Of a stretch of 64,000 nucleotides of DNA, positions 1 through 64,000 are shown one piece after another. The position numbers were made by a program, and so were the translations under genes. The notes below the pieces were generated by a model. It saw only the letters and a list, made by a program, of their open reading frames with translations. It ran no database searches and was not told the origin of the DNA. How positions within the stretch are numbered: the stretch's first letter is position 1; the number at the start of each line of letters is the position of its first letter. Source of the stretch: an uncultured Methylococcaceae bacterium (GTDB lineage: Bacteria; Pseudomonadota; Gammaproteobacteria; Methylococcales; Methylomonadaceae); contig CAIQNQ010000103.1 of NCBI GenBank assembly GCA_903873165.1, forward strand, positions 8,387 through 72,386, read 5' to 3'.

Positions 1-1191
1 TAACAACTTACCTTGTGCTTCTAAAACCTCTAGGACTTTCGCATTCGCATTAAAAACATGCTGTCCGGCAAAAAGTTCGGTACTAGGTAAGAACACCCCA
101 TCAGCACCCACTGGATTTTCCACGGGTAAACCATATTTCTGACCGACTACATAATCTTCTTGACCATGACCTGGTGCAGTGTGAACAGCGCCCGTTCCCG
201 CATCCGTGGTGACATGATCACCTAAAATAATAGGTACTTGACGATCATAGAATGGATGTTGAACTAACAGGTGTTCCCAAGCAGAACCTTGGCAATAAGC
301 GACTACATGATAATTCTCGATACCATAGCGTAACATCGCATCTTTTAACAATGCCTCAGCAACAACTAATCTTTCTGTTTCAGTTTGAACTACCACATAC
401 TCTAAATCAGGATTTAAAGCGACGGCCTGATTAGCTGGCAACGTCCAAGGTGTAGTTGTCCAAATAACAACGGAAATCGGCCCATGACCTTCATGCTCTG
501 GCACATGATGACACGCACCTATAAATGCGGCTTCATCAACGACTTTAAAACGCACATCAATGGCGGGCGAATGTTTATCTTCATACTCAACCTCCGCTTC
601 CGCTAAAGCCGATCCACAATCCGTACACCAATGCACGGGTTTAGCACCCGCCGTAATATGACCTTTTTTAGCAATTTGTCCTAACGATCTAACGATATCC
701 GCTTCAAACCCATAGTCCATGGTTAAGTACGGATTCTGCCAATCACCCAAAATACCTAGGCGGATAAACGCTTCTTTTTGAATTTCTACTTGCTTAGCCG
801 CGTATTCACGACAGGCTTTACGAAATACGGCAGGAGTAACCTTAACACCCGCTTTACCGATTTTCTTTTCTACCATTAACTCAATCGGTAGACCATGACA
901 ATCCCAGCCAGGTACATAAGGCACATCAAAACCACTCAGGGTTTTGGACTTGATAATAAAATCTTTTAAAACCTTATTAACAGCATGACCAATATGAATT
1001 TCTCCGTTTGCATACGGAGGGCCATCATGTAATATAAACGGTGGACGCCCAGCAAACGTAGCTCTAATCTTTTGATATAAACCGGCTTCAGTCCATTTCT
1101 TTAAGCGCTCTGGTTCGCGTTGAGCCAAATTTCCTTTCATAGGAAACTCAGTGTTGGGTAAGTTGAGGGTCTTTTTATAATCTAGAGTCAT
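1..1191 (-). CDS. ileS: isoleucine--tRNA ligase, N-terminal part (continues beyond window start)
   Basis: Reverse translation from ATG at 1191 reads [33 protein letters not shown]...[28 protein letters not shown], which includes the class I HIGH signature. Its ATG overlaps the ribF stop as ATGA. The ribF-ileS order is canonical. Confidence 0.9.
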
Positions 1192-2171
1192 AACCTTTTT
1201 ATCTCAGCAAAAATCTTTTTAGTCTCAGCCACATCTTTTAATATTTGGGCTTTTAGTTCTTCTATTGAATTGAATCGTAATTCATTTCTAATCTTTTTAT
1301 GAAAATGTACTTCTACATAATGCCCATAGATTTCCTTATCAAAATCGAATAGATACGTTTCTAAAATAACTTTAGATCCGCCATCTACCGTTGGACGCGT
1401 CCCTACATTAGCCACACCCTCAAACACGACCCCATCAATCCCTGACATGGTGACCGCAAACACCCCATTAATCGGCGTATTTTTTCTAAACATCTGTATA
1501 TTAGCGGTAGGAAAACCAATGGTTCGCCCACGCTTATCGCCATGCGCGACTCGTCCGCAAATAGAATAGTGGTGGCCTAGCAAAACTTCTGCTTGCGCTA
1601 AATCACCGGCATTTAAGGCGTCTCTAATCAAAGTACTGCTTACCCGCACACCGGCCAGTTGATAAGATCCCGTATCATCAACCGTAAAACCTTTCTGCAA
1701 GCCCTTTTCCTTAAGCATGGCAAAATTACCGCGTCGCGCTTTGCCAAACCGAAAATCATCACCCACCACTAAATGCTTAACATTGAGTTTATTAATTAAA
1801 ACACTATCAATAAACTCTTCCGCATCACAGTTTGCAAAGACACGATTAAAACCGACTATCAATAAGTTATCAACTGGTAATTTAGTAAACTGTATGACTT
1901 TCTCGCGCAAACACATCAACCGAGAGGGAGCATTATCGCCTAAAAAATATTCTAAAGGTTGCGGCTCAAAAGTCATGACCACCACGGGTAAACCTAAGGT
2001 TTTGCCACGCTCCGCCAGCTTTTTAATCACGGCTTGATGCCCCAGGTGTAAGCCATCAAAATTACCAATAGTCAAAACACAGCCATTACTAAATGACTCT
2101 AAATGAGATAAGCCTCTAATTAAATGCATTATTTTTTGATGTAGAAAAGACTTTTTTATTCTATCACGCAC
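1188..2171 (-). CDS. ribF: bifunctional riboflavin kinase / FMN adenylyltransferase
   Basis: 327-aa ORF with the [11 protein letters not shown] nucleotidyltransferase motif and a C-terminal riboflavin kinase region ([10 protein letters not shown]). Synteny with ileS and murJ supports the call. Confidence 0.92.
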
Positions 2172-2176
2172 CGCGT

Positions 2177-3718
2177 TTAAATGCGGTAGTCATCCGCTAA
2201 ATGTCGAAATCGCAAACCTGACACGATCAAAGTTCCACCATAAATTAGCATCCCCACTACAATCCATTTTACCAACTGCATAACCCGCTCACCTGCCCCC
2301 CAAGCTTGCCACCAATTAGCATCAACCCAGTAATACAAGGCCGCAAACATCAAGGTACTAGCCACTAGCACGCGAGCAAAAAACCAACCCCATCCCGGCA
2401 TCGGACGATAAATCTTTTCTTTATGTAATTTAAATAATAATAACAGCGCATTAACAATCGACCCCAATGACGTCGCTAAAGCCAGCCCTGCATGTGCTAA
2501 TGGAAAGACCAAAACCACATTTAATAACAAACTAACCCCCATAGACCACAGCCCATAGCGCACCGGAGTTTGCAAATCATGACGCGAGGTAAATCCTGAC
2601 ACTAACACCCTAATAGCAATATAACCTAACAAACCTGCGGCATAAGCTCTTAAACTCATTGCCGAATTATGCACGTCTTGCAGACTAAATTCTTTATACT
2701 GAAATAAGGTTGAAATCATTGGCTCTGCCAACACCACTAAACCAATCGTCGCTGGCATCCCAAACAAGAATACCAAACGCAAGCCCCAGTCCAACGTGTT
2801 TGCAAAAGCATCGGAGGTTTTTTCTGCAAAACTTTTCGCTAAACGCGGCAAGATGACCGTGCCCAAAGCCAAGCCCAACATTCCAACCGGAAACTCTACT
2901 AATCGATCCGAATAATATAACCAAGACACACTACCGACGGTTAAAAATGACGCGATTAGGGTATCTAACAACAAATTAATCTGCGTGACTGACACACTAA
3001 AAATAGCGGGCACCACTAAGCTCAACATTTTTTTGACTTCAGGGTCACGATAACCCCATTTAAATCGCGGTAACAAACCTAAACGTAACAAAGCGGGTAC
3101 TTGATAGAGTAACTGCACGACACCCGCCACAAAAACGCCCCATGCCAACGCGGTGACAGGTTGAGCCATTAAGGGCGCCCACCAGACCGCCGCCATAATC
3201 ATACAAATATTTAACAGCGCAGGTGTAAAAGCGGGTACTACAAATTGGCCAAAGGCGTTTAACAAACCACCAGAAAAAGCGACTAAACCAATAAATAACA
3301 GATACGGTAAGCAAATCTGCAACAAAGAAGAAGCTATCTCAAATTGCGGACCTTGCAAAGCAAAGCCAGGCGCGATTACAAATATAATGGCAGGGGTAAA
3401 CACCATGCCTAACAGGGTTAAAACCAATAAGCTTAAGGCTAAGGTACCGGCTGCTCTATCAATAAATAGCTGCATAGCCGCTTTGCCGCCCCGCGCTTTA
3501 TAATCCTCTATAATAGGCATAAAGGCATGTGCAAAAGCGCCTTCTGCAAATATGCGTCTAAAGAAGTTGGGGATTTTAAAGGCGACAAAGAACGCATCTG
3601 TCGCAATATCCACACCTAATAACCGTGCTATTAACATATCTCTAACAAAACCGAGTATGCGAGATATTAGGGTCAAAGCACTGACTATTACAGTAGATTT
3701 AAAAAGCTGTCGACTCAA
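2177..3718 (-). CDS. murJ: lipid II flippase MurJ (MviN family)
   Basis: 513-aa polytopic membrane ORF. The N-terminus SALTLISRILGFVRDMLIARLLG is typical of MurJ. It lies divergent from rpsT, as in many Proteobacteria. Confidence 0.9.
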   Translation of the reverse strand: MSRQLFKSTVIVSALTLISRILGFVRDMLIARLLGVDIATDAFFVAFKIPNFFRRIFAEGAFAHAFMPIIEDYKARGGKAAMQLFIDRAAGTLALSLLVLTLLGMVFTPAIIFVIAPGFALQGPQFEIASSLLQICLPYLLFIGLVAFSGGLLNAFGQFVVPAFTPALLNICMIMAAVWWAPLMAQPVTALAWGVFVAGVVQLLYQVPALLRLGLLPRFKWGYRDPEVKKMLSLVVPAIFSVSVTQINLLLDTLIASFLTVGSVSWLYYSDRLVEFPVGMLGLALGTVILPRLAKSFAEKTSDAFANTLDWGLRLVFLFGMPATIGLVVLAEPMISTLFQYKEFSLQDVHNSAMSLRAYAAGLLGYIAIRVLVSGFTSRHDLQTPVRYGLWSMGVSLLLNVVLVFPLAHAGLALATSLGSIVNALLLLFKLHKEKIYRPMPGWGWFFARVLVASTLMFAALYYWVDANWWQAWGAGERVMQLVKWIVVGMLIYGGTLIVSGLRFRHLADDYRI

Positions 3719-3813
3719 GAGAATTCCTTTTTCCGAAGGTTTATGTTGACAATAATAGCATTTAAAAAGATAATGCGGGGCTATTTACTAACATATCAAC
3801 ACATTGAGACCCT

Positions 3814-4077
3814 ATGGCTAATACAGCACAAGCTAAAAAACGCGCGAAACAAGCGGAAAAAAGCCGTATTCGCAACGCCGGACAACGTAGCAACCTACGT
3901 ACATTCGTAAAAAAAGTACTTGCCGCAGTTAATGCTGGCGATAAAGAAAAAGCCCAAGCCGCTTTTAAAGTTGTAGTACCTATCATTGACTCTGCAGTTA
4001 ACAAAGGTATCATCCATAAAAATAAAGCAGCACGTGGTAAAAGCAGACTGAATTCAAAAGTAAAAGCAATCGCTTAA
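3814..4077 (+). CDS. rpsT: 30S ribosomal protein S20
   Basis: 87-aa basic ORF beginning [21 protein letters not shown]..., which is typical of S20. Confidence 0.95.
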
Positions 4078-4100
4078 TCTGGATTGTTTTCGCTTTATAA

Positions 4101-4130
4101 AAAGCCGGAGCCTCAAACTCCGGCTTTTTA
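4101..4130. terminator. bidirectional intrinsic terminator between rpsT and the convergent ABC ATPase gene
   Basis: The stem is GCCGGAG / CTCCGGC with a 7-nt loop. It is flanked by an A-run upstream and a T-run downstream. Confidence 0.8.
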
Positions 4131-4138
4131 GTCTGTAT

Positions 4139-4888
4139 CTATAAGAGTTGTTTTATCGCAGGATAATCATTTAACAACTGCTGCCTAAAAGCCTCGATGG
4201 CTTGTTCATTATTCCGATCGTCCCTAGCTATAGGCACGGTAATTTCAGTTACAAAGCCCATCGGGGCGGCTGATAAAAACACCAAACGATCAGCCAGCGC
4301 AATCGCCTCGCGTAAATCATGCGTAACAAACAACACCGTATGAGGGCGCTCTTGCCACAACACCAATAACGATTCTCTTACTTGCCTAGCAGTCGGTGCA
4401 TCTAAAGACACAAACGGCTCATCCATCAACAACAAATCGGGATTAACCGCAAAAGCTCTAATTAACGCGACACGCCGACTCATGCCCAACGATAATCTTT
4501 CTGGATAGACATGCTGAAACTGAGTTAACTGCATCACCTTCAGCAAATAATCAATCAGCTCAGCATTTTGATCACGCTCCAATACCAACTCAACATTTTG
4601 TCGCACTGTCCGCCACGGTAATAAACGCGGATTCTGAAAGACATAGCCTATTTTAGGTTGCGTACCGGATGGCCCCACCACAATCTGACCATCAAAATCC
4701 TGATCCAGTCCGGCAATAATATTCAACAACGTTGTCTTACCACAACCCGATGGCCCTACCAAACACACAAATTCATTAGAGCGAATCGTTAACTTAAAAT
4801 CCGCAATCGCAATATGCTCAGACGCTTGACTGACCGCCGGAAAACTTTTTTTAGCGATATTGATATTAACCAAGCTCACCGCCGCCAC
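4139..4888 (-). CDS. ABC transporter ATP-binding protein (nitrate/sulfonate/taurine NitT/TauT-like)
   Basis: Walker A GPSGCGKTT, ABC signature LSLGMSRR and Walker B LLLMDEPF. The ORF overlaps the permease gene. Confidence 0.88.
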   Translation of the reverse strand: MAAVSLVNINIAKKSFPAVSQASEHIAIADFKLTIRSNEFVCLVGPSGCGKTTLLNIIAGLDQDFDGQIVVGPSGTQPKIGYVFQNPRLLPWRTVRQNVELVLERDQNAELIDYLLKVMQLTQFQHVYPERLSLGMSRRVALIRAFAVNPDLLLMDEPFVSLDAPTARQVRESLLVLWQERPHTVLFVTHDLREAIALADRLVFLSAAPMGFVTEITVPIARDDRNNEQAIEAFRQQLLNDYPAIKQLL

Positions 4889-5634
4889 CCCAAAGCACGT
4901 TGATCTAATGGCTTTAAAATCAATAACTCAATTAATTGAATCACGCCCACAAAGGCCAAGGTATAAGCCAAAATACTTGCTACATCAAACATCTGAAAAA
5001 ACAAATGTAGCTGATAACCCATGCCATTGCTTCGGCCTAACAGCTCTACCACCAAAATAATCTTCCAGATTAAAGCTAAACCCGTCCGCGTTGCGCCCAT
5101 GATAAAGGGGTGTAATTGGGGCAAGATAACCTCAAACAACACTTTACGTTTACTTAAGCGATAACTCTTCGCCATATCCATTAAATCTTGATCCAAAGCC
5201 CGCGTGCCTTCTCTTATCGTCACAATCACATTGGGCAATTTATTAACCACCACCGCTAATATAGCCGAAGACTCCACCAAACCAAACCAGACATAACATA
5301 AAATAATGGTCACTAAGGCGGGCACATTTAAGAAAACCACCAACCAATTATCAAAAAAAGCGTCTAGCTGTTTTTGCCGCCCCAACGCTATGCCTAAAGC
5401 ACACCCCAATAACATAGCAATCGAAAAACTCATCACCAACCTTAGCAACGTTACGCCCAAATGATAAGGCAACTGCCCTGTTAAACAAGCTTGCCAAAAA
5501 ACCTGAGCCACCAGTAAAGGCGTTGGCAAGGTGTGGCTATTTAAATACGCCGCCAAGCCTTGCCAAATCAGCAATAATGCCAGCAATGACAACAGTGATA
5601 AAAATTGTTTGGGAATCTTCAATCTAAAGTCCAA
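4876..5634 (-). CDS. ABC transporter permease (BPD-type inner membrane component)
   Basis: 252-aa multi-TM ORF that overlaps both the ATPase and the binding-protein genes. Confidence 0.8.
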   Translation of the reverse strand: MDFRLKIPKQFLSLLSLLALLLIWQGLAAYLNSHTLPTPLLVAQVFWQACLTGQLPYHLGVTLLRLVMSFSIAMLLGCALGIALGRQKQLDAFFDNWLVVFLNVPALVTIILCYVWFGLVESSAILAVVVNKLPNVIVTIREGTRALDQDLMDMAKSYRLSKRKVLFEVILPQLHPFIMGATRTGLALIWKIILVVELLGRSNGMGYQLHLFFQMFDVASILAYTLAFVGVIQLIELLILKPLDQRALGWRR

Positions 5635-6584
5635 AAGGTGCCTGAAGTCACATGCTCAGCAGTACCGGTTAATTGATTTTGACTAACACCTCGCAACAAC
5701 TGATAAATCGTCTCAGCCGCTTGCTGCTCGGCAGTACCCCATTGCTCAACACCGCCCTGACAATAGCGCTGACGTAATAACTCTAAGGTCTTTTCATCAC
5801 TGACATGGGTTAAAGGCACAACAGTTTGCCAAACACTGTCTTTAGTACATATCTGCTGCTTAGCTAAACGAGCGGCTTTTAAAAAATGCGTTAATGCTGG
5901 CTTGTGCGCCTCGGCCCAACTCTTCTTAAAAACATACCCTAAGCTAGGCACATTCGCTGTTACCCCTAAGCCTTTTAAAATCTCACTGCCATCTATAATT
6001 TGTCGATAACCTTGAGTTTCTAAACGGGCCGCAAAATGCCAATACGTTAGCAAGGCGTCTAAACGCTCCTGTTTAATTTGCTCATTTAATAAGGGTGGAG
6101 CCGCATAGGTTTTTTCAACGGCTTCCGCTAAATTCAACTGCTGTTTTTGCGCTAAGGCTTGCAGCAATAACCAGTTTTTATCTAACTCGCCCCCAGCAAT
6201 CCCTAAGCGCTTGCCTCTAAGATCAGCTAAACTATGAATCGAACTATTTTCGGGTACGACTAAAGCGCCCGATGTCGTTGAATAAGGATAAAACGTTAAA
6301 TCTCCACCGGTTGCTCTGATGCTGGACACCCAAATCCAATCAGAAACAATGATATCCACGCTCCCTGATTGCAAGGCAATTTTACCCGCCTCGGCATTAG
6401 CCAATGAAGTAACTTGCACCTCAAAATCTGCATTATTTAAAGCCGGATCCGTTTTTAAAACCAACAACTCCCATTCTAGGGTTCCAGTCGATTGCACACC
6501 AATGCGGATAGGCGTTTTTTCTGCCGCTTCAGAGAGCCCGCATACACCTAGCCACAGTATTAACAAAAAAATTTTAAATCTCAT
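5619..6584 (-). CDS. periplasmic ABC substrate-binding protein (NMT1/SsuA-like)
   Basis: 321-aa ORF with an N-terminal signal peptide (MRFKIFLLILWLGVCGLSEA). It is the first gene of a three-gene ABC operon. Confidence 0.7.
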   Translation of the reverse strand: MRFKIFLLILWLGVCGLSEAAEKTPIRIGVQSTGTLEWELLVLKTDPALNNADFEVQVTSLANAEAGKIALQSGSVDIIVSDWIWVSSIRATGGDLTFYPYSTTSGALVVPENSSIHSLADLRGKRLGIAGGELDKNWLLLQALAQKQQLNLAEAVEKTYAAPPLLNEQIKQERLDALLTYWHFAARLETQGYRQIIDGSEILKGLGVTANVPSLGYVFKKSWAEAHKPALTHFLKAARLAKQQICTKDSVWQTVVPLTHVSDEKTLELLRQRYCQGGVEQWGTAEQQAAETIYQLLRGVSQNQLTGTAEHVTSGTFWTLD

Positions 6585-6808
6585 CGCCCTATTTCCCTAA
6601 GAGGTTATAAAGCCACGTATTCTATCTGCACGAAGGCATTGATGCGAGTTTGATTAGTGATTTATGCGGTTTAGGCTGAATATGATGTATTTTTAGATTG
6701 ATAGTGAACAACTATAGCGTACGACAGTATAAAAATATAAAGCACTGAATCTTGGCAAGACATATTACCAAGATTCAACAGAAACACCATTGATTGTAGT
6801 ATAGATTT

Positions 6809-7318
6809 TTAGACTATATGAAGAAAAAGATTAACACCTTCAGGCTCTTTGCCAATGGTAATATTTGTAAATCCAGCGGATTTCGCCAAATATTTCAAAG
6901 TATTTGGGCTTCTATGATGCAAATGCCACTCAAAAACTTCCATATAAGATTTACTTGGATTCATCGTTGAAAAATTGCCTATTACTATCTCTCCACCGCC
7001 TTCAAGCATGGAGCCTAATTTTTTTAATAAATGAACGAATACTTTGTCGTCAAAATAATCAAAAAGCCCAGCAGACCAAATCAGATCATATTTTGTAGTG
7101 GACTGAAATCGCAGTGCATTTTTTACATGAAAAGTAATATTGGGAAGAAAGTTTTTACACAACTCTTGGGCATAATTTACCGCATTTTGATCTTGTTCAA
7201 TGCAATCAAAATGCAAAGATGCATCTGGATTTTTCTCGAAAAATTGCAGCATGTCCCGACCTGGCCCGCTTGCAAGATTTAAAACTCTTCTGGCGTCTTG
7301 ACATTTATCATTGACTAT
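6809..7318 (-). pseudogene. class I SAM-dependent methyltransferase, 5'-truncated
   Basis: The listed ORF starts at an ATG at 7252. The same frame stays open upstream to a stop at 7319-7321 and encodes VLNLASGPGRD, a motif I (SAM-binding glycine loop). There is no canonical start codon upstream of that motif, and the usual N-terminal region is missing. Confidence 0.55.
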
Positions 7319-7345
7319 TTACATGAAATATCATATAAATAGTCA

Positions 7346-7714
7346 ATGAATACATTGAGAAACAAGCCCGTTGTTTGGATAGGATCATCCCATGAGGACT
7401 GGAAGACTTTCCCAGAGGATGTACAGGATGTCATGGGATATGCACTTCATTTAGCGCAACAAGGCGAAAAAGCACCGAATACCAAGCCCCTAATAAGCTT
7501 TCAAGGAGCATCTGTGTTGGAAATCAGGGACAATTACCTAGGTGATACCTACAGAGCTATTTATACAGTAAAATTTCATCAGATTGTGTATGTCCTCCAT
7601 GCTTTCCAAAAGAAAAGCAAAAAAGGAATTGCGACCCCTAAAAATGAAATTGATCTAATCGAACAGCGTTTAAGAACAGCGAAAGAACACTATGACCAAC
7701 ATCACACACACTGA
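7346..7714 (+). CDS. type II toxin, RelE/ParE superfamily (HigB / Gp49-like)
   Basis: 122-aa ORF whose ...YRAIYTVKFHQIVYVLHAFQKKSKKGIATPKNEIDLIEQR pattern is typical of Gp49/HigB-like toxins. It overlaps the downstream HTH gene by 23 nt, with the toxin gene first. Confidence 0.75.
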   Translation: MNTLRNKPVVWIGSSHEDWKTFPEDVQDVMGYALHLAQQGEKAPNTKPLISFQGASVLEIRDNYLGDTYRAIYTVKFHQIVYVLHAFQKKSKKGIATPKNEIDLIEQRLRTAKEHYDQHHTH

Positions 7715-8030
7715 CGATGAATCTATTACATCGACCTCGCATCCTTTTGAAGGATTGCCAAACGGTGAAGAACGTTTTGCCAAAGTCCAAATTGCTCGCC
7801 AGATTAATCTACTGATTGAGGAACGTGGCTTGAAACAAAAAGAAGCTTCAGAATTACTTGGGATTACCCAACCTGATGTTTCCAACCTCGCTAACGGACG
7901 ACTTTCTGGTTTTACCTTCGATCGCCTTTACCGTTGCTTATTTGCTCTTGATACAGATGTTGAGATTATTCTCAAGAAACACGCTCCAAATGATGTGACC
8001 CCCGCTTGCGTACATGTATCCTATCTTTGA
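7692..8030 (+). CDS. XRE-family HTH antitoxin (HigA-like)
   Basis: The helix-turn-helix segment is LKQKEASELLGITQPDVSNLANGR. The gene is positioned directly after the toxin. Confidence 0.75.
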   Translation: MTNITHTDDESITSTSHPFEGLPNGEERFAKVQIARQINLLIEERGLKQKEASELLGITQPDVSNLANGRLSGFTFDRLYRCLFALDTDVEIILKKHAPNDVTPACVHVSYL

Positions 8031-8119
8031 TTTGTAGTTGATAGCCCAAATAGCCTTGCAGCGTGTGATATTTTAAACAGTGCGCTAGATCGCGTAGTTT
8101 TTGACGCGCTTTCTATCTA

Positions 8120-8524
8120 TTAACGATTGATTAATCGACCATTTAGTTCTTTATAAGCAGGAAATGCCGTATCAAAATAAGCAATCGGGCATCATATATA
8201 ACGGCAGTGGCAATAATCAGGCGATAATCAGGCGATCTTGTGGATCTTTATGATGTTCGGGCAGTGCGGAGCCAAACTTGCAATTCGAGGGGTGACGGGC
8301 AAAAAGCGAACACACTGTGAGGCTTCAACTTCTTCCAACCATTGATCAAAACGACAACCTAGATCAATTCGATCATGCCTTACCAACCAAGACATTTCAA
8401 AGCAAGAAATAGCTGAAACTGCAACATCATCAGCTTGTTCAATCAGCTCAATGATGGGCGCTGATAATTTACCGAGAATTTGATTTGTCCACCAGTGCCA
8501 GATGTGTGTATCGAGCACGATCAT
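8120..8524 (-). pseudogene. vapC: PIN-domain toxin VapC, disrupted by frameshifts
   Basis: The N-terminus MIVLDTHIWHWW... carries the PIN Asp, and the ATG overlaps the antitoxin stop as ATGA. The frame then loses the expected C-terminal motif, which reappears in another frame as LPEHHKDPQDRLII. An 11-bp tandem duplication follows, and PIN-like sequence continues (ATAVIYDA.., ..FDTAFPAYKEL) in shifted frames. Confidence 0.6.
8213..8234. repeat. perfect 11-bp tandem duplication (ATAATCAGGCG x2) inside the vapC remnant
   Basis: Read directly from the sequence at 8213-8223 and 8224-8234. Because 11 is not a multiple of 3, the duplication shifts the frame. Confidence 0.9.
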
Positions 8525-8760
8525 TCTGTCAGCCCCCAATCCTCGGCAGAAAGTGTGTTCATAACATCGCCCAACTCTTTAACACGCCCAGCAAATTGGG
8601 GTGGCGGCACCCGTTTTTTAACGGGCAGTATATTAGGGGAGACTTCATCAAGTGGTAATATAACAACTTCAACTCGTTGATGCTGTATAAACTTGGGTAT
8701 AGAAATAAATTCTGGGGCGTCTTCATATATTTGGCGGAATGCGCTCATAAGTCTCTCCAT
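8521..8760 (-). CDS. putative VapB-type antitoxin
   Basis: 79-aa ORF immediately upstream of the PIN gene and overlapping it. The call rests on position and size only. Confidence 0.5.
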   Translation of the reverse strand: MERLMSAFRQIYEDAPEFISIPKFIQHQRVEVVILPLDEVSPNILPVKKRVPPPQFAGRVKELGDVMNTLSAEDWGLTE

Positions 8761-8988
8761 TAATTGTATTTATTCTATGGTCCGCTATAAATAAAGTTTC
8801 TCTTAAATGATAACGGAATGATTTTGTCAATCAAGTTATCATGTTTATATTTGAATTGCTATGAAAGTATTACAATAACCTTGCATTCACATGTATGCTA
8901 TCTATAATTTTTGGACATAGTATTTAAGTTAAACTTTACCGCATCAATTCTTAACCCAATATAAAAGCTGTGTTGACGCTCACCCTTG

Positions 8989-9288
8989 ATGTCGTACAGG
9001 GAAATCGCTCCGACCATGGCCTCACGGGACATAAAAAATTTACTGACTGAGTATGCGCGTATTTATCCTGAACATCTTCCTTATGGTGTCAAGTCGGTGT
9101 TAACAGCAAAAGCAACAGACGATTTCTTTATGGCTACTGACGGAAAAGGTATTTTTAAGTTTGCTGAGGTTGAATATAAAGGCTTCAACTCTAGAATTGA
9201 TTTATTGCAAGGATTAGCAAATATAAAGAACGGTAAGCCATTAACTGAGGTAAGACGCAATAATAAAACTCCATTTATCTTGGAGTAA
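8989..9288 (+). CDS. hypothetical protein
   Basis: About 99-aa ORF starting at the ATG at 8989 or the TTG at 8986. I recognised no motifs. Confidence 0.4.
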   Translation: MSYREIAPTMASRDIKNLLTEYARIYPEHLPYGVKSVLTAKATDDFFMATDGKGIFKFAEVEYKGFNSRIDLLQGLANIKNGKPLTEVRRNNKTPFILE

Positions 9289-9307
9289 AACAGCTTTAGC
9301 TGTTTTT
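9287..9307 (+). terminator. weak terminator-like hairpin after the 8989-9288 ORF
   Basis: AAAACAGC / GCTGTTTT stem with a 4-nt loop that overlaps the stop codon. Confidence 0.35.
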
Positions 9308-9318
9308 ACAGGCAATAG

Positions 9319-9366
9319 CTGCAGGAACAGGGACTATACCTGCTGTTACAGTCCCTGTTCCTGCAG
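9319..9366. repeat. 17-bp perfect inverted repeat (CTGCAGGAACAGGGACT ... AGTCCCTGTTCCTGCAG) with a 14-nt loop
   Basis: Read directly from the sequence. It lies in the convergent intergenic region and has no clear T-tract. Confidence 0.8.
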
Positions 9367-9437
9367 GTTTAGTACTTGTGACTAAAGCGGATCGAAAATC
9401 AACTCTTTATGGCGATGAATTTGGTGGAAAAGCAGCA

Positions 9438-9962
9438 TTACTTTAAATTATTAACTGCATCAACAAGTTGCAGATTAAGATTCTGATCTTTAAGAACGCC
9501 TGATTCAACATCAAAATTGTCATAAAAACTGGGCACTGAGAGACTGGCTTTAACATGACCCGCAAAATAAGGGGCAGAGTTTACAGCGGTTGCCAATACG
9601 GTAGATGCACCTCTTGGGCCTGGGGAAGTTGACAATAAAACCAGCGACTTATCCTGAAAGACTTTTGGATTAATACGAGAACACCAATCAAATAAGTTTT
9701 TGTAAGCAGCCGTGTAAGAACCGTTGTGTTCAGCAAAAGAAATAATGATCCCATCACTCGCTGCTATTTTTGCTATAAACGCTTGCGCTAATGGGGGATG
9801 ACCAAGTTCTTGTTCTTTATCAACACTGTACAAAGGTAATTCATAATCGTTTAAATCTAAAATCTCTACCTCAGCACCCTCAAGTAAAGTTGAAGCATAA
9901 ACGACTAATTGTTTATTAATGGATGTTTTACTACTACTTGCTGCAAATGCTAATAATTTCAT
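9438..9962 (-). CDS. NAD(P)H-dependent FMN reductase family protein
   Basis: 174-aa ORF with a flavodoxin-like N-terminus (MKLLAFAASSSKTSINKQL), typical of this family. Confidence 0.75.
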   Translation of the reverse strand: MKLLAFAASSSKTSINKQLVVYASTLLEGAEVEILDLNDYELPLYSVDKEQELGHPPLAQAFIAKIAASDGIIISFAEHNGSYTAAYKNLFDWCSRINPKVFQDKSLVLLSTSPGPRGASTVLATAVNSAPYFAGHVKASLSVPSFYDNFDVESGVLKDQNLNLQLVDAVNNLK

Positions 9963-10036
9963 GTTTTCTCCTAAGATGGTTTAAGCACCTATTATAAAAT
10001 GATTTGGACGCACGCAGCCCAACTACCTTCAACTTA

Positions 10037-10750
10037 TCACTTCTTAAACTTAACCACTTTATTTAAGGGACTGAGATTAATTTCATCAATCACTAAGTGG
10101 GTCGGTGAAGTTAAAACATACCCGACCGCTTCGGCAACATCTTCTGGATTGATGCTGTTACTCTGATGGTCGCCAGGTTCAAAACTTAAATCATCAAAAA
10201 ATGGGGTTTTTACCATACCGGGATTTATTAAACTCACCCGCACATTGCTTTTACCGCAATCCTCCCGTAAAGCTTGCGTGAAGCCACGTAAGGCAAATTT
10301 ACTGGCGCAATAAATTGCGCCTTTACGGCTACCTTTTAGAGCGGCTTCTGAACCTATATAAATTAAATCACTATGGTTTTTACGCTTTAAATCAGGCAAT
10401 AATGCTTTAGTTAAATAAACTTGGCTGGTAAAGTTTAGTGTTATTAAGGCATCAATCTGCTCATAAGAAAACTCTTCAATTGAGCCAAATTGTCCCATGC
10501 CAGCACAGAAAATCACCGTATCAATAGCCGGATGACTTTGTTGAATAGCTTTTATTTTCTGAGGCAAGTGCTCTAATTGGCTTAAGTCTAGAGTGATCGA
10601 TACAAACAGTGGGTATTGACTTAAGACTTGAGTTGCACGTCTAGCAATACCCAGCACTGTATGACCTTGTTTTAATAATTGTTCAGCTACCGCTAAACCA
10701 ATGCCAGAGCTACTTCCGGTGACTAATATAGTGCGTGTTAAAGAGTGCAT
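10037..10750 (-). CDS. short-chain dehydrogenase/reductase (SDR)
   Basis: TGSSSGIG cofactor motif and a YCASK catalytic motif. The ORF overlaps the upstream radical SAM gene by 13 nt. Confidence 0.85.
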   Translation of the reverse strand: MHSLTRTILVTGSSSGIGLAVAEQLLKQGHTVLGIARRATQVLSQYPLFVSITLDLSQLEHLPQKIKAIQQSHPAIDTVIFCAGMGQFGSIEEFSYEQIDALITLNFTSQVYLTKALLPDLKRKNHSDLIYIGSEAALKGSRKGAIYCASKFALRGFTQALREDCGKSNVRVSLINPGMVKTPFFDDLSFEPGDHQSNSINPEDVAEAVGYVLTSPTHLVIDEINLSPLNKVVKFKK

Positions 10751-11730
10751 GGAAAAAACACCGATTCAGGAATATAACTTAATAATTGTTCAGTACAATA
10801 ATTCATCATCTCTTGTTCTAAATCGCGCTGATAAGAAACCATACCTTGCTGATTAGATAGCGGACTCACGAACAAGCGCTCTTCTGGATACAATTTATGT
10901 ATCTTCTTAAAATAACTCTCTGGTAACCTAAATGTGCCTAAACTGACTGAATGTAACTGCTGCATGTTAATTTGAGAAAAAACCTGCTCAAACAAGCGTT
11001 GGTATTGGTCTTGATAACCGGATTGATAAATAAGTGGATCAAAACGTAAACCAATCTGCCAACCCTGAGCTTGTACTTTACAGAGGGCTTCTAACCGTCT
11101 TTCCAAAGAAGGCGCTTTATCTTCAACTTTAGTGGCGATTTCGTCAGGATTTAAACTAAAGGCGACGATACAACGCTCAAAAGGGGTTTTATTAAGCAAG
11201 CTTCTCACTTGAGTGCTTTTAGTGCGCAACTCTAACCAAGCGTTTGGTATTTGTTCAAATACAGGTAGAAATTGTTCAGCGAAACCTGTGACTGGCTCTA
11301 GGGCTAAACTATCGCAATCATAACCCGAGAAAAAATGTACGGGTTGATCCGGAAACTCAGCACAACGGGCTTTAATAGCGGCTTGAAAGTCTTCGTAATT
11401 AATAAACAAGACATAATTAGCCGATTGATACATGCCTTGTAAAAAACAATATCGACAGTCGTACAAGCAATTTAGCATGTGTGAGAAATAATAATTTTGT
11501 TCTGCCCCCACGCCATAGCCAGACGGAGCTGGCATGGTAAAATTCTTATATTTCTCGGCCAATATTAAAGCGGGCTTTTGTTTTTGGAGTCTAAAATTCT
11601 GGGCTTTGGGATTAAAAACCTCACCATAACGACCACAGGTAATGCGATTCGCGTGTGGAAAGCGCGCCAAAATCTCCAACACACGCGGATGTTGCAAGAT
11701 ATTTTCTTCTATATAGATGGTTTCAATCAT
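10738..11730 (-). CDS. radical SAM protein, spore-photoproduct-lyase-like (SplB family)
   Basis: CLYDCRYC is a CxxxCxxC cluster. The overall length and the N-terminus (IYIEE...HPR) resemble SPL-family proteins of non-sporulating bacteria. Confidence 0.7.
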   Translation of the reverse strand: MIETIYIEENILQHPRVLEILARFPHANRITCGRYGEVFNPKAQNFRLQKQKPALILAEKYKNFTMPAPSGYGVGAEQNYYFSHMLNCLYDCRYCFLQGMYQSANYVLFINYEDFQAAIKARCAEFPDQPVHFFSGYDCDSLALEPVTGFAEQFLPVFEQIPNAWLELRTKSTQVRSLLNKTPFERCIVAFSLNPDEIATKVEDKAPSLERRLEALCKVQAQGWQIGLRFDPLIYQSGYQDQYQRLFEQVFSQINMQQLHSVSLGTFRLPESYFKKIHKLYPEERLFVSPLSNQQGMVSYQRDLEQEMMNYCTEQLLSYIPESVFFPCTL

Positions 11731-11850
11731 GGAGGATAATTTTTACAAATGAGTCTTTCAACGATTCATTTTATAGGAAAACACTTGTGAATTATTGCGC
11801 TGGCCTTATATAGGTTAAAATATGTTTAACTTAACCAAACTTTATTAAAA

Positions 11851-12678
11851 ATGAATACACAAAAAATTGGTTTCATCGGCGGGGGCAATATGGCCTCTAG
11901 CTTGATTAGCGGTTTAATTGCTAGTGGTCATTCTGCCCAACATATATGGGTTTCAGACGTTAACCCAGAGGCTCTTAAATCCTTAGCAGATAATTTAAAT
12001 GTTAATACATCCACAGACAACGCAGAGCTTATCAATGCCGTTGATGTTGTGGTCTTAGCGGTAAAACCCCAAATACTTAAAGAAGTTGCAACAAATGCCG
12101 CGTCTTTAATTCAACAAAACAAATCATTAGTTGTTTCTATCGCAGCGGGCATAAGCCAAGCCAGCCTAAGTGAATGGTTAGGGTCAGATATTGCGATTGT
12201 TCGTTGTATGCCTAACACTCCGGCACTGGTATTAACCGGCGCGACAGCATTACATGCCAATTCTAAAGTCAATCCCACCCAGCATGATTTAGCAGAAAGT
12301 ATCATGCGTTCGGTAGGTATTGCACTGTGGGTTGAAGAAGAAGGTGAGTTGGATGCCGTAACCGCCGTTTCGGGTAGTGGCCCAGCCTATTACTTCTTGC
12401 TGATGGAAGCGATGGAAAAAACGGCGATAGAATTAGGCTTAACGCCAAATACCGCGCGGTTATTAGTGCAACAAACCGCTCTAGGCGCAGCAAAAATCGC
12501 TTTAGAATCGACTGAATCTCCAGAAGAGTTGCGTAAAAGAGTCACCTCACCTGGCGGCACGACTCAAAAAGCTATTGAAACTTTTGAGCAAGGTGGATTT
12601 ACAGAATTAGTATCAAAAGCACTGCACGCCGCTAAAGATCGTTCTATTGAAATGTCAAAACCCTCGGAGAAAAGCTAA
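11851..12678 (+). CDS. proC: pyrroline-5-carboxylate reductase
   Basis: 275 aa with a GFIGGGNMA Rossmann motif and a conserved C-terminal SPGGTT motif. Confidence 0.92.
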   Translation: MNTQKIGFIGGGNMASSLISGLIASGHSAQHIWVSDVNPEALKSLADNLNVNTSTDNAELINAVDVVVLAVKPQILKEVATNAASLIQQNKSLVVSIAAGISQASLSEWLGSDIAIVRCMPNTPALVLTGATALHANSKVNPTQHDLAESIMRSVGIALWVEEEGELDAVTAVSGSGPAYYFLLMEAMEKTAIELGLTPNTARLLVQQTALGAAKIALESTESPEELRKRVTSPGGTTQKAIETFEQGGFTELVSKALHAAKDRSIEMSKPSEKS

Positions 12679-13256
12679 TGGGTGCAACTTACTTTACTGA
12701 TCCACTTATTTTTTTAATTGATAGCGTATTCTCGCTTTATATATTGGCAGTGCTACTACGCTTTTTATTGCAATGGGGTGGTGCTGGATATTACAATCCA
12801 ATTCTACAATTTTTAGTCAAAATTACCCATCCACCTTTAAAGTTACTACGTCGCGTTGTGCCTTCGGTGGGTAGAATTGATACTGCGTCTTTGATTCTGA
12901 TATTTGCTTTACAAATGACTTCAGACTTTTCAATTCGCTTATTGTTAGAAGGCGGCATGATTAATATTGGTGCCCTTGCCATTACTTCTCTTGCGCAGCT
13001 AGTGTCTTTATTACTTAATGTATTGGTTTTTAGTATTTTTGCTAGAGCACTACTCAGCTGGGCAAATCCGGGTACTTTTAGTTCTGCTGAATCGGTATTA
13101 AGAACCATCACTGAACCAGTGCTAGATGTTTTTAGACGTGTAATTCCAGATTTAGGCGGTATTGATTTATCACCGTTAGCAGCCTTATTGGTTTTGCAAA
13201 TGGCAAAGATGGTTGTTTTGCCGCCGTTCTATGAACTAGCTAGTTTAATCAGTTAA
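12678..13256 (+). CDS. yggT: YggT family membrane protein
   Basis: 192-aa membrane ORF immediately after proC, which is the conserved proC-yggT pairing. It shows the duplicated YggT repeat pattern. Confidence 0.8.
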
Positions 13257-13819
13257 ACTGTTTTGGAGCCGAGCAATGCTGCTCTTTTTTGTTTAGCACG
13301 CTCGGCTTTTTCCTGATTTTCTTTCTCTATACGTAAGTTTTTTGCTTCGTAACGTTTTCGGGCTAATTGAGCAGCCGCATACTGCTGAGTTTTAAAAAAG
13401 TCCAACTCAGTTTCAACAAAAGGCTCTACATATCGCATCTCAATACAATCAACAGGACAGGGTGATATACAGAGTTCACAACCTGTACATTCAGAAGCTA
13501 TCACGGTATGCATAAACTTCGCCGCCCCTAAAATGGCGTCAACAGGGCAAGCGGCAATACATTTAACGCAACCGATACAGTCTTCTTCAATAATAAACGC
13601 CACTTGCTTGGGTTTATGCTCACCAAACTCTGGATTGAGTGGTTTAACCGAAAACCCAAGTAACTTAGCTAATTGCTCAATCCCCGCCTCTCCACCTGGA
13701 GGACATTGATTGATATCAGCTGCTTCTGCGGCTATTGCTTCGGCATAAGGTCGGCAGCCCTTAAAGCCACATTGACCACATTGTGTTTGGGGCAAAATTG
13801 CATTTATTTGTTCTATCAC
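13253..13819 (-). CDS. RnfB-related ferredoxin (4Fe-4S, no membrane anchor)
   Basis: The N-terminus has [13 protein letters not shown], a 4Fe4S Fe-S-binding motif. Two CxxCxxCxxxCP motifs follow. Confidence 0.8.
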
Positions 13820-13831
13820 GCGCTATTTAAA

Positions 13832-15427
13832 TTATTTCTTTTTACCAAACAGATTACTAATCATCGCCTTTGTTCTAGCAATATCATCTTTTACAAAATT
13901 AATTGGATTTTGTTCCGGTATAGGCTCATAAGGTTCTGCCTCAACTTCCGCAACGGGTTCTTGAATTGGTTTAATCTTAGTTTCAAGAACGGGTGACACG
14001 ACAGCAACTGGCTCAGTTTCTTTTATAGTTGCTTCTTCTGGTGTTTTTTTACCTAAGAGACCTTTAAATTTACCCGCAAAGCCACTACTGGTTTCTTTAG
14101 CGACAACAGGTGTTGGCTCAGTCACGACTGGCTCAATTACCACAGGAGTGACTTGCACAGGCGCTGGAACGGGTTCTGGAGCAGGAGCAGCAACTACCGT
14201 ATCAGCAGCTTCTGATTTACCCCGACCCAATAATCCTTTTAACTTGCCAAAACCAAACGACTTGTCTTCTTTGGCCGCAGATTGAGTAGGTTCTGGTTGG
14301 ATTGTTTCTATAGGCGTTGGCGTAACTTCAGGCTGTACTGGCGAAATTTCTGATAAAGCTACGTTAACTTCAACCTTCTCAGGGCCTTTGGCAAATAAAC
14401 CTTTAAACCGAGAAGATAGCCCCGCACCTGATTCTTTAGTTGCCGCCGGAACTTCTTCTTTAAACGCTTCAGGTTCTGGTAAGACTACTGGTTCAGATAC
14501 TACAACAGGCGCGACTTCAGCTAAAGTAACTTCTGCTGCTACTGGTTTTACTTCAGGGATAATAAGTTCAGGTTTAGGTTGAACTTCTGGCTCTGGTTCT
14601 AATATTACAATCGGTTCGACTTTATGGGTTTCCAATATCTGCGTGGCTTGCGGAGTATGGGTAGAAGTGGCCTGGAGTTGTTGCTCTAATAAAGAGACAC
14701 GCGCCAATTCTGCTTGGCTCTTAGCAACCGCTTCAGCTAAGGCTTGCTCAGCTTTATCTTGCTGAACTTTTAATATAGATTTTTGATCTTCAAGCGCTTG
14801 TTCTAATTTTGAAAGTTGATCTTGTTGCGTAACCAAGGTTGTTTGTAAAGTATCTCTTAACGACTCTAATTCCTTGCGTTGTAATGTTTCAACCTGATAG
14901 GCTTGATCCAATTGTACTCTAGCTTGCTGTTCACTTTGTAAGCGCGTGGCTAATAAATTGGTCACTCTATCGTGTTGTTGCCACAAACCTTCAGCTTTAA
15001 TGTCGCCCATAAGAGGCACAGGACGCTCACCTAAATCAAATCGAGTAGCTAGCGATTGAACCAAACTTGACACTTGTTCATTACGAAGTTTAACTAAACT
15101 CTCATGATTTTTAGCGCGTTCAGTTTCAGTTTCAGCCGTTTTTAGGGCTTGTTGCAATTGTTCAGTATTGACCTGTAATTGCTCTTGAATCGACTTTAAT
15201 TCTGCTTGTGCTGTTGCTATTTGTGCCGATAAATTAGCTTGTTCGGTACTATGCAACTTATCATTGAGGCGAATTTTTCTTTTTAAGAAACCAACTCTTA
15301 TGCTGTACAAGATTGCCGTTATGAGAAATACAGCACCCGCTAAAATACCTGCGTTAATCTGATTAATAACTGCCCATGCCAACCAATCAGAAAAAAGTTG
15401 ATTAATTAAAGGTAAATAAGTTTCCAT
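13832..15427 (-). CDS. membrane-anchored coiled-coil / Pro-Glu-Val-rich repeat protein, function unknown
   Basis: 531 aa with an N-terminal TM segment, a long Q/E/L-rich heptad-like region, and then a PEP/PVP-rich low-complexity region. The C-terminal part carries four [FL]-x-G-L-[FL]-[AG]-K-like motifs. Confidence 0.6.
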   Translation of the reverse strand: METYLPLINQLFSDWLAWAVINQINAGILAGAVFLITAILYSIRVGFLKRKIRLNDKLHSTEQANLSAQIATAQAELKSIQEQLQVNTEQLQQALKTAETETERAKNHESLVKLRNEQVSSLVQSLATRFDLGERPVPLMGDIKAEGLWQQHDRVTNLLATRLQSEQQARVQLDQAYQVETLQRKELESLRDTLQTTLVTQQDQLSKLEQALEDQKSILKVQQDKAEQALAEAVAKSQAELARVSLLEQQLQATSTHTPQATQILETHKVEPIVILEPEPEVQPKPELIIPEVKPVAAEVTLAEVAPVVVSEPVVLPEPEAFKEEVPAATKESGAGLSSRFKGLFAKGPEKVEVNVALSEISPVQPEVTPTPIETIQPEPTQSAAKEDKSFGFGKLKGLLGRGKSEAADTVVAAPAPEPVPAPVQVTPVVIEPVVTEPTPVVAKETSSGFAGKFKGLLGKKTPEEATIKETEPVAVVSPVLETKIKPIQEPVAEVEAEPYEPIPEQNPINFVKDDIARTKAMISNLFGKKK

Positions 15428-15587
15428 AAAATACGTTTCTCAATAAAAAGTAATAAGCGTTTTCAATTCTGCGGAACAGCACAGCAGCGAGTTCTTTTAA
15501 ACAGTACCTTATACAATAAGATTGAAAGATTGCAAAAACAAATGATTATTTATTGATCAATATATCGAGAACAATTTACTTTTAATA

Positions 15588-16124
15588 TTAAAATTCAATA
15601 CCTTGCTCTGCCTTGATGCCTTGTTCAAAAGCGTGTTTGATGAGCGTCATTTCAGTTACTGTGTCAGCAAGCGCAATAACTTCGGGTGCAGCATTACGCC
15701 CAGTTAATATTAAATGGCTCCAAGCCGGTTTCTCGTTGCGAATAAAGTCAGCAATAGCTTGACCATCAAGCCAACCATATCCACAGCAATAATTAATTTC
15801 GTCTAATAAGACTAGATCAAATTCACCAGAACGAATTTTTTCTTTGCTGAACTCCCAAATGGCTTGCGTAGTTTTGATATCTTGTTCTGGATTTTTAGTA
15901 TCCCAAGTAAAGCCATCACCTAAAGCATGCCACTCTATATTATCAAAACGAGCGGCGGCCTTTTGTTCACCTGTTTGCCATTGACCCTTAATATATTGAA
16001 TAACACAGACTTTCATACCCCAACCAGCGGCCCTAAAAACCATCCCCAAAGCACTTGATGATTTACCTTTACCTTCACCCATATTAACTAGAACTAGTCC
16101 GTGTCGGCGTTCTCTCGATTTCAT
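15588..16124 (-). CDS. cobO: cob(I)yrinic acid a,c-diamide adenosyltransferase
   Basis: 178 aa with a GEGKGKSS P-loop and a conserved CobA/CobO/BtuR layout. Confidence 0.88.
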   Translation of the reverse strand: MKSRERRHGLVLVNMGEGKGKSSSALGMVFRAAGWGMKVCVIQYIKGQWQTGEQKAAARFDNIEWHALGDGFTWDTKNPEQDIKTTQAIWEFSKEKIRSGEFDLVLLDEINYCCGYGWLDGQAIADFIRNEKPAWSHLILTGRNAAPEVIALADTVTEMTLIKHAFEQGIKAEQGIEF

Positions 16125-16256
16125 ATTCAGATCCCTAATTTAAATAAACACCAAGAAAAGATAATAATTTTACAAAAGTGAGCCGCCTTTGGCTTTCAAT
16201 CATGATAAAGTTGCCTTATTCTTACCACCCTCATTGTAACCTTAAAAAATCATATT

Positions 16257-17537
16257 ATGACTCAAGCAACTGTATTATTTTCTGAAGCTAAACAAGTTAT
16301 ACCCGGCGGTGTTAACTCGCCAGTACGTTCATTTAGTGGTGTGGGTGGCACTCCAGTATTTATTGATCATGCAGTTGGCCCTTATATAACGGATAGTTTT
16401 GGCAAACAATATATTGACTATGTCGGTTCTTGGGGGCCAATGGTTTTAGGTCATGCACATCCAGAAGTGATTAATGCCGTAAAAGTCGCGGCAGAAAAAG
16501 GTTTAAGTTTTGGGGCGCCCACTGAAATTGAAACCAGCATGGCGCAAAGAGTCTGTGAATTAGTTCCCTCATGTGATTTAGTGCGCATGGTAAGTTCTGG
16601 AACTGAAGCAACCATGAGTGCAATTCGATTAGCCAGAGGCTATACAGGCCGAGATAAAATCGTCAAATTTGAAGGCTGTTATCATGGACATTCTGATTCT
16701 TTGTTAGTTAAAGCGGGTTCAGGTGCGTTAACTTTTGGCGTGCCTAGCTCACCTGGAGTTCCCGCTTCTGTTGCAGCAAATACTATTACCTTACCTTTCA
16801 ATGATTCAGCAGCCGTCAAACAACTTTTTGCTGAAATTGGCGATCAAATCGCCGGTATTATCGTAGAACCAGTCGCTGGAAATATGAATTGTGTTCCTCC
16901 TGTACCTGGCTTTTTAGAAACATTGCGGCAAGTTTGTGATGAACACGCTAGTGTATTAATTTTTGATGAAGTAATGACCGGCTTTAGAGTGGCATTACAG
17001 GGTGCTCAAGGTCTATATAACATTCAACCCGACCTTACGACTTTAGGAAAGATTATTGGTGGCGGCATGCCAGTTGGGGCTTTTGGTGGCAAGCGTCACA
17101 TTATGGAACAGCTAGCACCACTAGGCCCCGTCTATCAAGCAGGCACATTATCAGGCAACCCTGTTGCGATGGCTGCGGGCTTAAAAACTTTACAGCTAAT
17201 TGCTGAGCCGGGATTTTATGAAAATTTAACGTTAAAAACTACCCAATTAACCTCTGGATTAAAAGATCACGCACAAAAAGCGGGCATTGCTTTAAGTACT
17301 AATCAAGTAGGTGGCATGTTTGGGCTATTCTTTAGTGCTGAACCGCACATATCCAGCTTTGCTCAAGTTATGCAATGTGATCAAATCCTATTTAAACGTT
17401 TTTTCCATGCCATGCTTGAGGCAGGTGTCTACTTAGCACCGTCAGCCTTTGAAGCAGGCTTTGTTTCAGCGGCTCATACGGATGCTGATATAGAAAAAAC
17501 CTTAGACATTGCTGAGACGGTGTTTAAAAACTTATAA
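16257..17537 (+). CDS. hemL: glutamate-1-semialdehyde 2,1-aminomutase
   Basis: 426 aa with [12 protein letters not shown] at the N-terminus and the PLP lysine context TLGKIIGGG. Confidence 0.95.
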
Positions 17538-17580
17538 AAATAGTCGACGGCATTAATAAATCATAGAGAACCACCGACTC

Positions 17581-17612
17581 AAAAAAAAGGCACTTAACTA
17601 AATTAAGTGCCT
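17581..17612 (-). terminator. intrinsic terminator with minus-strand polarity
   Basis: 10-bp perfect stem AGGCACTTAA / TTAAGTGCCT with a 5-nt loop. An A8 run precedes it on the plus strand, which is a T8 tail on the minus strand. No annotated minus-strand gene lies upstream of it. Confidence 0.6.
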
Positions 17613-17945
17613 CATAGTGGCAACACACAGGAGATCGAGAAACATTTACAATAGTTAAAGCAGTTAATATGCCAATCCACCAAAGGCCTGCACAAACTAA
17701 CTGTTACTCAGTAACTATTACCAATGACTGGCTCTTACGCCCCATCATGAGTCAGTTTTAAAGCATCACCCCCCTGTATTTGCACATGTTTAGAGCAAAA
17801 ATAAATTAAATCCCTTAACTTGCCCATCTAATATCTAATGTGGATTTCAATCTGCAATGTCTAAATCATTACTAAGACGCTATTGGGTGTTAGAATAGTG
17901 ACAAAAATCCCACCCTCGTAACATTTATAACTATTTGAGGATACT

Positions 17946-20588
17946 ATGCGGAACATGAAGTTTTTACCCGCGATTGTTGGTGTACTATTACTTGTCGCGA
18001 TTATTGTATTTATTGCATTCCACTTCATCTTTCTTGATTTATTCGTTGATCTCTGGTGGTTTCAATCTTTAAAACTAGAACCTTATTTCTGGCAAAGACT
18101 ACTCTATAAGTTTTTTCTTTCTGGAGGGGTTACTCTTTTCTTCTTTGCTATTTTCTTTTTTCATTTCTGGATTGCGGCGAGTTATTTAGGCATTGTCGAA
18201 CCCGAAGAAACGCAAGCTAATCTAAATCGTCGCCGTAACTTTCAACGCTTTACTAATGTCTTTATGAATGGCTCAGCGACGGTATACACACCTATCTCTT
18301 TAGCTTTGGCAGTGTTTATTGCCATCCCTTTTTATAATCAATGGGAAACCGCGTTACTGTTCTTTTTCGGACAAAACTCTGGCGTTAAAGAAAGCATCTA
18401 CGGCAACGACATCAGTTTTTATATGCTGTCGTATCCAATCTTTGTGTTAATTCAAAAAGAACTATTAATTACCGCCAGCGTGTTGTTTTCTGGTATTGGA
18501 ATTTTGTATTGGCTGGAACATAATTTTATACCTAATCAAAACAAAGCCTATCCGTTCGCTGTTAAAGTACATTTAGCTATTTTACTTAGCTTTGTAGTGG
18601 GTTTTGTGGTTTGGGGCTTTATGCTAGAGCGGTTTAATTTGCTCTACACTGAGACTCATGAACCTATCTTTTATGGCCCAGGTTATTTAGAAATTTTTTA
18701 TGACTTAAAAGTCATCTGGCTAAAAATTGCTACTTTTATCGCTACGGCTATCTCTTTAGGCTTACTGATATTCTCAACTGAACATCGGATTAAAAAGCCA
18801 TTTTTTATTGCTTTAGGTCTTTTTATAGTGGCGATGGCTGTGCCTTATGCGCACTTTATTCCTGATTCTATCAATCGATACTTGGTTAATCCGAATCCAG
18901 TATCGACTAATAAGCCGTTCATGCAACAAAATATAGATTCAACGCTAACCGCTTATAATCTAAATAATATTAATACTGTTGATGTGTCTATTCAATTGAA
19001 TGCAACTCAAGACATTGAAACGTGGGGTACTCAAAAACGTTTTGAAAATATTCCTGTTTGGGATAGAGAGTTTATAGTTGATAGTTATAAACAACTCCAA
19101 GAAATCAGGCCGTATTACAAAATATTGTCTGTTGATGAAGATCGATACTTTATTTTAGACCACACCCGCCAAGTTAATTTAGCCGCGCGTGAGGTCAATA
19201 CCACTAAACTGCCACCCGAAGCGCAAAACTGGGAAAACATACACTTACGTTATACACATGGCTATGGTGCAGCTGTGACCCCTGCCGCACAAGACGCCAA
19301 TAAACCGTTGGTTTGGTATTTACGTGACTTAAGCATGAACTCTGATGTCGGGTTTAAAGTTGATACCCCCGATATCTACTATGGCCTAGAAAATTATGAG
19401 TACGCCATTGTTCCGAATAAACTTAATATCGAAGCGATTGCTGGCACTGACCCTAACATCACCTTACCTTATCATGGTGAAGGTGGCATTCCGATTCCAT
19501 CCTTATTTAGAAAAGGTCTATTATCCTTATACTTTAAAGATGAAAAGATTTTCTTCTCGTCTAATATTAGTAGTGAAAGTAAAGTCAAAATACATCGTAA
19601 TATTACCGAGCGTATTCATAAACTCGCGCCTTTCTTACACTTAGATAAAGACCCTTATCTTGTCATTAATAAAGATCGATTTTATTGGATACAAGACGCT
19701 TATACCGTTTCAGATAAATTTCCAATTTCTCAACCGATTAATCACGCATTCTTAGATGGCAAAGAAACTTTTAACTACATTCGTAACTCGGTCAAAATTG
19801 TAGTTGACGCTTATGATGGCGACGTAGACTTTTATATTGCTGACCCAGCTGATCCTATTGTTAATGCTTATAGTAGTGCTTATCCGCATTTATTTAAAAA
19901 TCTGACCGAAATGCCCGCCGATCTAAAACAACATCTACGCTATCCACGAGATTTGTATAGTTTGCAGATGAAAATGTATGCAAAATATCATCAGCAAAGT
20001 CCTGAGTTGTTTTATGAACAAGCAGAAACGTGGGCGCAAGCTAATGTCAGAGGTCAACCTGTTGAACCCTATTATCAAACCATGGACTTTGGTAATTGTA
20101 ATGATTCCGAAGAGTTTGTATTGATTGAACCCATGACACCCGTTAATCGCACCAACTTAAGTATGATTGGTGTAGCAGGTACAATGGATAAAACCATTTG
20201 CGACGGTAGCTACAATCCTAGTATTACGGTTTATAAATTTGGTAAAGATATTCAAGTTAATGGCCCTGCACAAATTGAGGCCTTAACCCAACAAGATCCA
20301 GAAATATCCGCTCAGTTCACTTTATGGGGACAATACGGCTCAGTCGTTGAAATGGGTAGGATGATTATTATGCCAATGGGCCATACAGTGCTGTATGTAC
20401 AGCCCATATATATAGCATCCACTAAAGATAAAATGCCGCAATTGACTCGAATTATTGTTTCTATTGGTAATGAAACCATTATGGACACCACTTTATGGTC
20501 AGCCTTTAATCGTTTAAAACAAATCTTTATGAAAAATGCAGCCGAAAGTGATGGCACAGAAACGCCTAAAGCTATCAAAATGCAATAG
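17946..20588 (+). CDS. UPF0182 family membrane protein
   Basis: 880 aa with a multi-TM N-terminal third and a large soluble C-terminal part. The N-terminal pattern (FLDLFVDLWWFQSL) is characteristic of UPF0182. Confidence 0.8.
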   Translation: MRNMKFLPAIVGVLLLVAIIVFIAFHFIFLDLFVDLWWFQSLKLEPYFWQRLLYKFFLSGGVTLFFFAIFFFHFWIAASYLGIVEPEETQANLNRRRNFQRFTNVFMNGSATVYTPISLALAVFIAIPFYNQWETALLFFFGQNSGVKESIYGNDISFYMLSYPIFVLIQKELLITASVLFSGIGILYWLEHNFIPNQNKAYPFAVKVHLAILLSFVVGFVVWGFMLERFNLLYTETHEPIFYGPGYLEIFYDLKVIWLKIATFIATAISLGLLIFSTEHRIKKPFFIALGLFIVAMAVPYAHFIPDSINRYLVNPNPVSTNKPFMQQNIDSTLTAYNLNNINTVDVSIQLNATQDIETWGTQKRFENIPVWDREFIVDSYKQLQEIRPYYKILSVDEDRYFILDHTRQVNLAAREVNTTKLPPEAQNWENIHLRYTHGYGAAVTPAAQDANKPLVWYLRDLSMNSDVGFKVDTPDIYYGLENYEYAIVPNKLNIEAIAGTDPNITLPYHGEGGIPIPSLFRKGLLSLYFKDEKIFFSSNISSESKVKIHRNITERIHKLAPFLHLDKDPYLVINKDRFYWIQDAYTVSDKFPISQPINHAFLDGKETFNYIRNSVKIVVDAYDGDVDFYIADPADPIVNAYSSAYPHLFKNLTEMPADLKQHLRYPRDLYSLQMKMYAKYHQQSPELFYEQAETWAQANVRGQPVEPYYQTMDFGNCNDSEEFVLIEPMTPVNRTNLSMIGVAGTMDKTICDGSYNPSITVYKFGKDIQVNGPAQIEALTQQDPEISAQFTLWGQYGSVVEMGRMIIMPMGHTVLYVQPIYIASTKDKMPQLTRIIVSIGNETIMDTTLWSAFNRLKQIFMKNAAESDGTETPKAIKMQ

Positions 20589-20660
20589 GGTCGACTTTAC
20601 TGCTCGTAGCACTTGCAACGAGCAGTAAACATCAAGAATATTCGATTAAAATCTAACTGA

Positions 20661-21206
20661 ATGCTACATCAAACCCTTATTAATCATCCAGCTACTCCTT
20701 CTGATGTCGTGAGTCTGTTAACTGCAACACTCACCGAACTACCAGAAAACCGCTTGCTTCTAAGCTATCAATTAACTGGAGATTTAAGCCAACTATTAAT
20801 TCCAGAATTACAAACACCGTCCGCTGGTGATAACTTATGGCAACATAGTTGTTTTGAACTTTTCATTGCTCAAGCAGACACGGAAAATTATTATGAGTTT
20901 AACTTCTCTCCCTCTACTTTATGGGCGGCCTATGCTTTTAATAGTTATAGAGTAAGACAAGAATGGCACATTAAAAACGCTCCAAACATACGCATTAGCC
21001 AGACATTAAACCAACTCCAAGTTGAAGCCACACTAAATTTAACTGACTTACCGTTGTTAAACTTTAATAAAAATTGGTTAATCGGTTTATCCGCTGTAAT
21101 CGAAACGAAACACAATGACTTGTCATATTGGGCCATAAAACACCCCGAAGCACAGCCTAATTTTCATCATCGTGATGGCTATATCCTTTACACACCACTC
21201 ACTTAA
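20661..21206 (+). CDS. hypothetical protein (possibly DOMON/carbohydrate-binding-like)
   Basis: 181-aa ORF directly upstream of the DUF1343 gene. The function is not supported by any clear motif. Confidence 0.4.
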   Translation: MLHQTLINHPATPSDVVSLLTATLTELPENRLLLSYQLTGDLSQLLIPELQTPSAGDNLWQHSCFELFIAQADTENYYEFNFSPSTLWAAYAFNSYRVRQEWHIKNAPNIRISQTLNQLQVEATLNLTDLPLLNFNKNWLIGLSAVIETKHNDLSYWAIKHPEAQPNFHHRDGYILYTPLT

Positions 21207-21210
21207 ACTT

Positions 21211-22413
21211 ATGAAATTTGGTATAGATCGCTTACTTGAAGACGCCCAACTAAGACAGCCACTTATGGGCAAGCGTCTTGCACTACTAGCCCACCCTGCT
21301 TCAGTTACTCAAGATTTAACCCACAGTTTAGATGCCCTCTCAAGTTTGCCAGAGTTAAATATCACCGCCGCCTTTGGTCCACAACATGGTCTGCGTGGGG
21401 ACAAACAAGATAATATGATTGAGTCGCTGGACTATATGGATCCAGAATTAGGTATTCCGGTCTTTAGTTTGTATGGTGAAGTCCGTAAACCGACTGATGC
21501 TATGATGGATACCTTTGATATCTTATTAGTGGACTTACAAGATTTAGGTTGTCGTATTTATACCTTTATCACCACGTTGCGTTATGTTTTAGAAGCAGCC
21601 GCTGTGCATAATAAAAGCGTATGGATACTCGATAGACCCAATCCTGCAGGCAGACCAATTGAGGGTTTAATATTACGCTCCGGTTGGGAAAGTTTTGTAG
21701 GCGCTGGCGCACTGCCCATGCGACATGGTTTAACCATGGGAGAACTAGCCCACTGGTTTATTGATACTTTAAAATTAGATGTCGATTGCCAAGTCATTAA
21801 GATGCAAGATTGGCAACCAGAAACCGCACCGGGTTATGGATGGCCTGTACAAGAACGTACCTGGATTAACCCCAGCCCTAATGCCCCCAGCCTTTGGATG
21901 ACGCGCTGTTACGCGGGCACTGTCTTATTAGAAGGCACTACATTATCAGAAGGACGCGGCACAACTCGGCCCTTAGAATTGTTTGGTGCTCCTGATATTG
22001 AGGCCAAAACTATCATTAAAACCATGCACCAATTAGCACCGCAATGGTTAACAGGTTGTCGCTTAAGAGAATGTTGGTTTGAACCCACCTTCCATAAATA
22101 TGCGGGCCAATTGTGTTCAGGTGTGCAAATTCATGTTGAAGATCAAACCTATGATCACAACCAATTTAAACCTTGGCGAATACAAGCCTTGGCTTTTAAA
22201 GTTATACGCCAACTAAAGCCTGATTATCAACTTTGGCGTGATTTTCCTTATGAATACGAGCTGGATCGCTTAGCTATTGATGTGATTAATGGCTCAACAT
22301 TATTACGCGAATGGGTCGATGATCCACAAGCTATTCCTGCCGATTTAGAATCACTTACCCAGATTGATGAACAGGCTTGGCAGCAAGAGCGTTTAGTTTA
22401 TTTGCTTTATTAA
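21211..22413 (+). CDS. DUF1343 family protein (NamZ-like exo-muramidase family)
   Basis: MKFGIDRLLED...GKRLALLAHPASV is a typical DUF1343 N-terminus. I prefer the ATG at 21211 over the longer track ORF (21172), which overlaps the upstream gene. Confidence 0.75.
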   Translation: MKFGIDRLLEDAQLRQPLMGKRLALLAHPASVTQDLTHSLDALSSLPELNITAAFGPQHGLRGDKQDNMIESLDYMDPELGIPVFSLYGEVRKPTDAMMDTFDILLVDLQDLGCRIYTFITTLRYVLEAAAVHNKSVWILDRPNPAGRPIEGLILRSGWESFVGAGALPMRHGLTMGELAHWFIDTLKLDVDCQVIKMQDWQPETAPGYGWPVQERTWINPSPNAPSLWMTRCYAGTVLLEGTTLSEGRGTTRPLELFGAPDIEAKTIIKTMHQLAPQWLTGCRLRECWFEPTFHKYAGQLCSGVQIHVEDQTYDHNQFKPWRIQALAFKVIRQLKPDYQLWRDFPYEYELDRLAIDVINGSTLLREWVDDPQAIPADLESLTQIDEQAWQQERLVYLLY

Positions 22414-22461
22414 GCCCTCTGCTACAATACGCACTTTTTAAACCTAGATAAATATAGAATC

Positions 22462-24744
22462 ATGGATGTTATCCAACGCATAGCCGAAGAACTCTCCGTA
22501 AATAGCCAACAAGTAAAAGCGGCTGTCGCTTTATTGGATGAAGGTAGTACCGTCCCGTTTATCGCTCGTTACCGAAAAGAAGTCACTGGCGGTTTAGATG
22601 ACACGCAGTTAAGGCAATTAGAAGAGCGCTTAGGTTATTTGCGCGAACTGAATGCTCGACGCGAAACGATTTTAGATAGCATTAACTCGCAGGGTAAACT
22701 CACCCCAGAATTAGAAAAGGCCATTATTGATGCCGATACTAAAACCCTACTAGAAGATTTATATTTACCTTATAAACCTAAACGTCGCACCAAAGCCCAA
22801 ATTGCCAGAGAAGCGGGCTTAGAACCATTAGCCGATGCCATTTTAGATGATCGCAGTGTGATTCCAACAGATATTGCCCTTGCTTACATTAACACCGATA
22901 AAGAAGTGCCTGATGTGGCCGCCGCTTTAGAAGGTGCGCGACAAATTATTATGGAACGCATTTCTGAAAGTGCTGAACTCTTAGCCGAATTGCGTGATCG
23001 GGTCTGGAAAGACGGCATTATTCATGCGACAGTCATCCTTGGAAAAGAACAGACTGCAGAGAAATTTAAAGATTACTTTGACTACCAAGAAGCCATCAAT
23101 AAAATCCCATCGCACCGCGCTTTAGCTTTATTCCGGGGTCGCAATGAAGATTTATTAAACATTAATCTTAAACCAGGGCTTGAAGAAAAAGACGCGCATT
23201 TATTATGTACACAATTTGTTTCTCAACACCTAAATGTCACTGATACCACTAAACCTGCAGATGCATGGTTAGCAGAAACTGCGCGGTTTGCTTGGAAAAT
23301 TAAACTGTTTACCCGTATCGATTTGGATTTGAAAATGCGCTTAAGAGAGGCCGCCGAAACCGAAGCGATTAAAGTCTTTGCTAATAATTTAAAAGATTTG
23401 TTATTAGCCGCTCCCGCTGGCTCAAAAGCCACTATGGGTTTAGACCCCGGCATCCGTACTGGTGTTAAAGTGGCTATTATTGATGCCACTGGTAAAGTCT
23501 TAGGTACTGATACTATCTATCCGCATCCCCCGCGTAAACAATGGGATGAATCTATTGCCACCTTAGCTAAATTAATCGCACAACATCAAGTTTCCCTAGT
23601 CAGTATCGGTAACGGTACCGCATCAAGAGAAACGGATCAATTAGTCGCTGATGTTATCAAACGTCACCCCGAACTAAAATTTACTAAAATTACGGTTTCA
23701 GAAGCGGGTGCATCGGTATATTCAGCCTCTGAACTCGCGGCTAAAGAATTTCCTGAGTTGGATGTATCCTTACGTGGTGCTGTGTCTATTGCTAGACGCT
23801 TACAAGACCCATTAGCAGAGTTAGTAAAGATTGATCCTAAATCCATTGGCGTCGGTCAGTACCAACATGATGTTAATCAATTTCAGTTAGCAAAAAGCCT
23901 GGATATTGTCGTTGAGGATTGTGTAAACGCGGTAGGGGTAGATGTTAATACAGCCTCAGTTTCTTTACTTAAACAAGTGTCTGGCTTATCCGCAAGCGTC
24001 AGTGAAAATATTGTTACCTTTAGAAATACCAACGGCCCCTTCTTAAATCGTAAGCAATTAAAAAAAGTACCCCGATTGGGTGATAAAGCTTATGAACAAG
24101 CGGCTGGATTCTTAAGAGTCATGAATGGCGATAACCCTTTAGATGCCTCTGCGGTGCATCCAGAAGCTTACCCTGTGGTAGAAGCGATTATTGACAATAC
24201 CGGCAAATCTATACGCGATTTAATTGGTCAAAGTCAATTTTTACGCTCGTTAAACCCTACCAACTATACCAATGCTGACTTTGGTTTACCAACTGTCACT
24301 GATATTTTGCAAGAGTTAGAAAAGCCTGGTCGTGATCCTCGTCCAGAATTTAAAAGTGTCGAATTTAAAGCCGGTATTGAAAAGATATCTGACCTTAAAC
24401 CTGGCATGAGATTAGAGGGTGTTGTCACTAACGTGGCTAATTTTGGTGCCTTTGTGGATATTGGTGTGCATCAAGATGGCTTAATTCATATTTCACATCT
24501 ATCTGATACCTTTATCAAAGACCCTAGAGATGCCGTAAAAACGGGAGACATGGTTAAAGTAAAAGTATTAGAAGTGGATGCTGAGCGTAAGCGAATTTCC
24601 TTATCTATGAAAACTACTACAGATGAAGATTTTGTGGAAGCTAAGCCAGACCATAAATCCACAAAAGCACCAAACAAAGCGAAACCACAACCTGTTGTTC
24701 AAAACAGTATGGCTAACGCTTTTGCAAAAGCTTTAAAAAAGTAG
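22462..24744 (+). CDS. tex: transcription accessory protein Tex (S1 RNA-binding domain)
   Basis: 760 aa with the N-terminal Tex motif ([17 protein letters not shown]), a YqgF-like middle region and a C-terminal S1 domain ([16 protein letters not shown]). Confidence 0.93.
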
Positions 24745-24768
24745 AGTTACTCTAAAGATATATATGAA

Positions 24769-24808
24769 CAACAAGGCGTTGCTTATTCCATCAGCGCCTT
24801 GTTAGTTT
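24769..24808. terminator. terminator hairpin between tex and the convergent 108-aa ORF
   Basis: Stem AACAAGGCG / CGCCTTGTT with a 16-nt loop, followed by AGTTTT. Confidence 0.6.
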
Positions 24809-24821
24809 TGAAAAAATGACA

Positions 24822-25148
24822 TCAAGCTTCTTTAGGTTCAATGCGTTTACGAATGCCATCAGGCATTTCAAGTTTCGCTCTATCCCAACCCTCTAAATCT
24901 AATACTTCATCCAAGCACTTTTCCATTAACTCATGCGCTTGTTTTGTAACTTCTGCAATGCGTTCATGCACTTTCTTTTGTACTTCATTTTCAACTGGCA
25001 ATTCCAAACAAGTTTTTTGATAATCAAATAACTTACGTAAATTGCTAATTTGCATACTGATATGCACAGGACATGCACAGGTATAAAGGGCCGCTTGATT
25101 ATTAATAATAGCCAACTGCAAGGCCGTAAATTTATTATCAAGATTCAT
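24822..25148 (-). CDS. hypothetical protein (108 aa)
   Basis: ORF only. It contains a CACPVH motif and matches no family I recognise. Confidence 0.4.
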   Translation of the reverse strand: MNLDNKFTALQLAIINNQAALYTCACPVHISMQISNLRKLFDYQKTCLELPVENEVQKKVHERIAEVTKQAHELMEKCLDEVLDLEGWDRAKLEMPDGIRKRIEPKEA

Positions 25149-25445
25149 CTAGTTTCTCCTCATTATTTTTTTGCGACCGTTTATTTTTATTGCTTGAGTT
25201 CAAGCTATATTATTTTTAGCAACTCGGCCTTTATTGCTGTGATTATGATAACTCTAATATGTGCTACTGCCATCATTTTCTTATTAAAACGGTGAGTTAT
25301 TACTGCTTAAGATACTTTGACTTAAATCGCCATCATTAAATTTTAAATAGCCTATGCACATCTTTTTAATAGATGCATTAAAAATATTTTGACTGCTGTG
25401 CTTTTTGGCTTTATCATTCGCGTCAACAAAAAAGATGCAGAAAAA

Positions 25446-26036
25446 ATGAATATTAAATACCTAGTCAACGTATCAGCCGGACACCCTTTTCGCGAGAGTA
25501 TTCAACATGCTTTAGATGGAGATACTGCGGTTGTACAACTGAAAGATGTCGATCCAGAAAAAGGGCTTGATAGCGCTCAACTGTTCAAAGTGCATTTAAC
25601 GGGTCGTAAAAGTCCTGATTATTTACAACGAGGCGATATTCTCTTTGTCGGACGTGGTTACCGGATTTTTGCGGTGCTAGTCGATCAGGATTTACAGCCT
25701 ACCGTGGCTGGATCGCACTTCTTTATTCTCAGGGTTAGACCAAACAACCCAGATGTCAGTCCAGATTATTTGGTTTGGTATATTAATCATAAACAAGCAC
25801 AACGGTATTTTGCTCAACATGTAGCAGGCTCAGCGTTACCGCATGTCACCCGTACCACGCTTGAAGACTTACCGGTGCTGGTTCCGCCCTTAGCGGTGCA
25901 GGAACACATAGTCAAATTACACCATTGCCGACTAAAAGAAAAAGCCCTACTGGAAAAGTTAATCGAGAAGAAAAAACAGCTTATAGATGGCTTATTAGAT
26001 AAAACATTAGAACCGTATCACGAGGATAAAACATGA
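25446..26036 (+). CDS. hsdS: Type I restriction-modification specificity subunit, half-size (single target-recognition domain)
   Basis: TRD-like pattern (GDILFVGRG..., SHFFILR, PDYLVWYINHKQAQRYF, GSALPHVTRTTLEDLPVLVPPLAVQEHIV) followed by one conserved helical spacer. The stop overlaps the hsdM start as ATGA. The start is uncertain: ATG at 25446 or TTG at 25389. Confidence 0.7.
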   Translation: MNIKYLVNVSAGHPFRESIQHALDGDTAVVQLKDVDPEKGLDSAQLFKVHLTGRKSPDYLQRGDILFVGRGYRIFAVLVDQDLQPTVAGSHFFILRVRPNNPDVSPDYLVWYINHKQAQRYFAQHVAGSALPHVTRTTLEDLPVLVPPLAVQEHIVKLHHCRLKEKALLEKLIEKKKQLIDGLLDKTLEPYHEDKT

Positions 26037-27541
26037 GTACACAAATCAATCAAGATGAAATTAACAGCATTCTCTGGAAAGCCTGCGATACCTTTCGGGG
26101 CACTGTAGATGCCTCAGAGTATAAAAACTATATTCTAGTGATGCTGTTCGTAAAATACATTTCTGATGTGTGGCAAGAACACTACGAAAATCTAAAAGAA
26201 AAATTTGGCAATGATGAAGACATGATCTTACGCCGAATGCAACGTGAGCGTTTTGTATTGCCCAAAGGCTGTAATTTTCAAGAACTCTATAACCAACGCA
26301 ACGAGCCCAATGTTGGAGAGATTATCAATATCGCCTTAGAGCATATTGAAGAAACCAATAAACAAAAGCTCTCAGGTGTGTTTCGTAATATTGATTTTAA
26401 CTCAGAAGCTAACTTAGGCCAGACCAAAGACCGCAACACCCGCTTAAAACATCTGTTAGATGACTTTAATGACACCCGTTTAGATCTAAAGCCGTCTCGG
26501 GTGGGTAATCTGGATGTGATCGGTAATGCCTATGAATACCTAATCGCCCGCTTTGCCGCTGGTGCAGGTAAAAAAGCCGGGGAATTTTACACCCCCGCAG
26601 AAGTGTCAGAATTGATTGCCGAACTGGTTGACCCACAAGCAGGAGAGCGTATCTCTGATCCTACCTGTGGTTCAGGCTCATTACTGATTAAATGCGGCAA
26701 TCAACTCTTAAAACGCGGCATCAAAGACTTTGCCTTATATGGTCAAGAAATTACCGGCGCCACTTGGGCATTAGCAAAAATGAATATGTTTCTGCACAGT
26801 ATGGATAATGCCCGTATTGAATGGGGCGACACCATTAGAAACCCTAAGCTGATTGAAGACGACACCACTATGAAGTTTGAAGTCGTGGTAGCTAATCCAC
26901 CATTCTCTCTGGATAAATGGGGCTATGAAGTGGCCAGCAACGATCCTTATCAACGCTTTCATCGGGGCTTACCCCCCCAATCTAAAGGCGATTATGCCTT
27001 TATCTTGCACATGATAGAAACGACTACTCAAGATTCTGGCAGAGTCGGCGTGGTAGTACCTAATGGGGTATTATTCCGTGGTGCTGCCGAAGGTAAAATA
27101 CGCCAACAACTGATTGAAGAAAATTTACTGGACGCAGTCATTGGCTTACCAGCCAATCTGTTTTTTGGCACGGGAATCCCGGCGGCAGTATTACTATTTA
27201 AACGTAATAAAGCCGATAACAAGGTACTGTTTATTGATGCCAGTCGCGATTATCAAAGCGACAAAAATCAGAACAGACTCAGACAAACTGATATTGATAA
27301 AATTCTCACCACCTATCAAGCGAGAATCTCTGTCGATAAATATGCCTATCTTGCAGACATTAAAGAGCTTAAAGAAAATGACTTTAATCTTAATATCCCT
27401 CGCTATGTTGACACCTTCGAAGAAGAACAAGAGATTGATATTAATGCTGTGCAAGCTGAGATAGTTACCTTAGAAGCTGAACTGGCTGATGTGAAACTTC
27501 AAATGGTTGCTTACATGAAGGAACTTGGCTATGAGGCATAA
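26033..27541 (+). CDS. hsdM: Type I restriction-modification DNA methyltransferase subunit M (N6-adenine)
   Basis: HsdM N-terminal domain (LWKACDTFRG...YKNYILVMLFVKYISD), SAM motif DPTCGSGSLL and catalytic motif NPPF. Confidence 0.93.
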   Translation: MSTQINQDEINSILWKACDTFRGTVDASEYKNYILVMLFVKYISDVWQEHYENLKEKFGNDEDMILRRMQRERFVLPKGCNFQELYNQRNEPNVGEIINIALEHIEETNKQKLSGVFRNIDFNSEANLGQTKDRNTRLKHLLDDFNDTRLDLKPSRVGNLDVIGNAYEYLIARFAAGAGKKAGEFYTPAEVSELIAELVDPQAGERISDPTCGSGSLLIKCGNQLLKRGIKDFALYGQEITGATWALAKMNMFLHSMDNARIEWGDTIRNPKLIEDDTTMKFEVVVANPPFSLDKWGYEVASNDPYQRFHRGLPPQSKGDYAFILHMIETTTQDSGRVGVVVPNGVLFRGAAEGKIRQQLIEENLLDAVIGLPANLFFGTGIPAAVLLFKRNKADNKVLFIDASRDYQSDKNQNRLRQTDIDKILTTYQARISVDKYAYLADIKELKENDFNLNIPRYVDTFEEEQEIDINAVQAEIVTLEAELADVKLQMVAYMKELGYEA

Positions 27542-27586
27542 AGCACAGTGCTTTTTTTATGCTCATCTTTGTTGGAGTAATAGTCT

Positions 27587-28801
27587 ATGAGAGTACCTGA
27601 TGGATGGAATACTTTACCCATTTCAGACATATTAGAACGAGTTTCTGAGCCTGTCTTTCCAAAACCTGAAGAAAATTATTACCAAATTGGTATACGATCT
27701 CATGGCAAAGGATTGTTTCATAAGGAAGCAGTCACCGGCGAAGCATTAGGCGACAAAAGAGTATTTCGAGTTCATCCAGATTGCTTCATTGTTAATATTG
27801 TTTTTGCTTGGGAACAGGCTGTTGCAAAAACAAGTTCCAATGAAATTGGCATGATTGCATCACACAGATTCCCTATGTTTCGACCAAAAAACAATCAATG
27901 TGATATCCATTATTTAACTTATTTCTTCAAGACACCTAAAGGCAAGTACCTACTTGAGCTCGCTTCTCCCGGTGGAGCGGGTCGAAATAAGACATTGGGG
28001 CAAAATGAGTTTTCTTTACTAAAGTTAACGCTTCCACCCATAAATGAGCAACAAAAAATCTCACAGATTCTATCCACTTGGGACAAAGCTATTGATAAGT
28101 TGGAAGCGTTAATTGCCGCTAAGCAAAAGCGTAAAAAAGCCTTGATGCAACAGCTTTTAACTGGAAATAAAAGATATTTTGGATTTAATGAGGCTTGGGT
28201 TCAATTTAAACTTGGGGAGATATTCTCAAAGATTTCTAACGGTTTAACATATGACACCAATGCCGAAGAGGGATTACCTGTTACTCGAATTGAAACAACA
28301 ACTAACGGAAAAATAAATTATGAGAAAGTTGGTTGGGCCCCAAATAATGATAATACAAAGCGCTTCACACTTTGTTACGGCGACATTTTATACAGCCACA
28401 TAAATAGTCTTGAACATATTGGTAGAGTCGCTTTTTACCGTGCAGAAAAGCCTTTATATCATGGCATGAACTTACTTTTGCTTAGGCCAAATGAAAAAGT
28501 AGTGCCAGAATTAATTTTCCATATTTTAAATTCAATGATTGGTAAAAAATATGCTAGAAATTACGCAAAGTCAGCCGTAAATCAGGCAAGTATTTCTACA
28601 GCGGATATTAAAAGCTTTAAAATCAAAATTCCCACTTTAAAAGAACAACTAAAGATAGCAGATGTTATCACTGCTGCCGACAACGAAATAACCATACACC
28701 AAAACCAACTCGCAGCACTCAAGCAACAGAAAAAAGCCCTGATGCAACAGCTTTTGACCGGCAAGAAGCGGGTCAATATTGATCTTAAGGTGGTTGCATG
28801 A
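27587..28801 (+). CDS. hsdS: Type I restriction-modification specificity subunit S (two TRDs)
   Basis: 404 aa with two variable regions separated and followed by the conserved repeats KKALMQQLLTG(N/K)KR. Confidence 0.9.
   Translation: MRVPDGWNTLPISDILERVSEPVFPKPEENYYQIGIRSHGKGLFHKEAVTGEALGDKRVFRVHPDCFIVNIVFAWEQAVAKTSSNEIGMIASHRFPMFRPKNNQCDIHYLTYFFKTPKGKYLLELASPGGAGRNKTLGQNEFSLLKLTLPPINEQQKISQILSTWDKAIDKLEALIAAKQKRKKALMQQLLTGNKRYFGFNEAWVQFKLGEIFSKISNGLTYDTNAEEGLPVTRIETTTNGKINYEKVGWAPNNDNTKRFTLCYGDILYSHINSLEHIGRVAFYRAEKPLYHGMNLLLLRPNEKVVPELIFHILNSMIGKKYARNYAKSAVNQASISTADIKSFKIKIPTLKEQLKIADVITAADNEITIHQNQLAALKQQKKALMQQLLTGKKRVNIDLKVVA
28133..28164 (+). repeat. hsdS conserved-region direct repeat, copy 1
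   Basis: AAAAAAGCCTTGATGCAACAGCTTTTAACTGG has 3 mismatches over 32 nt against the copy at 28730-28761. Confidence 0.85.
28730..28761 (+). repeat. hsdS conserved-region direct repeat, copy 2
   Basis: AAAAAAGCCCTGATGCAACAGCTTTTGACCGG. Confidence 0.85.
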
Positions 28802-29301
28802 CCGATACAGTATTTGAAAATATACGCAAAGAGTGCCTGAGGATTGAAGAAGACGTTCTTCATTCGGGAAAAAGTCACTGCAATGCATCCGCCATGTGGT
28901 CATGGATTCATTATTTGATAGGCATACCTATGACAATTTTTGCAGCATGGGCCGGAATAGATGCTTTCAGTGAAAATTCACAGTTCTCAGGTTATTTGTC
29001 ATTAATAACAGCGACCTTGGCGGCATTACAGACATTTATAAGCCCGAGCGACAAATCATCAAAGCATAAAAGTGCCGGCACTGAATATTTCAGACTTAAA
29101 AACCAAACGCGGATATTTCGAGAAATTGAACTCGATGAAAGCGACAAAACTGAAGCCAAGAAAGCGATATGTCTACTTGCGCAGAATCGGGATGATTTAA
29201 ACAGTATTTCTCCTTCCATACCTTATTTGGCCTTTTGGTTGGCCCGCAAAGGAATCAATCGAGGGAATGCAGTTTATAACGTAGATAAAGGAGCGAATTA
29301 A
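28798..29301 (+). CDS. SLATT-like 2-TM effector protein
   Basis: 167 aa with two adjacent hydrophobic helices (WIHYLIGIPMTIFAAWAGI and GYLSLITATLAALQTFI), then a charged helical tail with the conserved-looking KHKSAGTEYFRLKN. The ATG overlaps the hsdS stop by 4 nt, and an SMODS-type gene follows immediately. Confidence 0.65.
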   Translation: MTDTVFENIRKECLRIEEDVLHSGKSHCNASAMWSWIHYLIGIPMTIFAAWAGIDAFSENSQFSGYLSLITATLAALQTFISPSDKSSKHKSAGTEYFRLKNQTRIFREIELDESDKTEAKKAICLLAQNRDDLNSISPSIPYLAFWLARKGINRGNAVYNVDKGAN

Positions 29302-30144
29302 ATGACAGTATCAACATATTTAAAGCGTATTTCTGATGGCGCGATCATTCGTGACAACGAAAAAGAGTCTATTCAAAAATCAATTTCTACCATTCAAGAT
29401 CGCCTTTATAGTTATTTTGGCAGTGCGATCAAGGAGAAGTTTATTTTCGGATCATATACTCGGGGAACAATTCTGCCGCGCTCCATGGACGATCAGTCTG
29501 ATATTGATTATATGGTTTTATTTGAAAACGATGGCGTTAAACCACAATCATATTTAGATCGGCTCAAGAAATTTGCAGAGAAACGCTATTCTACCTCTGA
29601 GATTAAACAGTCGCACCCCACAATAAAACTGAATCTGAACCATATTACTTTTGAGCTTGTTCCTGCGCAAAATGATTGGTTTTCAGGATATAAAATACCG
29701 TCAAAAAAATACGGAATTGATGATTGGATTGACACAAACCCGAATGACTTCAATCAAGCCTTAACTGAAAAAAATAAAGAATATGGATACGTTATTAAGC
29801 CACTGATACGCTTAGTGAAATATTGGAATGCGAGGAATGGCTACATTTTTAAGTCATTCTCTTTAGAAAAATGGATCGTAGAACAATCCTTTTCAGGGGC
29901 CACGATTCTTCATACTCCTGATTTAAAGGAATGTCTGTTTCAGTGCTTTGAAAGAATTGACACTGGAAAATTATCTGAAGCCAACAAAAACAAGGTTAAT
30001 CGCGCCAAAACTATTGTTGCAGAAGTCAGAAAACTTGAAAAAGATGGCCATCCTGTACCAGCAGAAGAAAAAATCAAAAAGCTAATTCCTGATACTGATG
30101 AAGATACAAAAGGGTTGGCGGCGATACTACTCGGTATGAGATAG
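29302..30144 (+). CDS. SMODS-type (Pol-beta fold) nucleotidyltransferase, CD-NTase-like
   Basis: FGSYTRGTILPRSMDDQSDIDYMVLF gives a G-S ... DxD minimal nucleotidyltransferase signature. The third acidic position is plausible in FELVPAQ. The ATG directly abuts the SLATT stop (TAAATG). Confidence 0.7.
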   Translation: MTVSTYLKRISDGAIIRDNEKESIQKSISTIQDRLYSYFGSAIKEKFIFGSYTRGTILPRSMDDQSDIDYMVLFENDGVKPQSYLDRLKKFAEKRYSTSEIKQSHPTIKLNLNHITFELVPAQNDWFSGYKIPSKKYGIDDWIDTNPNDFNQALTEKNKEYGYVIKPLIRLVKYWNARNGYIFKSFSLEKWIVEQSFSGATILHTPDLKECLFQCFERIDTGKLSEANKNKVNRAKTIVAEVRKLEKDGHPVPAEEKIKKLIPDTDEDTKGLAAILLGMR

Positions 30145-30151
30145 GATACAA

Positions 30152-30463
30152 GTGCTGATGGTCGCTCAAGAGTATGTGGAAGATTTGTCGTCGTTGCCTG
30201 CGCTTGGCTTGCTTGGTCAGTTAGGCTATCGGTATCTGACACCCTCTGAAAATTTGGCATTGCGTGGTGGTAGAACTACTAAGTTGATCTTGGAAACTGT
30301 ACTGAAAGAACAGCACCGTAAATTCAACTCCATCACTTTCAAAGGTAAACAATACGACTTCAGTGAAGGCAATATCCAGAAAGCCGTTCAGGCCTTAGCC
30401 GATATTCCCTTTGATAGTCTGATGAATACGCGAGAGCAGATTTACGACCCGCTCACCATTTAG
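30152..30463 (+). pseudogene. hsdR: hsdR 5' fragment (about 100 codons), diverged paralog of the N-terminus of the full hsdR
   Basis: The fragment reads EDLSSLPALGLLGQLGYRYLTPSENLALRGGRTTK...NSITFKGKQYDFSEGNIQKAVQALADIPFDSLMNTREQIYD. It aligns residue for residue with EDLSSLLPALTVLEKLGFSYLTPADQLALRGGRTSK...NSITFKGQVTAFTDSNIQKAVQALVGIPFDSLMNTSEQVYD of the 30678 gene. The fragment ends before any nuclease or helicase motif. Confidence 0.75.
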
Positions 30464-30556
30464 AATTTAATCTAGCCAGTATGGGCGCTCCATAAGATTA
30501 CGAGAAAAGATGGTAGGTGAGATTGCAAAAGCAATAGGCAATAAAAAACCCCTAAG

Positions 30557-30584
30557 CGATTTAACTGCAAAAGCAGTTAAATCG
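30557..30584. repeat. 12-bp perfect stem hairpin (CGATTTAACTGC aaaa GCAGTTAAATCG) just upstream of hsdR
   Basis: Read directly from the sequence. No T-tract follows it. Confidence 0.8.
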
Positions 30585-30677
30585 AAAGGAGCCGTGTTGA
30601 TGACCATTCTACTTAATCGACACAACTAAGCAAGTTTTTAATAAAAATCGGAATTGCTCGCCTACAGGAAGCGCACT

Positions 30678-33600
30678 ATGTCCATAAATGATTATCTGGA
30701 AGATTTATCTTCATTATTACCTGCACTGACGGTACTTGAAAAACTGGGGTTTAGTTATTTAACGCCCGCAGATCAATTAGCTTTACGGGGAGGCAGAACC
30801 TCTAAATGTGTGCAGGAAAGTATTCTGACTCAGCAATTACAAAAGATTAATTCGATTACTTTTAAAGGTCAGGTTACTGCATTTACTGACAGTAATATTC
30901 AAAAAGCCGTACAAGCATTAGTCGGCATTCCGTTTGATAGCCTCATGAATACCAGCGAACAAGTTTATGATTTATTAACGCTGGGTAAAAGTTTGGAACA
31001 AACGATTGACGGTTACACCAAAAGTTTTTCTCTGCATTACATTGATTGGAAACACCCTGAGAATAATGTCTTTCATGTGTGCGATGAATTTATTTTAGAG
31101 CGCCGCAATAGCAAACAAACACGCAGGCCTGACATTGTGTTGTTTGTAAACGGTATCCCATTGGTCGTGATTGAATGTAAGCGCCCTGACTTAAAGGATG
31201 CTATTGAACAAGGCATTAGCCAACACTTACGTAATCAACGCGGTGATGAAATCCCCGAATTGTTTACCTATGCACAGATTTTATTATCATTGAGCCAAAA
31301 TAAAGCGCTTTATGCTACCACTGGGACACCCGCTAAGTTTTGGGCACTTTGGAAAGAAGAAGATAAAGACGCACAAGAAAACTATCTACATGACTTAATC
31401 AATACACCTGTCAGTCTTGAATTTAAAAACCGTTTGTTCGCTGAGCGTGATGTCCAGCAACGACAAGCGATGGAAACGCTTTGGCAATCGGGCCAAAGAA
31501 CACCTTCTCCACAAGATAAAGCCCTACATAGTTTATTGAGGCCGGAACGCTTGTTAGAGTTGATTTATCAATTTATTGTCTTTGACAATAAAGAAAAGAA
31601 AATCTGTCGATATCAGCAATACTTTGCCGTTGCCGCGACCTTAAACCGCGTGAACCAACGCAAAGGTGACGCACCAAGACCCGGTGGCGTGATATGGCAT
31701 ACCACCGGTTCAGGAAAGTCTCTCACCATGGTGATGTTGGCGAAAGCGTTGGTGTTGGCACCGGCTATTCAGAATCCCAAAATTGTCTTGGTGACCGATC
31801 GAATTGATCTTGATGACCAGATTTATAAAACCTTTCATGCCTGCGGTAAGCCCGTTGTGCAAGCTAAAACCGGTGAACATTTATTAGAGCTTATTGCCCA
31901 TAATAAAGCCAGTATCATTACCACGATTATCGACAAGTTTGAGTCGGCCAGCCGTAAACGTAAAATCAGTGATGCCAGTAGTAATATCTTTGTGTTAGTC
32001 GATGAATCGCACCGCTCACAATACGGTGTTTCTCATGCAAAAATGCAGAATGTGTTTCCGAATGCTTGTTACATTGGCTTTACCGGTACACCACTACTAA
32101 AAAAAGAAAAGACCACTGCTGCCAAGTTCGGCGGTTTTATCCATAAATACACCATGAATCAAGCGGTCGCAGATGGCGCGGTGACGCCTTTATTGTATGA
32201 AGGCCGGATGAGTGAATTACAAGGCGATCAGGCGCAAATTGATAGGTGGTTCGAGCGAATCACTAAAGATCTTTCAAATGAGCAGAAGGCTGATTTAAAG
32301 AAGAAATTTCGTCGTGAAGAAGAACTAAGCAAGTCCGAACAACGCTTGAGCGAGATTGCTTATGATATAGGTCAACACTTTAAATCCAATTACAGAGGCA
32401 CAGGTAAAAAAGGCCAATTCGCCGTGACCAGTAAGGCGACGGCCTTACGTTATAAAAAATATTTTGATGAGTTTGGTGATGTAAGCGTTGAAGTTATTAT
32501 CTCTCCCCTCGATACGCGAGAAGGTAATACGTCCGTTGATGAAGATACGCTGGAAGATATACAGGTCTTTTGGAAGTCAATGATGGCGAAATATGGCAAT
32601 GATGAAAAATATCAGGAAAGCATCATCAATGCCTTTAAATATTCTGACGATCCAGAAATTTTGATTGTCGTGGACAAACTGCTCACGGGATTTGATGCAC
32701 CCAGAAACACGGTGCTCTATCTGGATAAACGCCTTAAAGAACACAATATATTGCAAGCCATTGCGCGGGTAAATCGCTTGTTTGAAGGTAAGGACTTTGG
32801 CTTAATTATCGATTATCGTGGCATCTTCGGTGAACTTAATGAAGCGATTGATACCTACTCTGCCCTAGAAAACGAAGGGTTTGATCCAGAAGATATTGAA
32901 GGCACCCTGACCGATATTACCGAAGAAATTAAACTGCTACCACAACGACATACTAATGTCTGGGAGGTATTTAAGGAGGTCAGTAATCAAAAGGATTTGG
33001 AGGCTATGCAACTGCATTTAGAGCCAGAAGACCGCCGCCAGCGATTTTATGATTGTTTAGCGGCATTTACCAAGACTCTGCAATTAGCCTTAGCTAATGC
33101 TAAGTTTCAGGATGAAACGCCCCCTAAGAAAATAGCGGTCTATAAAGATGATTTGAAATATTTCCTTAATCTTAGACAAGCCATCAAACAGCGCTTTGGC
33201 GAGTCTGTGGATTATTCATCTTATGAGCAACAGATCCGCAATATGGTTAACAAATACATCGGTGCGGATGCGGTTAAACAACTGATTGCCCCAGTGAATG
33301 TATTTGCTATTGATGAGTTTGAAAAAGAAATTGCTTCTATCGAAGGTGATGCTGCCAAAGCTGATGCTATAGCCTCAAGAATAAAAAAGACCATCACTGA
33401 AAAGATGGAAGAAGATCCAGCTTTATACAAACGACTTTCGGAAATGATTGATGAAGCCATCGCGGAGCATAGGGCAAAACGCCTCTCTGATATAGAGTAT
33501 TTAGAGCGCATTCGCAAAACGCTAACTGAATTGCGTGGTAAATCAAGCTCTGACCTACCGGAGATTTTATCCTATCATGATGAAGCTAAAGCCTTTTATG

Positions 33601-33875
33601 GGGTGATTAAAGAACCACTAAGCGAGTATCAAATTCCGGGCTTAACGCCTGAGTTGTTTGCGGCTGAAACGGCCTTAAAGCTAGAAGATATTATTTCTGA
33701 ACATAAAATTAGGGATTGGATAAAAAATCAGGATGTTAATAATGTGATTTTAAATGAGCTGGAAGACTATCTTTTTAGTTTGAAAGGTCGTTACGAACTG
33801 GCAATGGACTTAGATCTTATTGAGCGTATCACTCATCAAGTGCTTGCTATAGCAAAACGTAGAGATGGTAAATGA
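30678..33875 (+). CDS. hsdR: Type I restriction enzyme R subunit (endonuclease/helicase)
   Basis: Nuclease motif PDIVLFVNGIPLVVIECK, Walker A HTTGSGKSLTMV and DEAH-type motif VDESHRSQ. The ATG at 30678 (MSINDYLEDL) is preferred over the TTG at 30654. Confidence 0.93.
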   Translation: MSINDYLEDLSSLLPALTVLEKLGFSYLTPADQLALRGGRTSKCVQESILTQQLQKINSITFKGQVTAFTDSNIQKAVQALVGIPFDSLMNTSEQVYDLLTLGKSLEQTIDGYTKSFSLHYIDWKHPENNVFHVCDEFILERRNSKQTRRPDIVLFVNGIPLVVIECKRPDLKDAIEQGISQHLRNQRGDEIPELFTYAQILLSLSQNKALYATTGTPAKFWALWKEEDKDAQENYLHDLINTPVSLEFKNRLFAERDVQQRQAMETLWQSGQRTPSPQDKALHSLLRPERLLELIYQFIVFDNKEKKICRYQQYFAVAATLNRVNQRKGDAPRPGGVIWHTTGSGKSLTMVMLAKALVLAPAIQNPKIVLVTDRIDLDDQIYKTFHACGKPVVQAKTGEHLLELIAHNKASIITTIIDKFESASRKRKISDASSNIFVLVDESHRSQYGVSHAKMQNVFPNACYIGFTGTPLLKKEKTTAAKFGGFIHKYTMNQAVADGAVTPLLYEGRMSELQGDQAQIDRWFERITKDLSNEQKADLKKKFRREEELSKSEQRLSEIAYDIGQHFKSNYRGTGKKGQFAVTSKATALRYKKYFDEFGDVSVEVIISPLDTREGNTSVDEDTLEDIQVFWKSMMAKYGNDEKYQESIINAFKYSDDPEILIVVDKLLTGFDAPRNTVLYLDKRLKEHNILQAIARVNRLFEGKDFGLIIDYRGIFGELNEAIDTYSALENEGFDPEDIEGTLTDITEEIKLLPQRHTNVWEVFKEVSNQKDLEAMQLHLEPEDRRQRFYDCLAAFTKTLQLALANAKFQDETPPKKIAVYKDDLKYFLNLRQAIKQRFGESVDYSSYEQQIRNMVNKYIGADAVKQLIAPVNVFAIDEFEKEIASIEGDAAKADAIASRIKKTITEKMEEDPALYKRLSEMIDEAIAEHRAKRLSDIEYLERIRKTLTELRGKSSSDLPEILSYHDEAKAFYGVIKEPLSEYQIPGLTPELFAAETALKLEDIISEHKIRDWIKNQDVNNVILNELEDYLFSLKGRYELAMDLDLIERITHQVLAIAKRRDGK

Positions 33876-34591
33876 GTGAGGTTTTATTAAATGAGAGAAA
33901 ACAATCGGTCTTGTTCGGTCAGGCTGAAATTACTTATGTCGTTAATTGGAGTGATCGTAAGACCCTGGCAATTCATGTGTATCCAGATGGGGAAGTTGTT
34001 GTTGATGCACCGATAGCAGTGAGTCAGATTGCCATTGCCCAAAAAGTTAAAAAACGAGCCGCATGGATTTTTAAACAACAAATGCAATTTGCCGCCTATC
34101 CGCCCGTCATGCCAGAAAGACGCTATGTATCTGGCGAATCTTATCGCTACTTGGGGCGGCAATATCGGTTGTTGGTAAAGCAAGGCAGCGGCGAGCACGT
34201 CAAACTTATTAAAGGTCGAATTGTGGTTGAGACGGCTGATCCTGAAAATGCAAATAAAGTTAAAGCCCTGCTGCTCTATTGGTCAAGGTCAAGAGCACAA
34301 ATTATCTTTTCTGAGCGTTACCATATTTGTCTGAAGTTGGTTGCCAAATTGGGTATAGAGCACTATCAGGGTTTTCAACTCCGATCAATGCCTAAACGTT
34401 GGGGTAGTTGTACCGGTCAAGGCAATATCATGTTAAACCCTGAACTGATTGCCGCGCCTAAAGAGTGTATCGATTATGTGATTACACATGAGTTTTGCCA
34501 TTTAAAAATACGCAATCACAGTCCGGTATTTTATAAATTGTTAGCTAAGGTGATGCCTGATTGGGAAATTAGGCGTAAACGCTTAAATTAA
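33872..34591 (+). CDS. DUF45/YgjP-like HExxH metal-dependent hydrolase
   Basis: 239 aa with a C-terminal HEFCHL zinc motif. It overlaps the hsdR stop by 4 nt. DUF45 genes commonly follow hsdR. Confidence 0.8.
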   Translation: MSEVLLNERKQSVLFGQAEITYVVNWSDRKTLAIHVYPDGEVVVDAPIAVSQIAIAQKVKKRAAWIFKQQMQFAAYPPVMPERRYVSGESYRYLGRQYRLLVKQGSGEHVKLIKGRIVVETADPENANKVKALLLYWSRSRAQIIFSERYHICLKLVAKLGIEHYQGFQLRSMPKRWGSCTGQGNIMLNPELIAAPKECIDYVITHEFCHLKIRNHSPVFYKLLAKVMPDWEIRRKRLN

Positions 34592-34672
34592 AGGGTAGAA
34601 GTGATGTTTTCTTGTAGACTAATTTGACAAAATTTGCCATTATCAACGCCATACTTATTTTTAGGTGACGTT

Positions 34673-34903
34673 ATGACAACAATGAACATATCGCTTCCTG
34701 ATACCCTTAAGTCTTTGTAGACACTCATGTATAGGAACAAGGTTACAGTACGTCTATCAAGTATGTCCGAACCCTTATCCGAAATGATCAGGTTAAACGT
34801 GCGGAATAGCGATTAGCCGCATTAATGCTAGAAGGTCTGGAATCAGGCCCTCCATTTCCATAAATAAAACTTACTGGAACAAAAAGCGCGAAGTTCTTAA
34901 ATA
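34673..34903 (+). pseudogene. parD: ParD-family antitoxin remnant (frameshift plus in-frame stops)
   Basis: A good SD (AGGTGA) precedes ATG...MTTMNISLPDTLKS. After a +1 shift the sequence reads FVDTHV*EQGYSTSIKYVRTLIRNDQVKRAE*RLAALMLEGLESGPPFP*. This matches the ParD pattern (MN.SL...F.. .V..G.Y.S.SEYVR.LIR.DQ ... L..L..EG..SGP). Confidence 0.6.
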
Positions 34904-34916
34904 ACGATATCCAGTT

Positions 34917-35020
34917 AAATGATGAAATCCAGGCGCGAGACCGCCCCCATACTGATTCGGAATTGACATCTTAGCGGATTACATCGCACTTCGGAGTTGA
35001 ATCCGCGATATTAGTTTAGC
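34917..35020 (+). pseudogene. possible ParE toxin N-terminal fragment
   Basis: Shifted frames read ..IDILADYIAL.. and ..SELNPRY. This resembles the ParE DL..I..YIA....NP..A region. Only about 35 codons remain. Confidence 0.3.
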
Positions 35021-35044
35021 GTTCTCTTAAATTTAAATAAAAAA

Positions 35045-35069
35045 AGCCCCGCATTTTTATGTGAGGCTA
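35045..35069 (-). terminator. intrinsic terminator (minus strand)
   Basis: The minus strand reads AGCCTCACATAAAAATGCGGGGCTTTTTTT, an imperfect stem plus a T7 tail. It lies downstream of the small lipoprotein ORF. Confidence 0.5.
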
Positions 35070-35128
35070 ATTGTGTTGAAGTGCAGTTGCTAGAGATTCA
35101 GTAATGACACCTAAGCGAACACATCAGT

Positions 35129-35251
35129 TTATTTTATAGATATATTTGAAGCATTTGTTGCTGCAGGTTTACTTGGGCCTTTTCCTGAGTCACAAGCAAC
35201 AAGACTGAAGATAGTGATAACTAACAATAACAATTGGCTTACATATTTCAT
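35129..35251 (-). CDS. small putative lipoprotein (40 aa), absent from the ORF track
   Basis: Reverse translation gives MKYVSQLLLLVITIFSLVACDSGKGPSKPAATNASNISIK*, with a signal peptide and an LVAC lipobox. The SD is weak (GAGA). It has its own downstream terminator. Confidence 0.4.
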   Translation of the reverse strand: MKYVSQLLLLVITIFSLVACDSGKGPSKPAATNASNISIK

Positions 35252-35399
35252 GAGTTTCTCGTTTATAATTAAGATTTATTATCGATTTCTTCTTTAACAT
35301 TTAAGAGAAAGAAGCAATTATGCTTAAGTTTTATTAGGCATCATTATTTATACAGGTGTATTAAAATTAAAAACTGATTTGGATCAATAAATCACGAGA

Positions 35400-36356
35400 A
35401 TGAATAATCGGTTTCAGACAAACTTTGAATATGCTTGTAATGATCGGAAAGAGGTTTTAGTGATTAAACAAAAAGATATTGATCGCTTACGGGTTGAGCC
35501 GGGTAAAAAGATTCATCTTAAAGATTTTAATACCGAATGGGATAAGCTTGATAAGTATGAAGAGGCTGGCGAAACCGCTTTAAAAGCACAGCTTAATTTA
35601 CTATTAGCAAAAAACCTAACCGATTTAACAAAAGCTCAACAATTACTTTATGTGGATGATCGTTATTCCGTATTGATTGTGTTTCAGGCGATGGATGCGG
35701 CAGGTAAAGACAGCACGATTAAGCATGTGATGTCGGGGGTTAATCCGCAGGGCTGTCAGGTATATAGTTTTAAAAAACCTTCTTTAGAAGACGCTGGACA
35801 TAACTTTCTCTGGCGTTATGCCAAATGTTTACCTGAACGGGGCAGAATTGGTATTTTTAATCGCTCTTATTATGAAGATGTCTTAGTGGTTAAAGTGCAT
35901 CCAGAGCTATTACAAAACTTGCCAGAGGGTAAAGTCAATAAAGCTTTTTGGCAGGGGCGCTATGATGATATTAACGCGTTTGAGCAGCACCTGCATAGAA
36001 ACGGTACCATCATCCTAAAATTCTTTTTAAATCTCTCTAAGCATGAGCAAAAGAAACGCTTTTTAGAGCGCATTGATAAGCCAGAAAAAAACTGGAAATT
36101 AACAGAGGCAGATTTAGCAGAGCGTGATTATTGGCAAGACTATATGGTGGCGTATGAAGAGGCTATTAATGCCACGAGTACTGAGTGGGCGCCTTGGTAT
36201 ATTGTGCCCGCTGATAATAAAAGGGTAACGCGGGCTTTAGTAGCGGAAACAATTACTTCAACCTTAAAAAGTCTAGAGCTTAATTATCCTAAGGTCAGTA
36301 AAGAGCAGGCCGATTTTTTAATTAATGCGCGTGAGAAATTAGTTTTGGATAGCTGA
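35400..36356 (+). CDS. ppk2: polyphosphate kinase 2 family protein
   Basis: P-loop-like MDAAGKDSTIKHV, plus FLWRYAKCLPERGRIGIFNRSYYEDVLVVKVH, which is typical of PPK2. Confidence 0.88.
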   Translation: MNNRFQTNFEYACNDRKEVLVIKQKDIDRLRVEPGKKIHLKDFNTEWDKLDKYEEAGETALKAQLNLLLAKNLTDLTKAQQLLYVDDRYSVLIVFQAMDAAGKDSTIKHVMSGVNPQGCQVYSFKKPSLEDAGHNFLWRYAKCLPERGRIGIFNRSYYEDVLVVKVHPELLQNLPEGKVNKAFWQGRYDDINAFEQHLHRNGTIILKFFLNLSKHEQKKRFLERIDKPEKNWKLTEADLAERDYWQDYMVAYEEAINATSTEWAPWYIVPADNKRVTRALVAETITSTLKSLELNYPKVSKEQADFLINAREKLVLDS

Positions 36357-36408
36357 GTGGTTGATGACAAAGCGCTTATTAATAAATAAGCGCTTTGGAG
36401 TTGAGCTA

Positions 36409-36762
36409 TTACAGGGGAGGTTGTTTGCTTAAGTACCAAAAGATACTGGCAGAAATTAGAGCAACAACTGTGAGTACTATTCCGATTAGCACGCCTTTAT
36501 TAAGCGTAGTTTCTGTTTTTTCTGGCGTCTTATTCGTTATAACAACGCCTTCGATTTGAGCGTTAATGGCTTTAAATTTACCACGTTGATCTCTCGTAAT
36601 TTGGTAGTGTATGATGTCGCCGGTAACGGGTCTTCTGCTGCTACTGTCTAAGGCTGAGATATGCATAAAAATATCTTTGCTACCGTCATCGGGTTTTATA
36701 AAGCCAAACCCCCGATCTTCTTTCCACGTTTTTAAAACTCCCTGAACTGTTTTTCTTGTCAT
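36409..36762 (-). CDS. cold-shock-domain protein with C-terminal TM anchor
   Basis: The CSD RNP motifs are GFGFIKPDDGSKDIFMH. The C-terminus has the hydrophobic helix VLIGIVLTVVALISASIFWYL. Confidence 0.8.
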   Translation of the reverse strand: MTRKTVQGVLKTWKEDRGFGFIKPDDGSKDIFMHISALDSSSRRPVTGDIIHYQITRDQRGKFKAINAQIEGVVITNKTPEKTETTLNKGVLIGIVLTVVALISASIFWYLSKQPPL

Positions 36763-36887
36763 AAGTTTTCTATTATTTCTGTGTAGTGTTGTAGAGCGTG
36801 ATCCATTGAGCCATAAGTAGTGTTTACCGATAGCTCAATTAGACATTCTGCTTTGTAAGGGAATGAGTTGATTAGTTGGATAATTAA

Positions 36888-37259
36888 TTAAAACTTCTTG
36901 TGTATAACAATTTTATCATCAATAATTAATTCTGATATGCCGCCTAAAGAGGCTTGTAAAGTGCAGCTGGCTTTTTTAAAGCCACCTTTCTGAGCATTTT
37001 CACCTAACCAAATTAGAGTAATGTAAGTATCTTTATCTGATTTTGTTTCAGTGGGGAAAAAGACTTGCTCTCCGGTTTCTTTTTTAATGACTACTGGGCA
37101 TTTTTCATTTGCCATAGTTTGGATAGCAACATAGTTTCTGATACTTGCAGCGGCTTCTTTTTGAGCGTTACTCGGTTCTTCTTTGCTTAAACCGACCATG
37201 ATAAATCCGGCCGCAAAAAGTGCTAATACAGAGAGTCCAATTTTCGTTGATTCAGGCAT
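36888..37259 (-). CDS. hypothetical membrane-anchored protein
   Basis: 123-aa ORF with an N-terminal TM segment and no recognised motif. Confidence 0.45.
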   Translation of the reverse strand: MPESTKIGLSVLALFAAGFIMVGLSKEEPSNAQKEAAASIRNYVAIQTMANEKCPVVIKKETGEQVFFPTETKSDKDTYITLIWLGENAQKGGFKKASCTLQASLGGISELIIDDKIVIHKKF

Positions 37260-37396
37260 TTTTATTTCCTATTGTGTTAAGGTTATCCAATCAAACTATT
37301 GATCCTTAAAAAGCCGTTCAATTCTATGCGAATTAATCATACTGGGCAATGAAAGTTAATAGTCTGACTGGAGTGGGCGGTTATTATTAAGATCGA

Positions 37397-39535
37397 TTAG
37401 TGGGTATTGGCTAAGTCAATGACCGCTGGATAATTAATTTTACCCGTCATTAAGACAGGGATACTGTCAACGACGATGATCTTTTTGGGTAGACAGATAT
37501 TATTAACGCCGGGTGATGCTGCCATAAGATCATTATTAGTCGCGCCTTTATGGGTCGTTACCATAATGATTTGTTCGCCCTTCTTTGCATCAGCAATGCT
37601 CACCGCAGCATGATGAGCCTCAGGCCAAGCATTAATGGCTAATTGCTCTACAGCCACTAAAGAAATCATTTCGCCACCAATTTTGGCAAAGCGTTTGCTG
37701 CGACCCCGAATACTGATAAAACCTTCGTGGTCGACATGCACAATATCCCCAGTATCGTGCCAGCCTTTACCAAAGCAGGATTCGGGCGGAACTAATTGGC
37801 CTGGATTGTTGGGTAATATGTAACCCAACATAATGTTGGGGCCACTCACATGCAATAGGCCGCCGTCAGTAATTCCATCTATTGGCTCTAATTCATACGC
37901 CATCCTGGGCATAAAGCGCCCGACAGTGCCCGATTTATGATGTAGAGGCGTATTAACTGAGGTAATCGGTGACGTTTCGGTCGCGCCATAACCTTCTAAG
38001 ATTCTGATACCAAATTTATCGGCCCAAATTTGGCGAGTACTTTCTTGCAGTTTTTCAGCACCTGCTACTACATAGCGTAAATTATAGAAATCATAGGCGT
38101 GGGCTTTTTTGGCATAAGCGGCAAAGAACGTATTCGTGCCAAACATAATAGTGGCATGAACTTCATAAGCAATTTCTGGAATAACACTAAAATGTAAGGG
38201 GGATGGATAGTAGAAGGTTCTCATTCCGCTGATAGTCGGTAAAATGGTACCTACGGTGAAACCAAAGGAATGAAACATGGGTAAAAAGTTAAGTACGATA
38301 TCTTTGGCGTTAAAACTAATGCAAGCTTCTAATTGTTTAAGATTACCTAAGATATTCGCGTGCGATAACACCACTCCTTTAGGAGTCCCTTCTGAGCCAG
38401 AGGTAAATAAAACCACTGCTGGGGTATCGGCATTAAAGTTTTTAGCTTTGTACCAAAGGCCAGTAGTTTTAGCTTTTAATAAGCCCGTTAGTTTATCTAA
38501 TCGGGAAATGGTCGGCGCCAAATCTTCAAGATAGATTAATTGGCAATGCTGACTTAATTGTTCGGCTTCTTGTTTTAGATTACCCAGTTCTATAAAACGA
38601 TGTGAAGTTAAAACAGTTTTAATTTGTGCAGTATGACAAGCTGAAATAATATTAGCCGATCCCGTTGAGTAATTAAGCATCGCGGGGACGCGATGATGTA
38701 ATTGTAAGCCTAGGATGGTTATCAGGGTTTTAGAGGAGTTGGGCAAAAAGACGCCCACGTTTTCACCGGTAGAAGTCATTTTTTCAAGCGCTGCTCCTAG
38801 GATAATGGTGCGGGTAATTAAATCATCATAATTAAGCGTAGAGCGGTCTGTGTCTTCTGCAATGATGTGTTTGCCACCATGGATTTTTTTGGCTTCTAAG
38901 AGGCTAGTAAAGATAGCTTGTTGGTATTGACTCGTATCAAACATCATATTTGACATGATATCGGCTAATATTTGCCCACAATAAGCCCGACGTTCTCTGC
39001 CTTTAATGTCTGAGGGAGCGGAAATATGAGTGGGTTTTGAAATATGGATAGTAATTTTAGGGAATAAGCGTAACCGGACAATATCATGTAGCTTAGAAAA
39101 GTGCGTATATTGCGCACCCGCAATTCGAATAGGTAAAACAGTGGCTTGGGTTTTATCGGCAACCATACCCGTGCCATCATAAACTTTCATTAAAGCTCCA
39201 GTAACAGAGATTCGCCCTTCAGGAAAAATAACGGTACGAGTATCGTTTTCAAGATGATGAATTAAATCTTTTAAAGATAATGGATGCGTCGGATCCATAG
39301 GAAAAACTTTAGATAAACCTAAAAAGGGTTTTAGCCACCAACGTTGAGAAATATGGGTATTAATGGCAAAGGTTATGTTATCGGGTAAAAATACCCCCAG
39401 TAATAAAGGATCTAAAAATGAGCTGTGATTGGCAACAATTAACACGCGATTTCCGGCATTTTTATAGTTATCTAAGCCAGTGACTTCTACTTTATAAAGT
39501 AAACGTAGTAGCAAGCGTAAACATATTTTTAACAT
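37397..39535 (-). CDS. aas: bifunctional 2-acylglycerophosphoethanolamine acyltransferase / acyl-ACP synthetase
   Basis: 712 aa with an N-terminal PlsC-type acyltransferase motif NHSSFLDP (HX4D) and a C-terminal AMP-binding domain (TSGSEGTPKGV, GYGATE). The architecture matches Aas. Confidence 0.85.
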   Translation of the reverse strand: MLKICLRLLLRLLYKVEVTGLDNYKNAGNRVLIVANHSSFLDPLLLGVFLPDNITFAINTHISQRWWLKPFLGLSKVFPMDPTHPLSLKDLIHHLENDTRTVIFPEGRISVTGALMKVYDGTGMVADKTQATVLPIRIAGAQYTHFSKLHDIVRLRLFPKITIHISKPTHISAPSDIKGRERRAYCGQILADIMSNMMFDTSQYQQAIFTSLLEAKKIHGGKHIIAEDTDRSTLNYDDLITRTIILGAALEKMTSTGENVGVFLPNSSKTLITILGLQLHHRVPAMLNYSTGSANIISACHTAQIKTVLTSHRFIELGNLKQEAEQLSQHCQLIYLEDLAPTISRLDKLTGLLKAKTTGLWYKAKNFNADTPAVVLFTSGSEGTPKGVVLSHANILGNLKQLEACISFNAKDIVLNFLPMFHSFGFTVGTILPTISGMRTFYYPSPLHFSVIPEIAYEVHATIMFGTNTFFAAYAKKAHAYDFYNLRYVVAGAEKLQESTRQIWADKFGIRILEGYGATETSPITSVNTPLHHKSGTVGRFMPRMAYELEPIDGITDGGLLHVSGPNIMLGYILPNNPGQLVPPESCFGKGWHDTGDIVHVDHEGFISIRGRSKRFAKIGGEMISLVAVEQLAINAWPEAHHAAVSIADAKKGEQIIMVTTHKGATNNDLMAASPGVNNICLPKKIIVVDSIPVLMTGKINYPAVIDLANTH

Positions 39536-39641
39536 GGGTATCTCTTTAAGTTTTAAAATTGCAGTATTTTTAATGTAGAAGTCTTAAATTAAATTTATTT
39601 AAGATTATAATTTTGCTTAATAATTGTATGTTGATTGATAA

Positions 39642-41333
<1,692 letters not shown>

Positions 41334-41398
41334 ATATACTTAGCGTTTTTTTAGAAAAAGTTAGCACGGATGCTGGCTTTTTTAATTGGAATTTCGAC

Positions 41399-44347
41399 AT
41401 GGTCATTCGACACATATTAAATTATTTTAAAAAGATAGTGTTAATCGCTGGAATTCTTTTTTCGTGTTACGTTGTTTTAGGTGCTTTTGTTTTTCCTCAG
41501 TTATTAAAGCATAAACTTCCCGATATTATTCACCAAGAAACAGGGCGAACTGCTTTGGTTTCGGATGTTAAATTTCAACCTTTTCAACTTTCGCTTAATC
41601 TTCAGGGTCTTCAAGTTAAAGAGCCTAATGAGCAGATATTAATGGCTTTTGATGAGCTTAGTGTGGATTTGAATTTGTTTGCTTCAATTAAGCAAATGGG
41701 TTTGGTATTTGATGAGGTGGTTTTAAAAAAGCCCATTGTCAATATTGTAAGAAATAAAGAGGGAACTATCAATCTTAAAGACCTTATAAAACCTAAAGCT
41801 GAAAAAGCCCTCCCTTCAGATTCAAAAGTTTTCCCTTATGCTGTTACTCAATTATCTATTCAAGAAGGCGTGGTGTCTTGGGCGGATATGCAAGCGGATC
41901 AACTCAATAAAGAACAGATTACAGACATCAATATCAATCTGCAAAGTTTGGCAAATGTTGGAGATACACTGGCTAATTTTAATGGTTCTTTGGCATTAAA
42001 ATCAGGCGGCACTTTACATATAAAGACGGACTTTAATATCCCCAATCAATCGGCAGACGGTCATATCAGTTTAAACAAAGTGCCATTAAACACGTTGTTA
42101 TCTTTAGCCAAAGCCCCGCTTTTTCCTTTAATATTGGATGGCTATGAATTGTTAGAAACGGATTTTAGCGTGAATGGGTTTAGTCATGATGCAAAATTGC
42201 ATATTAAAAATGCGGCAGTGCAAGTGAATGACTTTAGCTTACAAGAAAAAGATCAACAAAAAGATCTTATCACGATCCCTAAGTTTTCAGTTGCCGGATT
42301 GGATCTTAATTTAAAACAAAAAACACTGAGTATTAAGTCTATTTCTGCCGCAGGCGGGAATATACAAGCGAGTTTGGAGTCGGATGGACAGCTTAATTAT
42401 GCAACTTTACTGACAAAACTAAGTGAGCCAGAAATCGCGATACCACAACCCCAAGCTAAGCCAAAAACAGTGCCCGAAAAGTCTTGGGACATTAAGGTAG
42501 CGAGTGTAGATTTGACCGATTTTGGGTTGGATTTTGAAGATAAAACTTTAAAAAACTGGGTAAAAGTTAATTTGCGGCCGATTAATTTTAATGTGACGGA
42601 TTATAGAAACGAGCCTCTTATCAAAACGCCTATTCAAGTACTCGTGGGTATTAATAATCAGGGATCAATTAAATTAACCGGCAATAGCGTAATGGAACCC
42701 TTTGCGCTCGATGGGGACATTAAAATTGAGAATGTTGACTTAGAGAAATTTCAGTCTTATTACGAAAAGTTTGTGAAACTTGATGTTATTGATGGCGCTT
42801 TAAATATGGAGGGCAAGCTGGCTTTTGCAAAATTAGATCAAGACAGGCCAGATATTCAATTTTTAGGTGACGTTGAAATTGCTAGATTACTAACGCGTGA
42901 TCAACTGCTGAATAAAGACTTTGTAAAATGGGAGAATATGGCGCTTAAAGATATAACGATTGATTATAGTGCCAATCAATATTCAGCAAAGACGTTATTG
43001 TTTGATAAACCTTATCTTAGAATTGCTATTAGAAAGGATAAAACGGCTAATTTTAGTGATATTTTGGTGGCTAATAATGCCGCTTCCCAAGACAAAGTTA
43101 AAATAGCAGCTCCTGAAGTAACAGTAGAAAAGATTAATAAGCCTAATTTTAATTTAGGGAGTGTGCAGATAAAAGAGGGTACCTCTGACTTTTCTGATTT
43201 GTCTTTAATATTGCCTTTTGAGGCGCAAATTCAAAGTTTAGATGGGGGGGCTACAGGCATTTCGTCTGAAAAAGATTCCACTATTAAGCTGAATTTGCAA
43301 GGAAGTGCTTATGATTTAGCTCCCGTGGATATTAACGGCGAAATGAGTCCCTATCAAGGTAGTTATCATGCAAAAGTAAATTTTAAGGGCTTACCCATGC
43401 CCTTGGTTACACCTTATATGGTGCAATTCTCTGGATATAAGGTTGAAAAAGGTAAGATGACCTTAGGCTTAAATTATAGTGTGGCAAAAAATGATTTATC
43501 GGCCACCAATAATTTATTGATTGATCAGTTTGAGCTGGGTGAACAGGTAGAAAACCCCAATGCAGTGTCATTACCGATTAAATTGGCCGTAGCTTTGTTA
43601 AAAGATGCGCAGGGCAGAATAAAAATTGATGTACCCATTTCGGGCAGTTTGGATGATCCGCAGTTTAACTTAGGTGGCGTTATTTCGGATGCTTTGTTCA
43701 ACGGCTTAAGCAGTTTAGTTTCATCGCCCTTTACGACTTTAGCACTGTTGATTGGTGATGAAAAAGATCTTAATTTAATTAGTTTTGAGGCGGGAAGTTC
43801 TGTGCTCACTAAGCTACAAAAAGATAAATTATTAGCTTTAGCTAAGGGGTTAAGAACACGTCCCAATTTAAATTTAGAAATTAAAGGGACTGCGTTTCAA
43901 GTTAAAGATTGGCCGATGATTAGACAAGACGCGCTTTATGAACAGCTCAAAAGACAGCGGGCTAGTGAGCTTAATAAAAATGCTAAAAAAAGAATTCGTG
44001 ATGAATATGTGCAACTGAGTGATGAAGATTACAAGCGGTTATTAGCTGATTTGTTTATTGAAAAGTTTCCTAATTTAGCAAAACGATCTATATTAGGTGA
44101 TCCCCAACTTCTTGACTCAAGTACGGGTGATTTTTATCTGATCGCTAAAGAAAAGTTGCTAACACTTTTTAAGCCGGAGCCTGAGCGACTTAAAACATTG
44201 GCAATTAAAAGAGCTCAAGCGATAGCGAATTTTTTGGTTAATGATGGCGGTTTAGCAGCAGAAGAAATTTATCTATTGGATACCCATGTTGATCTTGATT
44301 CATCTGATAAAGAAATTGCTACGATACTCTCTCTAAATGCGGATTAA
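41399..44347 (+). CDS. DUF748 domain-containing (AsmA-like) envelope protein
   Basis: 982 aa with an N-terminal TM anchor and long repetitive beta-rich regions. The assignment is by resemblance only. Confidence 0.6.
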   Translation: MVIRHILNYFKKIVLIAGILFSCYVVLGAFVFPQLLKHKLPDIIHQETGRTALVSDVKFQPFQLSLNLQGLQVKEPNEQILMAFDELSVDLNLFASIKQMGLVFDEVVLKKPIVNIVRNKEGTINLKDLIKPKAEKALPSDSKVFPYAVTQLSIQEGVVSWADMQADQLNKEQITDININLQSLANVGDTLANFNGSLALKSGGTLHIKTDFNIPNQSADGHISLNKVPLNTLLSLAKAPLFPLILDGYELLETDFSVNGFSHDAKLHIKNAAVQVNDFSLQEKDQQKDLITIPKFSVAGLDLNLKQKTLSIKSISAAGGNIQASLESDGQLNYATLLTKLSEPEIAIPQPQAKPKTVPEKSWDIKVASVDLTDFGLDFEDKTLKNWVKVNLRPINFNVTDYRNEPLIKTPIQVLVGINNQGSIKLTGNSVMEPFALDGDIKIENVDLEKFQSYYEKFVKLDVIDGALNMEGKLAFAKLDQDRPDIQFLGDVEIARLLTRDQLLNKDFVKWENMALKDITIDYSANQYSAKTLLFDKPYLRIAIRKDKTANFSDILVANNAASQDKVKIAAPEVTVEKINKPNFNLGSVQIKEGTSDFSDLSLILPFEAQIQSLDGGATGISSEKDSTIKLNLQGSAYDLAPVDINGEMSPYQGSYHAKVNFKGLPMPLVTPYMVQFSGYKVEKGKMTLGLNYSVAKNDLSATNNLLIDQFELGEQVENPNAVSLPIKLAVALLKDAQGRIKIDVPISGSLDDPQFNLGGVISDALFNGLSSLVSSPFTTLALLIGDEKDLNLISFEAGSSVLTKLQKDKLLALAKGLRTRPNLNLEIKGTAFQVKDWPMIRQDALYEQLKRQRASELNKNAKKRIRDEYVQLSDEDYKRLLADLFIEKFPNLAKRSILGDPQLLDSSTGDFYLIAKEKLLTLFKPEPERLKTLAIKRAQAIANFLVNDGGLAAEEIYLLDTHVDLDSSDKEIATILSLNAD

Positions 44348-44355
44348 TTGAGTGT

Positions 44356-44697
44356 TTACCACTCAAATATTTTCCACATATTGATGTTGCTTTCGCCACG
44401 GTCTAAATCATCTCTACGCACATCCATCTTGCCATCACCATCTCTATCGAGAAAATAGTAAGGTGGGCCAATATCGGGTATTACTTTAATCATAAAAAGC
44501 TTGCCACCCCGACGATATTCTTGAATGGTTTTTTTTTCTTTACGAATAATTGTAATATCTGGCTCCAAGACTTCACCACTTTGGGCGGGTGGAATGGGAT
44601 CAGGTGCTTCTGGAAGGGCTTCAAGTTGCGGCGGTTTATCATCAACAGCAAAAACTGGAAAAGCCAGCACAATGCTGAGTAAAATAAGATAACGCAT
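44356..44697 (-). CDS. DUF2782 domain-containing periplasmic protein
   Basis: Signal peptide, then ..PDITIIRKEKKTIQEYRRGGKLFMIKVIPDIGPPYYFLDRDGDG, which is typical of DUF2782. Confidence 0.7.
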   Translation of the reverse strand: MRYLILLSIVLAFPVFAVDDKPPQLEALPEAPDPIPPAQSGEVLEPDITIIRKEKKTIQEYRRGGKLFMIKVIPDIGPPYYFLDRDGDGKMDVRRDDLDRGESNINMWKIFEW

Positions 44698-44824
44698 AAG
44701 ATGACTCGTTTAATGTAAGGTTGATACTATCTTATTATAATTTTTAGTCACTCGCTTAACTATAATTGCAAAACCTAAGTGCTGATTCACTGGGTTATAA
44801 TATTTGATTTAAAAGGCTCGATAG

Positions 44825-46200
<1,376 letters not shown>

Positions 46201-46400
46201 GCTAATAACAATAGTGAAATAAAGACCTCTTAAGAGGATTTGTTAAAACACTGATTCCTTAGGGGCCAGAGCATCAATCAAGGGTTTCTCAGCGGGGAGT
46301 CGCTTTTTTTGATAAAGATTCCCTGGGTTCTTACTTGAAAATTTTGCACAAACTACGCGACTTTTACTGCTTTAATTGCCCCTAATTTATTCTACTTCCG

Positions 46401-46442
46401 TATCTAAGCGTTACACCCAACAGGGAGTGTAAAGCTTAGATA
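46401..46442. repeat. long imperfect hairpin in the argB-HEAT1 intergenic region
   Basis: TATCTAAGC-G-TTACAC (loop CCAACAGGGA) GTGTAA-A-GCTTAGATA gives 9+6 paired bases with one mismatch. Confidence 0.7.
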
Positions 46443-46577
46443 GGCCATTTCTTAAAGACTGTATTTTCATTGCGTTTCCATATATACGGAGTATTTACTG
46501 CTCCATATCTTCGTTACAATTTTTTTTAACTTAAATCAAGTTTAAATTTTTAACAATTTTAATAAACTCATTTCATC

Positions 46578-46603
46578 AAAAGTGTGTCATATGACACAGT
46601 TTT
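46578..46603. promoter_or_regulatory. palindromic regulator-binding site S1 (AAAAG TGTGTCAT ATGACACA GTTTT)
   Basis: The core at 46583-46598 is a perfect 16-bp palindrome. It is one of six related copies in the window. Confidence 0.7.
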
Positions 46604-46609
46604 TTTAAC

Positions 46610-46635
46610 AAAAGTGTGTCATATGACACACTTTT
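46610..46635. promoter_or_regulatory. palindromic regulator-binding site S2 (perfect 26-bp palindrome AAAAGTGTGTCAT ATGACACACTTTT)
   Basis: Read directly from the sequence. The centre-to-centre distance from S1 is 32 bp. Confidence 0.7.
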
Positions 46636-46674
46636 ATTAAATTTATTTTATGTCTATTTAATTTAATATATTAA

Positions 46675-46687
46675 TATCAATTTCTTG
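46675..46687 (+). promoter_or_regulatory. IHF-consensus-like site (TATCAATTTCTTG)
   Basis: Matches WATCAANNNNTTR and lies between the palindrome pair and the -24/-12 element. The motif carries little information in AT-rich DNA. Confidence 0.3.
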
Positions 46688-46694
46688 TGGGTAT

Positions 46695-46710
46695 TGGCGC
46701 TATTTTTGCA
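46695..46710 (+). promoter_or_regulatory. sigma54-type promoter (TGGCGC-TATTT-TTGCA)
   Basis: GG at 46696-97 and GC at 46708-09 have the canonical 12-nt offset. The match to TGGCAC-N5-TTGCW is near-consensus. It lies about 50 nt upstream of the ATG at 46760. Confidence 0.6.
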
Positions 46711-46759
46711 ATTTATACTGAGAAAATTAATAAATATTTAGGTTAATCTGTAAAATTAA

Positions 46760-47509
46760 ATGCAAAAAAAGATTAGTTTATTAAAGCTAGGCTTAAATGT
46801 TATAGGGATACTTACAATAATATCTTCAGTTAACGCAACAGAGTTGGCTAAGCGTAAAGATGCGAATAATTTTTCTCAAGTAGCACTGCAGATAGCCCAA
46901 ACTCAGCACTTAAGATTGCATTATCCAAGTCATTTGAGCAATAAGTCGGTTAATAATAAATGCCCAGAAGATACCATTGATAAAGTTGTTACTTGCTTAC
47001 TAGGCGGTGCATTTATAGATATGGTTATTAAGAGTAAGTTTGATGGTAAACCGGAAGAGGTTTGGATAGTCGATAGTCAAAATACGCATAACAGCGTTGC
47101 AAAAAATCAACTAGTGAATGTTGATGAACATAATGTCGCAAATGATTCTGCTGACTTATTAGCATTAGCACAATCTGAAGACGCTTTAGAAAGATCACAA
47201 GCTATTGGTAATATGGCAGTCTCAGAAATTAGTGACCCCATTTTAGCTAAAAAGATTCTATCAGATGCTTTAGAAGATAAAGATCCAGACATTCGGGCTA
47301 AAGCGGTTAATAGTGTAACTAAAGTGGACAATGAAAATGCTAGGTCTGTATTACTTCGTATGCTAACAGATAAAGAAGTTAGTGTTAGGCTAGCTTCTGT
47401 TGTTGCTGCCTATAATGATGAAGAAGTATTACATATGGCAGAAGGAGATAGTGATGAGCAGGTTCGTATGTTGGCTGAAATTAGTTTAAATAAGTTAAAA
47501 AGCCAATAG
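46760..47509 (+). CDS. secreted HEAT-repeat protein (copy 1)
   Basis: Signal peptide, then a C-terminal half with HEAT/PBS-lyase-like repeats (ALEDKDPDIRAKAVNSV, LTDKEVSVRLASV, DSDEQVRMLAEISL). Confidence 0.7.
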   Translation: MQKKISLLKLGLNVIGILTIISSVNATELAKRKDANNFSQVALQIAQTQHLRLHYPSHLSNKSVNNKCPEDTIDKVVTCLLGGAFIDMVIKSKFDGKPEEVWIVDSQNTHNSVAKNQLVNVDEHNVANDSADLLALAQSEDALERSQAIGNMAVSEISDPILAKKILSDALEDKDPDIRAKAVNSVTKVDNENARSVLLRMLTDKEVSVRLASVVAAYNDEEVLHMAEGDSDEQVRMLAEISLNKLKSQ

Positions 47510-47682
47510 TTTTTGAATCTAATATGACGGATTTAAACGGATGGTAGATTAATAAATGGGAATTTTATTAAGGTATTTTTCCAAAATCAAGAATACTTAA
47601 TATTTTGAGTACAAAATGATTAAGCATACCGTTGAAAAGGCATTGGTCTTTTTAATTTTAGTAATAAGTGTGGAGTTTAGAA

Positions 47683-48384
47683 ATGCAAAAAATTAAATTA
47701 GTAAAGGCAATGTCTTTGGCATTATTGAGTTTAACTACAGTGGATATAGCTTCTGCTCATGATTTGTTGGGTGGATCATTGGCTGCCGCGCAAAACTCGG
47801 TAGATGTTTTTACTACTAGTTGTTTTAGTTGGAATGGTGCGGTGCCCAATGCAGCAACGGGAATTACTTATGGCCCATTACCCGCAGGTGAAGTTGTAAC
47901 ACCAGCGAGGGGGTTTAAAGCGGCTATTAGTTTGACTGCTGGATCAACAGTGACGGCTACAATTGGTTATACCTCAGTAGGCAATATCAATGGTAATGCT
48001 GTAGGTAATAATGTATTACCAGCATCACCAGCACCTAAAGCACTCGTGGTTACTGATACTACTTTAGGTTCTGCATGGAATAAAACTAGCACGATTCTTC
48101 CTGAGTTTAATGCGTTGGGCGTGTCACCTAAAGGATTTGGTCCTGCCGGCTTTTTAGATATTACAGGTGTAGCACCTACAAAAACAAACAACGGGAATGG
48201 TGAGTACGTTATTGTGATCTCTCATGCTTCTGCGGTGGCAACTAAATATGATTTTCTAGGTCATTGTCAAACTGGCACTAGCGGATCTCTTACTGGTATT
48301 CATACAGGTCAAGGTGCAAATTTTGTAAAAGCAGGAAATCAAGTTGCGCCAACTTTTGATTATGATCAACTTATTGATCAATAG
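47683..48384 (+). CDS. secreted protein of unknown family, predicted to mature with N-terminal His (copy 1)
   Basis: The ATG at 47683 has a GGAG SD. The signal peptide MQKIKLVKAMSLALLSLTTVDIASA is followed by HDLL. It shares the conserved islands TSCFSWN, ISHAS, GHC, GIHTG and a terminal LIDQ with the 57258-57971 paralog. Confidence 0.65.
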   Translation: MQKIKLVKAMSLALLSLTTVDIASAHDLLGGSLAAAQNSVDVFTTSCFSWNGAVPNAATGITYGPLPAGEVVTPARGFKAAISLTAGSTVTATIGYTSVGNINGNAVGNNVLPASPAPKALVVTDTTLGSAWNKTSTILPEFNALGVSPKGFGPAGFLDITGVAPTKTNNGNGEYVIVISHASAVATKYDFLGHCQTGTSGSLTGIHTGQGANFVKAGNQVAPTFDYDQLIDQ

Positions 48385-48527
48385 GTTAAGTAAAGAAGTA
48401 AAATAATATTTTAACTCGATTGAAAGATACAACAAAATATTTAAACGCCCTTTAAAGGGCGTTTAATGTTTAATCTACGGTAATGAATTTAGATGTGTCT
48501 AGATAGATTAAGGTTTTATAAATAATC

Positions 48528-49280
48528 ATGAAAGAATTAAATTGCTTGGTATTAATCTTAATAATTAATATCAGTTCTCTAGTGCATGCAGACAACTTTC
48601 AATTGAAAAGTAATGAACAAAAGTCTAGCTATGCATTAGGTGTGGATTATATGAATGGTCTATATCAAGACAATCTAGCCTTGGATAATAGGGCTTTTTT
48701 GCAAGGCATAAAAGATGTGCAAGCGGGCTTGGGTTCTCGTCTTAACCCCGAAGAACAAAGACGAGCATTAAATTTTTTTATTGTAAAACGCCTTAAACAA
48801 AGACAGTTGCAAAGCGACGCTACTTTGGCTCAAGGTAAAACTTATTTGCTTGAAAATAAAAAGCATTCGGGTGTTAAAGAACAACCGAGTGGTCTTCAGT
48901 ATAAGATATTAAAAATGCCTAATAGTCAACAACAAGTCACTAGCTCAGATGGCGTTGCTATACGTTATCGACTATTTGATATCAAAGGTAAACAGTTAAT
49001 GGCATCACCTGAAGGTAATAGCCAAAAATTAGTGATAAACGCAATTTTTCCTGGTTTACAAGAAGCGTTATTGTTAATGAAAGTAGGTGAAAAAATTGAA
49101 GCAGTGATACCTCCTGAACTGGCTTTTGGGGTTAATGGTAGTCCAGATGGCTTAATTAAGCCTAATCAAACTCTAGTCTATGAGTTGGAGTTGGTAAGTG
49201 TTATTTCTGCGGAACAGGCAAAAGTTGAAATGGAAAAACCCACATTAGTGGGTGGCAAGCCAAATACTTTTGATCAGTAA
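48528..49280 (+). CDS. FKBP-type peptidyl-prolyl cis-trans isomerase (FkpA/Mip-like), periplasmic (copy 1)
   Basis: Signal peptide, an N-terminal dimerisation-type region (SYALGVDYMNGL) and a C-terminal FKBP domain (LVYELELVSV). Confidence 0.85.
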   Translation: MKELNCLVLILIINISSLVHADNFQLKSNEQKSSYALGVDYMNGLYQDNLALDNRAFLQGIKDVQAGLGSRLNPEEQRRALNFFIVKRLKQRQLQSDATLAQGKTYLLENKKHSGVKEQPSGLQYKILKMPNSQQQVTSSDGVAIRYRLFDIKGKQLMASPEGNSQKLVINAIFPGLQEALLLMKVGEKIEAVIPPELAFGVNGSPDGLIKPNQTLVYELELVSVISAEQAKVEMEKPTLVGGKPNTFDQ

Positions 49281-49324
49281 TCTATAATGATAAAGTGTTA
49301 TTATTTTTTAAAAAGCAACAAGAT

Positions 49325-49543
49325 ATGAAAGTTAAAATACTCATCATTCTATTATTCATTGGTTTTTTTCTTACAGGTTGCGCTGAAGTAAAACCTTGGC
49401 AGCGGGGTAATTTAGCTAAGTCCATCATGGCTAATGACCCATCTCCTTTACAATCTTCTTTTAGACAGCATAATTATTCCAGCCGAGAAGCGGCAGGTGC
49501 TACTAGTTCTGGAGCAACTGGTGGTGGTTGTGGCTGCAATTAA
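49325..49543 (+). CDS. DUF4266 family lipoprotein (copy 1)
   Basis: MKVKILIILLFIGFFLTGC lipobox, VKPWQRGNLAK, HNYSSREAA and a terminal GGGCGCN, which is the characteristic DUF4266 pattern. Confidence 0.8.
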   Translation: MKVKILIILLFIGFFLTGCAEVKPWQRGNLAKSIMANDPSPLQSSFRQHNYSSREAAGATSSGATGGGCGCN

Positions 49544-52343
49544 GTCAAAATCTAAATATGTCAAAAGTGCTACTTTACAAGCTTTATGCCTATCAGCATT
49601 GACATTGCCAGGCCTGTCCATTGCTGATAATGCTGCAGGTACTGATGCCAGTATGCATGGTAAATCAAATACCAATTCAGCAAGTGAGACACCTAAACAA
49701 AGTCTTAAGCAATCAGATGCTTTTGATGAAATTGATTACCAATATACTATTTATCAAGAGGGTAAGCGTGATACTTATGATACAGCGCCTTACACTATTG
49801 ATAATAACGGCATCATGACTTCAACTGGGCCTTATAAATACCAAACAAATTTACAACCTATCACTGTGGATAGTGAGCATGCCTCCAGTCGTTTTCGGTT
49901 TGGTGATAGAACACGCTTTGGGTTTAATTATGTACAGGATGTTTGGTCAGGTGCTACGCCTTGGTTTACTACGGCGGCGGGCAATTTTATGATTAAAGCA
50001 AATCCTCAATCTTTAGTGGGAGCTACTTATTGGGCTAATGGCGCGGGTGGTGGGCAGTTATTTGATGCAAAGAATAAGCCATTAACCTTGGCCGCTTTTG
50101 ATACGAATACGAGTACTATTCTCGCAACCAGTCCTTCTCGTATTCAACATGTATTAGGTTATGCCTCACCTGAAATGCGTAATCAGGCGGATTTCAAGTT
50201 AGGATATGACTTTGATCATGCTGCATTGGATATTGGTGGTGGATTATCTGTTGAACGTGATTATCTATCGCAATTTGGAAATTTGGCAGGGCGCATGGAC
50301 TTTAATCAAAAACGTACAACCTTAAATTTTGGGTTGAGTTATACCAATAGTGCGACACACGCTACGTCCACCACAAATTCTTCTAGTGGAACAGTATTAG
50401 ATCCCAGTGTTAATGTCAGTCAACACCAAGCTATGTCGATGTTACCTGGTGATGTTCCTGTTTATGAGCAAATTATTAAAGGTACGCGAGAGGATGGAAC
50501 TATTTCTTTAGCACTTAGCCAAGTGTTAACTAAAAACTCAGTGCTTACTAGTGGTGTTGGTTATACACGTAGTAGTGGTTATATGAGTAATCCTTATAAA
50601 GCAGTCATGGTTTATAATATGGATCCTAATTGGCGATCGGATGGCGGCTCTGGAGCCGTGCTGCCTGATACGGCTTTTCCGGGAGTGCAAATGGCAACGA
50701 GTGGTGGCCCAGTTGCGGAACAGCGGCCGCATTTACGAAATCAGTTAAACTGGGATATCTCTTATCGGCACTATATTGAACCTTTAAATGCTGCCGGCAA
50801 AGTTGGGTACAACTTTTTTCATGATGATTGGGGTATTAACGCACACAGTTTCGATGCTGAATGGCGACAAGCCTTAGGTGATAGTTGGACACTTACGCCG
50901 CATACCCGATATTATTCGCAATCATCGGCTAGTTTTTATACCCCCTACCTTTTATATACTAATGGGGATGTGAGTCCACAAGATCCTGGTTATTTAACAC
51001 CTCTTGCAAGTCAGCATTTTTCTTCTGACCAACGCTTATCATCTTATGGTGCCATTAGTGGAGGGATAACTTTGGGTAAGCAATTAGCGCAAGGTTTAAA
51101 CCTTGAGTTAGGTTACGAATATTATGTCCATAAAGGCGCACTGGCAATAAGTAGTGGCACAGGAGATTACGCTGATTATCATTATTATGCAGCAAGTGCC
51201 ACTATGCGAGTTAATCTCGATCAACTGTCGTTAAGAGGCGGCGCTTATGATAATTACGGACTCTCGGATTGGTTAGGTAATCTGTTTGGTGGAAACGATG
51301 TTGAATCTATTAGCGCTAACTCAAGTCATCAACATAATCATGGTCTAGCTCCTGCGGGGGTTATGTTCTCTCACATGCTTTCTCATGCAGGTGAAACTAT
51401 GGTGGGTTATCGTTATATGCGCGATACGCAGAGTGGTAATTATTTACAGGGCGCTCAAGCGTTAAGTTCGACTCAGCTTACTAATTCTCAGGCTTGTATG
51501 CCATTGGGTCAATGTACTATGCTTTCTAATAGCATGGACATGAATATGCACATGGTTGATTTGATGTATGCTCCCACGGATTGGCTAAATTTGATGTTGA
51601 TGCCGCAGTTTATGTCAATGTCGATGGAAATGAATATGCCAGTTGCTATGTCCATGACTGCAATGGGTGGCGGAATGAATATGCCGGCTTTACGTGATTT
51701 TCAAGGCAGTGGTGGATTTGGTGATACTGGGGCGTATGCTTTATTCAAGCTATGGGATGGTGATGGACAACATTTACATCTAACTCAAGGTATCAGTGCG
51801 CCGACGGGTGCAACGAATATTCGTCAGAGTTCTCCGGGTGGTCCAGAATATTATTATTCTTATGGCATGCAACTAGGTAGTGGTACTTGGGATTATAAGC
51901 CTAGTTTGACCTATACGGGAATTTTGAATGATTGGTTCTGGGGTGGGCAGGTGAGTGGTACCCATAGATTGGAAAATTTAAATAATCAAGGTTATAGGCA
52001 GGGTGATATTTTCCAGACCACGGCATGGGGTGGCTATAAATTGACGCCTTGGCTTAGCTCTACCATACGTGCGGTTTATACTGCACAAAGCAAAATGGTT
52101 GGCACTCATACAAATGTGAATACAGTTGCTGGAGTACCTATGTGGATGCCTGAAGACAATCCAAGTAATTATGGTGGCTTCTTTGTTGATGTCGGCTTCG
52201 GTGCGACAGTGAGTATGCCTTATGGCAAACTGGCTGGTCATTCTTTAGGGTTTGAATGGTTGCAACCTGTTAGCACTAATTTCCAAGGCTATCAGTTAGA
52301 TAGAGCAGGGGCTTTGTCTGCGACATGGAATTATAAGTTTTAG
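49530..52343 (+). CDS. DUF3570 domain protein fused to a C-terminal His/Met-rich beta-barrel-like domain (copy 1)
   Basis: DUF3570-like motifs are present (VQDVWSGATP, GYMSNPYKAV, EQRPHLRNQ, FHDDWGINAHSF, RYYSQSSASFY, SSDQRLSSYG). A roughly 390-aa extension follows, with a Met-rich tract and a terminal aromatic residue (..WNYKF). The GTG start at 49530 (VAAIKSK..) is chosen by analogy with the paralog start MAVIKTP. This gives the same 14-nt overlap with the DUF4266 gene. Confidence 0.7.
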   Translation: MAAIKSKSKYVKSATLQALCLSALTLPGLSIADNAAGTDASMHGKSNTNSASETPKQSLKQSDAFDEIDYQYTIYQEGKRDTYDTAPYTIDNNGIMTSTGPYKYQTNLQPITVDSEHASSRFRFGDRTRFGFNYVQDVWSGATPWFTTAAGNFMIKANPQSLVGATYWANGAGGGQLFDAKNKPLTLAAFDTNTSTILATSPSRIQHVLGYASPEMRNQADFKLGYDFDHAALDIGGGLSVERDYLSQFGNLAGRMDFNQKRTTLNFGLSYTNSATHATSTTNSSSGTVLDPSVNVSQHQAMSMLPGDVPVYEQIIKGTREDGTISLALSQVLTKNSVLTSGVGYTRSSGYMSNPYKAVMVYNMDPNWRSDGGSGAVLPDTAFPGVQMATSGGPVAEQRPHLRNQLNWDISYRHYIEPLNAAGKVGYNFFHDDWGINAHSFDAEWRQALGDSWTLTPHTRYYSQSSASFYTPYLLYTNGDVSPQDPGYLTPLASQHFSSDQRLSSYGAISGGITLGKQLAQGLNLELGYEYYVHKGALAISSGTGDYADYHYYAASATMRVNLDQLSLRGGAYDNYGLSDWLGNLFGGNDVESISANSSHQHNHGLAPAGVMFSHMLSHAGETMVGYRYMRDTQSGNYLQGAQALSSTQLTNSQACMPLGQCTMLSNSMDMNMHMVDLMYAPTDWLNLMLMPQFMSMSMEMNMPVAMSMTAMGGGMNMPALRDFQGSGGFGDTGAYALFKLWDGDGQHLHLTQGISAPTGATNIRQSSPGGPEYYYSYGMQLGSGTWDYKPSLTYTGILNDWFWGGQVSGTHRLENLNNQGYRQGDIFQTTAWGGYKLTPWLSSTIRAVYTAQSKMVGTHTNVNTVAGVPMWMPEDNPSNYGGFFVDVGFGATVSMPYGKLAGHSLGFEWLQPVSTNFQGYQLDRAGALSATWNYKF

Positions 52344-52388
52344 CCTTCGCCTATAATAGAACAAGGCTTAATTGCCTCACTAGACACT

Positions 52389-53294
52389 ATGAAAGCCAAG
52401 AAGCTTAAGCAATTTAACTATCACTTTAATGCTATGGGCACTCAGTGTGAAATCCAGCTTTTTAGTGAGCACCCCGGCAGAGCCAATCGACTCGGTAAAC
52501 GCATTATTGCGGATGTCGAGCGCTTGGAGGCAAAATATTCGCGTTATCGGCCAGAAAGCCAGTTAAGCCAAATTAATAATGTGGCCTTATTGGGCGGTAG
52601 TATTGCGGTGGATGATGAGACAGCCGTTTTGCTTAATTATGCTGAAACTTGTTATCAACAAAGTGATGGCTTATTTGATATTACCTCTGGCGTTTTAAGG
52701 GGCGCATGGCGATTTCATGCTCAGCGCTTACCGACTCAAGCAGATATAGATCCCTTATTAGAAAAGGTGGGTTGGCATAAGCTAAATTGGCACATGCCTA
52801 GGCTAGAGTTTACTCAGCCCGGCATGGAATTGGATTTAGGAGGGGTGGTAAAAGAATATGCTGTCGATAGAGCTGCCACTTTATGTAGAGAAGTCGGTAT
52901 CAAAAGTGGATTGATAAATTTAGGGGGTGATATCAGGTTAGTAGGCCCCAGAGGTGACGGTGAGCCTTGGATAGTTGGGATTGAGCATCCTCGGAAACCG
53001 AGTTCTGTGTTGATTAATTTGTCCGTAACGCGTGGCGCATTAGCAAGCAGTGGGGATTATCAACGCTGTATTGTTATAGATGGCATTCGCTATGCGCATA
53101 TTCTTAACCCCAAAACGGGTTGGCCAGTTAAGCATTTAGCGGCTGTTAGTGTTATGAGTGATTTTTGCGTCGTAGCCGGTAGCGCCTCAACCATTGCCAT
53201 GCTTAAAGAGGAGCAAGGCCCTGAGTGGTTGAGGCAATTAGGTTTACCGCACCTGTGGGTCGATATTAATGGTAAACAGGGCGGTGATTTATAA
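52389..53294 (+). CDS. apbE: FAD:protein FMN transferase (ApbE family)
   Basis: FNAMGTQCEI, GLFDITSG, LDLGGVVKEYAVDRA, INLGGDI, SSGDYQRC...HILNPKTGWP and AGSASTIAM motifs. No N-terminal signal peptide is visible. Confidence 0.88.
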   Translation: MKAKKLKQFNYHFNAMGTQCEIQLFSEHPGRANRLGKRIIADVERLEAKYSRYRPESQLSQINNVALLGGSIAVDDETAVLLNYAETCYQQSDGLFDITSGVLRGAWRFHAQRLPTQADIDPLLEKVGWHKLNWHMPRLEFTQPGMELDLGGVVKEYAVDRAATLCREVGIKSGLINLGGDIRLVGPRGDGEPWIVGIEHPRKPSSVLINLSVTRGALASSGDYQRCIVIDGIRYAHILNPKTGWPVKHLAAVSVMSDFCVVAGSASTIAMLKEEQGPEWLRQLGLPHLWVDINGKQGGDL

Positions 53295-53334
53295 AGCAGT
53301 TTTGAAAATTACGAGGTATTTATTAGCTAAACTA

Positions 53335-54093
53335 TTAGGGCTGTTTCCAGCTTGACGTGGGTTTTAGATCGCTAGTTTGTGAGGCGATTTTTTCCACAAT
53401 ACTCATCAGTTCAACCTCATAAATCAGGACTTCATTCGGCGCTAAATGGCCGGGGGCACCCGTTTCACCATAGGCTAGATTGCTTGGTACAAACAATTGC
53501 CATTTACTGCCTTCGGTCATTAACAACATAGCCTCCTTCCAGCCAGGCACCAAGCTGGCAATCTGCACCTCGGGTACTTTTGCAGAGGTTAGCGTATTGG
53601 TTAATTCTTTGCCATCCAGTTGCGTGATTTTAAAGCGCACCTGGGCTGATTCTTTTAGTGTCGGTTGACGCGATGATTTGCCGGGAATTAGCACCTTGTA
53701 CTGTAAGCCACTGGCGGTCGTAATAACGCCTGGTTTTTGCTTGTTCTCTGCTAAAAATGCCTCACCTTTAGCCAGATTTAAGGCACCCATTTTTTCATTG
53801 TACTTTACGTGTTGTACAAAAACCCAGTCCTGGCCTTTTAGCAATTCGTTCGGATTAAGGCGTAACGGATGCTTGTTTAGTACATCATTCATACCTAACA
53901 CAAACAAACTCTGATCCAGTGGAATCTCGCTTTTTTGCAAGTTTTGCAAATAATTAACCCCTTGCGCATAGCTGGATTTTTGCTGATCTGATTGCAGGAT
54001 TGGTTCGGTGATAACCGATTTGGTAGGTGGCGTCGCTGCGCAACCTGTTAAAAAACTGAAACACAGGGCTGTGAAATAAGTTTTAGCTTTCAT
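53335..54093 (-). CDS. FKBP-type peptidyl-prolyl isomerase, lipoprotein (copy 2)
   Basis: Lipobox FLTGC, SYAQGVNYLQNL and a C-terminal FKBP domain (LIYEVELMSI). Confidence 0.85.
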   Translation of the reverse strand: MKAKTYFTALCFSFLTGCAATPPTKSVITEPILQSDQQKSSYAQGVNYLQNLQKSEIPLDQSLFVLGMNDVLNKHPLRLNPNELLKGQDWVFVQHVKYNEKMGALNLAKGEAFLAENKQKPGVITTASGLQYKVLIPGKSSRQPTLKESAQVRFKITQLDGKELTNTLTSAKVPEVQIASLVPGWKEAMLLMTEGSKWQLFVPSNLAYGETGAPGHLAPNEVLIYEVELMSIVEKIASQTSDLKPTSSWKQP

Positions 54094-54139
54094 GGATCCT
54101 CTTAAAAATAAAAATTTAAATAAAAATTAACAACCGTTA

Positions 54140-56884
54140 TCAAAACCCAACGCCCCACGTTGCAGTTAATGCGCCACTGCGTTCTAATTGATAGCCGTTA
54201 TAGTCGGTGTGTACCGGTTGCAGCCATTCAAATTTGAGGGTATTGCCGGCAAAAGTACCTGTGGGTACTGTCACATTAATGCCCAAACCGACATCCACAA
54301 ATTGACCGCCGTAGTTACTGGTAAATTGGCTAGGCATTCGATAGTTGCCGAATTGGTTATAGGGGATTGTACTGCCATCAGTCATGACTACGGGCTTGAG
54401 TACCCCATGAATACTGTCCTGCCAGGTATAGATGCCACGTACGTTAGCAGACAACCAGTTATTCCATTGATAACCACCCCATATGCTGCTCTGGAAGATA
54501 TCACCTAAGGCATAACCGGATTCATTGTGTTTATCTAAGCGTTTGGTACCGGTAGCCTGAGCGCCCCAGATAATGGCTTCCATTGCGCCACTGTAGGTCA
54601 AGCTGGGTTTAAGATCCCAGGTGCCACTGCCCAGTTGCATGCTGTAATCGAGTGGAATGATTGCAGCGTTAGAAGTGTTCTTTTTCTGCATCAGTGAGAC
54701 ATTGCCGGTGGGCGCGGTGCCGCCTAGGCTTAGGGTGAGCTGATGACCGTGTTGTTCAAATAGTTTGATCAGCGCATACAAACCGGTATCGCCAATGCCG
54801 CCGGATTGTTGATTCATTACGGGCATATCGAGGCCCATGCCAGTAGTGCTGCGTTTCATCTCTGACTGGTTCATTTTCATATCCATATCCGTCCATTGCG
54901 GCATTAGCATTAGTGTTACCCGGTCAGTGGCGGCCACCATCAGCTCCAGCATGTGCATATTCATAGTCATAGTGCTGGGTAACATCATGCAGGTTTGATC
55001 AGCGCAACCCTGTGCAATGGCCGTATCGTTACTGGCTGTCGACGTGCCAGACAGCATAGAGCCAGATTGTTCGTTACGCATGTACCGGTACCCCGCCATC
55101 ATATCGCCGGCATTATCCAGCGCATGATCAAACATGATACCGGCTGGCGTAATGGCATGGCTGGCATGGTGATGAGCTGTGCTGCTGCTATCGTTGCTAC
55201 CTCCATTAAAACGCAAAGCACCCAGATTGATTTTAAGTGCGGCATTGGCCGTCCAATAATCAAAATTATTGAACGCCTGTTCACTACCGCTACCACCACC
55301 CAACTTTAAGGCACTCTGATGCGTGTAATATTCAAACCCAGCTTGCAGACTGATGCCTTTGGCGAATTGTTTTGCTACGATGACTCCACCACTCAGAGCA
55401 CCAAAACCTGCCAAACGCTGGTCGCTGGAATAATAATCCGGTAGGGCTTTGGAATAGATGACATTACCTGAAGCATCATACCCTGACATGGTTGTCGTAA
55501 AATACGGGGCATAAAAATCCGCTGCCGATTGCGAGTAATAACGTACTTTGGGGGTGATTGTCCAGCCGGCACCTACCGGTTGCGCCCAATCGGCCTCAAA
55601 CGTATGAGAATTAATGCCCCAATCATCATGTGCCCCCGTGTAACGAGTATGCAGCGCAGCGTTGAGCGGCTCAATATAATAATGGTAGCCCAGATTGCCG
55701 TTGACCTGATTGCGCTCATGCGGGCGAGCCTCCCATTGACCTGCTCCGCTGTACATTAATGGTTGGCTTGGATCCTGACCGGGGTTGGCGTGAAACACAT
55801 ACACCGCCTTGTAAGGATTACTTAAGTAGCCAGTGCTATGGGTAAAACTCGTTCCCACATCCATTACGGCGTTTTGGGTCAGAATCTGGGTTAGGCCCAA
55901 ATTACCAGCGACATCTTGACGAGTACCGGTCAGGGTAGTTGTTTGTGCACCAATCATCCCTCTGTTAGGAAGGCTTGTTGTTACCTGATGATAAGTACCT
56001 TCGGTCTGAGGACTGTAGAAGTTACGCGTTGTAGTATTGCCATTGACGGTGCTGCCGTTAAAGGAATAGGGGCCACCAGCCATGTAAGTCACAGCAAATG
56101 GATCCAGGGTGGCGTGGGTATAACTGTTGGTATAGCTTACGCCGGCATTGAGGCTGGTGCGTTTTTGGTTAAAATCCAGGCGCAAACCCAGATTACCGAA
56201 GCGCGAGTCATAATCATTTTCTACCGAATAGCCACCGCCGCCGTTAACGCTGGCGTTATCCCAATCATAATCCAGTTTAAAGTCGCTTTGTTTGCGGGTT
56301 TCTGGCGAGGCGCCGACCAATACATTAGTCACCTGGTTGACTATAGCACCGGGTGTAAACGTACTACTCCCCGTATTAGGATCATAATGATAGTTTTGGC
56401 TATGAATATTATTCTGTTTGTCTATATAGAAAGGATTAGAATTTGTGTTACGTAACAGAGGTGAAGCACCAGTAATGGCATTAGTGACAGGGTTCGATAC
56501 CGGACTCGCTGCATTCGACACGACCGGCGCAGAGGCAATCGGTGTGGCTCCGGCCCAGGTATCCTGAGTGTAATTAAACGCAAACTTGACCCGGTCAGTC
56601 AGGTGAACACGAGAACTACCATGTAAGCCATCTACTTCGATCGGGTTTAAATAATTGGGTGTTTTACTGGACGTGAATGTGCCAGTAGGATTTACATTGG
56701 TATAAATATTGCGGTAACCTTCCTGGTAATGGCTGTACTGAAAGTCCACTTCATCTTCATCGGCTGCGTAAGCTGGGGCTTGCATTAGGCCGGGCAGGAT
56801 TAAGGCCGCTGCGGTTAATGCTTGTAAATTAGACTTGCCACGAGAGGGTGCTTTGGGTTTTTCGGGGGTTTTAATTACAGCCAC
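54140..56884 (-). CDS. DUF3570 domain protein fused to a C-terminal His/Met-rich beta-barrel-like domain (copy 2)
   Basis: 914 aa and collinear with copy 1, sharing FNYTQDTWAGATP, GYLSNPYKAV, EARPHERNQ, AHDDWGINSHTF, RYYSQSAADFY and SSDQRLAGFG. The tracts HHHASHAITPAGIMF and MMLPSTMTMNMHMLELM...MLMPQWTDMDMKM follow. It ends ..WGVGF. Confidence 0.75.
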   Translation of the reverse strand: MAVIKTPEKPKAPSRGKSNLQALTAAALILPGLMQAPAYAADEDEVDFQYSHYQEGYRNIYTNVNPTGTFTSSKTPNYLNPIEVDGLHGSSRVHLTDRVKFAFNYTQDTWAGATPIASAPVVSNAASPVSNPVTNAITGASPLLRNTNSNPFYIDKQNNIHSQNYHYDPNTGSSTFTPGAIVNQVTNVLVGASPETRKQSDFKLDYDWDNASVNGGGGYSVENDYDSRFGNLGLRLDFNQKRTSLNAGVSYTNSYTHATLDPFAVTYMAGGPYSFNGSTVNGNTTTRNFYSPQTEGTYHQVTTSLPNRGMIGAQTTTLTGTRQDVAGNLGLTQILTQNAVMDVGTSFTHSTGYLSNPYKAVYVFHANPGQDPSQPLMYSGAGQWEARPHERNQVNGNLGYHYYIEPLNAALHTRYTGAHDDWGINSHTFEADWAQPVGAGWTITPKVRYYSQSAADFYAPYFTTTMSGYDASGNVIYSKALPDYYSSDQRLAGFGALSGGVIVAKQFAKGISLQAGFEYYTHQSALKLGGGSGSEQAFNNFDYWTANAALKINLGALRFNGGSNDSSSTAHHHASHAITPAGIMFDHALDNAGDMMAGYRYMRNEQSGSMLSGTSTASNDTAIAQGCADQTCMMLPSTMTMNMHMLELMVAATDRVTLMLMPQWTDMDMKMNQSEMKRSTTGMGLDMPVMNQQSGGIGDTGLYALIKLFEQHGHQLTLSLGGTAPTGNVSLMQKKNTSNAAIIPLDYSMQLGSGTWDLKPSLTYSGAMEAIIWGAQATGTKRLDKHNESGYALGDIFQSSIWGGYQWNNWLSANVRGIYTWQDSIHGVLKPVVMTDGSTIPYNQFGNYRMPSQFTSNYGGQFVDVGLGINVTVPTGTFAGNTLKFEWLQPVHTDYNGYQLERSGALTATWGVGF

Positions 56885-57092
56885 AACCGCCTCCTTGTGA
56901 GTTATTTGCCGCTGAAGCTGCCTCGCGGCTACCGTAGTTATGCTGACTCAACCCGCTTTGCAAGGGATAAGGATCCAGTGCCATGTGTGGTTTGGCCAGG
57001 TTGCCGCGCTCCCAGGGCTGAACGCTGGTGCAGCCAGTGAGTACTAGCAGTACGTAAACCAGTAATAGGTGATGTAAAACTATTTTGTCCAT
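56871..57092 (-). CDS. DUF4266 family lipoprotein (copy 2)
   Basis: MDKIVLHHLLLVYVLLVLTGC lipobox, VQPWERGNLAK, HNYGSREAA and a terminal GGGCGCN. It overlaps the DUF3570 start by 14 nt. Confidence 0.8.
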   Translation of the reverse strand: MDKIVLHHLLLVYVLLVLTGCTSVQPWERGNLAKPHMALDPYPLQSGLSQHNYGSREAASAANNSQGGGCGCN

Positions 57093-57257
57093 GTATTCCT
57101 TTGAGTAAAGCGTTGCAATCTGCGATAACAATTAAGCCAAAAACTTTTTTAGAAAAAGCCGGTAACTCGTAGGAGCTACCGACTTTTTGGTAATGCAATA
57201 ATACCTACCGTTGTTTAACTTAAGCAGGCCTGTGTTATCGTTGTGATGACTATGGAT

Positions 57258-57971
57258 TTATTGGTCAATGAATTGATTCCAATCAGCTGCTGTAGTACCG
57301 GAACCATTGGGTACATCAATAAAGCTGTTGGGGTTAGCGCCAGTATTCACCCCAGTACCTGTGTGAATACCCACAGAAGAATCGGGCGCTGGGAGTGCGC
57401 CTACCGCCACGTTTTCGCAGTGAAAAGTGGCTAGATAATTAGTCGCCACACCCGGAGTATGAGAAACGGCGACGGTGTAAGTGCCGTTAGCATCTGCGCC
57501 TAAATTATCTTTTACCTGTGCCCAGGCGCCAGCATTGGTTCCGTCGCCCCATAAATTAGGAATAACAGTGCCATCGACCAAAATCCCACCGCTGTTAACC
57601 GGAACCCCTGTTGTTGAGGATACGCCAGCTAAAGGGGTATTTCCGAATGGAGAGCCGACGGATACTTTTACTTTAGAGGTGGCGCCACTAAGCGCAGTCG
57701 GAGTGCAAGTTGCATCGAGTGTTGAACAGCGATGATACGCCCTGGCCACAAAGCGTTTAGCAGCGGCTGTCGATTCGCCGCCGGCTGCCGCTGCACCTGC
57801 TGCGTTCCACGTAAAGCAACTGGTGTGATACACGTCAATCTCAGAGGCTGTGCCAGCATCCGCCGCCGAGAGTGTTCCAGGTGCTGTATGCGCCATACTT
57901 ACATTAGACAGGCTTATTGCACATAGCATAGCAGTTGATAATAATGTTAGTTTTAGAGTATTATTTTTCAT
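57258..57971 (-). CDS. secreted protein of unknown family, predicted to mature with N-terminal His (copy 2)
   Basis: The signal peptide ...LSNVSMA is followed by HTAPG. It shares the conserved islands TSCFTWN, VSHTP, FHC, GIHTG and a terminal FIDQ with copy 1. Confidence 0.65.
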   Translation of the reverse strand: MKNNTLKLTLLSTAMLCAISLSNVSMAHTAPGTLSAADAGTASEIDVYHTSCFTWNAAGAAAAGGESTAAAKRFVARAYHRCSTLDATCTPTALSGATSKVKVSVGSPFGNTPLAGVSSTTGVPVNSGGILVDGTVIPNLWGDGTNAGAWAQVKDNLGADANGTYTVAVSHTPGVATNYLATFHCENVAVGALPAPDSSVGIHTGTGVNTGANPNSFIDVPNGSGTTAADWNQFIDQ

Positions 57972-57992
57972 AGGAATCTCAATTTAATGGAT

Positions 57993-58031
57993 TAAAAAAA
58001 TGCCGACGCGCTATTTCGAGTTGCGCTCGGC
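57993..58031 (-). terminator. intrinsic-terminator-like hairpin between HEAT2 and the His1-protein gene (minus strand)
   Basis: The minus strand reads GCCGAGCGC..loop..GCGCGTCGGC followed by CATTTTTTT. The T-tail ends about 22 nt before the ATG at 57971. Confidence 0.5.
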
Positions 58032-58118
58032 CGGTACACTTATCACCATTGATAGGTGTACTTGCTTTTGCTGTCGGCGTACGGACTAGGTACGTCGACT
58101 ACAAAATCTTTGCTAGGT

Positions 58119-59009
58119 TTATTGTTGTCCATTACGTTCGCGGTAACGAAGCAACATACCTAATTTATCAGCCGCGTAATTGCTGACACTTTTATCACTA
58201 TCATTCTGGGCCTGTTCCAGCAGATCCTGATTATTGGCTGCACTTTCAATTGCCGCCATGCGCACGCTACTGTCGGTATCCTGTAAACCACGACTAATAA
58301 TTTCCTTAGCATTGTCTTTGTCTAATGCCGCCATTGATGACAAGGCCTGACTGCGGATGGTGGGGTTTTTATCCCCCATCGCCTCGGTAAGTGCTGCACG
58401 CACATTTGGATCATTAATATTGGCGCCTGCCGTTAAATAACTGAGGGCATTTTTACGTTCTTCTGCGGTTTTGGCTTCTTTAAGACCGGTTAATAGGGCA
58501 TCGGAGTATTCTTTATTGGGTGGTTCCGGTTTTCGTTGGGAATTATCGATACCAGATTCAGTTTTTATGGATACGGGTGTGGATTCAATCGTTAAGGTCT
58601 GACAACTACCAACACTGGAACCTAGTAGCCAAAATTCTGCGGGTTTGCCGGGTTCCGGTTTGTTTGCTACCAAGCCAATTTGCTTGGCCAGCAAGCAATC
58701 CATTAATTGCCAAACGTTTGTGCCAGCGCAAGTCGCCGTTACCGGCGCTTCTGGTAATGCGGAGTAATGAAAAATTGCACCAGTTTTACTGGCAATTTCA
58801 TTAAGGATTTCCCCCAGGGGCATTTGCCTTACTTCTAAACTGATCGGGCTGTCTGCTTGTGTCGATAACACAAGTTGAATGCTGGGTTGTATCGTCGGCG
58901 TTACCACGGGTTTATCTTTTACCGTTTCAGCAAGCAAGGGATTGCTAGACAAAAAGCTCCCAACCATTGAAACGACCAAGCTTATATATTGCGTATATTT
59001 AATGATCAA
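58119..59009 (-). CDS. secreted HEAT-repeat protein (copy 2)
   Basis: TTG start with a signal-like N-terminus. The C-terminal half carries HEAT-like repeats (MGDKNPTIRSQALSSM, LQDTDSSVRMAAIES, DSDKSVSNYAADKL). Confidence 0.65.
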   Translation of the reverse strand: MIIKYTQYISLVVSMVGSFLSSNPLLAETVKDKPVVTPTIQPSIQLVLSTQADSPISLEVRQMPLGEILNEIASKTGAIFHYSALPEAPVTATCAGTNVWQLMDCLLAKQIGLVANKPEPGKPAEFWLLGSSVGSCQTLTIESTPVSIKTESGIDNSQRKPEPPNKEYSDALLTGLKEAKTAEERKNALSYLTAGANINDPNVRAALTEAMGDKNPTIRSQALSSMAALDKDNAKEIISRGLQDTDSSVRMAAIESAANNQDLLEQAQNDSDKSVSNYAADKLGMLLRYRERNGQQ

Positions 59010-59103
59010 GCGTCTATAACCTCTAGTTTAGAAATAGCAGGGCTTAAATCACATCCCCACGTAGCCCGTGGGGATGAGAAAAAGAGTTAAAAGGTATAGA
59101 GAG

Positions 59104-59934
59104 TTAAAAAGCCCGCACAGCCCGGACAGGAGCATAGGCATTTTTAGGAGCGTATCCAGCGTCACCGTAGTAGAAGTCGTAAGTCCAGGCCCCCAAGTCG
59201 TCGCTTTCTGAAGAACTCCAGAAGGAAGTACTGTCTGATTTAGTAATACCTCCTACCCCATGATCCGCTAAATTCTTATACATTAGAGTAAGTTCGTTAA
59301 TTGATGGTAAATACCAATCACTTTTATTGGCTGTTAAATAAAGATCAGCTTGCTTGGCTGCACCCGTTGAGCAAGCTCCAAGCATGGCTGTGGTGTTCGC
59401 CTTACCAGCACCTAAAGCTCTAGCAGACCAAGCCGCTACCTGTGGAATTGAGGTGTTGGTAATATTACACCACTGGGTAACTGCTATATCAGTCGGAGCG
59501 GCTTCCAGATAATTAAAGCCTGGATATTCATCGTTATAATCAACAAAGAATATCCAGCCCCCACCGGGACCTACCTCGCCAACTTTACAAGCCACTTTGC
59601 CACTGGCACCACAAGTCATAGAATAGGCAAATGAACTTCCAGAGCCTGAAGAACCTGCAGGCCCCATAGCCCCTGTAGCCCCCATAGCCCCTGTGTCACC
59701 TTTTGCGCCAGTGGCCCCCGTCATTCCTATCGGTCCCTGAACTCCTGGCTCACCTTTAGCTCCTTTTGGGCCTCTTGGTCCAATAGGTCCTCTTGGACCT
59801 CTAGTTCCAGCGGACGATGCCGTTGCTAGCCCTTGAACGCCCACAGCGTCTGTTGCATCAGCAACACTCCATAATGATGACAATATCAGTGCTGACATAA
59901 TCATTGGTATTTTTAATAACGATAATATTTTCAT
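59104..59934 (-). CDS. secreted collagen-like triple-helix repeat protein with DUF1566 (Lcl-type) C-terminal domain
   Basis: Signal peptide, then about 19 uninterrupted G-X-Y triplets ([40 protein letters not shown]...). The C-terminal domain contains [14 protein letters not shown], which is typical of DUF1566. Confidence 0.75.
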
Positions 59935-60031
59935 AAATGTTTTCTCAATTTAAGATGCGAATTTAACTTTTAAACCAACTGATAAAGTGGGTAGGATTAA
60001 CCTTATGGAACGTTAAGGCTAATGTTAACTA

Positions 60032-60047
60032 AGCAGGTTACGTGCCA
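60032..60047 (-). promoter_or_regulatory. sigma54-type promoter (minus strand TGGCACG-TAAC-CTGCT)
   Basis: The reverse complement of 60032-60047 has canonical GG/GC spacing and a near-consensus -24 box. It lies about 100 nt upstream of the collagen-like gene start at 59934. Confidence 0.6.
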
Positions 60048-60117
60048 TATTTATAAAAATATTTATAAATGACATATTACTGTAATATTGAGTCTGTTTT
60101 TGCGAAGGTTATTTTAT

Positions 60118-60130
60118 TAACCAATTGATA
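60118..60130 (-). promoter_or_regulatory. IHF-consensus-like site (minus strand TATCAATTGGTTA)
   Basis: Matches WATCAANNNNTTR and lies between the palindrome pair and the sigma54 element. The motif carries little information. Confidence 0.25.
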
Positions 60131-60218
60131 TATAATAATATTTACAGGAAGGTAAATAAAAATATATTATTTGAATAAGTTGTCAATTAAATCGGAATTA
60201 AATTAACTTTTTTAAAGC

Positions 60219-60234
60219 AGTGTTATATGACGCA
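60219..60234. promoter_or_regulatory. palindromic site A (AGTGTTAT ATGACGCA)
   Basis: Three mismatches to TGTGTCAT ATGACACA. It is flanked by AAAGC and GTTTT. Confidence 0.55.
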
Positions 60235-60248
60235 GTTTTATAGATAAG

Positions 60249-60264
60249 TGTGTCATATAACACA
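60249..60264. promoter_or_regulatory. palindromic site B (TGTGTCAT ATAACACA)
   Basis: One mismatch to the consensus. The centre is 30 bp from site A. Confidence 0.65.
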
Positions 60265-60267
60265 AGT

Positions 60268-60933
60268 TTAGCCATCCAGAATATCTATAACTGTTTCGCA
60301 GCTAATTTCGTTTTCAGTGCTATTGCCTATAAAATAGGCCAATCTTTCAATAGCCTGCCAATAAATAGCTGTGTTGATAAATTCAAAAGCTTCCCTAAGT
60401 AGTCGCGTTATGTTTTCTGAATGACGCGACTTATCCGCAATAAAATCATCGAGATACTCCTGAATATTTTCTAGATCAGAACTACCGCCATATTGGTGTA
60501 AGGTATTTATCTCGATATTTTGTAAATCAAAACGCTGCCCACTTTTAAGGGCTAGATATTTGGCTTCTGCTAATGGCCCCGCTAGTAGATTGACAATATC
60601 TGCCTCAAATGCGCTTTTAATACTATCTTTTTCGCTATTACTATAAAACATACTGCTTTCGATGATATTAAACGGTAGGTTTTGTATTAAGCGGCCTTCG
60701 ATCACTTGGGCAATATAATGTTTATCCCTAGGATCAATTTGATTTGAATTCGATAGTATGGATGATGAATTGCTTCTCAGATTTATCTGAAAATAAACGG
60801 GGGGTAAGTTTTTTTGTTGATTATTAAGATGTATGGCGGCCGCATGACCCGCTTCATGAAAAGCAGTTTTTAATAATAAGTCTTTATCAAAAAGGCTGTG
60901 GGTATGGTAGTTAATTGGGTGATTTCGTTTCAT
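60268..60933 (-). CDS. stand-alone M41 (FtsH-peptidase-like) HEAGH zinc metalloprotease domain protein
   Basis: 221 aa. AFHEAGHAAAIHL resembles the FtsH HEAGHA motif, and YGGSSDLENIQEY resembles the FtsH G.S.D...A segment. There is no AAA domain, TM segment or signal peptide. Confidence 0.55.
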   Translation of the reverse strand: MKRNHPINYHTHSLFDKDLLLKTAFHEAGHAAAIHLNNQQKNLPPVYFQINLRSNSSSILSNSNQIDPRDKHYIAQVIEGRLIQNLPFNIIESSMFYSNSEKDSIKSAFEADIVNLLAGPLAEAKYLALKSGQRFDLQNIEINTLHQYGGSSDLENIQEYLDDFIADKSRHSENITRLLREAFEFINTAIYWQAIERLAYFIGNSTENEISCETVIDILDG

Positions 60934-60951
60934 TAAGTCGCCTCAAACTAT

Positions 60952-60978
60952 AAAAAAAAGCGGTCATAATGACCGCTT
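60952..60978 (-). terminator. intrinsic-terminator-like hairpin in the 5' leader of the M41-like gene (minus strand)
   Basis: 9-bp perfect stem AAGCGGTCA / TGACCGCTT with a 3-nt loop. A T8 run follows on the minus strand and ends about 18 nt before the ATG at 60933. Confidence 0.5.
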
Positions 60979-61079
60979 GAGGGGGAGGATCTTTAAACTC
61001 TGATACCTTTAGGGGCGGAGCGCCTATCAAGAGTTGCATACAGAATAGACCTGAAAAAGATATTTGGAAATGTGGCAAA

Positions 61080-61093
61080 TTGTCGCGCGACAA
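61080..61093. promoter_or_regulatory. 14-bp perfect palindrome TTGTCGCGCGACAA, flanked by GATATTTGG direct repeats
   Basis: Read directly from the sequence. A related half-site, AATGTCGCGA, lies at 61094-61103. GATATTTGG occurs at about 61059 and 61102. Confidence 0.4.
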
Positions 61094-61107
61094 AATGTCG
61101 CGATATT

Positions 61108-61123
61108 TGGCATAGTTACTGCT
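61108..61123 (+). promoter_or_regulatory. sigma54-like element (TGGCAT-AGTTA-CTGCT)
   Basis: GG at 61109-10 and GC at 61121-22 have the canonical spacing. It lies upstream, not downstream, of palindromes C and D, about 240 nt from the ATG at 61364. Confidence 0.4.
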
Positions 61124-61202
61124 TTATATTCCTTTCTTAATTTTTAAAGTCTCGGTTAATTGAGAGTTTTCAAGGCATACAAGCCATTAATTTAAATAGA
61201 GC

Positions 61203-61218
61203 TGTGTCATAAGACACA
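61203..61218. promoter_or_regulatory. palindromic site C (TGTGTCAT AAGACACA)
   Basis: One mismatch to the consensus. Confidence 0.65.
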
Positions 61219-61232
61219 ACTTTTAGCAAAAG

Positions 61233-61248
61233 TGGGTGATATGACGCA
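61233..61248. promoter_or_regulatory. palindromic site D (TGGGTGAT ATGACGCA)
   Basis: Three mismatches to the consensus, an AAAAG 5' flank, and a centre 30 bp from site C. Confidence 0.5.
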
Positions 61249-61302
61249 TAGTTCGTTAAGGCTGGGTAGCAGTCAATAGCACCCTATTTAAATAAGAATG
61301 AT

Positions 61303-61331
61303 TTGCATTTGCATATTTCTAAGGTTAGAAT
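61303..61331 (+). promoter_or_regulatory. candidate sigma70 promoter (TTGCAT-17 nt-TAGAAT)
   Basis: Hexamers with a 17-nt spacer, about 30 nt upstream of the ATG at 61364. Confidence 0.35.
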
Positions 61332-61363
61332 CTAATTAACTAACAAATAGTGGAGATAGGTGT

Positions 61364-62884
61364 ATGAAAGATCATAAAGTTTTAAGAAATAGTTTGGGCA
61401 TTATGGCAGTGACGGTGTTTAGTCTGTCAGCCAATGCTTTAGATAAGCCACAGACGATGGACGATATGTGGAAAATTATCCAAGCACAACAACAGCAACT
61501 TAACGACATGAAGTCCCGTTTAGAAAAAGCGGAGAGTAAATCGACGGTTGCCAGCGTTCAACCAGCCAATCAGTCAGTTTCTGATAATAAACCGCCACTA
61601 GAGAATAAAGATTCAACGAGTCTTGCCACCAATTCTCAGGGCACTCAGCCACAAACTACTAATAATCAGGTAAAGAAATTAGAGCGTAAAACCGATATTC
61701 TTAGTCAAGAAGTTGAGAAGTTGCGCACAAACCTAGCCATTCCAGAAGAAAAACAACTTAAAAGCGCTTATGGTATGGGGCCTGCTGCTTCTAAGGTATA
61801 TCAGGTGGGTAAAGGTTTATCGATTGGGGGTTATGGGGAAGGTTTTTATCAAAATATTGTTGGCGATAAAGGTACAGAAAAATCGAAAGCGGATATGGAA
61901 AGAATGGTGATGTACGTTGGTTATAAGTTTACCGATAGTATTATCATGAATAGTGAGTTGGAGTTTGAACATGGCACTACGGGTGAGGGCGCTGAAGCAA
62001 AAGGTGAAGTCTCTGCAGAATTTGCTTATTTAGATTTTTTATTCAATCCTAAAGTGAATGTGCGCACTGGCTTAGTATTAATGCCGATGGGGCTGATTAA
62101 TAGAATGCACGAGCCATTATTTTATTTTGGTAATCATCGTCCGGTGGTTGAGCAAACTATTATCCCAACTACGTGGCGAGAAATGGGTGTCGGCCTGTTT
62201 GGTGCTATCACGCCTAATCTGACGTATACCACTTATGCCGTTAATGGCTTAAATGCCCGTGGTTTTAGCTCTACGGGTGTTCGTGAGGGTTCGGGTGGTG
62301 GTAGTCAAGCCTTAGCACAAGATTTGGGTTATGTGGCTCGGTTAGACTATACGCCTAATGCTTTACCTGGCTTAACCATAGGTGGTTCGGGTTACGTTAG
62401 TAATTCTGGTCAAGATTTGACTTATAATGGTCAAAAGGCAAATGTATTAACCCAAATATATGAGTCGCATTTACAATGGAAATATTATGGTCTTGAATTT
62501 AGAGCGTTAGGATCATGGGGGTTGATTAATAATGCGGGCTTACTGAGTGCTAACGTCGGCGCAAACCCTATTACCGGTGAAAATGTAATTGGCTCACAAA
62601 ATTATGGTTGGTACACTGAAGCGGGTTATGACGTTTTACCATTGATGTTTAAAGATACTCCGCAATATTTAGCACCTTTTGTGCGTTATGAAAAATTAAA
62701 TACCATCGCTAAGGCCCCATTGGGTTATAGTGCTGACCCTACTAAGGATCAGGAAGTATTTCAGGTGGGTTTACAGTATAAGCCTATCCCACAAGTGGTA
62801 CTTAAAGCGGATTATAGAAATTTTGTGGCAAAACAAGGCAGTTTGCCAGATGATTTCAATTTAGGTTTTGGTTTTATATTTTAA
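61364..62884 (+). CDS. outer-membrane porin-like beta-barrel with N-terminal coiled-coil
   Basis: Signal peptide, a Q-rich coiled-coil (MWKIIQAQQQQLNDMKSRLEKAE, KKLERKTDILSQEVEKLR), and then alternating beta-strand-type sequence ending ...NLGFGFIF with a terminal Phe. Confidence 0.65.
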   Translation: MKDHKVLRNSLGIMAVTVFSLSANALDKPQTMDDMWKIIQAQQQQLNDMKSRLEKAESKSTVASVQPANQSVSDNKPPLENKDSTSLATNSQGTQPQTTNNQVKKLERKTDILSQEVEKLRTNLAIPEEKQLKSAYGMGPAASKVYQVGKGLSIGGYGEGFYQNIVGDKGTEKSKADMERMVMYVGYKFTDSIIMNSELEFEHGTTGEGAEAKGEVSAEFAYLDFLFNPKVNVRTGLVLMPMGLINRMHEPLFYFGNHRPVVEQTIIPTTWREMGVGLFGAITPNLTYTTYAVNGLNARGFSSTGVREGSGGGSQALAQDLGYVARLDYTPNALPGLTIGGSGYVSNSGQDLTYNGQKANVLTQIYESHLQWKYYGLEFRALGSWGLINNAGLLSANVGANPITGENVIGSQNYGWYTEAGYDVLPLMFKDTPQYLAPFVRYEKLNTIAKAPLGYSADPTKDQEVFQVGLQYKPIPQVVLKADYRNFVAKQGSLPDDFNLGFGFIF

Positions 62885-62914
62885 TAGGTTACGGCTCTTT
62901 AGTGGAACTACACG

Positions 62915-63457
62915 ATGAAAATAGTTAAGTTAATTTTATTAAGCGGCATATTGCTGATGGTTACACCCAGTTTTGCGACTATTTATTACAGCAAAAATGA
63001 AGCGATGGAATTGGCCTTCGGTGCAGGTATCCCTATTGAGCCGTTATCTTTATTTCCCGATGAAGCACAGATCGCTAAAATAGAACAAGTCGCTAAGCAA
63101 AAATTAGAGTCCGGCTTATTCACTTTTTATGTCGGTAAAAATCAAGATAAAATATTGGGCTATGCAGCCATAGAAACCAGTACAGTTAGGACTAAACCAG
63201 AAACCTTGTTGATTGTATTAACCCCAGAGGGTGAGTTACGTAATATTTATACTTTAGCTTTTCATGAGCCGAATGAATATGAGCCGCCGCAAGCTTGGTA
63301 TGAAAGGCTCTATAATAAGCCGCTTGCTAACATGGATTTTAATAAAGGTGTGGATGGCATCAGTGGCGCGACCTTAAGTACGCGTACTGCGTTAAGTAGT
63401 ATTCGTAAAGTAATGATGATTTATCAAGTTATGATAAAAAATAAGGACTCTGAATAA
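62915..63457 (+). CDS. FMN-binding domain protein (predicted ApbE substrate), exported
   Basis: Signal/anchor MKIVKLILLSGILLMVTPSFA. The C-terminal VDGISGATLSTRTALSSIRKV matches the FMN_bind flavinylation motif D-x-x-S-G-A-T. Confidence 0.75.
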   Translation: MKIVKLILLSGILLMVTPSFATIYYSKNEAMELAFGAGIPIEPLSLFPDEAQIAKIEQVAKQKLESGLFTFYVGKNQDKILGYAAIETSTVRTKPETLLIVLTPEGELRNIYTLAFHEPNEYEPPQAWYERLYNKPLANMDFNKGVDGISGATLSTRTALSSIRKVMMIYQVMIKNKDSE

Positions 63458-63960
63458 TGCGGTATTTTGTAACAGGTGAGCAACAACGCAAAGCATTACT
63501 TAACGCGTTGGTGTTGATGTTTTTAGGCTATATTGCTTTACTATGGTTGAGTAATGCATTGATGTATTTTCATCATATGGCTTTAACGCCCAGTTCAGTA
63601 ATCGCCTATTATTTGGGTTCAGAAGAACAATTTACCCAGCCTAGAAGCTATCAAGGCATGTTAGAAGTGTCACATTTTCATTTGTTTTCTATGGGCATGT
63701 TGATAGTGACGTTAACCCATCTAATGTTAATGACAGATTTTTCGGTATATCTAAAGATTTGGCTCAGTGCATTAACTTATCTTTCTGCTATAGCAGATGA
63801 GGCAGCCGGTTGGTTGGTAAGGTTTGTACATCCATTGTTTGCCTATTTTAAAATTGCGGCCTTTATTACCTTAGAGTGTTCATTGTTGGCATTGTTAGTC
63901 GTAGTGATTTGGGCGTTGTTAAGGGCTAGAACACAAATGCAGCCTACCCAAACAGATTAA
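63457..63960 (+). CDS. 4-TM membrane protein with conserved-looking His residues, unknown family
   Basis: 167 aa with four hydrophobic segments. His residues lie at or within the helices (YFHHM, SHFHLF, LTHLM, FVHP). Its ATG overlaps the stop of the FMN-binding gene. Confidence 0.55.
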   Translation: MRYFVTGEQQRKALLNALVLMFLGYIALLWLSNALMYFHHMALTPSSVIAYYLGSEEQFTQPRSYQGMLEVSHFHLFSMGMLIVTLTHLMLMTDFSVYLKIWLSALTYLSAIADEAAGWLVRFVHPLFAYFKIAAFITLECSLLALLVVVIWALLRARTQMQPTQTD

Positions 63961-64000
63961 TGTTTTAATAAGCTTTTGGGCACTAAACAATCGACTCCTT

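Follow-up and report, generated by a model that had tools for sequence, protein, structure and literature searches.

What is a pair of SLATT and SMODS genes doing between hsdS and hsdR of a Type I restriction-modification (R-M) operon, and does it defend the cell on its own or as a guard of the restriction complex? The question is raised by a locus of an uncultured Methylococcaceae bacterium (contig CAIQNQ010000103.1). The window, the whole stretch of DNA that was analysed, has a length of 64,000 nt. SMODS and SLATT were reportedly defined by Burroughs et al. in 2015. A first-pass annotation had read the pair as a minimal CBASS and had placed it between the two hsd genes. Profile matches for both proteins and the fold match of the cyclase to CD-NTases agree with these identities, and the position was confirmed. 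The pair is probably a self-contained Type I CBASS, a predicted abortive-infection module that occupies the hsdS-hsdR slot of the operon as cargo.

The operon and its embedded genes

The whole operon spans about 9 kb on the forward strand. The first gene is a short, half-size hsdS-like gene (25389-26036; Pfam Methylase_S 3.5e-06, PADLOC Specificity_I 2e-19), which is also located upstream of hsdM in most related operons. The top promoter-like site of the region (25389-25417, 10/12 matches, in a scan in which the number of sites equals chance) covers the annotated start, so the true start of this gene is probably a downstream ATG. The methyltransferase subunit is encoded by hsdM (26033-27541), taken from the ORF list and assigned by homologues with HsdM_N and N6_Mtase domains; relatives with 60-97% identity were present at 80 metagenome loci. 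The full-length specificity subunit gene hsdS (27587-28801; Methylase_S in an identical protein) has conserved central and C-terminal repeats at 28133-28170 and 28730-28767 (direct repeat D1). Its variable TRD regions had no match among the sibling operons. The intact hsdR (30678-33875) codes for a restriction/translocase subunit that has 1065 aa when translated from its ATG (30678); the ORF list has the gene start further upstream, with a TTG at 30654. An identical protein contains HSDR_N, ResIII, SWI2_SNF2, T1R_D3-like and T1RH-like_C domains, and the nearest solved structure is EcoR124I HsdR (2e-35). A YgjP-like (DUF45) metallopeptidase gene (33872-34591; Pfam YgjP-like 2.5e-57) is the conserved last gene of this operon family and stands after hsdR in almost every related operon.

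Promoter and terminator scans of the operon gave the same counts as shuffled sequence, so they cannot be used to judge an internal hsdR promoter. Flanking direct repeats or an integrase marking the operon or the SLATT-cyclase pair were not found, nor were tRNA genes or Rfam families within the window.

The SLATT gene (28798-29301) and the cyclase gene (29302-30144) follow hsdS on the same strand. The ATG of the SLATT gene at 28798 overlaps the hsdS stop, which ends at 28801, by 4 nt as ATGA. The SLATT stop codon (29299-29301) and the cyclase start at 29302 form TAAATG, and the genes abut. The earlier reading of both junctions was correct. This order, with the SLATT gene directly 5' of the cyclase gene, recurs at about 70 of the 80 related loci.

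The right-hand side of the pair is different from what had been claimed. The first-pass annotation let hsdR resume 8 nt after the pair and regarded the pair as embedded in the hsd operon transcriptionally and translationally. Translational coupling to hsdS on the left stands. On the right, only an N-terminal hsdR fragment of 101-103 aa follows, with homology from 13 nt past the cyclase stop. The intact hsdR starts only at 30678, so the pair abuts a pseudogene scar on this side and not hsdR. Going solely by the gene spacing, the pair would be co-transcribed with the hsd genes.

The fragment (30158-30463) is a truncated duplicate of the hsdR 5' end. With the ATG at 30158 as its start, it codes for 101 aa; the ORF list gives it as 30152-30463, with a GTG start. 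It shares 62% identical amino acids with residues 9-110 of the resident HsdR and 77-80% with the N-termini of intact HsdR in three sibling operons (L096, L089 and L166). Every metagenome copy of the locus has it. A spacer (30464-30677, 214 nt) separates the fragment from hsdR. Within this unrelated sequence lie a 39-codon ORF (30510-30629) and, at 30560-30581, a hairpin with 9 perfectly paired bp. It had no similarity to sibling operons and no terminator or promoter call.

The cyclase and the SLATT protein

The 280-aa protein is a CD-NTase of the SMODS family and a predicted cyclic-oligonucleotide synthase. It matched Pfam SMODS with 4.4e-39 (135 bits, cutoff 26.5) and the PADLOC CBASS cyclase model PDLC00769 with 1.1e-110. 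The match to NCBIfam CBASS_cyclase_b (1.2e-30, 107 bits) was below the cutoff of 200. The Pol-beta signature of the first reading is present as GSYTRGT (G50, S51) and DSDIDYMV (D67, D69), and all four residues are invariant in 34 homologues. The third acidic residue, E118, is Asp or Glu in all homologues. The G-S motif and the catalytic triad are thus complete. The AlphaFold2 model (pLDDT 88, pTM 0.84) has the two-lobe fold of cGAS/DncV-like enzymes. The top 50 PDB matches in Foldseek were all CD-NTases, the best being CdnD of Pseudomonas aeruginosa (PaCdnD; TM 0.73-0.75, E 4e-13). By sequence, the nearest solved enzymes are also of clade D (BcCdnD 1e-12, PaCdnD 6e-11), with an identity of only ~18%. 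The best relatives in genomes were Chlamydiota MAGs with only 60% identity. A genome scan with the single protein found no relatives; the scan with an alignment found them.

A Gly/Leu tail at the C-terminus (residues 263-280) is present in the hsd-embedded lineage and absent from standalone relatives. The view that this stretch only encodes the hsdR ribosome-binding region was rejected, since the tail is retained upstream of other cargo and at loci without a following hsd gene.

The 167-aa protein belongs to the SLATT_4 family of two-TM proteins and is a predicted membrane-disrupting CBASS effector. It matched NCBIfam SLATT_4 (NF033632) with 3.5e-32 (111 bits, cutoff 55) and the PADLOC 2TM effector model PDLC00712 with 1.5e-56; Pfam SLATT_4 (PF18186) was sub-threshold (E 0.05). 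Two hydrophobic segments at residues ~36-58 and 63-81 have a moderate Kyte-Doolittle hydropathy of 1.4-1.5 and are followed by charged helices. The AlphaFold2 model (pLDDT 93) is all-helical, with helices at 4-56, 64-81, 83-114, 117-137 and 143-154. Hydropathy and model together give a two-TM hairpin with a helical cytoplasmic part, which bears out the hairpin and charged helical tail seen at first. An N-terminal motif RIEED...HS.K.H is invariant in the homologues. The PDB had no match to the protein by sequence or by fold. We know of no SLATT protein with a solved structure or a demonstrated ligand.

Profile matches with E-values to 1e-110 and a dN/dS of 0.29 for the cyclase (in comparison with its relative at locus L166) exclude chance ORFs. 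For the SLATT gene, the same comparison gave ~0.21 (dN 0.058, dS 0.282). These ratios indicate purifying selection on both genes.

Exchange of the pair and the cargo slot

The locus L166 has a related pair within a related hsd operon. Between L166 and the window, the pair shares 90-93% identical nucleotides, with a pS of 0.15-0.24 and a synonymous divergence of 0.17-0.28. In contrast, hsdM, hsdS and hsdR are only 73-75% identical and their synonymous sites are saturated (pS 0.77-0.80). The HsdS proteins share only 59% identical amino acids. The similarity is bounded by the hsdS stop on the left and extends to 13 nt beyond the cyclase stop on the right. The low synonymous divergence of the pair against saturated hsd genes shows that diverged hsd operons have exchanged the pair as a cassette. 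We read the hsdR fragment next to it as a recombination scar. The fragment did not arrive with the pair from an L166-like donor: its dS of 2.6 to the hsdR of L166 makes it as diverged as the resident gene. Its donor is an unsampled sibling operon.

Together, the synonymous contrast and the scar show that old, diverged operons pass on the pair as a precisely delimited cassette. Recombination through the hsd flanks would be a concrete mechanism for a turnover of cargo that was previously only suggested. Both flanks, the 3' end of hsdS and the 5' end of hsdR, are conserved at the protein level.

The slot was surveyed in 53 related operons in which the hsdS end and hsdR could both be located (hsdM and hsdR were both seen in 56). 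In 28 of the 53, it carried 0.4-5.5 kb of other genes. The cargo included Fic, PIN, Abi_2, TIR and Schlafen proteins, SMODS-AGS_C with SLATT_6 and other SMODS and SLATT pairs; the pair of the window was in none of these 53 slots. Among loci related by the pair, homologous pairs recur in exactly the hsdS-hsdR slot in many species. The CD-NTase lineage of the window occupied it in about 20 of 24 related loci from several phyla. Four of the 24 were without hsd genes, and two were located beside decayed hsd genes. A second CD-NTase lineage lies just 3' of the hsdR of a different hsd family and is translationally coupled to the hsdR end. A third has no hsd genes nearby. Across the family, an obligate association with Type I R-M genes is not found: 51 of the 80 relatives at species level (~45-55% identical) have retained SLATT and cyclase together without nearby hsd genes, in varied island contexts.

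Nesting between hsdS and hsdR is documented, and the first-pass annotation overstated the novelty of the architecture. The E. coli prr locus has the order hsdM-hsdS-prrC-hsdR, with prrC in the slot (PMC12707154). DarTG2 in EPEC (PMC12255303) and TgvAB in V. cholerae VPI-2 (PMC11411939) are nested in the same way, and a 'guilt-by-embedding' survey described defence genes in the slot (bioRxiv 10.1101/2024.01.29.577857). In this survey, embedded genes share the orientation of the host operon in 96.7% of cases, and co-regulation was proposed. The pair of the window resembles these cases as an independent defence system with the same slot and orientation, and earlier work regards this slot as a probable hotspot of recombination. 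It differs from DarTG2, TgvAB and the surveyed genes in that the cargo is a CBASS and in that cassette exchange is seen directly in the sequence by the dS contrast and the hsdR scar. The pair and its nesting are both of known kinds; the locus is a well-documented example and not a new kind of system. Its value lies in a clean, well-delimited natural combination of a minimal CBASS with the hsdS-hsdR cargo slot. Two results go slightly beyond the searchable literature: the near-confinement of a single CD-NTase/SLATT_4 lineage to this slot in distant phyla, and the cassette movement shown by the synonymous contrast and the scar.

A probable self-contained CBASS and its alternatives

The neighbours of the pair (hsdS, the hsdR fragment and hsdR) include no Cap2, Cap3, HORMA/TRIP13 or other ancillary genes. 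A cyclase and an effector without accessory genes make a Type I CBASS. SLATT-type operons of this kind protect E. coli by themselves (bioRxiv 10.1101/2023.05.21.541620). The tested examples are EcCdnF04-SLATT6 and a lactococcal operon of SLATT and NTase/AGS-C (bioRxiv 10.1101/2023.05.21.541620; PMC11381338). Like these, the pair of the window has two genes, a CD-NTase and a SLATT-family membrane effector, and no accessory genes. Its effector is SLATT_4 and not SLATT_6, and its cyclase is minimal, without the AGS-C domain. The existing PADLOC models for CBASS cyclases and 2TM effectors recognise the pair. Experimentally tested members of its CD-NTase lineage were not found in the literature.

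By analogy to established CBASS, the cyclase would be silent until a phage cue and would then make a cyclic oligonucleotide. The nucleotide may be bound by the cytoplasmic helices of the SLATT protein, which would oligomerise and breach the inner membrane. Death or arrest of the cell would precede phage release. Through its nesting, the pair may be expressed at a low level and in co-regulation from the hsdM-hsdS transcript. The nesting may also let the pair travel with hsd operons and recombine between them via the hsdS 3' and hsdR 5' flanks. The outcome would be a layered defence, restriction first and suicide second, for which a physical coupling is not required.

A physical coupling is the essence of the strongest alternative, a guardian like PrrC. 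The idea goes back to the first-pass annotation, in which inhibition of the R-M system would set off the pair as a second line of defence. Contact with Hsd proteins would hold the cyclase or the SLATT protein inactive, and an anti-restriction protein (Ocr, ArdA or Stp-like) that disables the Hsd complex would release it. The slot is that of prrC (PMC12707154), and as in prr, a suicide effector, here a predicted one, lies between hsdS and hsdR in the same orientation. As with PrrC, the lineage of the window occurs almost only inside Type I R-M operons, across phyla. This is more slot fidelity than simple island clustering predicts, and it counts against the self-contained reading. Pairwise distances for the pair also correlate with those for hsdM and hsdR (Mantel r 0.66-0.73), and the lineage-specific tail of the cyclase could be a docking motif. 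However, the slot exclusivity is equally explained by a cassette that spreads via recombination in the hsd flanks. The pair was swapped between operons with differing Hsd proteins, as seen by the HsdS identity with L166, and hsd genes were not co-transferred. Its relatives live in genomes without an hsd neighbour, and the slot houses many unrelated defence genes. Two loci from Chlamydiota (L006 and L007) have a pair that looks intact beside R-M genes that appear to be broken into fragments or to survive only as a remnant of hsdS; as both are draft MAGs, this is a weak hint at autonomy. PrrC itself is a single ATPase-nuclease, an anticodon nuclease guarding EcoprrI, and the Hsd complex masks it physically. 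In the window, two genes instead code for a predicted signal synthase and a predicted membrane effector, and relatives of the pair occur without hsd genes.

A published Type I CBASS beside Type I R-M genes acts alone. It works in another host, outside its native locus, and was shown to sense a phage RNA (PMC10686824). It is likewise a minimal CBASS with a 2-TM effector adjoining Type I R-M genes, in the words of the figure legend 'flanked' by them. Its clade E cyclase and Cap15 beta-barrel effector, as described there, both differ from the proteins of the window.

The comparative data lean away from a PrrC-like guard role, which is not favoured and on the whole unlikely. Improbable to the same degree is its most specific form. 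Here, the CD-NTase/SLATT_4 lineage would serve Type I restriction as a dedicated guardian; the tail would dock the cyclase on the Hsd complex, and the cyclase would be switched on, or in the inverse case off, when anti-restriction proteins disable the complex. If true, this would be the first CBASS triggered by the state of another immune system, and the trigger of a Type I CBASS would be identified with it. To our knowledge, the trigger is still open for most CBASS operons.

Very unlikely is an inverse signalling as in Panoptes. There, OptS (mCpol) and OptE (2TM) use inhibitory signalling (PMC12657218). The cyclase of the window would constitutively make a nucleotide that closes the 2-TM protein, and depletion by phage sponges or nucleases would release it. 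Minimal pairs of another cyclase family and a 2TM effector work in this way (PMC12657218). Similarities are the minimal nucleotide synthase of 280 aa without a sensor domain, the small 2-TM membrane effector and the effector gene that directly precedes the cyclase gene. In contrast, Panoptes cyclases (mCpol, DisA-like) and effectors (S-2TMbeta) belong to different families, with another synthase fold and another sensor domain in the effector. An mCpol or minimal DAC synthase with an S-2TMbeta, CARF or SAVED 2TM effector is not what is encoded in the window, which has SMODS and SLATT_4. The SMODS and SLATT operons tested so far were reported as ordinary Type I CBASS (bioRxiv 10.1101/2023.05.21.541620). 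The sequence holds nothing that distinguishes the two logics.

An addiction module, a toxin-antitoxin-like pair that keeps the R-M operon or island from being lost and has little direct anti-phage role, is highly improbable. A membrane toxin with an adjacent nucleotidyltransferase recalls MNT-type antitoxins (NCBIfam MntA matched the cyclase weakly, E 0.13), and the linkage to a selfish R-M operon is tight. However, fold and profile matches are those of CD-NTases and not of MNT antitoxins, the pair is alone in many genomes, and related operons give phage protection (bioRxiv 10.1101/2023.05.21.541620).

A decaying passenger, brought in by recombination and functionless by now, would suit the rearranged region indicated by the hsdR fragment and the two metagenome copies L002 and L004, in which the SLATT ORF is called with 163 aa (167 aa in the window) and ends 12 nt from the cyclase, but it is hardly credible with both ORFs intact, all catalytic residues kept, a dN/dS of 0.2-0.3 and an identical cyclase protein on seven metagenome contigs.

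The pair and its operon

The 280-aa protein encoded at 29302–30144 (+) was recognised by Pfam SMODS (4.4e-39) and by the PADLOC CBASS 'oligonucleotide-cyclase' model (1.1e-110). Its AlphaFold model (pLDDT 88) matched only CD-NTases in the PDB, with CdnD of P. aeruginosa as best fold match (TM 0.73–0.75). Profile HMMs and predicted structure both support the SMODS nucleotidyltransferase named in the first-pass annotation. The solved enzymes nearest by sequence profile belong to clade D (nomenclature of PMC13424991), but ~18% identity is too low for a clade assignment. G50-S51, D67 and D69 are invariant in 34 homologues, and position 118 is Asp or Glu in all of them.

The 167-aa protein (28798–29301, +) matched NCBIfam SLATT_4 above the cutoff (3.5e-32) and the PADLOC '2TM effector' model (1.5e-56); Pfam SLATT_4 gave a sub-threshold match. 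The predicted structure is all-helical (pLDDT 93): residues ~36–58 and 63–81 form a hydrophobic hairpin, and charged helices follow. Family match and hairpin agree with the earlier reading as a SLATT two-TM effector. An N-terminal motif, RIEED...HS.K.H, is invariant. Searches of the PDB by sequence and by fold found no solved structure resembling this protein. Existing defence-system models recognise both components of the pair. Two metagenome copies encode a cyclase protein identical to that of the window; their SLATT ORF was called with 163 aa, 12 nt from the cyclase (L002, 3479–3970; L004, 28–519). This length difference is an indel polymorphism at the effector C-terminus.

The operon starts with a short hsdS-like gene (25389–26036), followed by hsdM (26033–27541), hsdS (27587–28801), the pair (28798–30144), an hsdR fragment (30152/30158–30463), an intact hsdR (30678–33875) and a gene for a YgjP-like peptidase (33872–34591). 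ORF list and sequence confirmed the gene junctions described before: the hsdS end at 28801 and the SLATT start at 28798 share an ATGA overlap, and the SLATT stop at 29301 and the cyclase start at 29302 form TAAATG. Operons of this whole family have two hsdS-type genes, the full hsdS and, ahead of hsdM, a half-size hsdS-like gene with a single target-recognition domain; a YgjP-like metallopeptidase gene always follows hsdR. The R-M operon of ~9 kb is flanked by the core genes tex and ppk2. AT-rich intergenic stretches are present on both sides (24800–25400 and 35000–35400; GC about 0.30–0.35 versus ~0.40 elsewhere). Searches of the window for flanking repeats, a tRNA or an integrase bordering the operon were negative.

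Recurrence of the pair and cargo of the slot

An alignment-based scan with one genome per species yielded 320 cyclase relatives. The best 80 of the 320 were grouped by phmmer with the Hsd proteins of the window and by a neighbour-joining tree of the cyclases, which gave three groups. The first-pass annotation had raised the question of whether homologous pairs recurrently sit between hsdS and hsdR. They do: among these 80, the lineage of the window comprises 24 loci including the window, and in about 20 of the 24 the pair is flanked by hsdS and hsdR of the window's operon family. Among the hosts are Gammaproteobacteria, Legionella, Acidobacteria, Chlamydiota, a Cyanobacteria/Melainabacteria MAG and an actinobacterial MAG. 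Commonly, 1–4 nt are shared by the hsdS stop and the SLATT start, and the cyclase stop is 1–5 nt from hsdR. In a betaproteobacterial lineage, the pair is located directly 3' of hsdR of a different hsd family, and in several loci the SLATT start again lies 4 nt inside the upstream gene. The largest lineage is mainly alphaproteobacterial (e.g., Sphingomonas, Mesorhizobium) and has varied flanking genes, with no hsd genes near the pair.

In the hsd-embedded lineage, the C-terminus of the cyclase is a short Gly/Leu-rich tail (residues 263–280 in the window, 30088–30141), which is missing from the standalone and 'after-hsdR' lineages. The tail is poorly predicted, and its motif recurs, e.g., as PVGGLLGR, PLGLLM and KGLAAILLGMR. 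Besides the window, it is present in L008, L014–L017, L019–L021, L026, L029, L036, L044, L048, L050 and L051.

The closer metagenomic relatives of the window's cyclase, with 89%, 68% and 66% identity, all occupy the hsdS–hsdR slot, some beside additional cargo including RhuM, SduA_C and DUF4917. In two loci, a small cyclase of the window's lineage adjoins another CBASS-like gene set of a different kind, namely SMODS-AGS_C (L049, 8001–10131) or SMODS-AGS_C and SLATT_6 (L050, 1732–4648). In both loci, the small cyclase had no detected SLATT_4 neighbour, which may reflect effector loss or sharing.

The slot was also viewed from the operon side, in the 80 metagenome loci with the HsdM closest to that of the window (60–97% identity). 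Both hsdM and hsdR were located in 56 of the 80 loci; in 53 of these, the hsdS end could also be placed. Extra DNA of 0.4–5.5 kb separates hsdS and hsdR in 28 of these 53 operons; many other loci of the set carry cargo between hsdM and hsdS. The cargo includes RhuM (PADLOC candidate PDC-S05), Fic, PIN, Abi_2, AbiEii-type ATPases, DUF3800, TIR and Schlafen; six SMODS proteins, an AGS-C domain being present in four, and two SLATT_6 proteins were also identified. The SLATT_4–cyclase pair was absent from these operons. In this slot, the four closest sibling operons (HsdM 86–90% identical) contain two Fic genes (L087), a PIN toxin (L088), SMODS-AGS_C with SLATT_6 (L089) and one Fic gene (L096). More than one kind of CBASS-type pair uses the slot, and the differing cargo of related operons marks it as a site of fast turnover.

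Nesting between hsdS and hsdR has been published for PrrC (PMC12707154), TgvAB (PMC11411939) and DarTG2, whose authors suspect a recombination hotspot at the site (PMC12255303), and a survey reported it for known defence systems in general (bioRxiv 10.1101/2024.01.29.577857). A literature search, with Burroughs et al. 2015 outside its coverage, found no paper naming a SMODS and SLATT pair in this slot.

Cassette exchange and the hsdR fragment

Comparison with L166, the locus with the 89% identical cyclase, revealed a sharp change in divergence. Nucleotide identity is 73–75% in the flanking operon, 90.5% in the SLATT gene, 92.9% in the cyclase gene and 100% in the 13-nt spacer after the cyclase. 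These shifts in identity coincide precisely with the stop codon of hsdS and with the beginning of the hsdR-like sequence. Synonymous divergence is low in the cyclase (pS 0.15, dS 0.17) and SLATT genes (pS 0.24, dS 0.28) and saturated in hsdM, hsdS and hsdR (pS 0.77–0.80); the common ancestor of the pair is therefore much younger than that of the host operons. From these sequence comparisons, we conclude that the pair moved as a cassette. In other locus pairs, divergence of the SLATT–cyclase pair is similar to that of the hsd genes, and their pairwise distances correlate (Mantel r 0.66–0.73). Exchange is thus occasional, and the pair usually stays linked to its hsd genes for a long time.

The hsdR-like sequence reported after the pair is present, but the intact gene does not resume there. 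It is an N-terminal fragment of 101–103 aa, located directly 3' of the cyclase gene and separated from the real hsdR by 214 nt of unrelated DNA. The fragment (30158–30463) has 62% amino acid identity to the N-terminus of the resident HsdR, stops just past the most conserved N-terminal block and is shared by all metagenome copies of the locus. It represents a third allele, nearest to the intact HsdR of sibling operons (77–80% amino acid identity). The L166 lineage was ruled out as its source (dS 2.6). The fragment is read as a recombination scar of such a cassette exchange. The spacer (30464–30677) contains a 39-codon ORF at 30510–30629, MVGEIAKAIGNKKPLSDLTAKAVKSKGAVLMTILLNRHN, and a hairpin at 30560–30581 with a perfect stem of 9 bp and a loop of 4 nt. 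It had no match in the sibling operons and could be a leftover of earlier cargo or carry an hsdR promoter.

Mode of action

The absence of accessory genes places the pair in Type I CBASS with a SLATT effector, and it is probably an ordinary, self-sufficient system of this type. SLATT-type Type I operons protected E. coli (bioRxiv 10.1101/2023.05.21.541620). Observation extends as far as the parts list, selection and mobility of the pair; the signalling steps are extrapolated from other CBASS systems. A phage cue would activate the cyclase, its nucleotide product would cause the membrane-located SLATT protein to open or assemble, and the infected cell would abort infection. Nesting plausibly keeps expression of the toxic protein low and coupled to hsdS, and lets the pair travel with a mobile operon.

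The first-pass annotation had drawn a reasonable analogy to PrrC, with a pair that may fire when the flanking R-M system is inhibited. In such a scheme, the Hsd complex would keep the pair inactive until phage anti-restriction proteins disable that complex. The pair shares the slot of PrrC (PMC12707154), the fidelity of its lineage to hsd operons is as striking as that of PrrC (bioRxiv 10.1101/2024.01.29.577857), and only the embedded cyclases, not their standalone relatives, have the Gly/Leu tail. However, a cassette spreading by recombination through hsd flanks would be just as confined to the slot, the exchange of the pair happened without its Hsd partners, and relatives live without hsd genes. 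Two Chlamydiota MAGs also have an intact pair beside R-M genes that appear decayed, although MAG quality limits the weight of this point. Such control by the Hsd complex is unlikely. A Panoptes-like inverse logic (PMC12657218), with a nucleotide keeping the two-TM protein closed until phages deplete it, is very improbable, a low rating given because the sequence holds nothing that separates inverse from classical signalling.

In the first Chlamydiota MAG (L006, 3416–10050), the R-M genes look fragmented; in the second (L007, 7067–8885), they are reduced to a 144-aa hsdS remnant beside a lysyl-tRNA synthetase gene. The SLATT and cyclase ORFs are intact in both, and the state of the R-M genes could be real decay or an assembly error. 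Elsewhere, a pair-bearing operon directly adjoins P2-like phage tail and lysozyme genes (L169, 12744–16834). Viral or prophage contigs of IMG/VR contained 18 cyclase relatives, a few with hsd genes nearby (L171, L172 and L175).

Follow-up and report, generated by a model that had tools for sequence, protein, structure and literature searches.

Genes and intergenic features of the locus

The analysed window is a stretch of 64,000 nucleotides from the genome of an uncultured Methylococcaceae bacterium (contig CAIQNQ010000103.1, positions 8,387 to 72,386 of the forward strand); all coordinates below are those of the window. Two of its gene clusters are designated arm 1 and arm 2. The features of arm 1 and of the intergenic region in front of it are as follows:

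46578–46603, no strand: putative distal upstream activator site with the core TGTGTCATATGACACA at 46583–46598, centred at about −130.5
46610–46635, no strand: putative proximal upstream activator site with the core at 46615–46630, centred at about −98.5
46675–46687, plus strand: IHF-consensus site TATCAATTTCTTG, downstream of the activator sites and ahead of the promoter, at about −46 to −34
46695–46710, plus strand: predicted sigma-54 −24/−12 element TGGCGC-N5-TTGCA
46760–48384, plus strand: genes 1 and 2 of arm 1, the first genes behind the predicted promoter
46760–47509, plus strand: gene 1, exported HEAT-repeat protein
47668–48384, plus strand: gene 2, exported 238-aa protein of unknown family
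48441–48466, no strand: strong hairpin TTAAACGCCCTTTAAAGGGCGTTTAA between genes 2 and 3
48528–53294, plus strand: remainder of arm 1, consisting of the four genes below
48528–49280, plus strand: Mip-like FKBP
49295–49543, plus strand: DUF4266 lipoprotein with C-terminal CGC
49434–52343, plus strand: DUF3570 protein with SGAT and TGAT flavinylation motifs
52389–53294, plus strand: ApbE

The core TGTGTCATATGACACA occurs exactly at both sites with a centre-to-centre distance of 32 bp, and its second copy is embedded in a perfect 26-bp palindrome, AAAAGTGTGTCATATGACACACTTTT (46610–46635), just as the earlier note on this DNA had described. The flanks of the distal copy, an A-tract on one side and a T-tract on the other, are identical to the proximal ones except for a single G (AAAAG...G-TTTT). 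When the C of the promoter GC was set to −12, the start of arm 1 was predicted near 46721, and the recomputed palindrome centres were close to the −131 and −99 given in that note. At all loci the gap to the promoter was measured as the first base of TGGC minus the last base of the palindrome core; for the proximal site of arm 1 it is 65, i.e., 64 bases lie between.

The IHF-like site and the near-consensus sigma-54 element claimed upstream of arm 1 were both found in place, and both have counterparts in other genomes. TATCAATTTCTTG fits the IHF consensus WATCAANNNNTTR exactly, and arms 1 and 2 each have an exact match; an IHF site in this place is common, though not essential, in enhancer-dependent sigma-54 promoters. 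The −24/−12 element ends 49 nt short of the HEAT-repeat start codon (ATG at 46760). As expected for a promoter of this class, its GG and GC doublets are exactly 10 bp apart, its sequence is of the TGGCAC-N5-TTGCW type and lies less than about 100 nt from a gene, and dyad-symmetric sites in helical phase occur within the range of about 80–200 bp upstream. The pattern TGGC-N7-TTGCW by itself was not enriched in the window (46 matches vs. 38 expected), so that context and conservation, rather than the pattern, carry the promoter call.

The hairpin at 48441–48466 is possibly a terminator or an attenuator inside arm 1. Given its position between genes 2 and 3, the predicted promoter may act on genes 1 and 2 directly and reach the others via read-through. 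The earlier proposal that an enhancer-binding protein drives the cluster is thus supported by the layout of the upstream sites and only partly as far as the whole cluster is concerned. The gene pair encoding the HEAT-repeat protein and a protein of the 238-aa type was also detected behind palindromes in loci L003, L023, L040, and L052.

Further palindrome pairs in the window

When up to 3 mismatches were tolerated, the 16-mer matched the window six times compared to 0.20 expected, and none of 100 shuffles reached six. The matches form three pairs (46583/46615, 60219/60249, and 61203/61233). With a weight matrix of 118 related sites, these six matches scored at least 8 bits and nothing else in the window did; the distal and proximal sites of arm 1 scored 42.6 and 42.2 bits, respectively. 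The features associated with the second and third pairs are as follows:

60219–60264, no strand: second palindrome pair, AGTGTTATATGACGCA and TGTGTCATATAACACA, 30 bp centre to centre, upstream of arm 2
60118–60130, minus strand: arm 2 IHF-consensus site TATCAATTGGTTA, midway from the palindromes to the promoter
60032–60047, minus strand: predicted arm 2 sigma-54 −24/−12 element TGGCACGTAACCTGCT, with a predicted start near 60021
53335–59934, minus strand: arm 2, five genes
59934–59104, minus strand: collagen/Lcl_C protein
59009–58119, minus strand: HEAT protein
57971–57258, minus strand: 237-aa paralogue of the 238-aa protein of arm 1
56884–54140, minus strand: DUF3570 protein
54093–53335, minus strand: FKBP
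61203–61248, no strand: third palindrome pair, TGTGTCATAAGACACA and TGGGTGATATGACGCA, 30 bp centre to centre
61108–61123, plus strand: sigma-54-like element TGGCATAGTTACTGCT(TTATAT), upstream of the third pair

The second pair is centred at about −205 and −235 relative to the predicted start of arm 2. The third pair is situated between the gene of an HExxH protein (60933–60268, minus strand) and a 506-aa gene beginning at 61364 on the plus strand, and it does not fit the common geometry: it lies downstream of the sole nearby sigma-54-like element and would fall at about +77 and +107 relative to it. In the region 60934–61203, no minus-strand sigma-54 element with the correct GG-N10-GC spacing was found that could serve the gene of the HExxH protein.

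Recurrence of the layout across genomes

Genomes were scanned with the exact palindrome pattern, one genome per species. The paired palindrome was detected at 49 loci, several per genome, mostly in Methylococcales (mainly Methyloglobulus, Methylobacter, and other Methylococcaceae) with some in other Gammaproteobacteria. The consensus is AAAAG-TGTGTSATATSACACA-CTTTT; weight-matrix analysis demonstrated that flank positions unused in site selection are conserved too. In 48 clusters, the centre-to-centre spacings were restricted to 20–22, 30–32, and 73–75 bp, corresponding to 2, 3, and 7 helical turns. An outward-facing sigma-54-like element (TGGCAY-N5-TTGCT) was located 20–300 bp away in 41 of the 48 clusters, about 9-fold over chance (mean 4.4 and maximum 12 in 2000 random placements). 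The gaps from the last site to the element cluster at 64–67 bp and 170–191 bp, and gaps of 64–67 bp, as in arm 1, were found in at least 11 other loci.

IHF-consensus matches within the palindrome–promoter gaps numbered 15 in 6.9 kb vs. 1.0 expected (about 15-fold). Thirteen of them share the orientation of the promoter, and their positions are stereotyped; the offset of the arm 1 site (position 45–46 of a 63–64-nt gap) recurs in two unrelated loci, L038 and L117.

The window has 82% nucleotide identity to a metagenome-assembled Methylococcaceae genome with the same pairs. In another Methylococcaceae lineage (L001/L003), an orthologous HEAT/FKBP/DUF4266/DUF3570/ApbE cluster retains paired palindromes and TGGCAT-N5-ATGCW upstream, despite an identity of only 49% between the HEAT proteins. 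The predicted regulon also includes MtrC-like multihaem cytochromes, TonB-dependent receptors, and TonB.

It had been stated beforehand that a repeat scattered mainly outside promoter regions would speak against a promoter function. Across genomes the repeat is indeed dispersed, but beside sigma-54-like promoters, and every part of the putative layout (tandem phased sites, IHF site, −24/−12 element, and an activator encoded elsewhere) held in this comparison. These data point to a regulon comprising dozens of envelope gene clusters of methane oxidisers, and the paired palindromes are very probably docking sites for an activator of sigma-54 promoters.

Candidate activator and its putative membrane partner

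Within the window, no open reading frame of at least 300 aa had a Sigma54_activat domain and no GAFTGA-type motif was present in any of the six frames, in line with the earlier statement that the activator is not encoded there. The best candidate is an enhancer-binding protein of about 318 aa, composed of AAA+ and Fis-type HTH (HTH_8) domains, which would be encoded elsewhere in the genome. Members of this family are 313–325 aa long, have the Sigma54_activat domain from residue 7–12, no N-terminal sensory domain, and GAFTGA or GSFTGA as the AAA+ motif. The gene is nearly always found 3′ of a gene for a DsbD_2 membrane protein with the motifs HCxGMCG and WGWLPCGLVY (67 out of roughly 71 metagenomic loci of sufficient length), and the two genes would be co-transcribed. 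The DsbD_2 protein plausibly controls the activator in trans.

The candidate gene adjoins the palindromes in at least 10 loci (L009, L013, L019, L035, L037, L117, L122, L127, L132, and L135), which represent several lineages with GC contents of 0.41 to 0.62. A divergent sigma-54 element lies 65 bp from the pair in L117 and L122 and 66 bp in L132 and L135, and in at least five activator-adjacent loci the divergent promoter faces a gene of a TonB-dependent receptor. On the other side, the pairs face the activator operon with no sigma-54 element, as autoregulation predicts, and the placement of sites next to the activator gene itself likewise suggests it. The HTH sequence NRSxAAxLLG[LI][ST]RDTLLYR is kept at 47–55% overall identity. 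Methyloglobulus, Methylobacter, and low-GC contigs resembling the window have orthologues with 65–85% identity; L009 is a close relative, and the best matches of its activator (83–85% identity) are in Methyloglobulus.

The candidate could not be assigned to described activators. It scored 324 bits against the NtrC cut-off of 559 and has no receiver domain; scores for PspF were 264 and 281 bits vs. 444 (TIGR02974) and 226 and 251 vs. 529 (NF008622). For NifA, 316 bits were obtained vs. the cut-off of 529 (TIGR01817), with no GAF domain. The closest solved structure is ZraR, a generic relative.

Taken as a whole, the sequence comparisons make it highly likely that the palindromes are tandem upstream activator sites for a dimeric enhancer-binding protein with a Fis-type HTH, that they define a regulon, and that the DsbD_2-linked activator of about 318 aa is the most likely protein to bind them. 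It is rather unlikely that the sites are sigma-54 enhancers bound by another enhancer-binding protein, for example one with a receiver or sensory domain, with the DsbD_2-linked protein as a mere member of the regulon. Adjacency to a regulator gene can signal 'regulated by' as well as 'binds', and a different enhancer-binding-protein gene is located 2.9 kb from the pair in L040. Moreover, in Methylobacter marinus, Methyloglobulus morosus, Methyloparacoccus, and a Methylococcus assembly, the DsbD_2-linked activator gene has no palindrome within 6–10 kb, so that in the order of the window the link between activator and sites rests on co-occurrence; adjacency was seen in L009 and in other lineages, partly on metagenomic contigs. 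Against another activator, the family standing beside the sites at loci of such different GC content is the one lacking a sensory domain, no second regulator family recurs beside them, the arrangement of pair and activator operon is as expected for autoregulation, and conservation of the HTH runs in step with that of the DNA motif.

That the palindromes are instead bidirectional Rho-independent terminators or RNA hairpins, insulating the argB-like gene from arm 1 with no protein binding, is hardly credible. They do combine an A-tract, a stem-loop, and a T-tract; both copies appear in the output of a terminator scan, a folding energy of −13.4 kcal/mol was obtained for the RNA hairpin, and there are sub-threshold matches to hairpin-type Rfam families. 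However, no Rfam 15 family reached its gathering score (best 36 bits vs. 62), and the argB-like gene upstream of arm 1 is already followed by its own terminator-like hairpin at 46283–46304. The primary sequence is conserved across genera beyond what pairing demands, positions 6 and 11 being non-complementary in 68 of 124 sites, and the sites are grouped in twos or threes, in phase and at set distances from sigma-54 elements that face outward. We reject this reading because the sequence is conserved without a requirement for complementarity and because the promoter geometry is fixed; as a class, the sites are tied to promoters rather than to gene ends.

It is very improbable that the sites are operators of a CRP/FNR-type or other sigma-70-linked dimer, with the sigma-54-like elements coincidental or served by an activator that has no DNA site of its own. 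The motif can be aligned with TGTGA-N6-TCACA, and its TGTG and CACA blocks stand at a CRP-like dyad distance. However, 94% of 118 sites have T at position 5 and A at position 12, and none has the CRP-type A and T; on these grounds and on the context (the 9-fold excess of sigma-54 elements at fixed distances and the adjoining enhancer-binding-protein genes), we reject a CRP-like operator. No CRP-family gene was noticed beside the sites, in loci not screened for this family.

Proposed mechanism

In the reading that we prefer, two dimers of the activator would dock on one face of the helix, three turns (32 bp) from each other near −131 and −99, and there seed the assembly of the active AAA+ ring. 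A bend introduced by IHF at about −40 would then deliver the ring to sigma-54 RNA polymerase, presumed to be closed on TGGCGC-N5-TTGCA. ATP hydrolysis would open the promoter, leading to transcription of the exported HEAT-repeat gene and its neighbour, and read-through would probably extend to the FKBP/DUF4266/DUF3570/ApbE genes. The site would belong to a regulon, since two further pairs in the window and dozens of loci in Methylococcales and some other Gammaproteobacteria share its palindrome of about 26 bp, the phasing, and the distances to putative sigma-54 promoters.

An anonymous intergenic palindrome is thereby turned into a testable predicted regulon: its operator holds about 32 bits of information, its promoters follow a stereotyped architecture, and its target operons can be listed. 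Among the predicted targets are DUF3570/DUF4266/ApbE flavoprotein systems along with uptake and electron-transfer genes of methane oxidisers. The candidate activator family has cultivable hosts, Methylobacter marinus and Methyloglobulus morosus.

Possible link to copper

The mechanisms of the copper response in methanotrophs were described as not yet fully elucidated in a 2015 study of Methylococcus capsulatus (PMC4831470). In M. capsulatus Bath, clusters induced by copper limitation contain multihaem surface cytochromes, a TonB-dependent receptor, and TonB/ExbBD, and sigma-54 promoters together with an IHF site were predicted for them (Larsen and Karlsen, PMC4831470). One gene of such a cluster, MCA0447, encodes a protein with AAA+ and Fis-type HTH domains (PMC4831470). 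The regulon described here, from the same order, likewise includes multihaem cytochromes, TonB-dependent receptors, and TonB, whereas no palindrome was reported for the M. capsulatus clusters (PMC4831470). This parallel is suggestive of a link between MCA0447 with its copper-responsive cluster and the present regulon. The DsbD_2/activator pairs of the Methylococcus assembly and Methyloparacoccus are found in a housekeeping neighbourhood that differs from the MCA0447 cluster, so MCA0447 may be a different protein.

In L035, L132, and L135, the receptor behind the divergent sigma-54 promoter scored 528–556 bits as 'TonB-dependent copper receptor' (curated cut-off 472). Based on these scores and on the predicted promoters and gene content in M. 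capsulatus, we tentatively suggest that the DsbD_2/activator pair might be a signalling module for which we found no description: the inner-membrane protein with its cysteine motifs would pass information on a periplasmic metal or thiol-redox state, with copper supply as the likeliest, straight to the sensor-less activator, which via the 26-bp palindrome would control a large regulon for copper acquisition and extracytoplasmic redox processes of gammaproteobacterial methanotrophs. If so, the regulon would unite TonB-dependent receptors, ECF-sigma/FecR systems, multihaem surface cytochromes, and flavinylated DUF3570 systems, the module would be a missing regulator of the methanotroph copper response, and the finding would bear on copper sensing by these organisms.

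Comparison with known systems

The system appears to be a new member of a textbook class. In the literature, we found no description of this regulon or its regulator, nothing on DsbD_2-linked sigma-54 activators, and none of the four 16-mers in any paper.

The upstream activator sequence of NifA, a GAF-domain protein, is TGT-N10-ACA and lies upstream of nif and fix genes. The palindromes fit this pattern formally, and the position about 100–130 bp upstream with an IHF site between is also alike. However, TGT-N10-ACA carries little information, whereas 16 to 26 positions are specified here, and HEAT, FKBP, DUF3570, and ApbE genes rather than nif genes are located downstream. The earlier note had called the fit merely formal; we agree, and the downstream genes and the score of the candidate speak against NifA.

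At the glnAp2 promoter of enteric bacteria, NtrC occupies two dyad sites about three turns apart near −140 and −108, and its AAA+ oligomer reaches the sigma-54 promoter by looping. Arm 1 has two dyad sites with about the same spacing, so the likeness to glnAp2 drawn earlier was apt. In contrast to the NtrC site TGCACC-N5-GGTGCA, the palindrome here is TGTGTSATATSACACA; NtrC has a receiver domain and the candidate has none, and the predicted targets are envelope proteins instead of nitrogen assimilation.

PspF of E. coli, which acts in the divergent pspF–pspA region, consists of AAA+ and HTH domains only and is controlled by a partner protein, with an IHF site between its sites and the promoter. 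The candidate shares the domain composition, the presumed control in trans, the sites in a divergent region with IHF between, and the suggested autoregulation. The neighbouring gene, however, encodes a polytopic DsbD_2 membrane protein as the putative partner and not PspA, as linkage to pspABC would require, and the predicted regulon covers many operons compared to one or two for PspF.

DUF3570, DUF4266, and ApbE are known from extracytosolic flavinylation systems, the function of which was called uncertain in the work that defined them (Meheust et al. 2021, PMC8238504). According to the passages searched, which make no mention of the regulation of these genes, they usually cluster with DsbD (PF02683) and a thioredoxin-like protein (PMC8238504). 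Arm 1 represents such a system: its DUF3570 protein has [ST]GA[ST] motifs, its DUF4266 protein ends with CXC, and ApbE is present. It differs from the other systems, as far as those passages describe them, in having HEAT-repeat and FKBP proteins in place of DsbD and the thioredoxin-like protein, and in its predicted control by sigma-54 enhancers.

Palindromes and predicted promoters in the window

On sequence grounds, the palindromes, IHF site and promoter element upstream of arm 1 (the plus-strand gene cluster beginning at 46760) are best read as a classical sigma-54 enhancer. The core copies, the 26-bp palindrome, the IHF-like site and the sigma-54 element (a -24/-12 motif of the TGGC...TTGCW type) were all found as the earlier note had described them. 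The features of arm 1 and of arm 2, the convergent cluster, are as follows.

46583-46598, palindrome core TGTGTCATATGACACA, distal copy, exact, read from the sequence
46615-46630, palindrome core TGTGTCATATGACACA, proximal copy, exact, read from the sequence
46675-46687, match to the IHF consensus, TATCAATTTCTTG
46695-46710, sigma-54 element TGGCGC-N5-TTGCA
46760, ATG of the gene for the exported HEAT-repeat protein
From 46760, plus strand, arm 1 in order: HEAT-repeat protein; 238-aa exported protein of no known family; Mip-like FKBP; DUF4266 lipoprotein with a CGC end; DUF3570 protein with SGAT and TGAT motifs; ApbE
59934-53335, minus strand, arm 2: collagen/Lcl_C protein, HEAT protein, paralogue of the 238-aa protein of arm 1, DUF3570, FKBP
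60047-60032, minus strand, TGGCACGTAACCTGCT, upstream region of arm 2
60130-60118, minus strand, exact IHF consensus, upstream region of arm 2
60933-60268, minus strand, HExxH-protein gene, 221 aa

The proximal core was embedded in a perfect 26-bp palindrome (46610-46635). Taking 46709 as C(-12), the predicted start of arm 1 lies at about 46721 and the palindromes are centred at -130.5 and -98.5. Allowing up to 3 mismatches, the 16-mer matched 6 times in 64 kb (0.2 expected), and these matches formed three pairs; the other two, 60219/60249 and 61203/61233, each had a centre-to-centre spacing of 30 bp. These six places, and no others in the window, were matched by a weight matrix built on related sites. 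The second pair was located upstream of arm 2.

The two arms (46760-59934) are partial mirror-image paralogues sharing the HEAT, 237/238-aa, FKBP and DUF3570 proteins, each preceded by a separate palindrome pair, IHF site and sigma-54 element; DUF4266 and ApbE occur in arm 1 only and the collagen/Lcl_C first gene in arm 2 only. A terminator-like hairpin at 48441-48466 may split arm 1 into two transcription units. DUF3570 is a proven substrate of ApbE flavinylation, and the clusters of DUF3570, DUF4266 and ApbE form a known kind of extracytosolic redox system, of a function called uncertain by the authors (PMC8238504); no mention of their regulation was found in the passages searched.

The third pair (61203-61248) lies between the HExxH-protein gene and a plus-strand gene starting at 61364. 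The sole sigma-54-like element nearby (61108-61123, plus strand) has the pair downstream of it. In a related Methylococcaceae genome (L010, GC 0.38, 82% nucleotide identity to 63649-63968), the equivalent element faces away from the pair. The window element, TGGCATAGTTACTGCT, is aimed at the pair, not away from it, and is adjoined by a second, different dyad or repeat, TGTCGCGCGACA-AAA-TGTCGCGA (61079-61123); another activator might bind here, or the promoter might have been rearranged. The HExxH gene has, immediately ahead of its ribosome-binding site, a terminator-like hairpin, AAGCGGTCATTATGACCGCTT with T8 after it (60958-60978, minus strand), which might act as an attenuator or mark where a short transcript of the minus strand ends; in L009, L014 and L024, homologues of the HExxH gene belong to the leading genes downstream of a cluster of three sites and a sigma-54 promoter. 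The operon at 61364-63960 looks like another ApbE-dependent extracytosolic system. Its products are an exported 506-aa protein that matched no family, an FMN_bind protein whose SGAT flavinylation motif is at residue 150, and a membrane protein of 167 aa (88% identity to its L010 counterpart).

Elsewhere, 25389-34591 looks like a small defence island: type I restriction-modification genes (HsdM, HsdS, HsdR) with an inserted SMODS nucleotidyltransferase gene (29302-30144), followed by a YgjP-like metallopeptidase gene.

Recurrence and geometry of the sites

Among 5.8 billion proteins, the window HEAT protein had only five homologues. At their loci (Methylococcaceae metagenome-assembled genome; 49% HEAT protein identity), the gene order of arm 1 was kept whole and was preceded by TGTGTGATATGACACA-CTAC-TGTGTCATATCACACA, a weaker third site 73 bp further and TGGCAT-N5-ATGCW. 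Two related loci, L001 and L003, also have counterparts (56% identical) of the window's Gp49/HTH_37 (HigB/HigA-like) toxin-antitoxin pair (7346-8030); there they precede the orthologous HEAT cluster by a few kb.

One genome per species was scanned for exact matches to the pattern TGTGTSATATSACACA-N(2-32)-TGTGTSAT. The paired motif recurred at 49 loci and its sites were associated with sigma-54-like elements. The loci, frequently several in one genome, came mainly from Methyloglobulus, Methylobacter and other Methylococcales, with a few from Parabeggiatoa/Thiomargarita, Sedimenticola and Halomonadaceae. One of the loci, L010, places the window in its own Methylococcaceae lineage through the nucleotide identity given above. 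Matches from further phyla (tandem repeats in Bacteroidetes/Chitinophagaceae, one Acidaminobacter site and a few more) were either set aside or given no separate analysis. The tandem repeats, TGTGTGATATCACACA with a 43-bp period in Chitinophagaceae/Bacteroidetes metagenome-assembled genomes (L011 6271-6458; L022 1446-1547), have no sigma-54-like element nearby and are probably unrelated repeats fitting the search pattern. In a Latescibacterota genome (L047 4457-4514), a near-perfect TGGCACGGTTCTTGCA lies 78 bp from three sites spaced at 21 bp and drives genes for an integrase/AAA protein and a YdjM-like protein; the pairing of motif and sigma-54 element may therefore not be confined to Proteobacteria, and a mobile element could be its carrier.

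The statistical association of these features was clear. An outward-facing TGGCAY-N5-TTGCT-type element was found at 20-300 bp in 41 of 48 clusters, compared with a mean of 4.4 and a maximum of 12 in 2000 trials of random placement in the same loci. Palindromes were spaced at 2, 3 or 7 helical turns (20-22, 30-32 and 73-75 bp) and at no other interval. Measured from the last site to TGGC, distances fell into a short class of 64-67 bp (eleven cases, plus four from the metagenome set; arm 1, 65 bp) and a long class of about 170-191 bp (arm 2, 172 bp). Site-promoter gaps contained 15 IHF consensus sites in 6.9 kb (1.0 expected), 13 of them in the promoter's orientation, at position 45-46 in short gaps (window, L038, L117) and mostly at about position 90-130 in long ones. 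In at least 12 related loci (for example, L009 3396-3448, L024, L027, L033, L038, L043 and L048), the 74-bp spacer between pair and third site is filled by a conserved inverted repeat, CTGAAAGCC-N12-GGCTTTCAG, which could be a second protein's site and is missing from the window.

The site consensus was AAAAG-TGTGTSATATSACACA-CTTTT, with A at -1 and T at +18 conserved in 86%, though flanks played no part in site selection. With its A-tract, stem and T-tract, the palindrome resembles a bidirectional terminator or RNA hairpin, and its RNA would fold to -13.4 kcal/mol. However, different genera share the primary sequence, in 68 of 124 sites the two variable positions (6 and 11) are not complementary to each other, the sites are linked to promoters rather than gene ends, and the upstream gene already has its own terminator-like hairpin behind it. 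No family reached threshold in an Rfam search. A CRP site fits in register, but T and A stand for CRP's A and T in 94% of sites. We infer that the palindromes are protein-binding sites of sigma-54-dependent promoters.

Candidate activator

As the earlier note proposed, the activator does not appear to be encoded in the window: no sigma-54 interaction domain was detected in ORFs of at least 300 aa, and no GAFTGA-type motif in any frame. A six-frame GAFTGA search of the scan loci revealed enhancer-binding-protein genes adjoining the palindromes in L009, L013, L019, L035 and L037. The five proteins (318-321 aa) consist of Sigma54_activat from residue 7-12, a lid domain and HTH_8, without an N-terminal domain, and all five genes adjoin a DsbD_2 (PF13386) membrane protein; we regard them as the putative activator. 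The best 120 protein-search matches (72-98% identity) were orthologues from Methyloglobulus (including M. morosus KoM1), Methylobacter (including M. marinus) and other Methylococcaceae, and a search with a high-GC family member yielded Methylococcus, Methyloparacoccus, Methylocaldum and relatives. Cultivated strains had an intact DsbD_2/activator pair, but no palindrome was found near it.

With the DsbD_2 alignment as seed, a scan of metagenomes yielded 80 loci. Approximately 71 of them were of sufficient length, and in 67 of these an activator gene (313-361 aa) lay directly behind DsbD_2. Three loci (L117, L122 and L127) had a palindrome pair immediately upstream of this operon, and two others (L069 and L086) a single site. 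The pairs of L117 and L122 are each 65 bp from a divergent sigma-54 element that drives a TonB-dependent receptor gene, an arrangement shared by L132, L135 and L035, where TonB and the DsbD_2/activator pair lie alongside and the receptors score 528-556 bits for 'TonB-dependent copper receptor' (curated cut-off 472). The activator HTH was conserved family-wide at 47-55% overall identity, and the DsbD_2 partner kept the motifs HCxGMCG and WGWLPCGLVY. We hypothesize that this partner controls the domain-less activator.

Proposed regulon and comparison with known systems

Genes behind palindrome-linked sigma-54 elements included HEAT/238-aa-type protein/FKBP/DUF4266/DUF3570/ApbE clusters; a 221-244-aa HExxH protein homologous to that at 60933-60268; ECF sigma, FecR and STN-type TonB-dependent receptors, and further TonB-dependent receptors; MtrC-like multihaem cytochromes; AraC-type and OmpR-type regulators; a DsrE-like protein; and several exported proteins of no known family. 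A literature search found no publication containing the specific operator sequence, nor one describing the regulon or the DsbD_2-linked activator family.

The promoter architecture is textbook: two activator dimers would occupy the in-phase sites, IHF would bend the DNA between these sites and the promoter, and the sigma-54 closed complex would be opened through ATP hydrolysis. The candidate activator scored below all cut-offs for PspF, NtrC, NifA, ZraR and other named NCBIfam models; its closest solved relative is ZraR. Copper might be the signal, and this link, if confirmed, would raise the interest of the regulon. In published microarrays of Methylococcus capsulatus Bath, the clusters linked to copper limitation included genes for multihaem cytochromes, for a TonB-dependent receptor and for TonB/ExbBD, and both sigma-54 promoters and an IHF site were predicted there by the authors; one cluster gene, MCA0447, encodes AAA+ and Fis-type HTH domains (PMC4831470). 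Since the Methylococcus-type orthologue of the candidate activator is located away from the copper-limitation cluster, we take this connection as a lead rather than a result.

Follow-up and report, generated by a model that had tools for sequence, protein, structure and literature searches.

A co-conserved envelope module of flavin and Met/His barrels, present as two subtypes in an uncultured Methylococcaceae bacterium and tentatively linked to copper acquisition

The genes at 46760-59009 of the window (the whole stretch of 64,000 nucleotides analysed, from an uncultured Methylococcaceae bacterium) belong to what co-occurrence across related loci supports as a genuine co-conserved envelope module, set out here in two arms. 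Each arm encodes a predicted two-barrel outer-membrane protein, in which DUF3570 is joined to a barrel of the COG4313 channel fold that carries invariant clusters of Met and His. The explanation preferred here, and held tentatively, is that the module may be a sigma-54-controlled, flavin-linked outer-membrane copper-acquisition route, a methanotroph-type variant of the ApbE/DUF3570/DUF4266 flavinylation system. If true, it would be a previously undescribed route to copper for organisms with a high copper demand. Its core of ApbE, DUF3570 and DUF4266, to which a thioredoxin-like protein is usually added, has been published as a flavinylation system (Méheust et al. 2021, eLife 10:e66878, PMC8238504; this and the other papers are cited for the available parts of their texts). 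The view taken from the sequence alone, that this neighbourhood is functionally unassigned, is thus partly outdated, and the system as a whole, which that view called undescribed, is already known as one of flavinylation and electron transfer (PMC8238504). New are the DUF3570-barrel fusion, the DUF2946 link of stand-alone barrels, the His1 family, an FKBP in the thioredoxin-like slot, an ApbE free of a signal peptide and the conserved sigma-54/palindrome control. The earlier interpretation as a whole is partly supported.

Layout and regulatory elements of the two arms

An ORF check found all eleven genes of the sequence-only reading where it had placed them, with HEAT, His1, Mip-like FKBP, DUF4266 lipoprotein and a DUF3570 fusion of ~920 aa in each arm and a single ApbE at the junction. 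The features are as follows.

46584-46597 and 46616-46629, no strand: pair of perfect 14-bp palindromes GTGTCATATGACAC, upstream of arm 1
46695..46710, plus: sigma-54-type -24/-12 promoter TGGCGC-N5-TTGCA, upstream of HEAT1
46760..47509, plus: HEAT1, secreted; N-terminal two-Cys domain then HEAT repeats; Pfam HEAT_2 E 2e-9
47683..48384, plus: His1A, secreted beta-sandwich; mature N-terminus His26; pattern H-C-H-C-H
48441..48466, no strand: strong palindromic hairpin between His1A and FKBP1; 11-bp stem with 5 GC pairs
48528..49280, plus: FKBP1, periplasmic Mip/FkpA-type peptidyl-prolyl isomerase; Pfam FKBP_N 1.5e-18, FKBP_C 6.8e-15
49325..49543, plus: DUF4266 lipoprotein 1 (Pfam match in 49295-49543, 5.7e-22); lipobox LTGC; C-terminal GCGCN
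49530..52343, plus: fusion 1, 937 aa (longer ORF from 49434); Pfam DUF3570 4e-97 on the N-terminal part
52389..53294, plus: ApbE FAD:protein FMN transferase, without signal peptide; Pfam ApbE 7e-76
53335..54093, minus: FKBP2, Mip-type FKBP lipoprotein, lipobox LTGC; Pfam FKBP_N 2e-20, FKBP_C 1e-15
54140..56884, minus: fusion 2, 914 aa, type B, architecture as fusion 1; Pfam DUF3570 5e-103
56871..57131, minus: DUF4266 lipoprotein 2; Pfam 5.8e-22; C-terminal GCGCN; start probably at an internal ATG near 57092
57258..57971, minus: His1B, type-B His1 member; mature N-terminal His, FHCE, IHTGTG
58119..59009, minus: HEAT2, secreted two-Cys domain then HEAT repeats; Pfam HEAT_2 5e-11
59104..59934, minus: secreted collagen-repeat/Lcl_C protein; Pfam Collagen and Lcl_C
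60032..60047, minus: sigma-54-type promoter TGGCACGTAACCTGCT, reading towards arm 2
60220..60263, no strand: second palindrome pair GTGTTATATGACGC and GTGTCATATAACAC, upstream of the collagen/Lcl-like gene

Every product save ApbE has a visible signal peptide or lipobox, as had been claimed; the stop-to-stop ORF of ApbE has no space for a signal peptide, and the same holds for ApbE in 44 related loci. The DUF4266 and DUF3570 genes share 14 nt in each arm, the stop of the first running into the start of the second, and the called gene coordinates of Methylomonas show this overlap too. The DUF4266 lipoprotein, which ends in CXC, is translationally coupled to the fusion in each arm. The hairpin at 48441..48466 is a possible attenuator or terminator.

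The palindrome pair at 46584..46629 is a candidate enhancer or operator for arm 1. At three mismatches or fewer GTGTCATATGACAC occurs seven times against 1.7 expected. In 36 related loci the module has the same palindrome ahead of it, paired or in triplets, and TGGCAY-N5-WTGCW stands at the position equivalent to the arm 1 promoter in seven loci (L003, L023, L025, L032, L034, L048 and L050). Regulation by sigma-54 and shared palindromes, first read from this one sequence, is therefore backed by conservation in relatives, and might point to nitrogen or to another signal. The arm 2 palindromes lie outside the 46760-59009 interval, and with promoter and palindrome pair both upstream of 59104-59934 the collagen/Lcl-like gene may be the first of the arm 2 transcript; Lcl_C-like genes are also neighbours of the module in L020, L030 and L049. 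Adjoining the module, behind the same palindromes, are a secreted protein with an FMN_bind-like SGAT motif and a porin.

Conservation of the module and origin of its subtypes

Co-occurrence was surveyed over 77 genome loci with fused DUF3570, and the proposal of a co-conserved module gained support from it: DUF4266 is present in 71, HEAT in 45 and ApbE in 42 of the 77, and 64 have a member of the His1 family at most 10 kb from the fusion. Two Cys and one Trp are invariant in all 48 of 48 HEAT family members. Methylococcales and Nitrosomonas are the groups in which the fusion is concentrated. Most relatives of the locus have a TlpA-like thioredoxin and some have DsbD; the 64-kb window holds neither a thioredoxin-like nor a DsbD gene. 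FKBP and the thioredoxin-like gene alternate among relatives (Fisher p 9e-4), and both arms here have FKBP in place of the latter.

The pairs are, as first described, homologous yet strongly diverged, with pairwise BLASTP identities from 29 to 54%: 29% for His1 (E 9e-13) and for HEAT (E 2e-22), 35% for FKBP (E 4e-43), 40% for the DUF3570 fusions and 54% for DUF4266. The near mirror image described for the arms applies to their content, since both hold the same five families, but not to the place of FKBP, which follows His1 and precedes DUF4266 in arm 1 but comes after DUF3570 in arm 2. GC3 of arm 1 is 0.24-0.32, like that of the flanking dut and argB, and that of arm 2 is 0.41-0.52. The DUF3570 of fusion 2 is 64% identical to a protein of a Methylococcaceae MAG (P0304, locus L011) against 40% to fusion 1, and so, together with the GC3 difference, the arms are two old subtypes (types A and B) and not a mirror-image duplication. 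His1B is likewise 66% identical to P0141, and closer orthologues of each arm occur in other Methylococcales. A local inverted duplication in situ is ruled out by the GC3 contrast and these closer orthologues; one arm was probably acquired horizontally. ApbE closes type-A loci and FKBP closes type-B loci, and by synteny ApbE belongs to arm 1. Loci L003 and L013 repeat the gene order of arm 1, as does Methylomonas sp. AM2-LC, where the DUF4266-DUF3570 pair comes three times in tandem. Methylomonas paludis has the arm 1 genes in a different arrangement, and the order of arm 2 recurs in L011, L047 and L050.

The fusion protein, its stand-alone relatives and the His1 family

Pfam DUF3570 spans only the N-terminal ~570 aa of both fusions. 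In fusion 1 a linker rich in His connects this large beta-barrel, with its GA[ST] motifs, to the C-terminal domain, a Met/His-rich COG4313-like barrel of 12 strands and ~340 aa whose last residue is Phe. Sequence matches of this C-terminal part are weak, both in Pfam (PF13557, 8.9e-4) and in the PDB; the AF2 model of fusion 1 (pLDDT 81.5) has two barrels, and in Foldseek the C-terminal domain aligns with 4rl8, a COG4313 channel, at TMt 0.72. PAGVMxxH, MxMxMHMxDxM and LMxMPQ are invariant in fused and stand-alone barrels alike; the alternating Met residues could face lipid instead of lumen.

DUF3570 has been flavinylated experimentally by its cognate ApbE, at two [S/T]GA[S/T] sites (PMC8238504). 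Over 113 fused homologues the first motif has invariant G and A and T/S in 113 of 113, and the second has G in 104, A in 110 and S/T in 113. As the ApbE has no signal peptide, flavinylation of the exported beta-barrel would have to precede Sec transport.

A contextual link to copper comes from the stand-alone barrels. In 14 of about 16 metagenome loci, and likewise in L006, L090, L092 and L093, a DUF2946 ORF stands immediately before the barrel gene. DUF2946/CruR is a leader ORF that senses copper and shuts down operons for its acquisition (PMC9426467). No DUF2946 was found ahead of fused genes, those of the window carrying sigma-54 elements instead. Csp1-like 13-Cys Tat proteins adjoin the barrel in L090 and L091, their Csp annotation being a precomputed one for which a fresh Pfam scan gave no match. 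HMA-DsbD_2 genes in two module loci, and the concentration of the fusion in Methylococcales and Nitrosomonas, add to the copper link.

His1 is a rare fold-orphan family, with 72 cluster representatives in 1.84 billion proteins, no Pfam family for either protein of the window and no PDB relative found for His1A (AF2 model pLDDT 76). The mature N-terminal His and a Cys-adjacent His are invariant, as are a Tyr and an Asp, and a third His is nearly so; H-C-H-C-H is kept in 61 of 74 members, and all three His are lost together in two, one per subfamily. Structural comparison gave no significant match to a known copper protein, CorA 4bz4 reaching only E 0.05 and TM 0.21.

Copper acquisition, rival explanations and known systems

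Methane oxidisers need copper to oxidise methane. Copper, named from the sequence alone as the likeliest ligand, is now much better founded through contextual evidence from the DUF2946 leaders, the His1 pattern and the barrel motifs, although the metal function itself is still a proposal. On the copper-acquisition reading the DUF3570 precursor would receive its FMN from ApbE in the cytoplasm, ahead of export, and the flavins, once in the outer membrane, would take electrons from the periplasm, in most relatives possibly by way of DsbD, a TlpA-like thioredoxin and the DUF4266 CXC. Cu(II) would be reduced by the flavins at the cell surface, Cu(I) would enter through the putative Met/His-lined barrel and His1 may receive it in the periplasm at a His-brace-like site. 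FKBP could be a chaperone dedicated to folding or assembling the giant barrel protein, with HEAT acting as a scaffold.

Rather unlikely, though the best placed of the rivals, is an MtrAB-like outer-membrane conduit for electrons to Fe(III), Mn or humics in hypoxia, with the Met-rich barrel and His1 as accessories that are not copper-specific. MtrB is the top Foldseek match of the fusion (6r2q_B, E 3e-11), DUF3570 is an ApbE substrate among extracytosolic electron-transfer systems (PMC8238504), and the secreted SGAT-motif protein and porin would fit. However, TM-scores to MtrB are low (0.22-0.30) and all large barrels score alike, and a conduit does not explain the invariant clusters of Met and His, the link between the stand-alone barrel and DUF2946/CruR or the conservation pattern of His1.

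Met/His-rich motifs are typical of proteins that handle Cu(I) and Ag(I), and those of the barrel suit detoxification of copper, silver or mercury too, in which the barrel would export Cu(I) from the periplasm or sequester it, as is proposed for PcoB/CopB-type proteins, His1 would be a periplasmic buffer for copper, and the flavin/thiol part would hold the metal or the thiols of the envelope in reduced form. HMA-DsbD_2 genes in two module loci and the Csp-like storage proteins nearby favour this, but the recurrent neighbours in the 77 loci include no multicopper oxidase, CopA, Cus or PcoA/C/D partner, a Pfam CopB match is absent, and CruR/DUF2946 leaders head acquisition operons that copper represses and does not induce (PMC9426467), so that we consider it less probable again than a conduit.

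Envelope redox maintenance without metals, whether repair of oxidised Met and Cys in outer-membrane proteins or a sacrificial Met-rich antioxidant barrel with its FKBP/thioredoxin folding set, seems improbable. The TlpA-like thioredoxin and DsbD of many relatives, the alternation of FKBP with the thioredoxin-like gene and the two invariant Cys of HEAT agree with it, but position-specific invariant Met/His, an N-terminal-His family, DUF2946 leaders and a taxonomic bias towards copper-monooxygenase users are left unexplained. Met thioethers are by established chemistry poor ligands for iron, and the reading that the flavinylated barrel reduces Fe(III) for uptake, an idea put forward for other clusters that combine flavinylation with iron transporters, is the least probable of all, the recurrent neighbours of the fused form including no VIT1, FTR1/P19 or TonB-dependent transporter; the occurrence of VIT1 in 25 clusters with DUF3570 and a general tie of flavinylation to iron speak for it (PMC8238504), and the copper-specific DUF2946 linkage speaks against it (PMC9426467).

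Among known systems the closest to the proposed copper-acquisition route is the ApbE/DUF3570/DUF4266 cluster, described as a DsbD/thioredoxin-linked extracytosolic electron-transfer system (PMC8238504). Shared with it are ApbE, a DUF3570 with two GA[S/T] motifs, a DUF4266 lipoprotein with C-terminal CXC and the envelope location, whereas here DUF3570 is fused to the ~340-aa Met/His-rich barrel, HEAT and His1 are added, FKBP replaces the thioredoxin-like gene, DsbD is not nearby, ApbE lacks an export signal and two subtypes reside together; the available text of that paper mentions none of these differences, nor a copper role. The C-terminal domain has the 12-strand fold of the COG4313/PF13557 channel Pput2725 of Pseudomonas putida (4rl8), such channels being implicated in uptake of hydrophobic molecules (PMC4493636), but this subfamily differs in its invariant Met/His/Cys clusters and His-rich N-terminal segment, and in being fused to DUF3570 or stand-alone behind a DUF2946 leader. 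As in the CruR operons (Bordetella bp2923-bfrG-bp2921; mBio 2022, PMC9426467), the stand-alone barrel takes the slot of the outer-membrane copper importer right after DUF2946; known genes downstream of CruR encode TonB-dependent transporters, PepSY_TM, PCuAC, Sco, YcnI and CopC, and the synteny account, in its available part, does not name a COG4313-like barrel.

His1, a secreted beta-sandwich with a mature N-terminal His and further conserved His, resembles His-brace copper proteins (LPMOs, CopC, YcnI, the PmoB CuB site), and by its occurrence in methanotrophs the surface copper proteins CorA and MopE, whose ligands are two His and kynurenine (PMC3423442); neither sequence nor fold gave a significant match to any of these. 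The large beta-barrel, perhaps holding redox cofactors in the outer membrane, is like MtrAB conduits, but the cofactor would be FMN covalent on the barrel and not an inserted decahaem cytochrome, and the likeness of the fusion to MtrB is generic (TM 0.2-0.3). In eukaryotic reductive copper uptake the flavocytochrome reductases Fre1/Fre2 make Cu(I), which the Met-motif channel Ctr1 imports. The proposed logic of a surface flavin reductase followed by a Met-lined pore is the same in mode of working and not in membership, as there is no homology, and here outer-membrane beta-barrels with covalent FMN would draw their electrons from periplasmic thiol carriers.

Gene content and origin of the two arms

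The two envelope gene sets, arm 1 on the plus strand and arm 2 on the minus strand, are made up as the sequence-only reading had listed them, and ORF listing, translation and Pfam/NCBIfam scans agree on the coordinates.

Genes of arm 1 (plus strand) and arm 2 (minus strand), from ORF listing, translation and Pfam/NCBIfam scans
46760-47509, plus: HEAT1, HEAT-repeat protein, arm 1
47683-48384, plus: His1A, secreted protein with a mature N-terminal His, arm 1
48528-49280, plus: FKBP, Mip-type, arm 1 (Pfam FKBP_N and FKBP_C)
49325-49543, plus: DUF4266 lipoprotein, arm 1 (PF14086 at 6e-22)
49530-52343, plus: DUF3570 fusion, 937 aa, arm 1 (PF12094, E 4e-97)
52389-53294, plus: ApbE, arm 1 (PF02424 at 7e-76)
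53335-54093, minus: FKBP, arm 2 (Pfam FKBP_N and FKBP_C)
54140-56884, minus: DUF3570 fusion, 914 aa, arm 2 (PF12094, E 5e-103)
56871-57131, minus: DUF4266 lipoprotein, arm 2 (PF14086 at 6e-22)
57258-57971, minus: His1B, arm 2
58119-59009, minus: HEAT2, arm 2

Translations also show a signal peptide or lipobox at the start of every product bar ApbE, and the arm pairs prove homologous yet diverged (identities of 29% for His1, 40% for the fusions, 29% for HEAT, 35% for FKBP and 54% for DUF4266, all with significant E-values). The mirror image of the arms is not exact, the position of FKBP differing between them. The DUF3570 domain matches (PF12094) lie well above the 25-bit cutoff in both arms, and both DUF4266 proteins combine a lipobox with a C-terminal GCGCN (CXC). 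In each arm the end of the DUF4266 gene and the beginning of the DUF3570 gene share 14 nt, as they do in called Methylomonas gene coordinates, which suggests translational coupling of the two. Strong palindromic hairpins at 48441-48466, after His1A, and at 58033-58062, between HEAT2 and His1B, may give different expression levels within each arm.

Arm 1 has a GC3 of 0.24-0.32, the same as neighbouring dut and argB (the latter 84% identical to argB of a Methylococcaceae MAG, so that the host most likely belongs to the Methylococcales), whereas arm 2 is at 0.41-0.52 and ApbE, assigned by synteny to arm 1, at 0.41. The fusion of arm 2 shares 64% identity with a protein from a Methylococcaceae MAG and only 40% with the arm-1 fusion, and His1B is 66% identical to its homologue P0141 as against 29% to His1A. 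About a hundred fused homologues from fetched loci fall into three groups: a small arm-1-like clade (type A) that includes Methylomonas paludis, Methylomonas sp. AM2-LC and loci L003 and L013; an arm-2-like group (type B) with L011, L016, L047, L050 and others, in the order HEAT-His1-DUF4266-fusion-FKBP; and a majority with a TlpA-like thioredoxin gene (thioredoxin type). From the GC3 split, the closer orthologues elsewhere and this classification the arms are two old subtypes now co-resident, and an in-situ inverted duplication is ruled out by the unlike GC3 and by each arm having closer orthologues elsewhere. To judge from sequence, arm 2 was probably acquired horizontally.

Several related loci depart from this arrangement. 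Three to five tandem DUF4266-DUF3570-fusion pairs per locus, several with their own palindrome sets, occur in L010:3132-12847, L019, L048 and L059, and point to a strong paralogue expansion of the outer-membrane component. A DsbD gene beside the type-B module of a Methylococcaceae MAG (L011:5712-12810) appears interrupted by an integrase/primase-carrying mobile element, with the thioredoxin-like C-terminal DsbD part and a DUF4266 gene on its far side. Type-A loci often carry a secreted repeat protein of about 370-390 aa (L001:6274-9821; L009:8507-9616; L010:14610-15710), whose M. paludis copy has a C-terminal hydrophobic helix and then basic residues, like a PEP-CTERM-type sorting tail, and L001 has a 632-aa NHL/Vgb-lyase-like beta-propeller between fusion and His1; both are absent from the window. 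Upstream, at 25389-34591, lie a complete type I restriction-modification system (HsdM, HsdS, HsdR) and a YgjP-like metallopeptidase, which with ammonium transporter, PPK2, DUF748 and DUF2782 genes make for an ordinary chromosomal context.

The DUF3570 fusion and its flavinylation partners

The gene set had been taken as an undescribed system of a functionally unassigned neighbourhood, which no longer wholly stands, since its core belongs to a published flavinylation system (PMC8238504). According to the available text of that study, DUF3570 of Chlorobium luteolum receives its flavin from the cognate ApbE at two [S/T]GA[S/T] motifs (Méheust et al. 2021, PMC8238504), and the clusters hold ApbE, DUF3570, a thioredoxin-like protein and DUF4266 with a C-terminal CXC, with or without DsbD; a hybrid thiol/flavin extracytosolic electron transfer was proposed, the function of which "remains uncertain". 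The locus is a fused, methanotroph-centred form of this system with new accessory families. Putative flavinylation motifs are SGAT and VGAT in arm 1, with candidate target residues at 143 and 166, and AGAT and TGAS in arm 2. Across 113 fused homologues the G, A and T/S of motif 1 are invariant and those of motif 2 nearly so (G in 104, A in 110, S/T in 113), the first position being looser than G, A and the target S/T in both.

The C-terminal approximately 340 aa of the fusion lie outside DUF3570. An AF2 model of the fusion (pLDDT 81.5, pTM 0.75) has one beta-barrel at residues 67-562 and another at 623-936, with a disordered, His-rich linker between them. In Foldseek the second barrel matches the COG4313 channel 4rl8_C (E 3e-10, target-normalised TM 0.72, rmsd 6.3 Å) and FapF (TM 0.62-0.72). 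By sequence the arm-1 domain falls just short of PF13557 (19.8 bits where 22 is required, E 8.9e-4) and that of arm 2 has no match, while several stand-alone homologues, which have the barrel without DUF3570, carry a precomputed PF13557 annotation. Fused and stand-alone barrels align with invariant PAGVMxxH, two Cys, MxMxMHMxDxMYAPTDW and LMxMPQ, and likewise GD, APTG, MQLGSGTWD and a terminal Phe. An identity with CopB or PcoB is ruled out, the domain having no match to Pfam CopB (PF05275) even at E up to 10 and none to PcoB in a profile search of the PDB.

The fused form is common: more than 571 stretches match it in GTDB species-representative genomes. Methylococcales supply nearly all of the best 77 loci, the others coming from Nitrosomonas, Methylotenera and a Burkholderiales MAG. 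Among 8000 candidates scored, 300 proteins pass E 1e-5, and nearly all of the 120 listed are 800-1000 aa long. The split DUF3570 and barrel genes of locus L091 were set aside as Rosetta-stone evidence, a 61-aa ORF between them matching the fusion junction; a frameshift in a long-read assembly probably accounts for the split.

In the window, as in 44 related loci, the stop-to-stop ORF of ApbE is too short to include a signal peptide. Cytoplasmic flavinylation of an unfolded precursor is possible in principle, since the published test, as far as its available description goes, used signal-peptide-truncated proteins in E. coli and recovered DUF3570 in the insoluble fraction (PMC8238504). Among the 77 loci a thioredoxin-like gene is present in 50 and FKBP in 11, with both in only 2, so that the two are anticorrelated (Fisher p 9e-4). 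Both FKBP copies have the FKBP_N dimerisation domain with FKBP_C, one behind a signal peptide and the other behind a lipobox, and score below the cutoffs of the NCBIfam FkpA/FklB/BamJ models. A HEAT gene occurs in 45 of the 77 loci, its product having an N-terminal domain of about 80 aa with two invariant Cys and one invariant Trp, and then the HEAT repeats.

Close to the module in 27 related loci (e.g. L030:13690-15243), and directly 3' of ApbE wherever the gene map of a thioredoxin-type locus was examined, is a conserved membrane protein of about 517 aa with an N-terminal multi-helix part and a weak spermidine-synthase/methyltransferase-like domain. The window does not encode it.

Copper-linked relatives, the His1 family and shared regulation

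Copper had been named as the most obvious ligand, and the case for it is indirect, coming by way of DUF2946 leaders, Met/His clusters and Csp1-like neighbours. Stand-alone barrel homologues have their own signal peptide. A DUF2946 ORF lies immediately ahead of them, in the same orientation, in 14 of about 16 informative metagenome loci as well as in L006, L090, L092 and L093; a Pfam DUF2946 match was found in 8 of the 10 ORFs tested, 4 of them above the gathering score. In the available text on it, DUF2946 is the CruR leader ORF, which carries CXXC and RAPP motifs and, by sensing copper, terminates transcription of downstream copper-acquisition genes (PMC9426467). Against the copper case, the fused genes are without a DUF2946 leader. 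Csp1-like proteins with a Tat signal and 13 Cys are encoded next to the barrel (L090) or the module (L091); the precomputed PF03860 annotation was not reproduced by a Pfam scan, and they are kept only as supporting context, for their Tat signal and 13 Cys. HMA-DsbD_2 genes occur in two module loci.

The His1 proteins fall into no family already characterised. No Pfam, NCBIfam or PDB sequence match was obtained, with single sequences or profiles, and the AF2 model, a beta-sandwich with pLDDT 76, has no significant Foldseek match (best E 0.013, query-normalised TM <=0.33), which rules out DUF2271, FMN_bind, CopC, YcnI, LPMO and CorA/MopE on both counts. The family is rare, with only 11 relatives in a word-indexed search of 5.8 billion sequences and 72 in a full profile search of 1.84 billion representatives, and a broad HMM puts a His1-family gene within 10 kb (<=10 kb) of the fusion in 64 of the 77 loci. 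In 43 diverse members A-x-A then His is invariant, which makes this His the mature N-terminus at a cleavage site predicted from the -3/-1 rule. Equally invariant are an Asp, two Cys, a Tyr and the His adjoining the second Cys, and one more His is almost so. An H-C-H-C-H pattern is kept in 61 of 74 members, the His in His1A being His26, His194 and His207 (numbered from the start Met), and all three His are lost at once in two proteins, P0006 and P0141, one per subfamily. Conservation and joint loss together read as the signature of a putative three-His metal site plus a disulfide. His1 defines a new family, seldom met with and marked by a candidate metal site that includes the N-terminal His.

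A second secreted family of about 255-365 aa, unrelated to the first but also with a mature N-terminal His (AFA|HTG..., HGC motif), is found in 37 of the 77 loci (e.g. L021:5815-6849, L071:6635-7732), usually just 5' of HEAT in those that have a HEAT gene. Neither Pfam nor the PDB gave a relative, and the window has no copy. A recurrent N-terminal-His neighbour of about 300 aa in thioredoxin-type loci was considered as a relative of YcnI/DUF1775 or of His1 and set aside, with no Pfam or PDB match and with hhalign similarity limited to the signal peptide; its family, too, is not in the window.

The shared regulatory palindromes claimed for the two arms proved to be real and widespread. A perfect palindrome pair GTGTCATATGACAC (46584, 46616) and then a sigma-54-type TGGCGC-N5-TTGCA (46695) lie 5' of HEAT1; a second pair (60220, 60250) with TGGCACGTAACCTGCT (60032-60047, minus strand) precedes an Lcl-like gene leading into arm 2; and the same palindromes stand 5' of the module in 36 related loci, followed by TGGCAY-N5-WTGCW in 7 of the 9 upstream regions inspected. 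A sigma-54 activator encoded in the window is ruled out among the ORFs scanned, none being such a gene. Between two palindrome pairs lies a 221-aa ORF (60268-60933, minus strand) with a HEAGH zinc-peptidase-like motif and no family match, and a strong hairpin then T-run is present at 60958-60978.

A third palindrome set (61204, 61234) and a sigma-54-like TGGCATAGTTACTGCT (61108-61123) precede three genes (61108-63960 in all): a 506-aa porin-like protein with a coiled coil and C-terminal GFGFIF (61364-62884), a 180-aa secreted protein with a near-threshold FMN_bind match and a classic DGISGATLST flavinylation motif (62915-63457), and a 167-aa four-helix His-containing membrane protein (63457-63960). 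The three could form another ApbE client system belonging to the same regulon. In other loci the module has none of them nearby, and the 506-aa ORF is unrelated to the conserved 517-aa protein.

A tentative copper route and its relation to known systems

The metal and/or redox envelope system proposed earlier is confirmed as an observation and a gene set and partly supported as an interpretation, the copper case being substantive but indirect. Reductive copper acquisition at the outer membrane is our tentative reading from sequence and models, and we put it somewhat short of an even chance. FMN on the DUF3570 barrel would hand periplasmic electrons to Cu(II), Cu(I) would enter via the Met/His barrel and be received by His1, and the DUF4266 CXC could be a relay for electrons or Cu(I), with FKBP as assembly chaperone and HEAT as scaffold. 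The leaderless ApbE and the missing DUF2946 leader of the fused genes are among its weak points. An electron conduit for external acceptors is a rival; the whole fusion matches MtrB and 22-strand transporters in Foldseek, but only in a generic way. Detoxification is another, set beside leader ORFs that go with acquisition genes. Iron handling is hinted at by 25 DUF3570 clusters with VIT1, in the available text of the flavinylation study (PMC8238504). Envelope redox maintenance is a further rival. A thioredoxin or DsbD hidden elsewhere is ruled out for the 64-kb window, tblastn with the relatives' Redoxin, DsbD and HMA-DsbD_2 proteins giving no match.

Carried further, copper acquisition could take the form of a methanobactin-independent importer in which the flavinylated barrel reduces Cu(II), the fused Met/His channel admits Cu(I) and His1 receives it, a narrower claim that we consider rather unlikely as it stands. 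To our knowledge copper entry across the outer membrane of gammaproteobacterial methanotrophs and ammonia oxidisers is only partly understood, and as far as we know only some species are served by methanobactin with MbnT or by the surface proteins CorA and MopE. The module is a concrete candidate here, in which a domain shown by experiment to be flavinylated is joined to a channel with stand-alone relatives that follow copper-sensing leader ORFs. It would offer a plausible role for the DUF3570/DUF4266 system, for which the available text of the literature found on these families makes no copper or methanotroph link, and it raises the mechanistic question of a cytoplasmic ApbE modifying an outer-membrane protein; were the importer reading true, ApbE would be able to flavinylate such a precursor while it is still in the cytoplasm, ahead of its export. 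Methane-oxidising activity is under the control of copper supply, hence the relevance to methane cycling and methanotroph engineering.

Set against known systems, the window resembles that of Méheust et al. in having DUF3570, an adjacent DUF4266 with C-terminal CXC and ApbE, one for two arms, and differs in being without a thioredoxin-like protein or DsbD. Both FKBPs share the domain pair behind an export signal with Mip/FkpA-type periplasmic FKBPs. The candidate GG-N10-GC (-24/-12) promoter and paired upstream palindromes, conserved in relatives, are like those of sigma-54-dependent operons. His1, through a mature N-terminal His made by predicted signal-peptide cleavage, recalls the histidine-brace proteins, although it has no sequence or fold match to LPMO, CopC, YcnI or PmoB. 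The C-terminal barrel in its predicted model shares the 12-strand fold of the COG4313/PF13557 channel 4rl8, and the whole, if the importer reading is true, would be a bacterial beta-barrel analogue of eukaryotic Fre1/Ctr1, feeding the particulate methane and ammonia monooxygenases.
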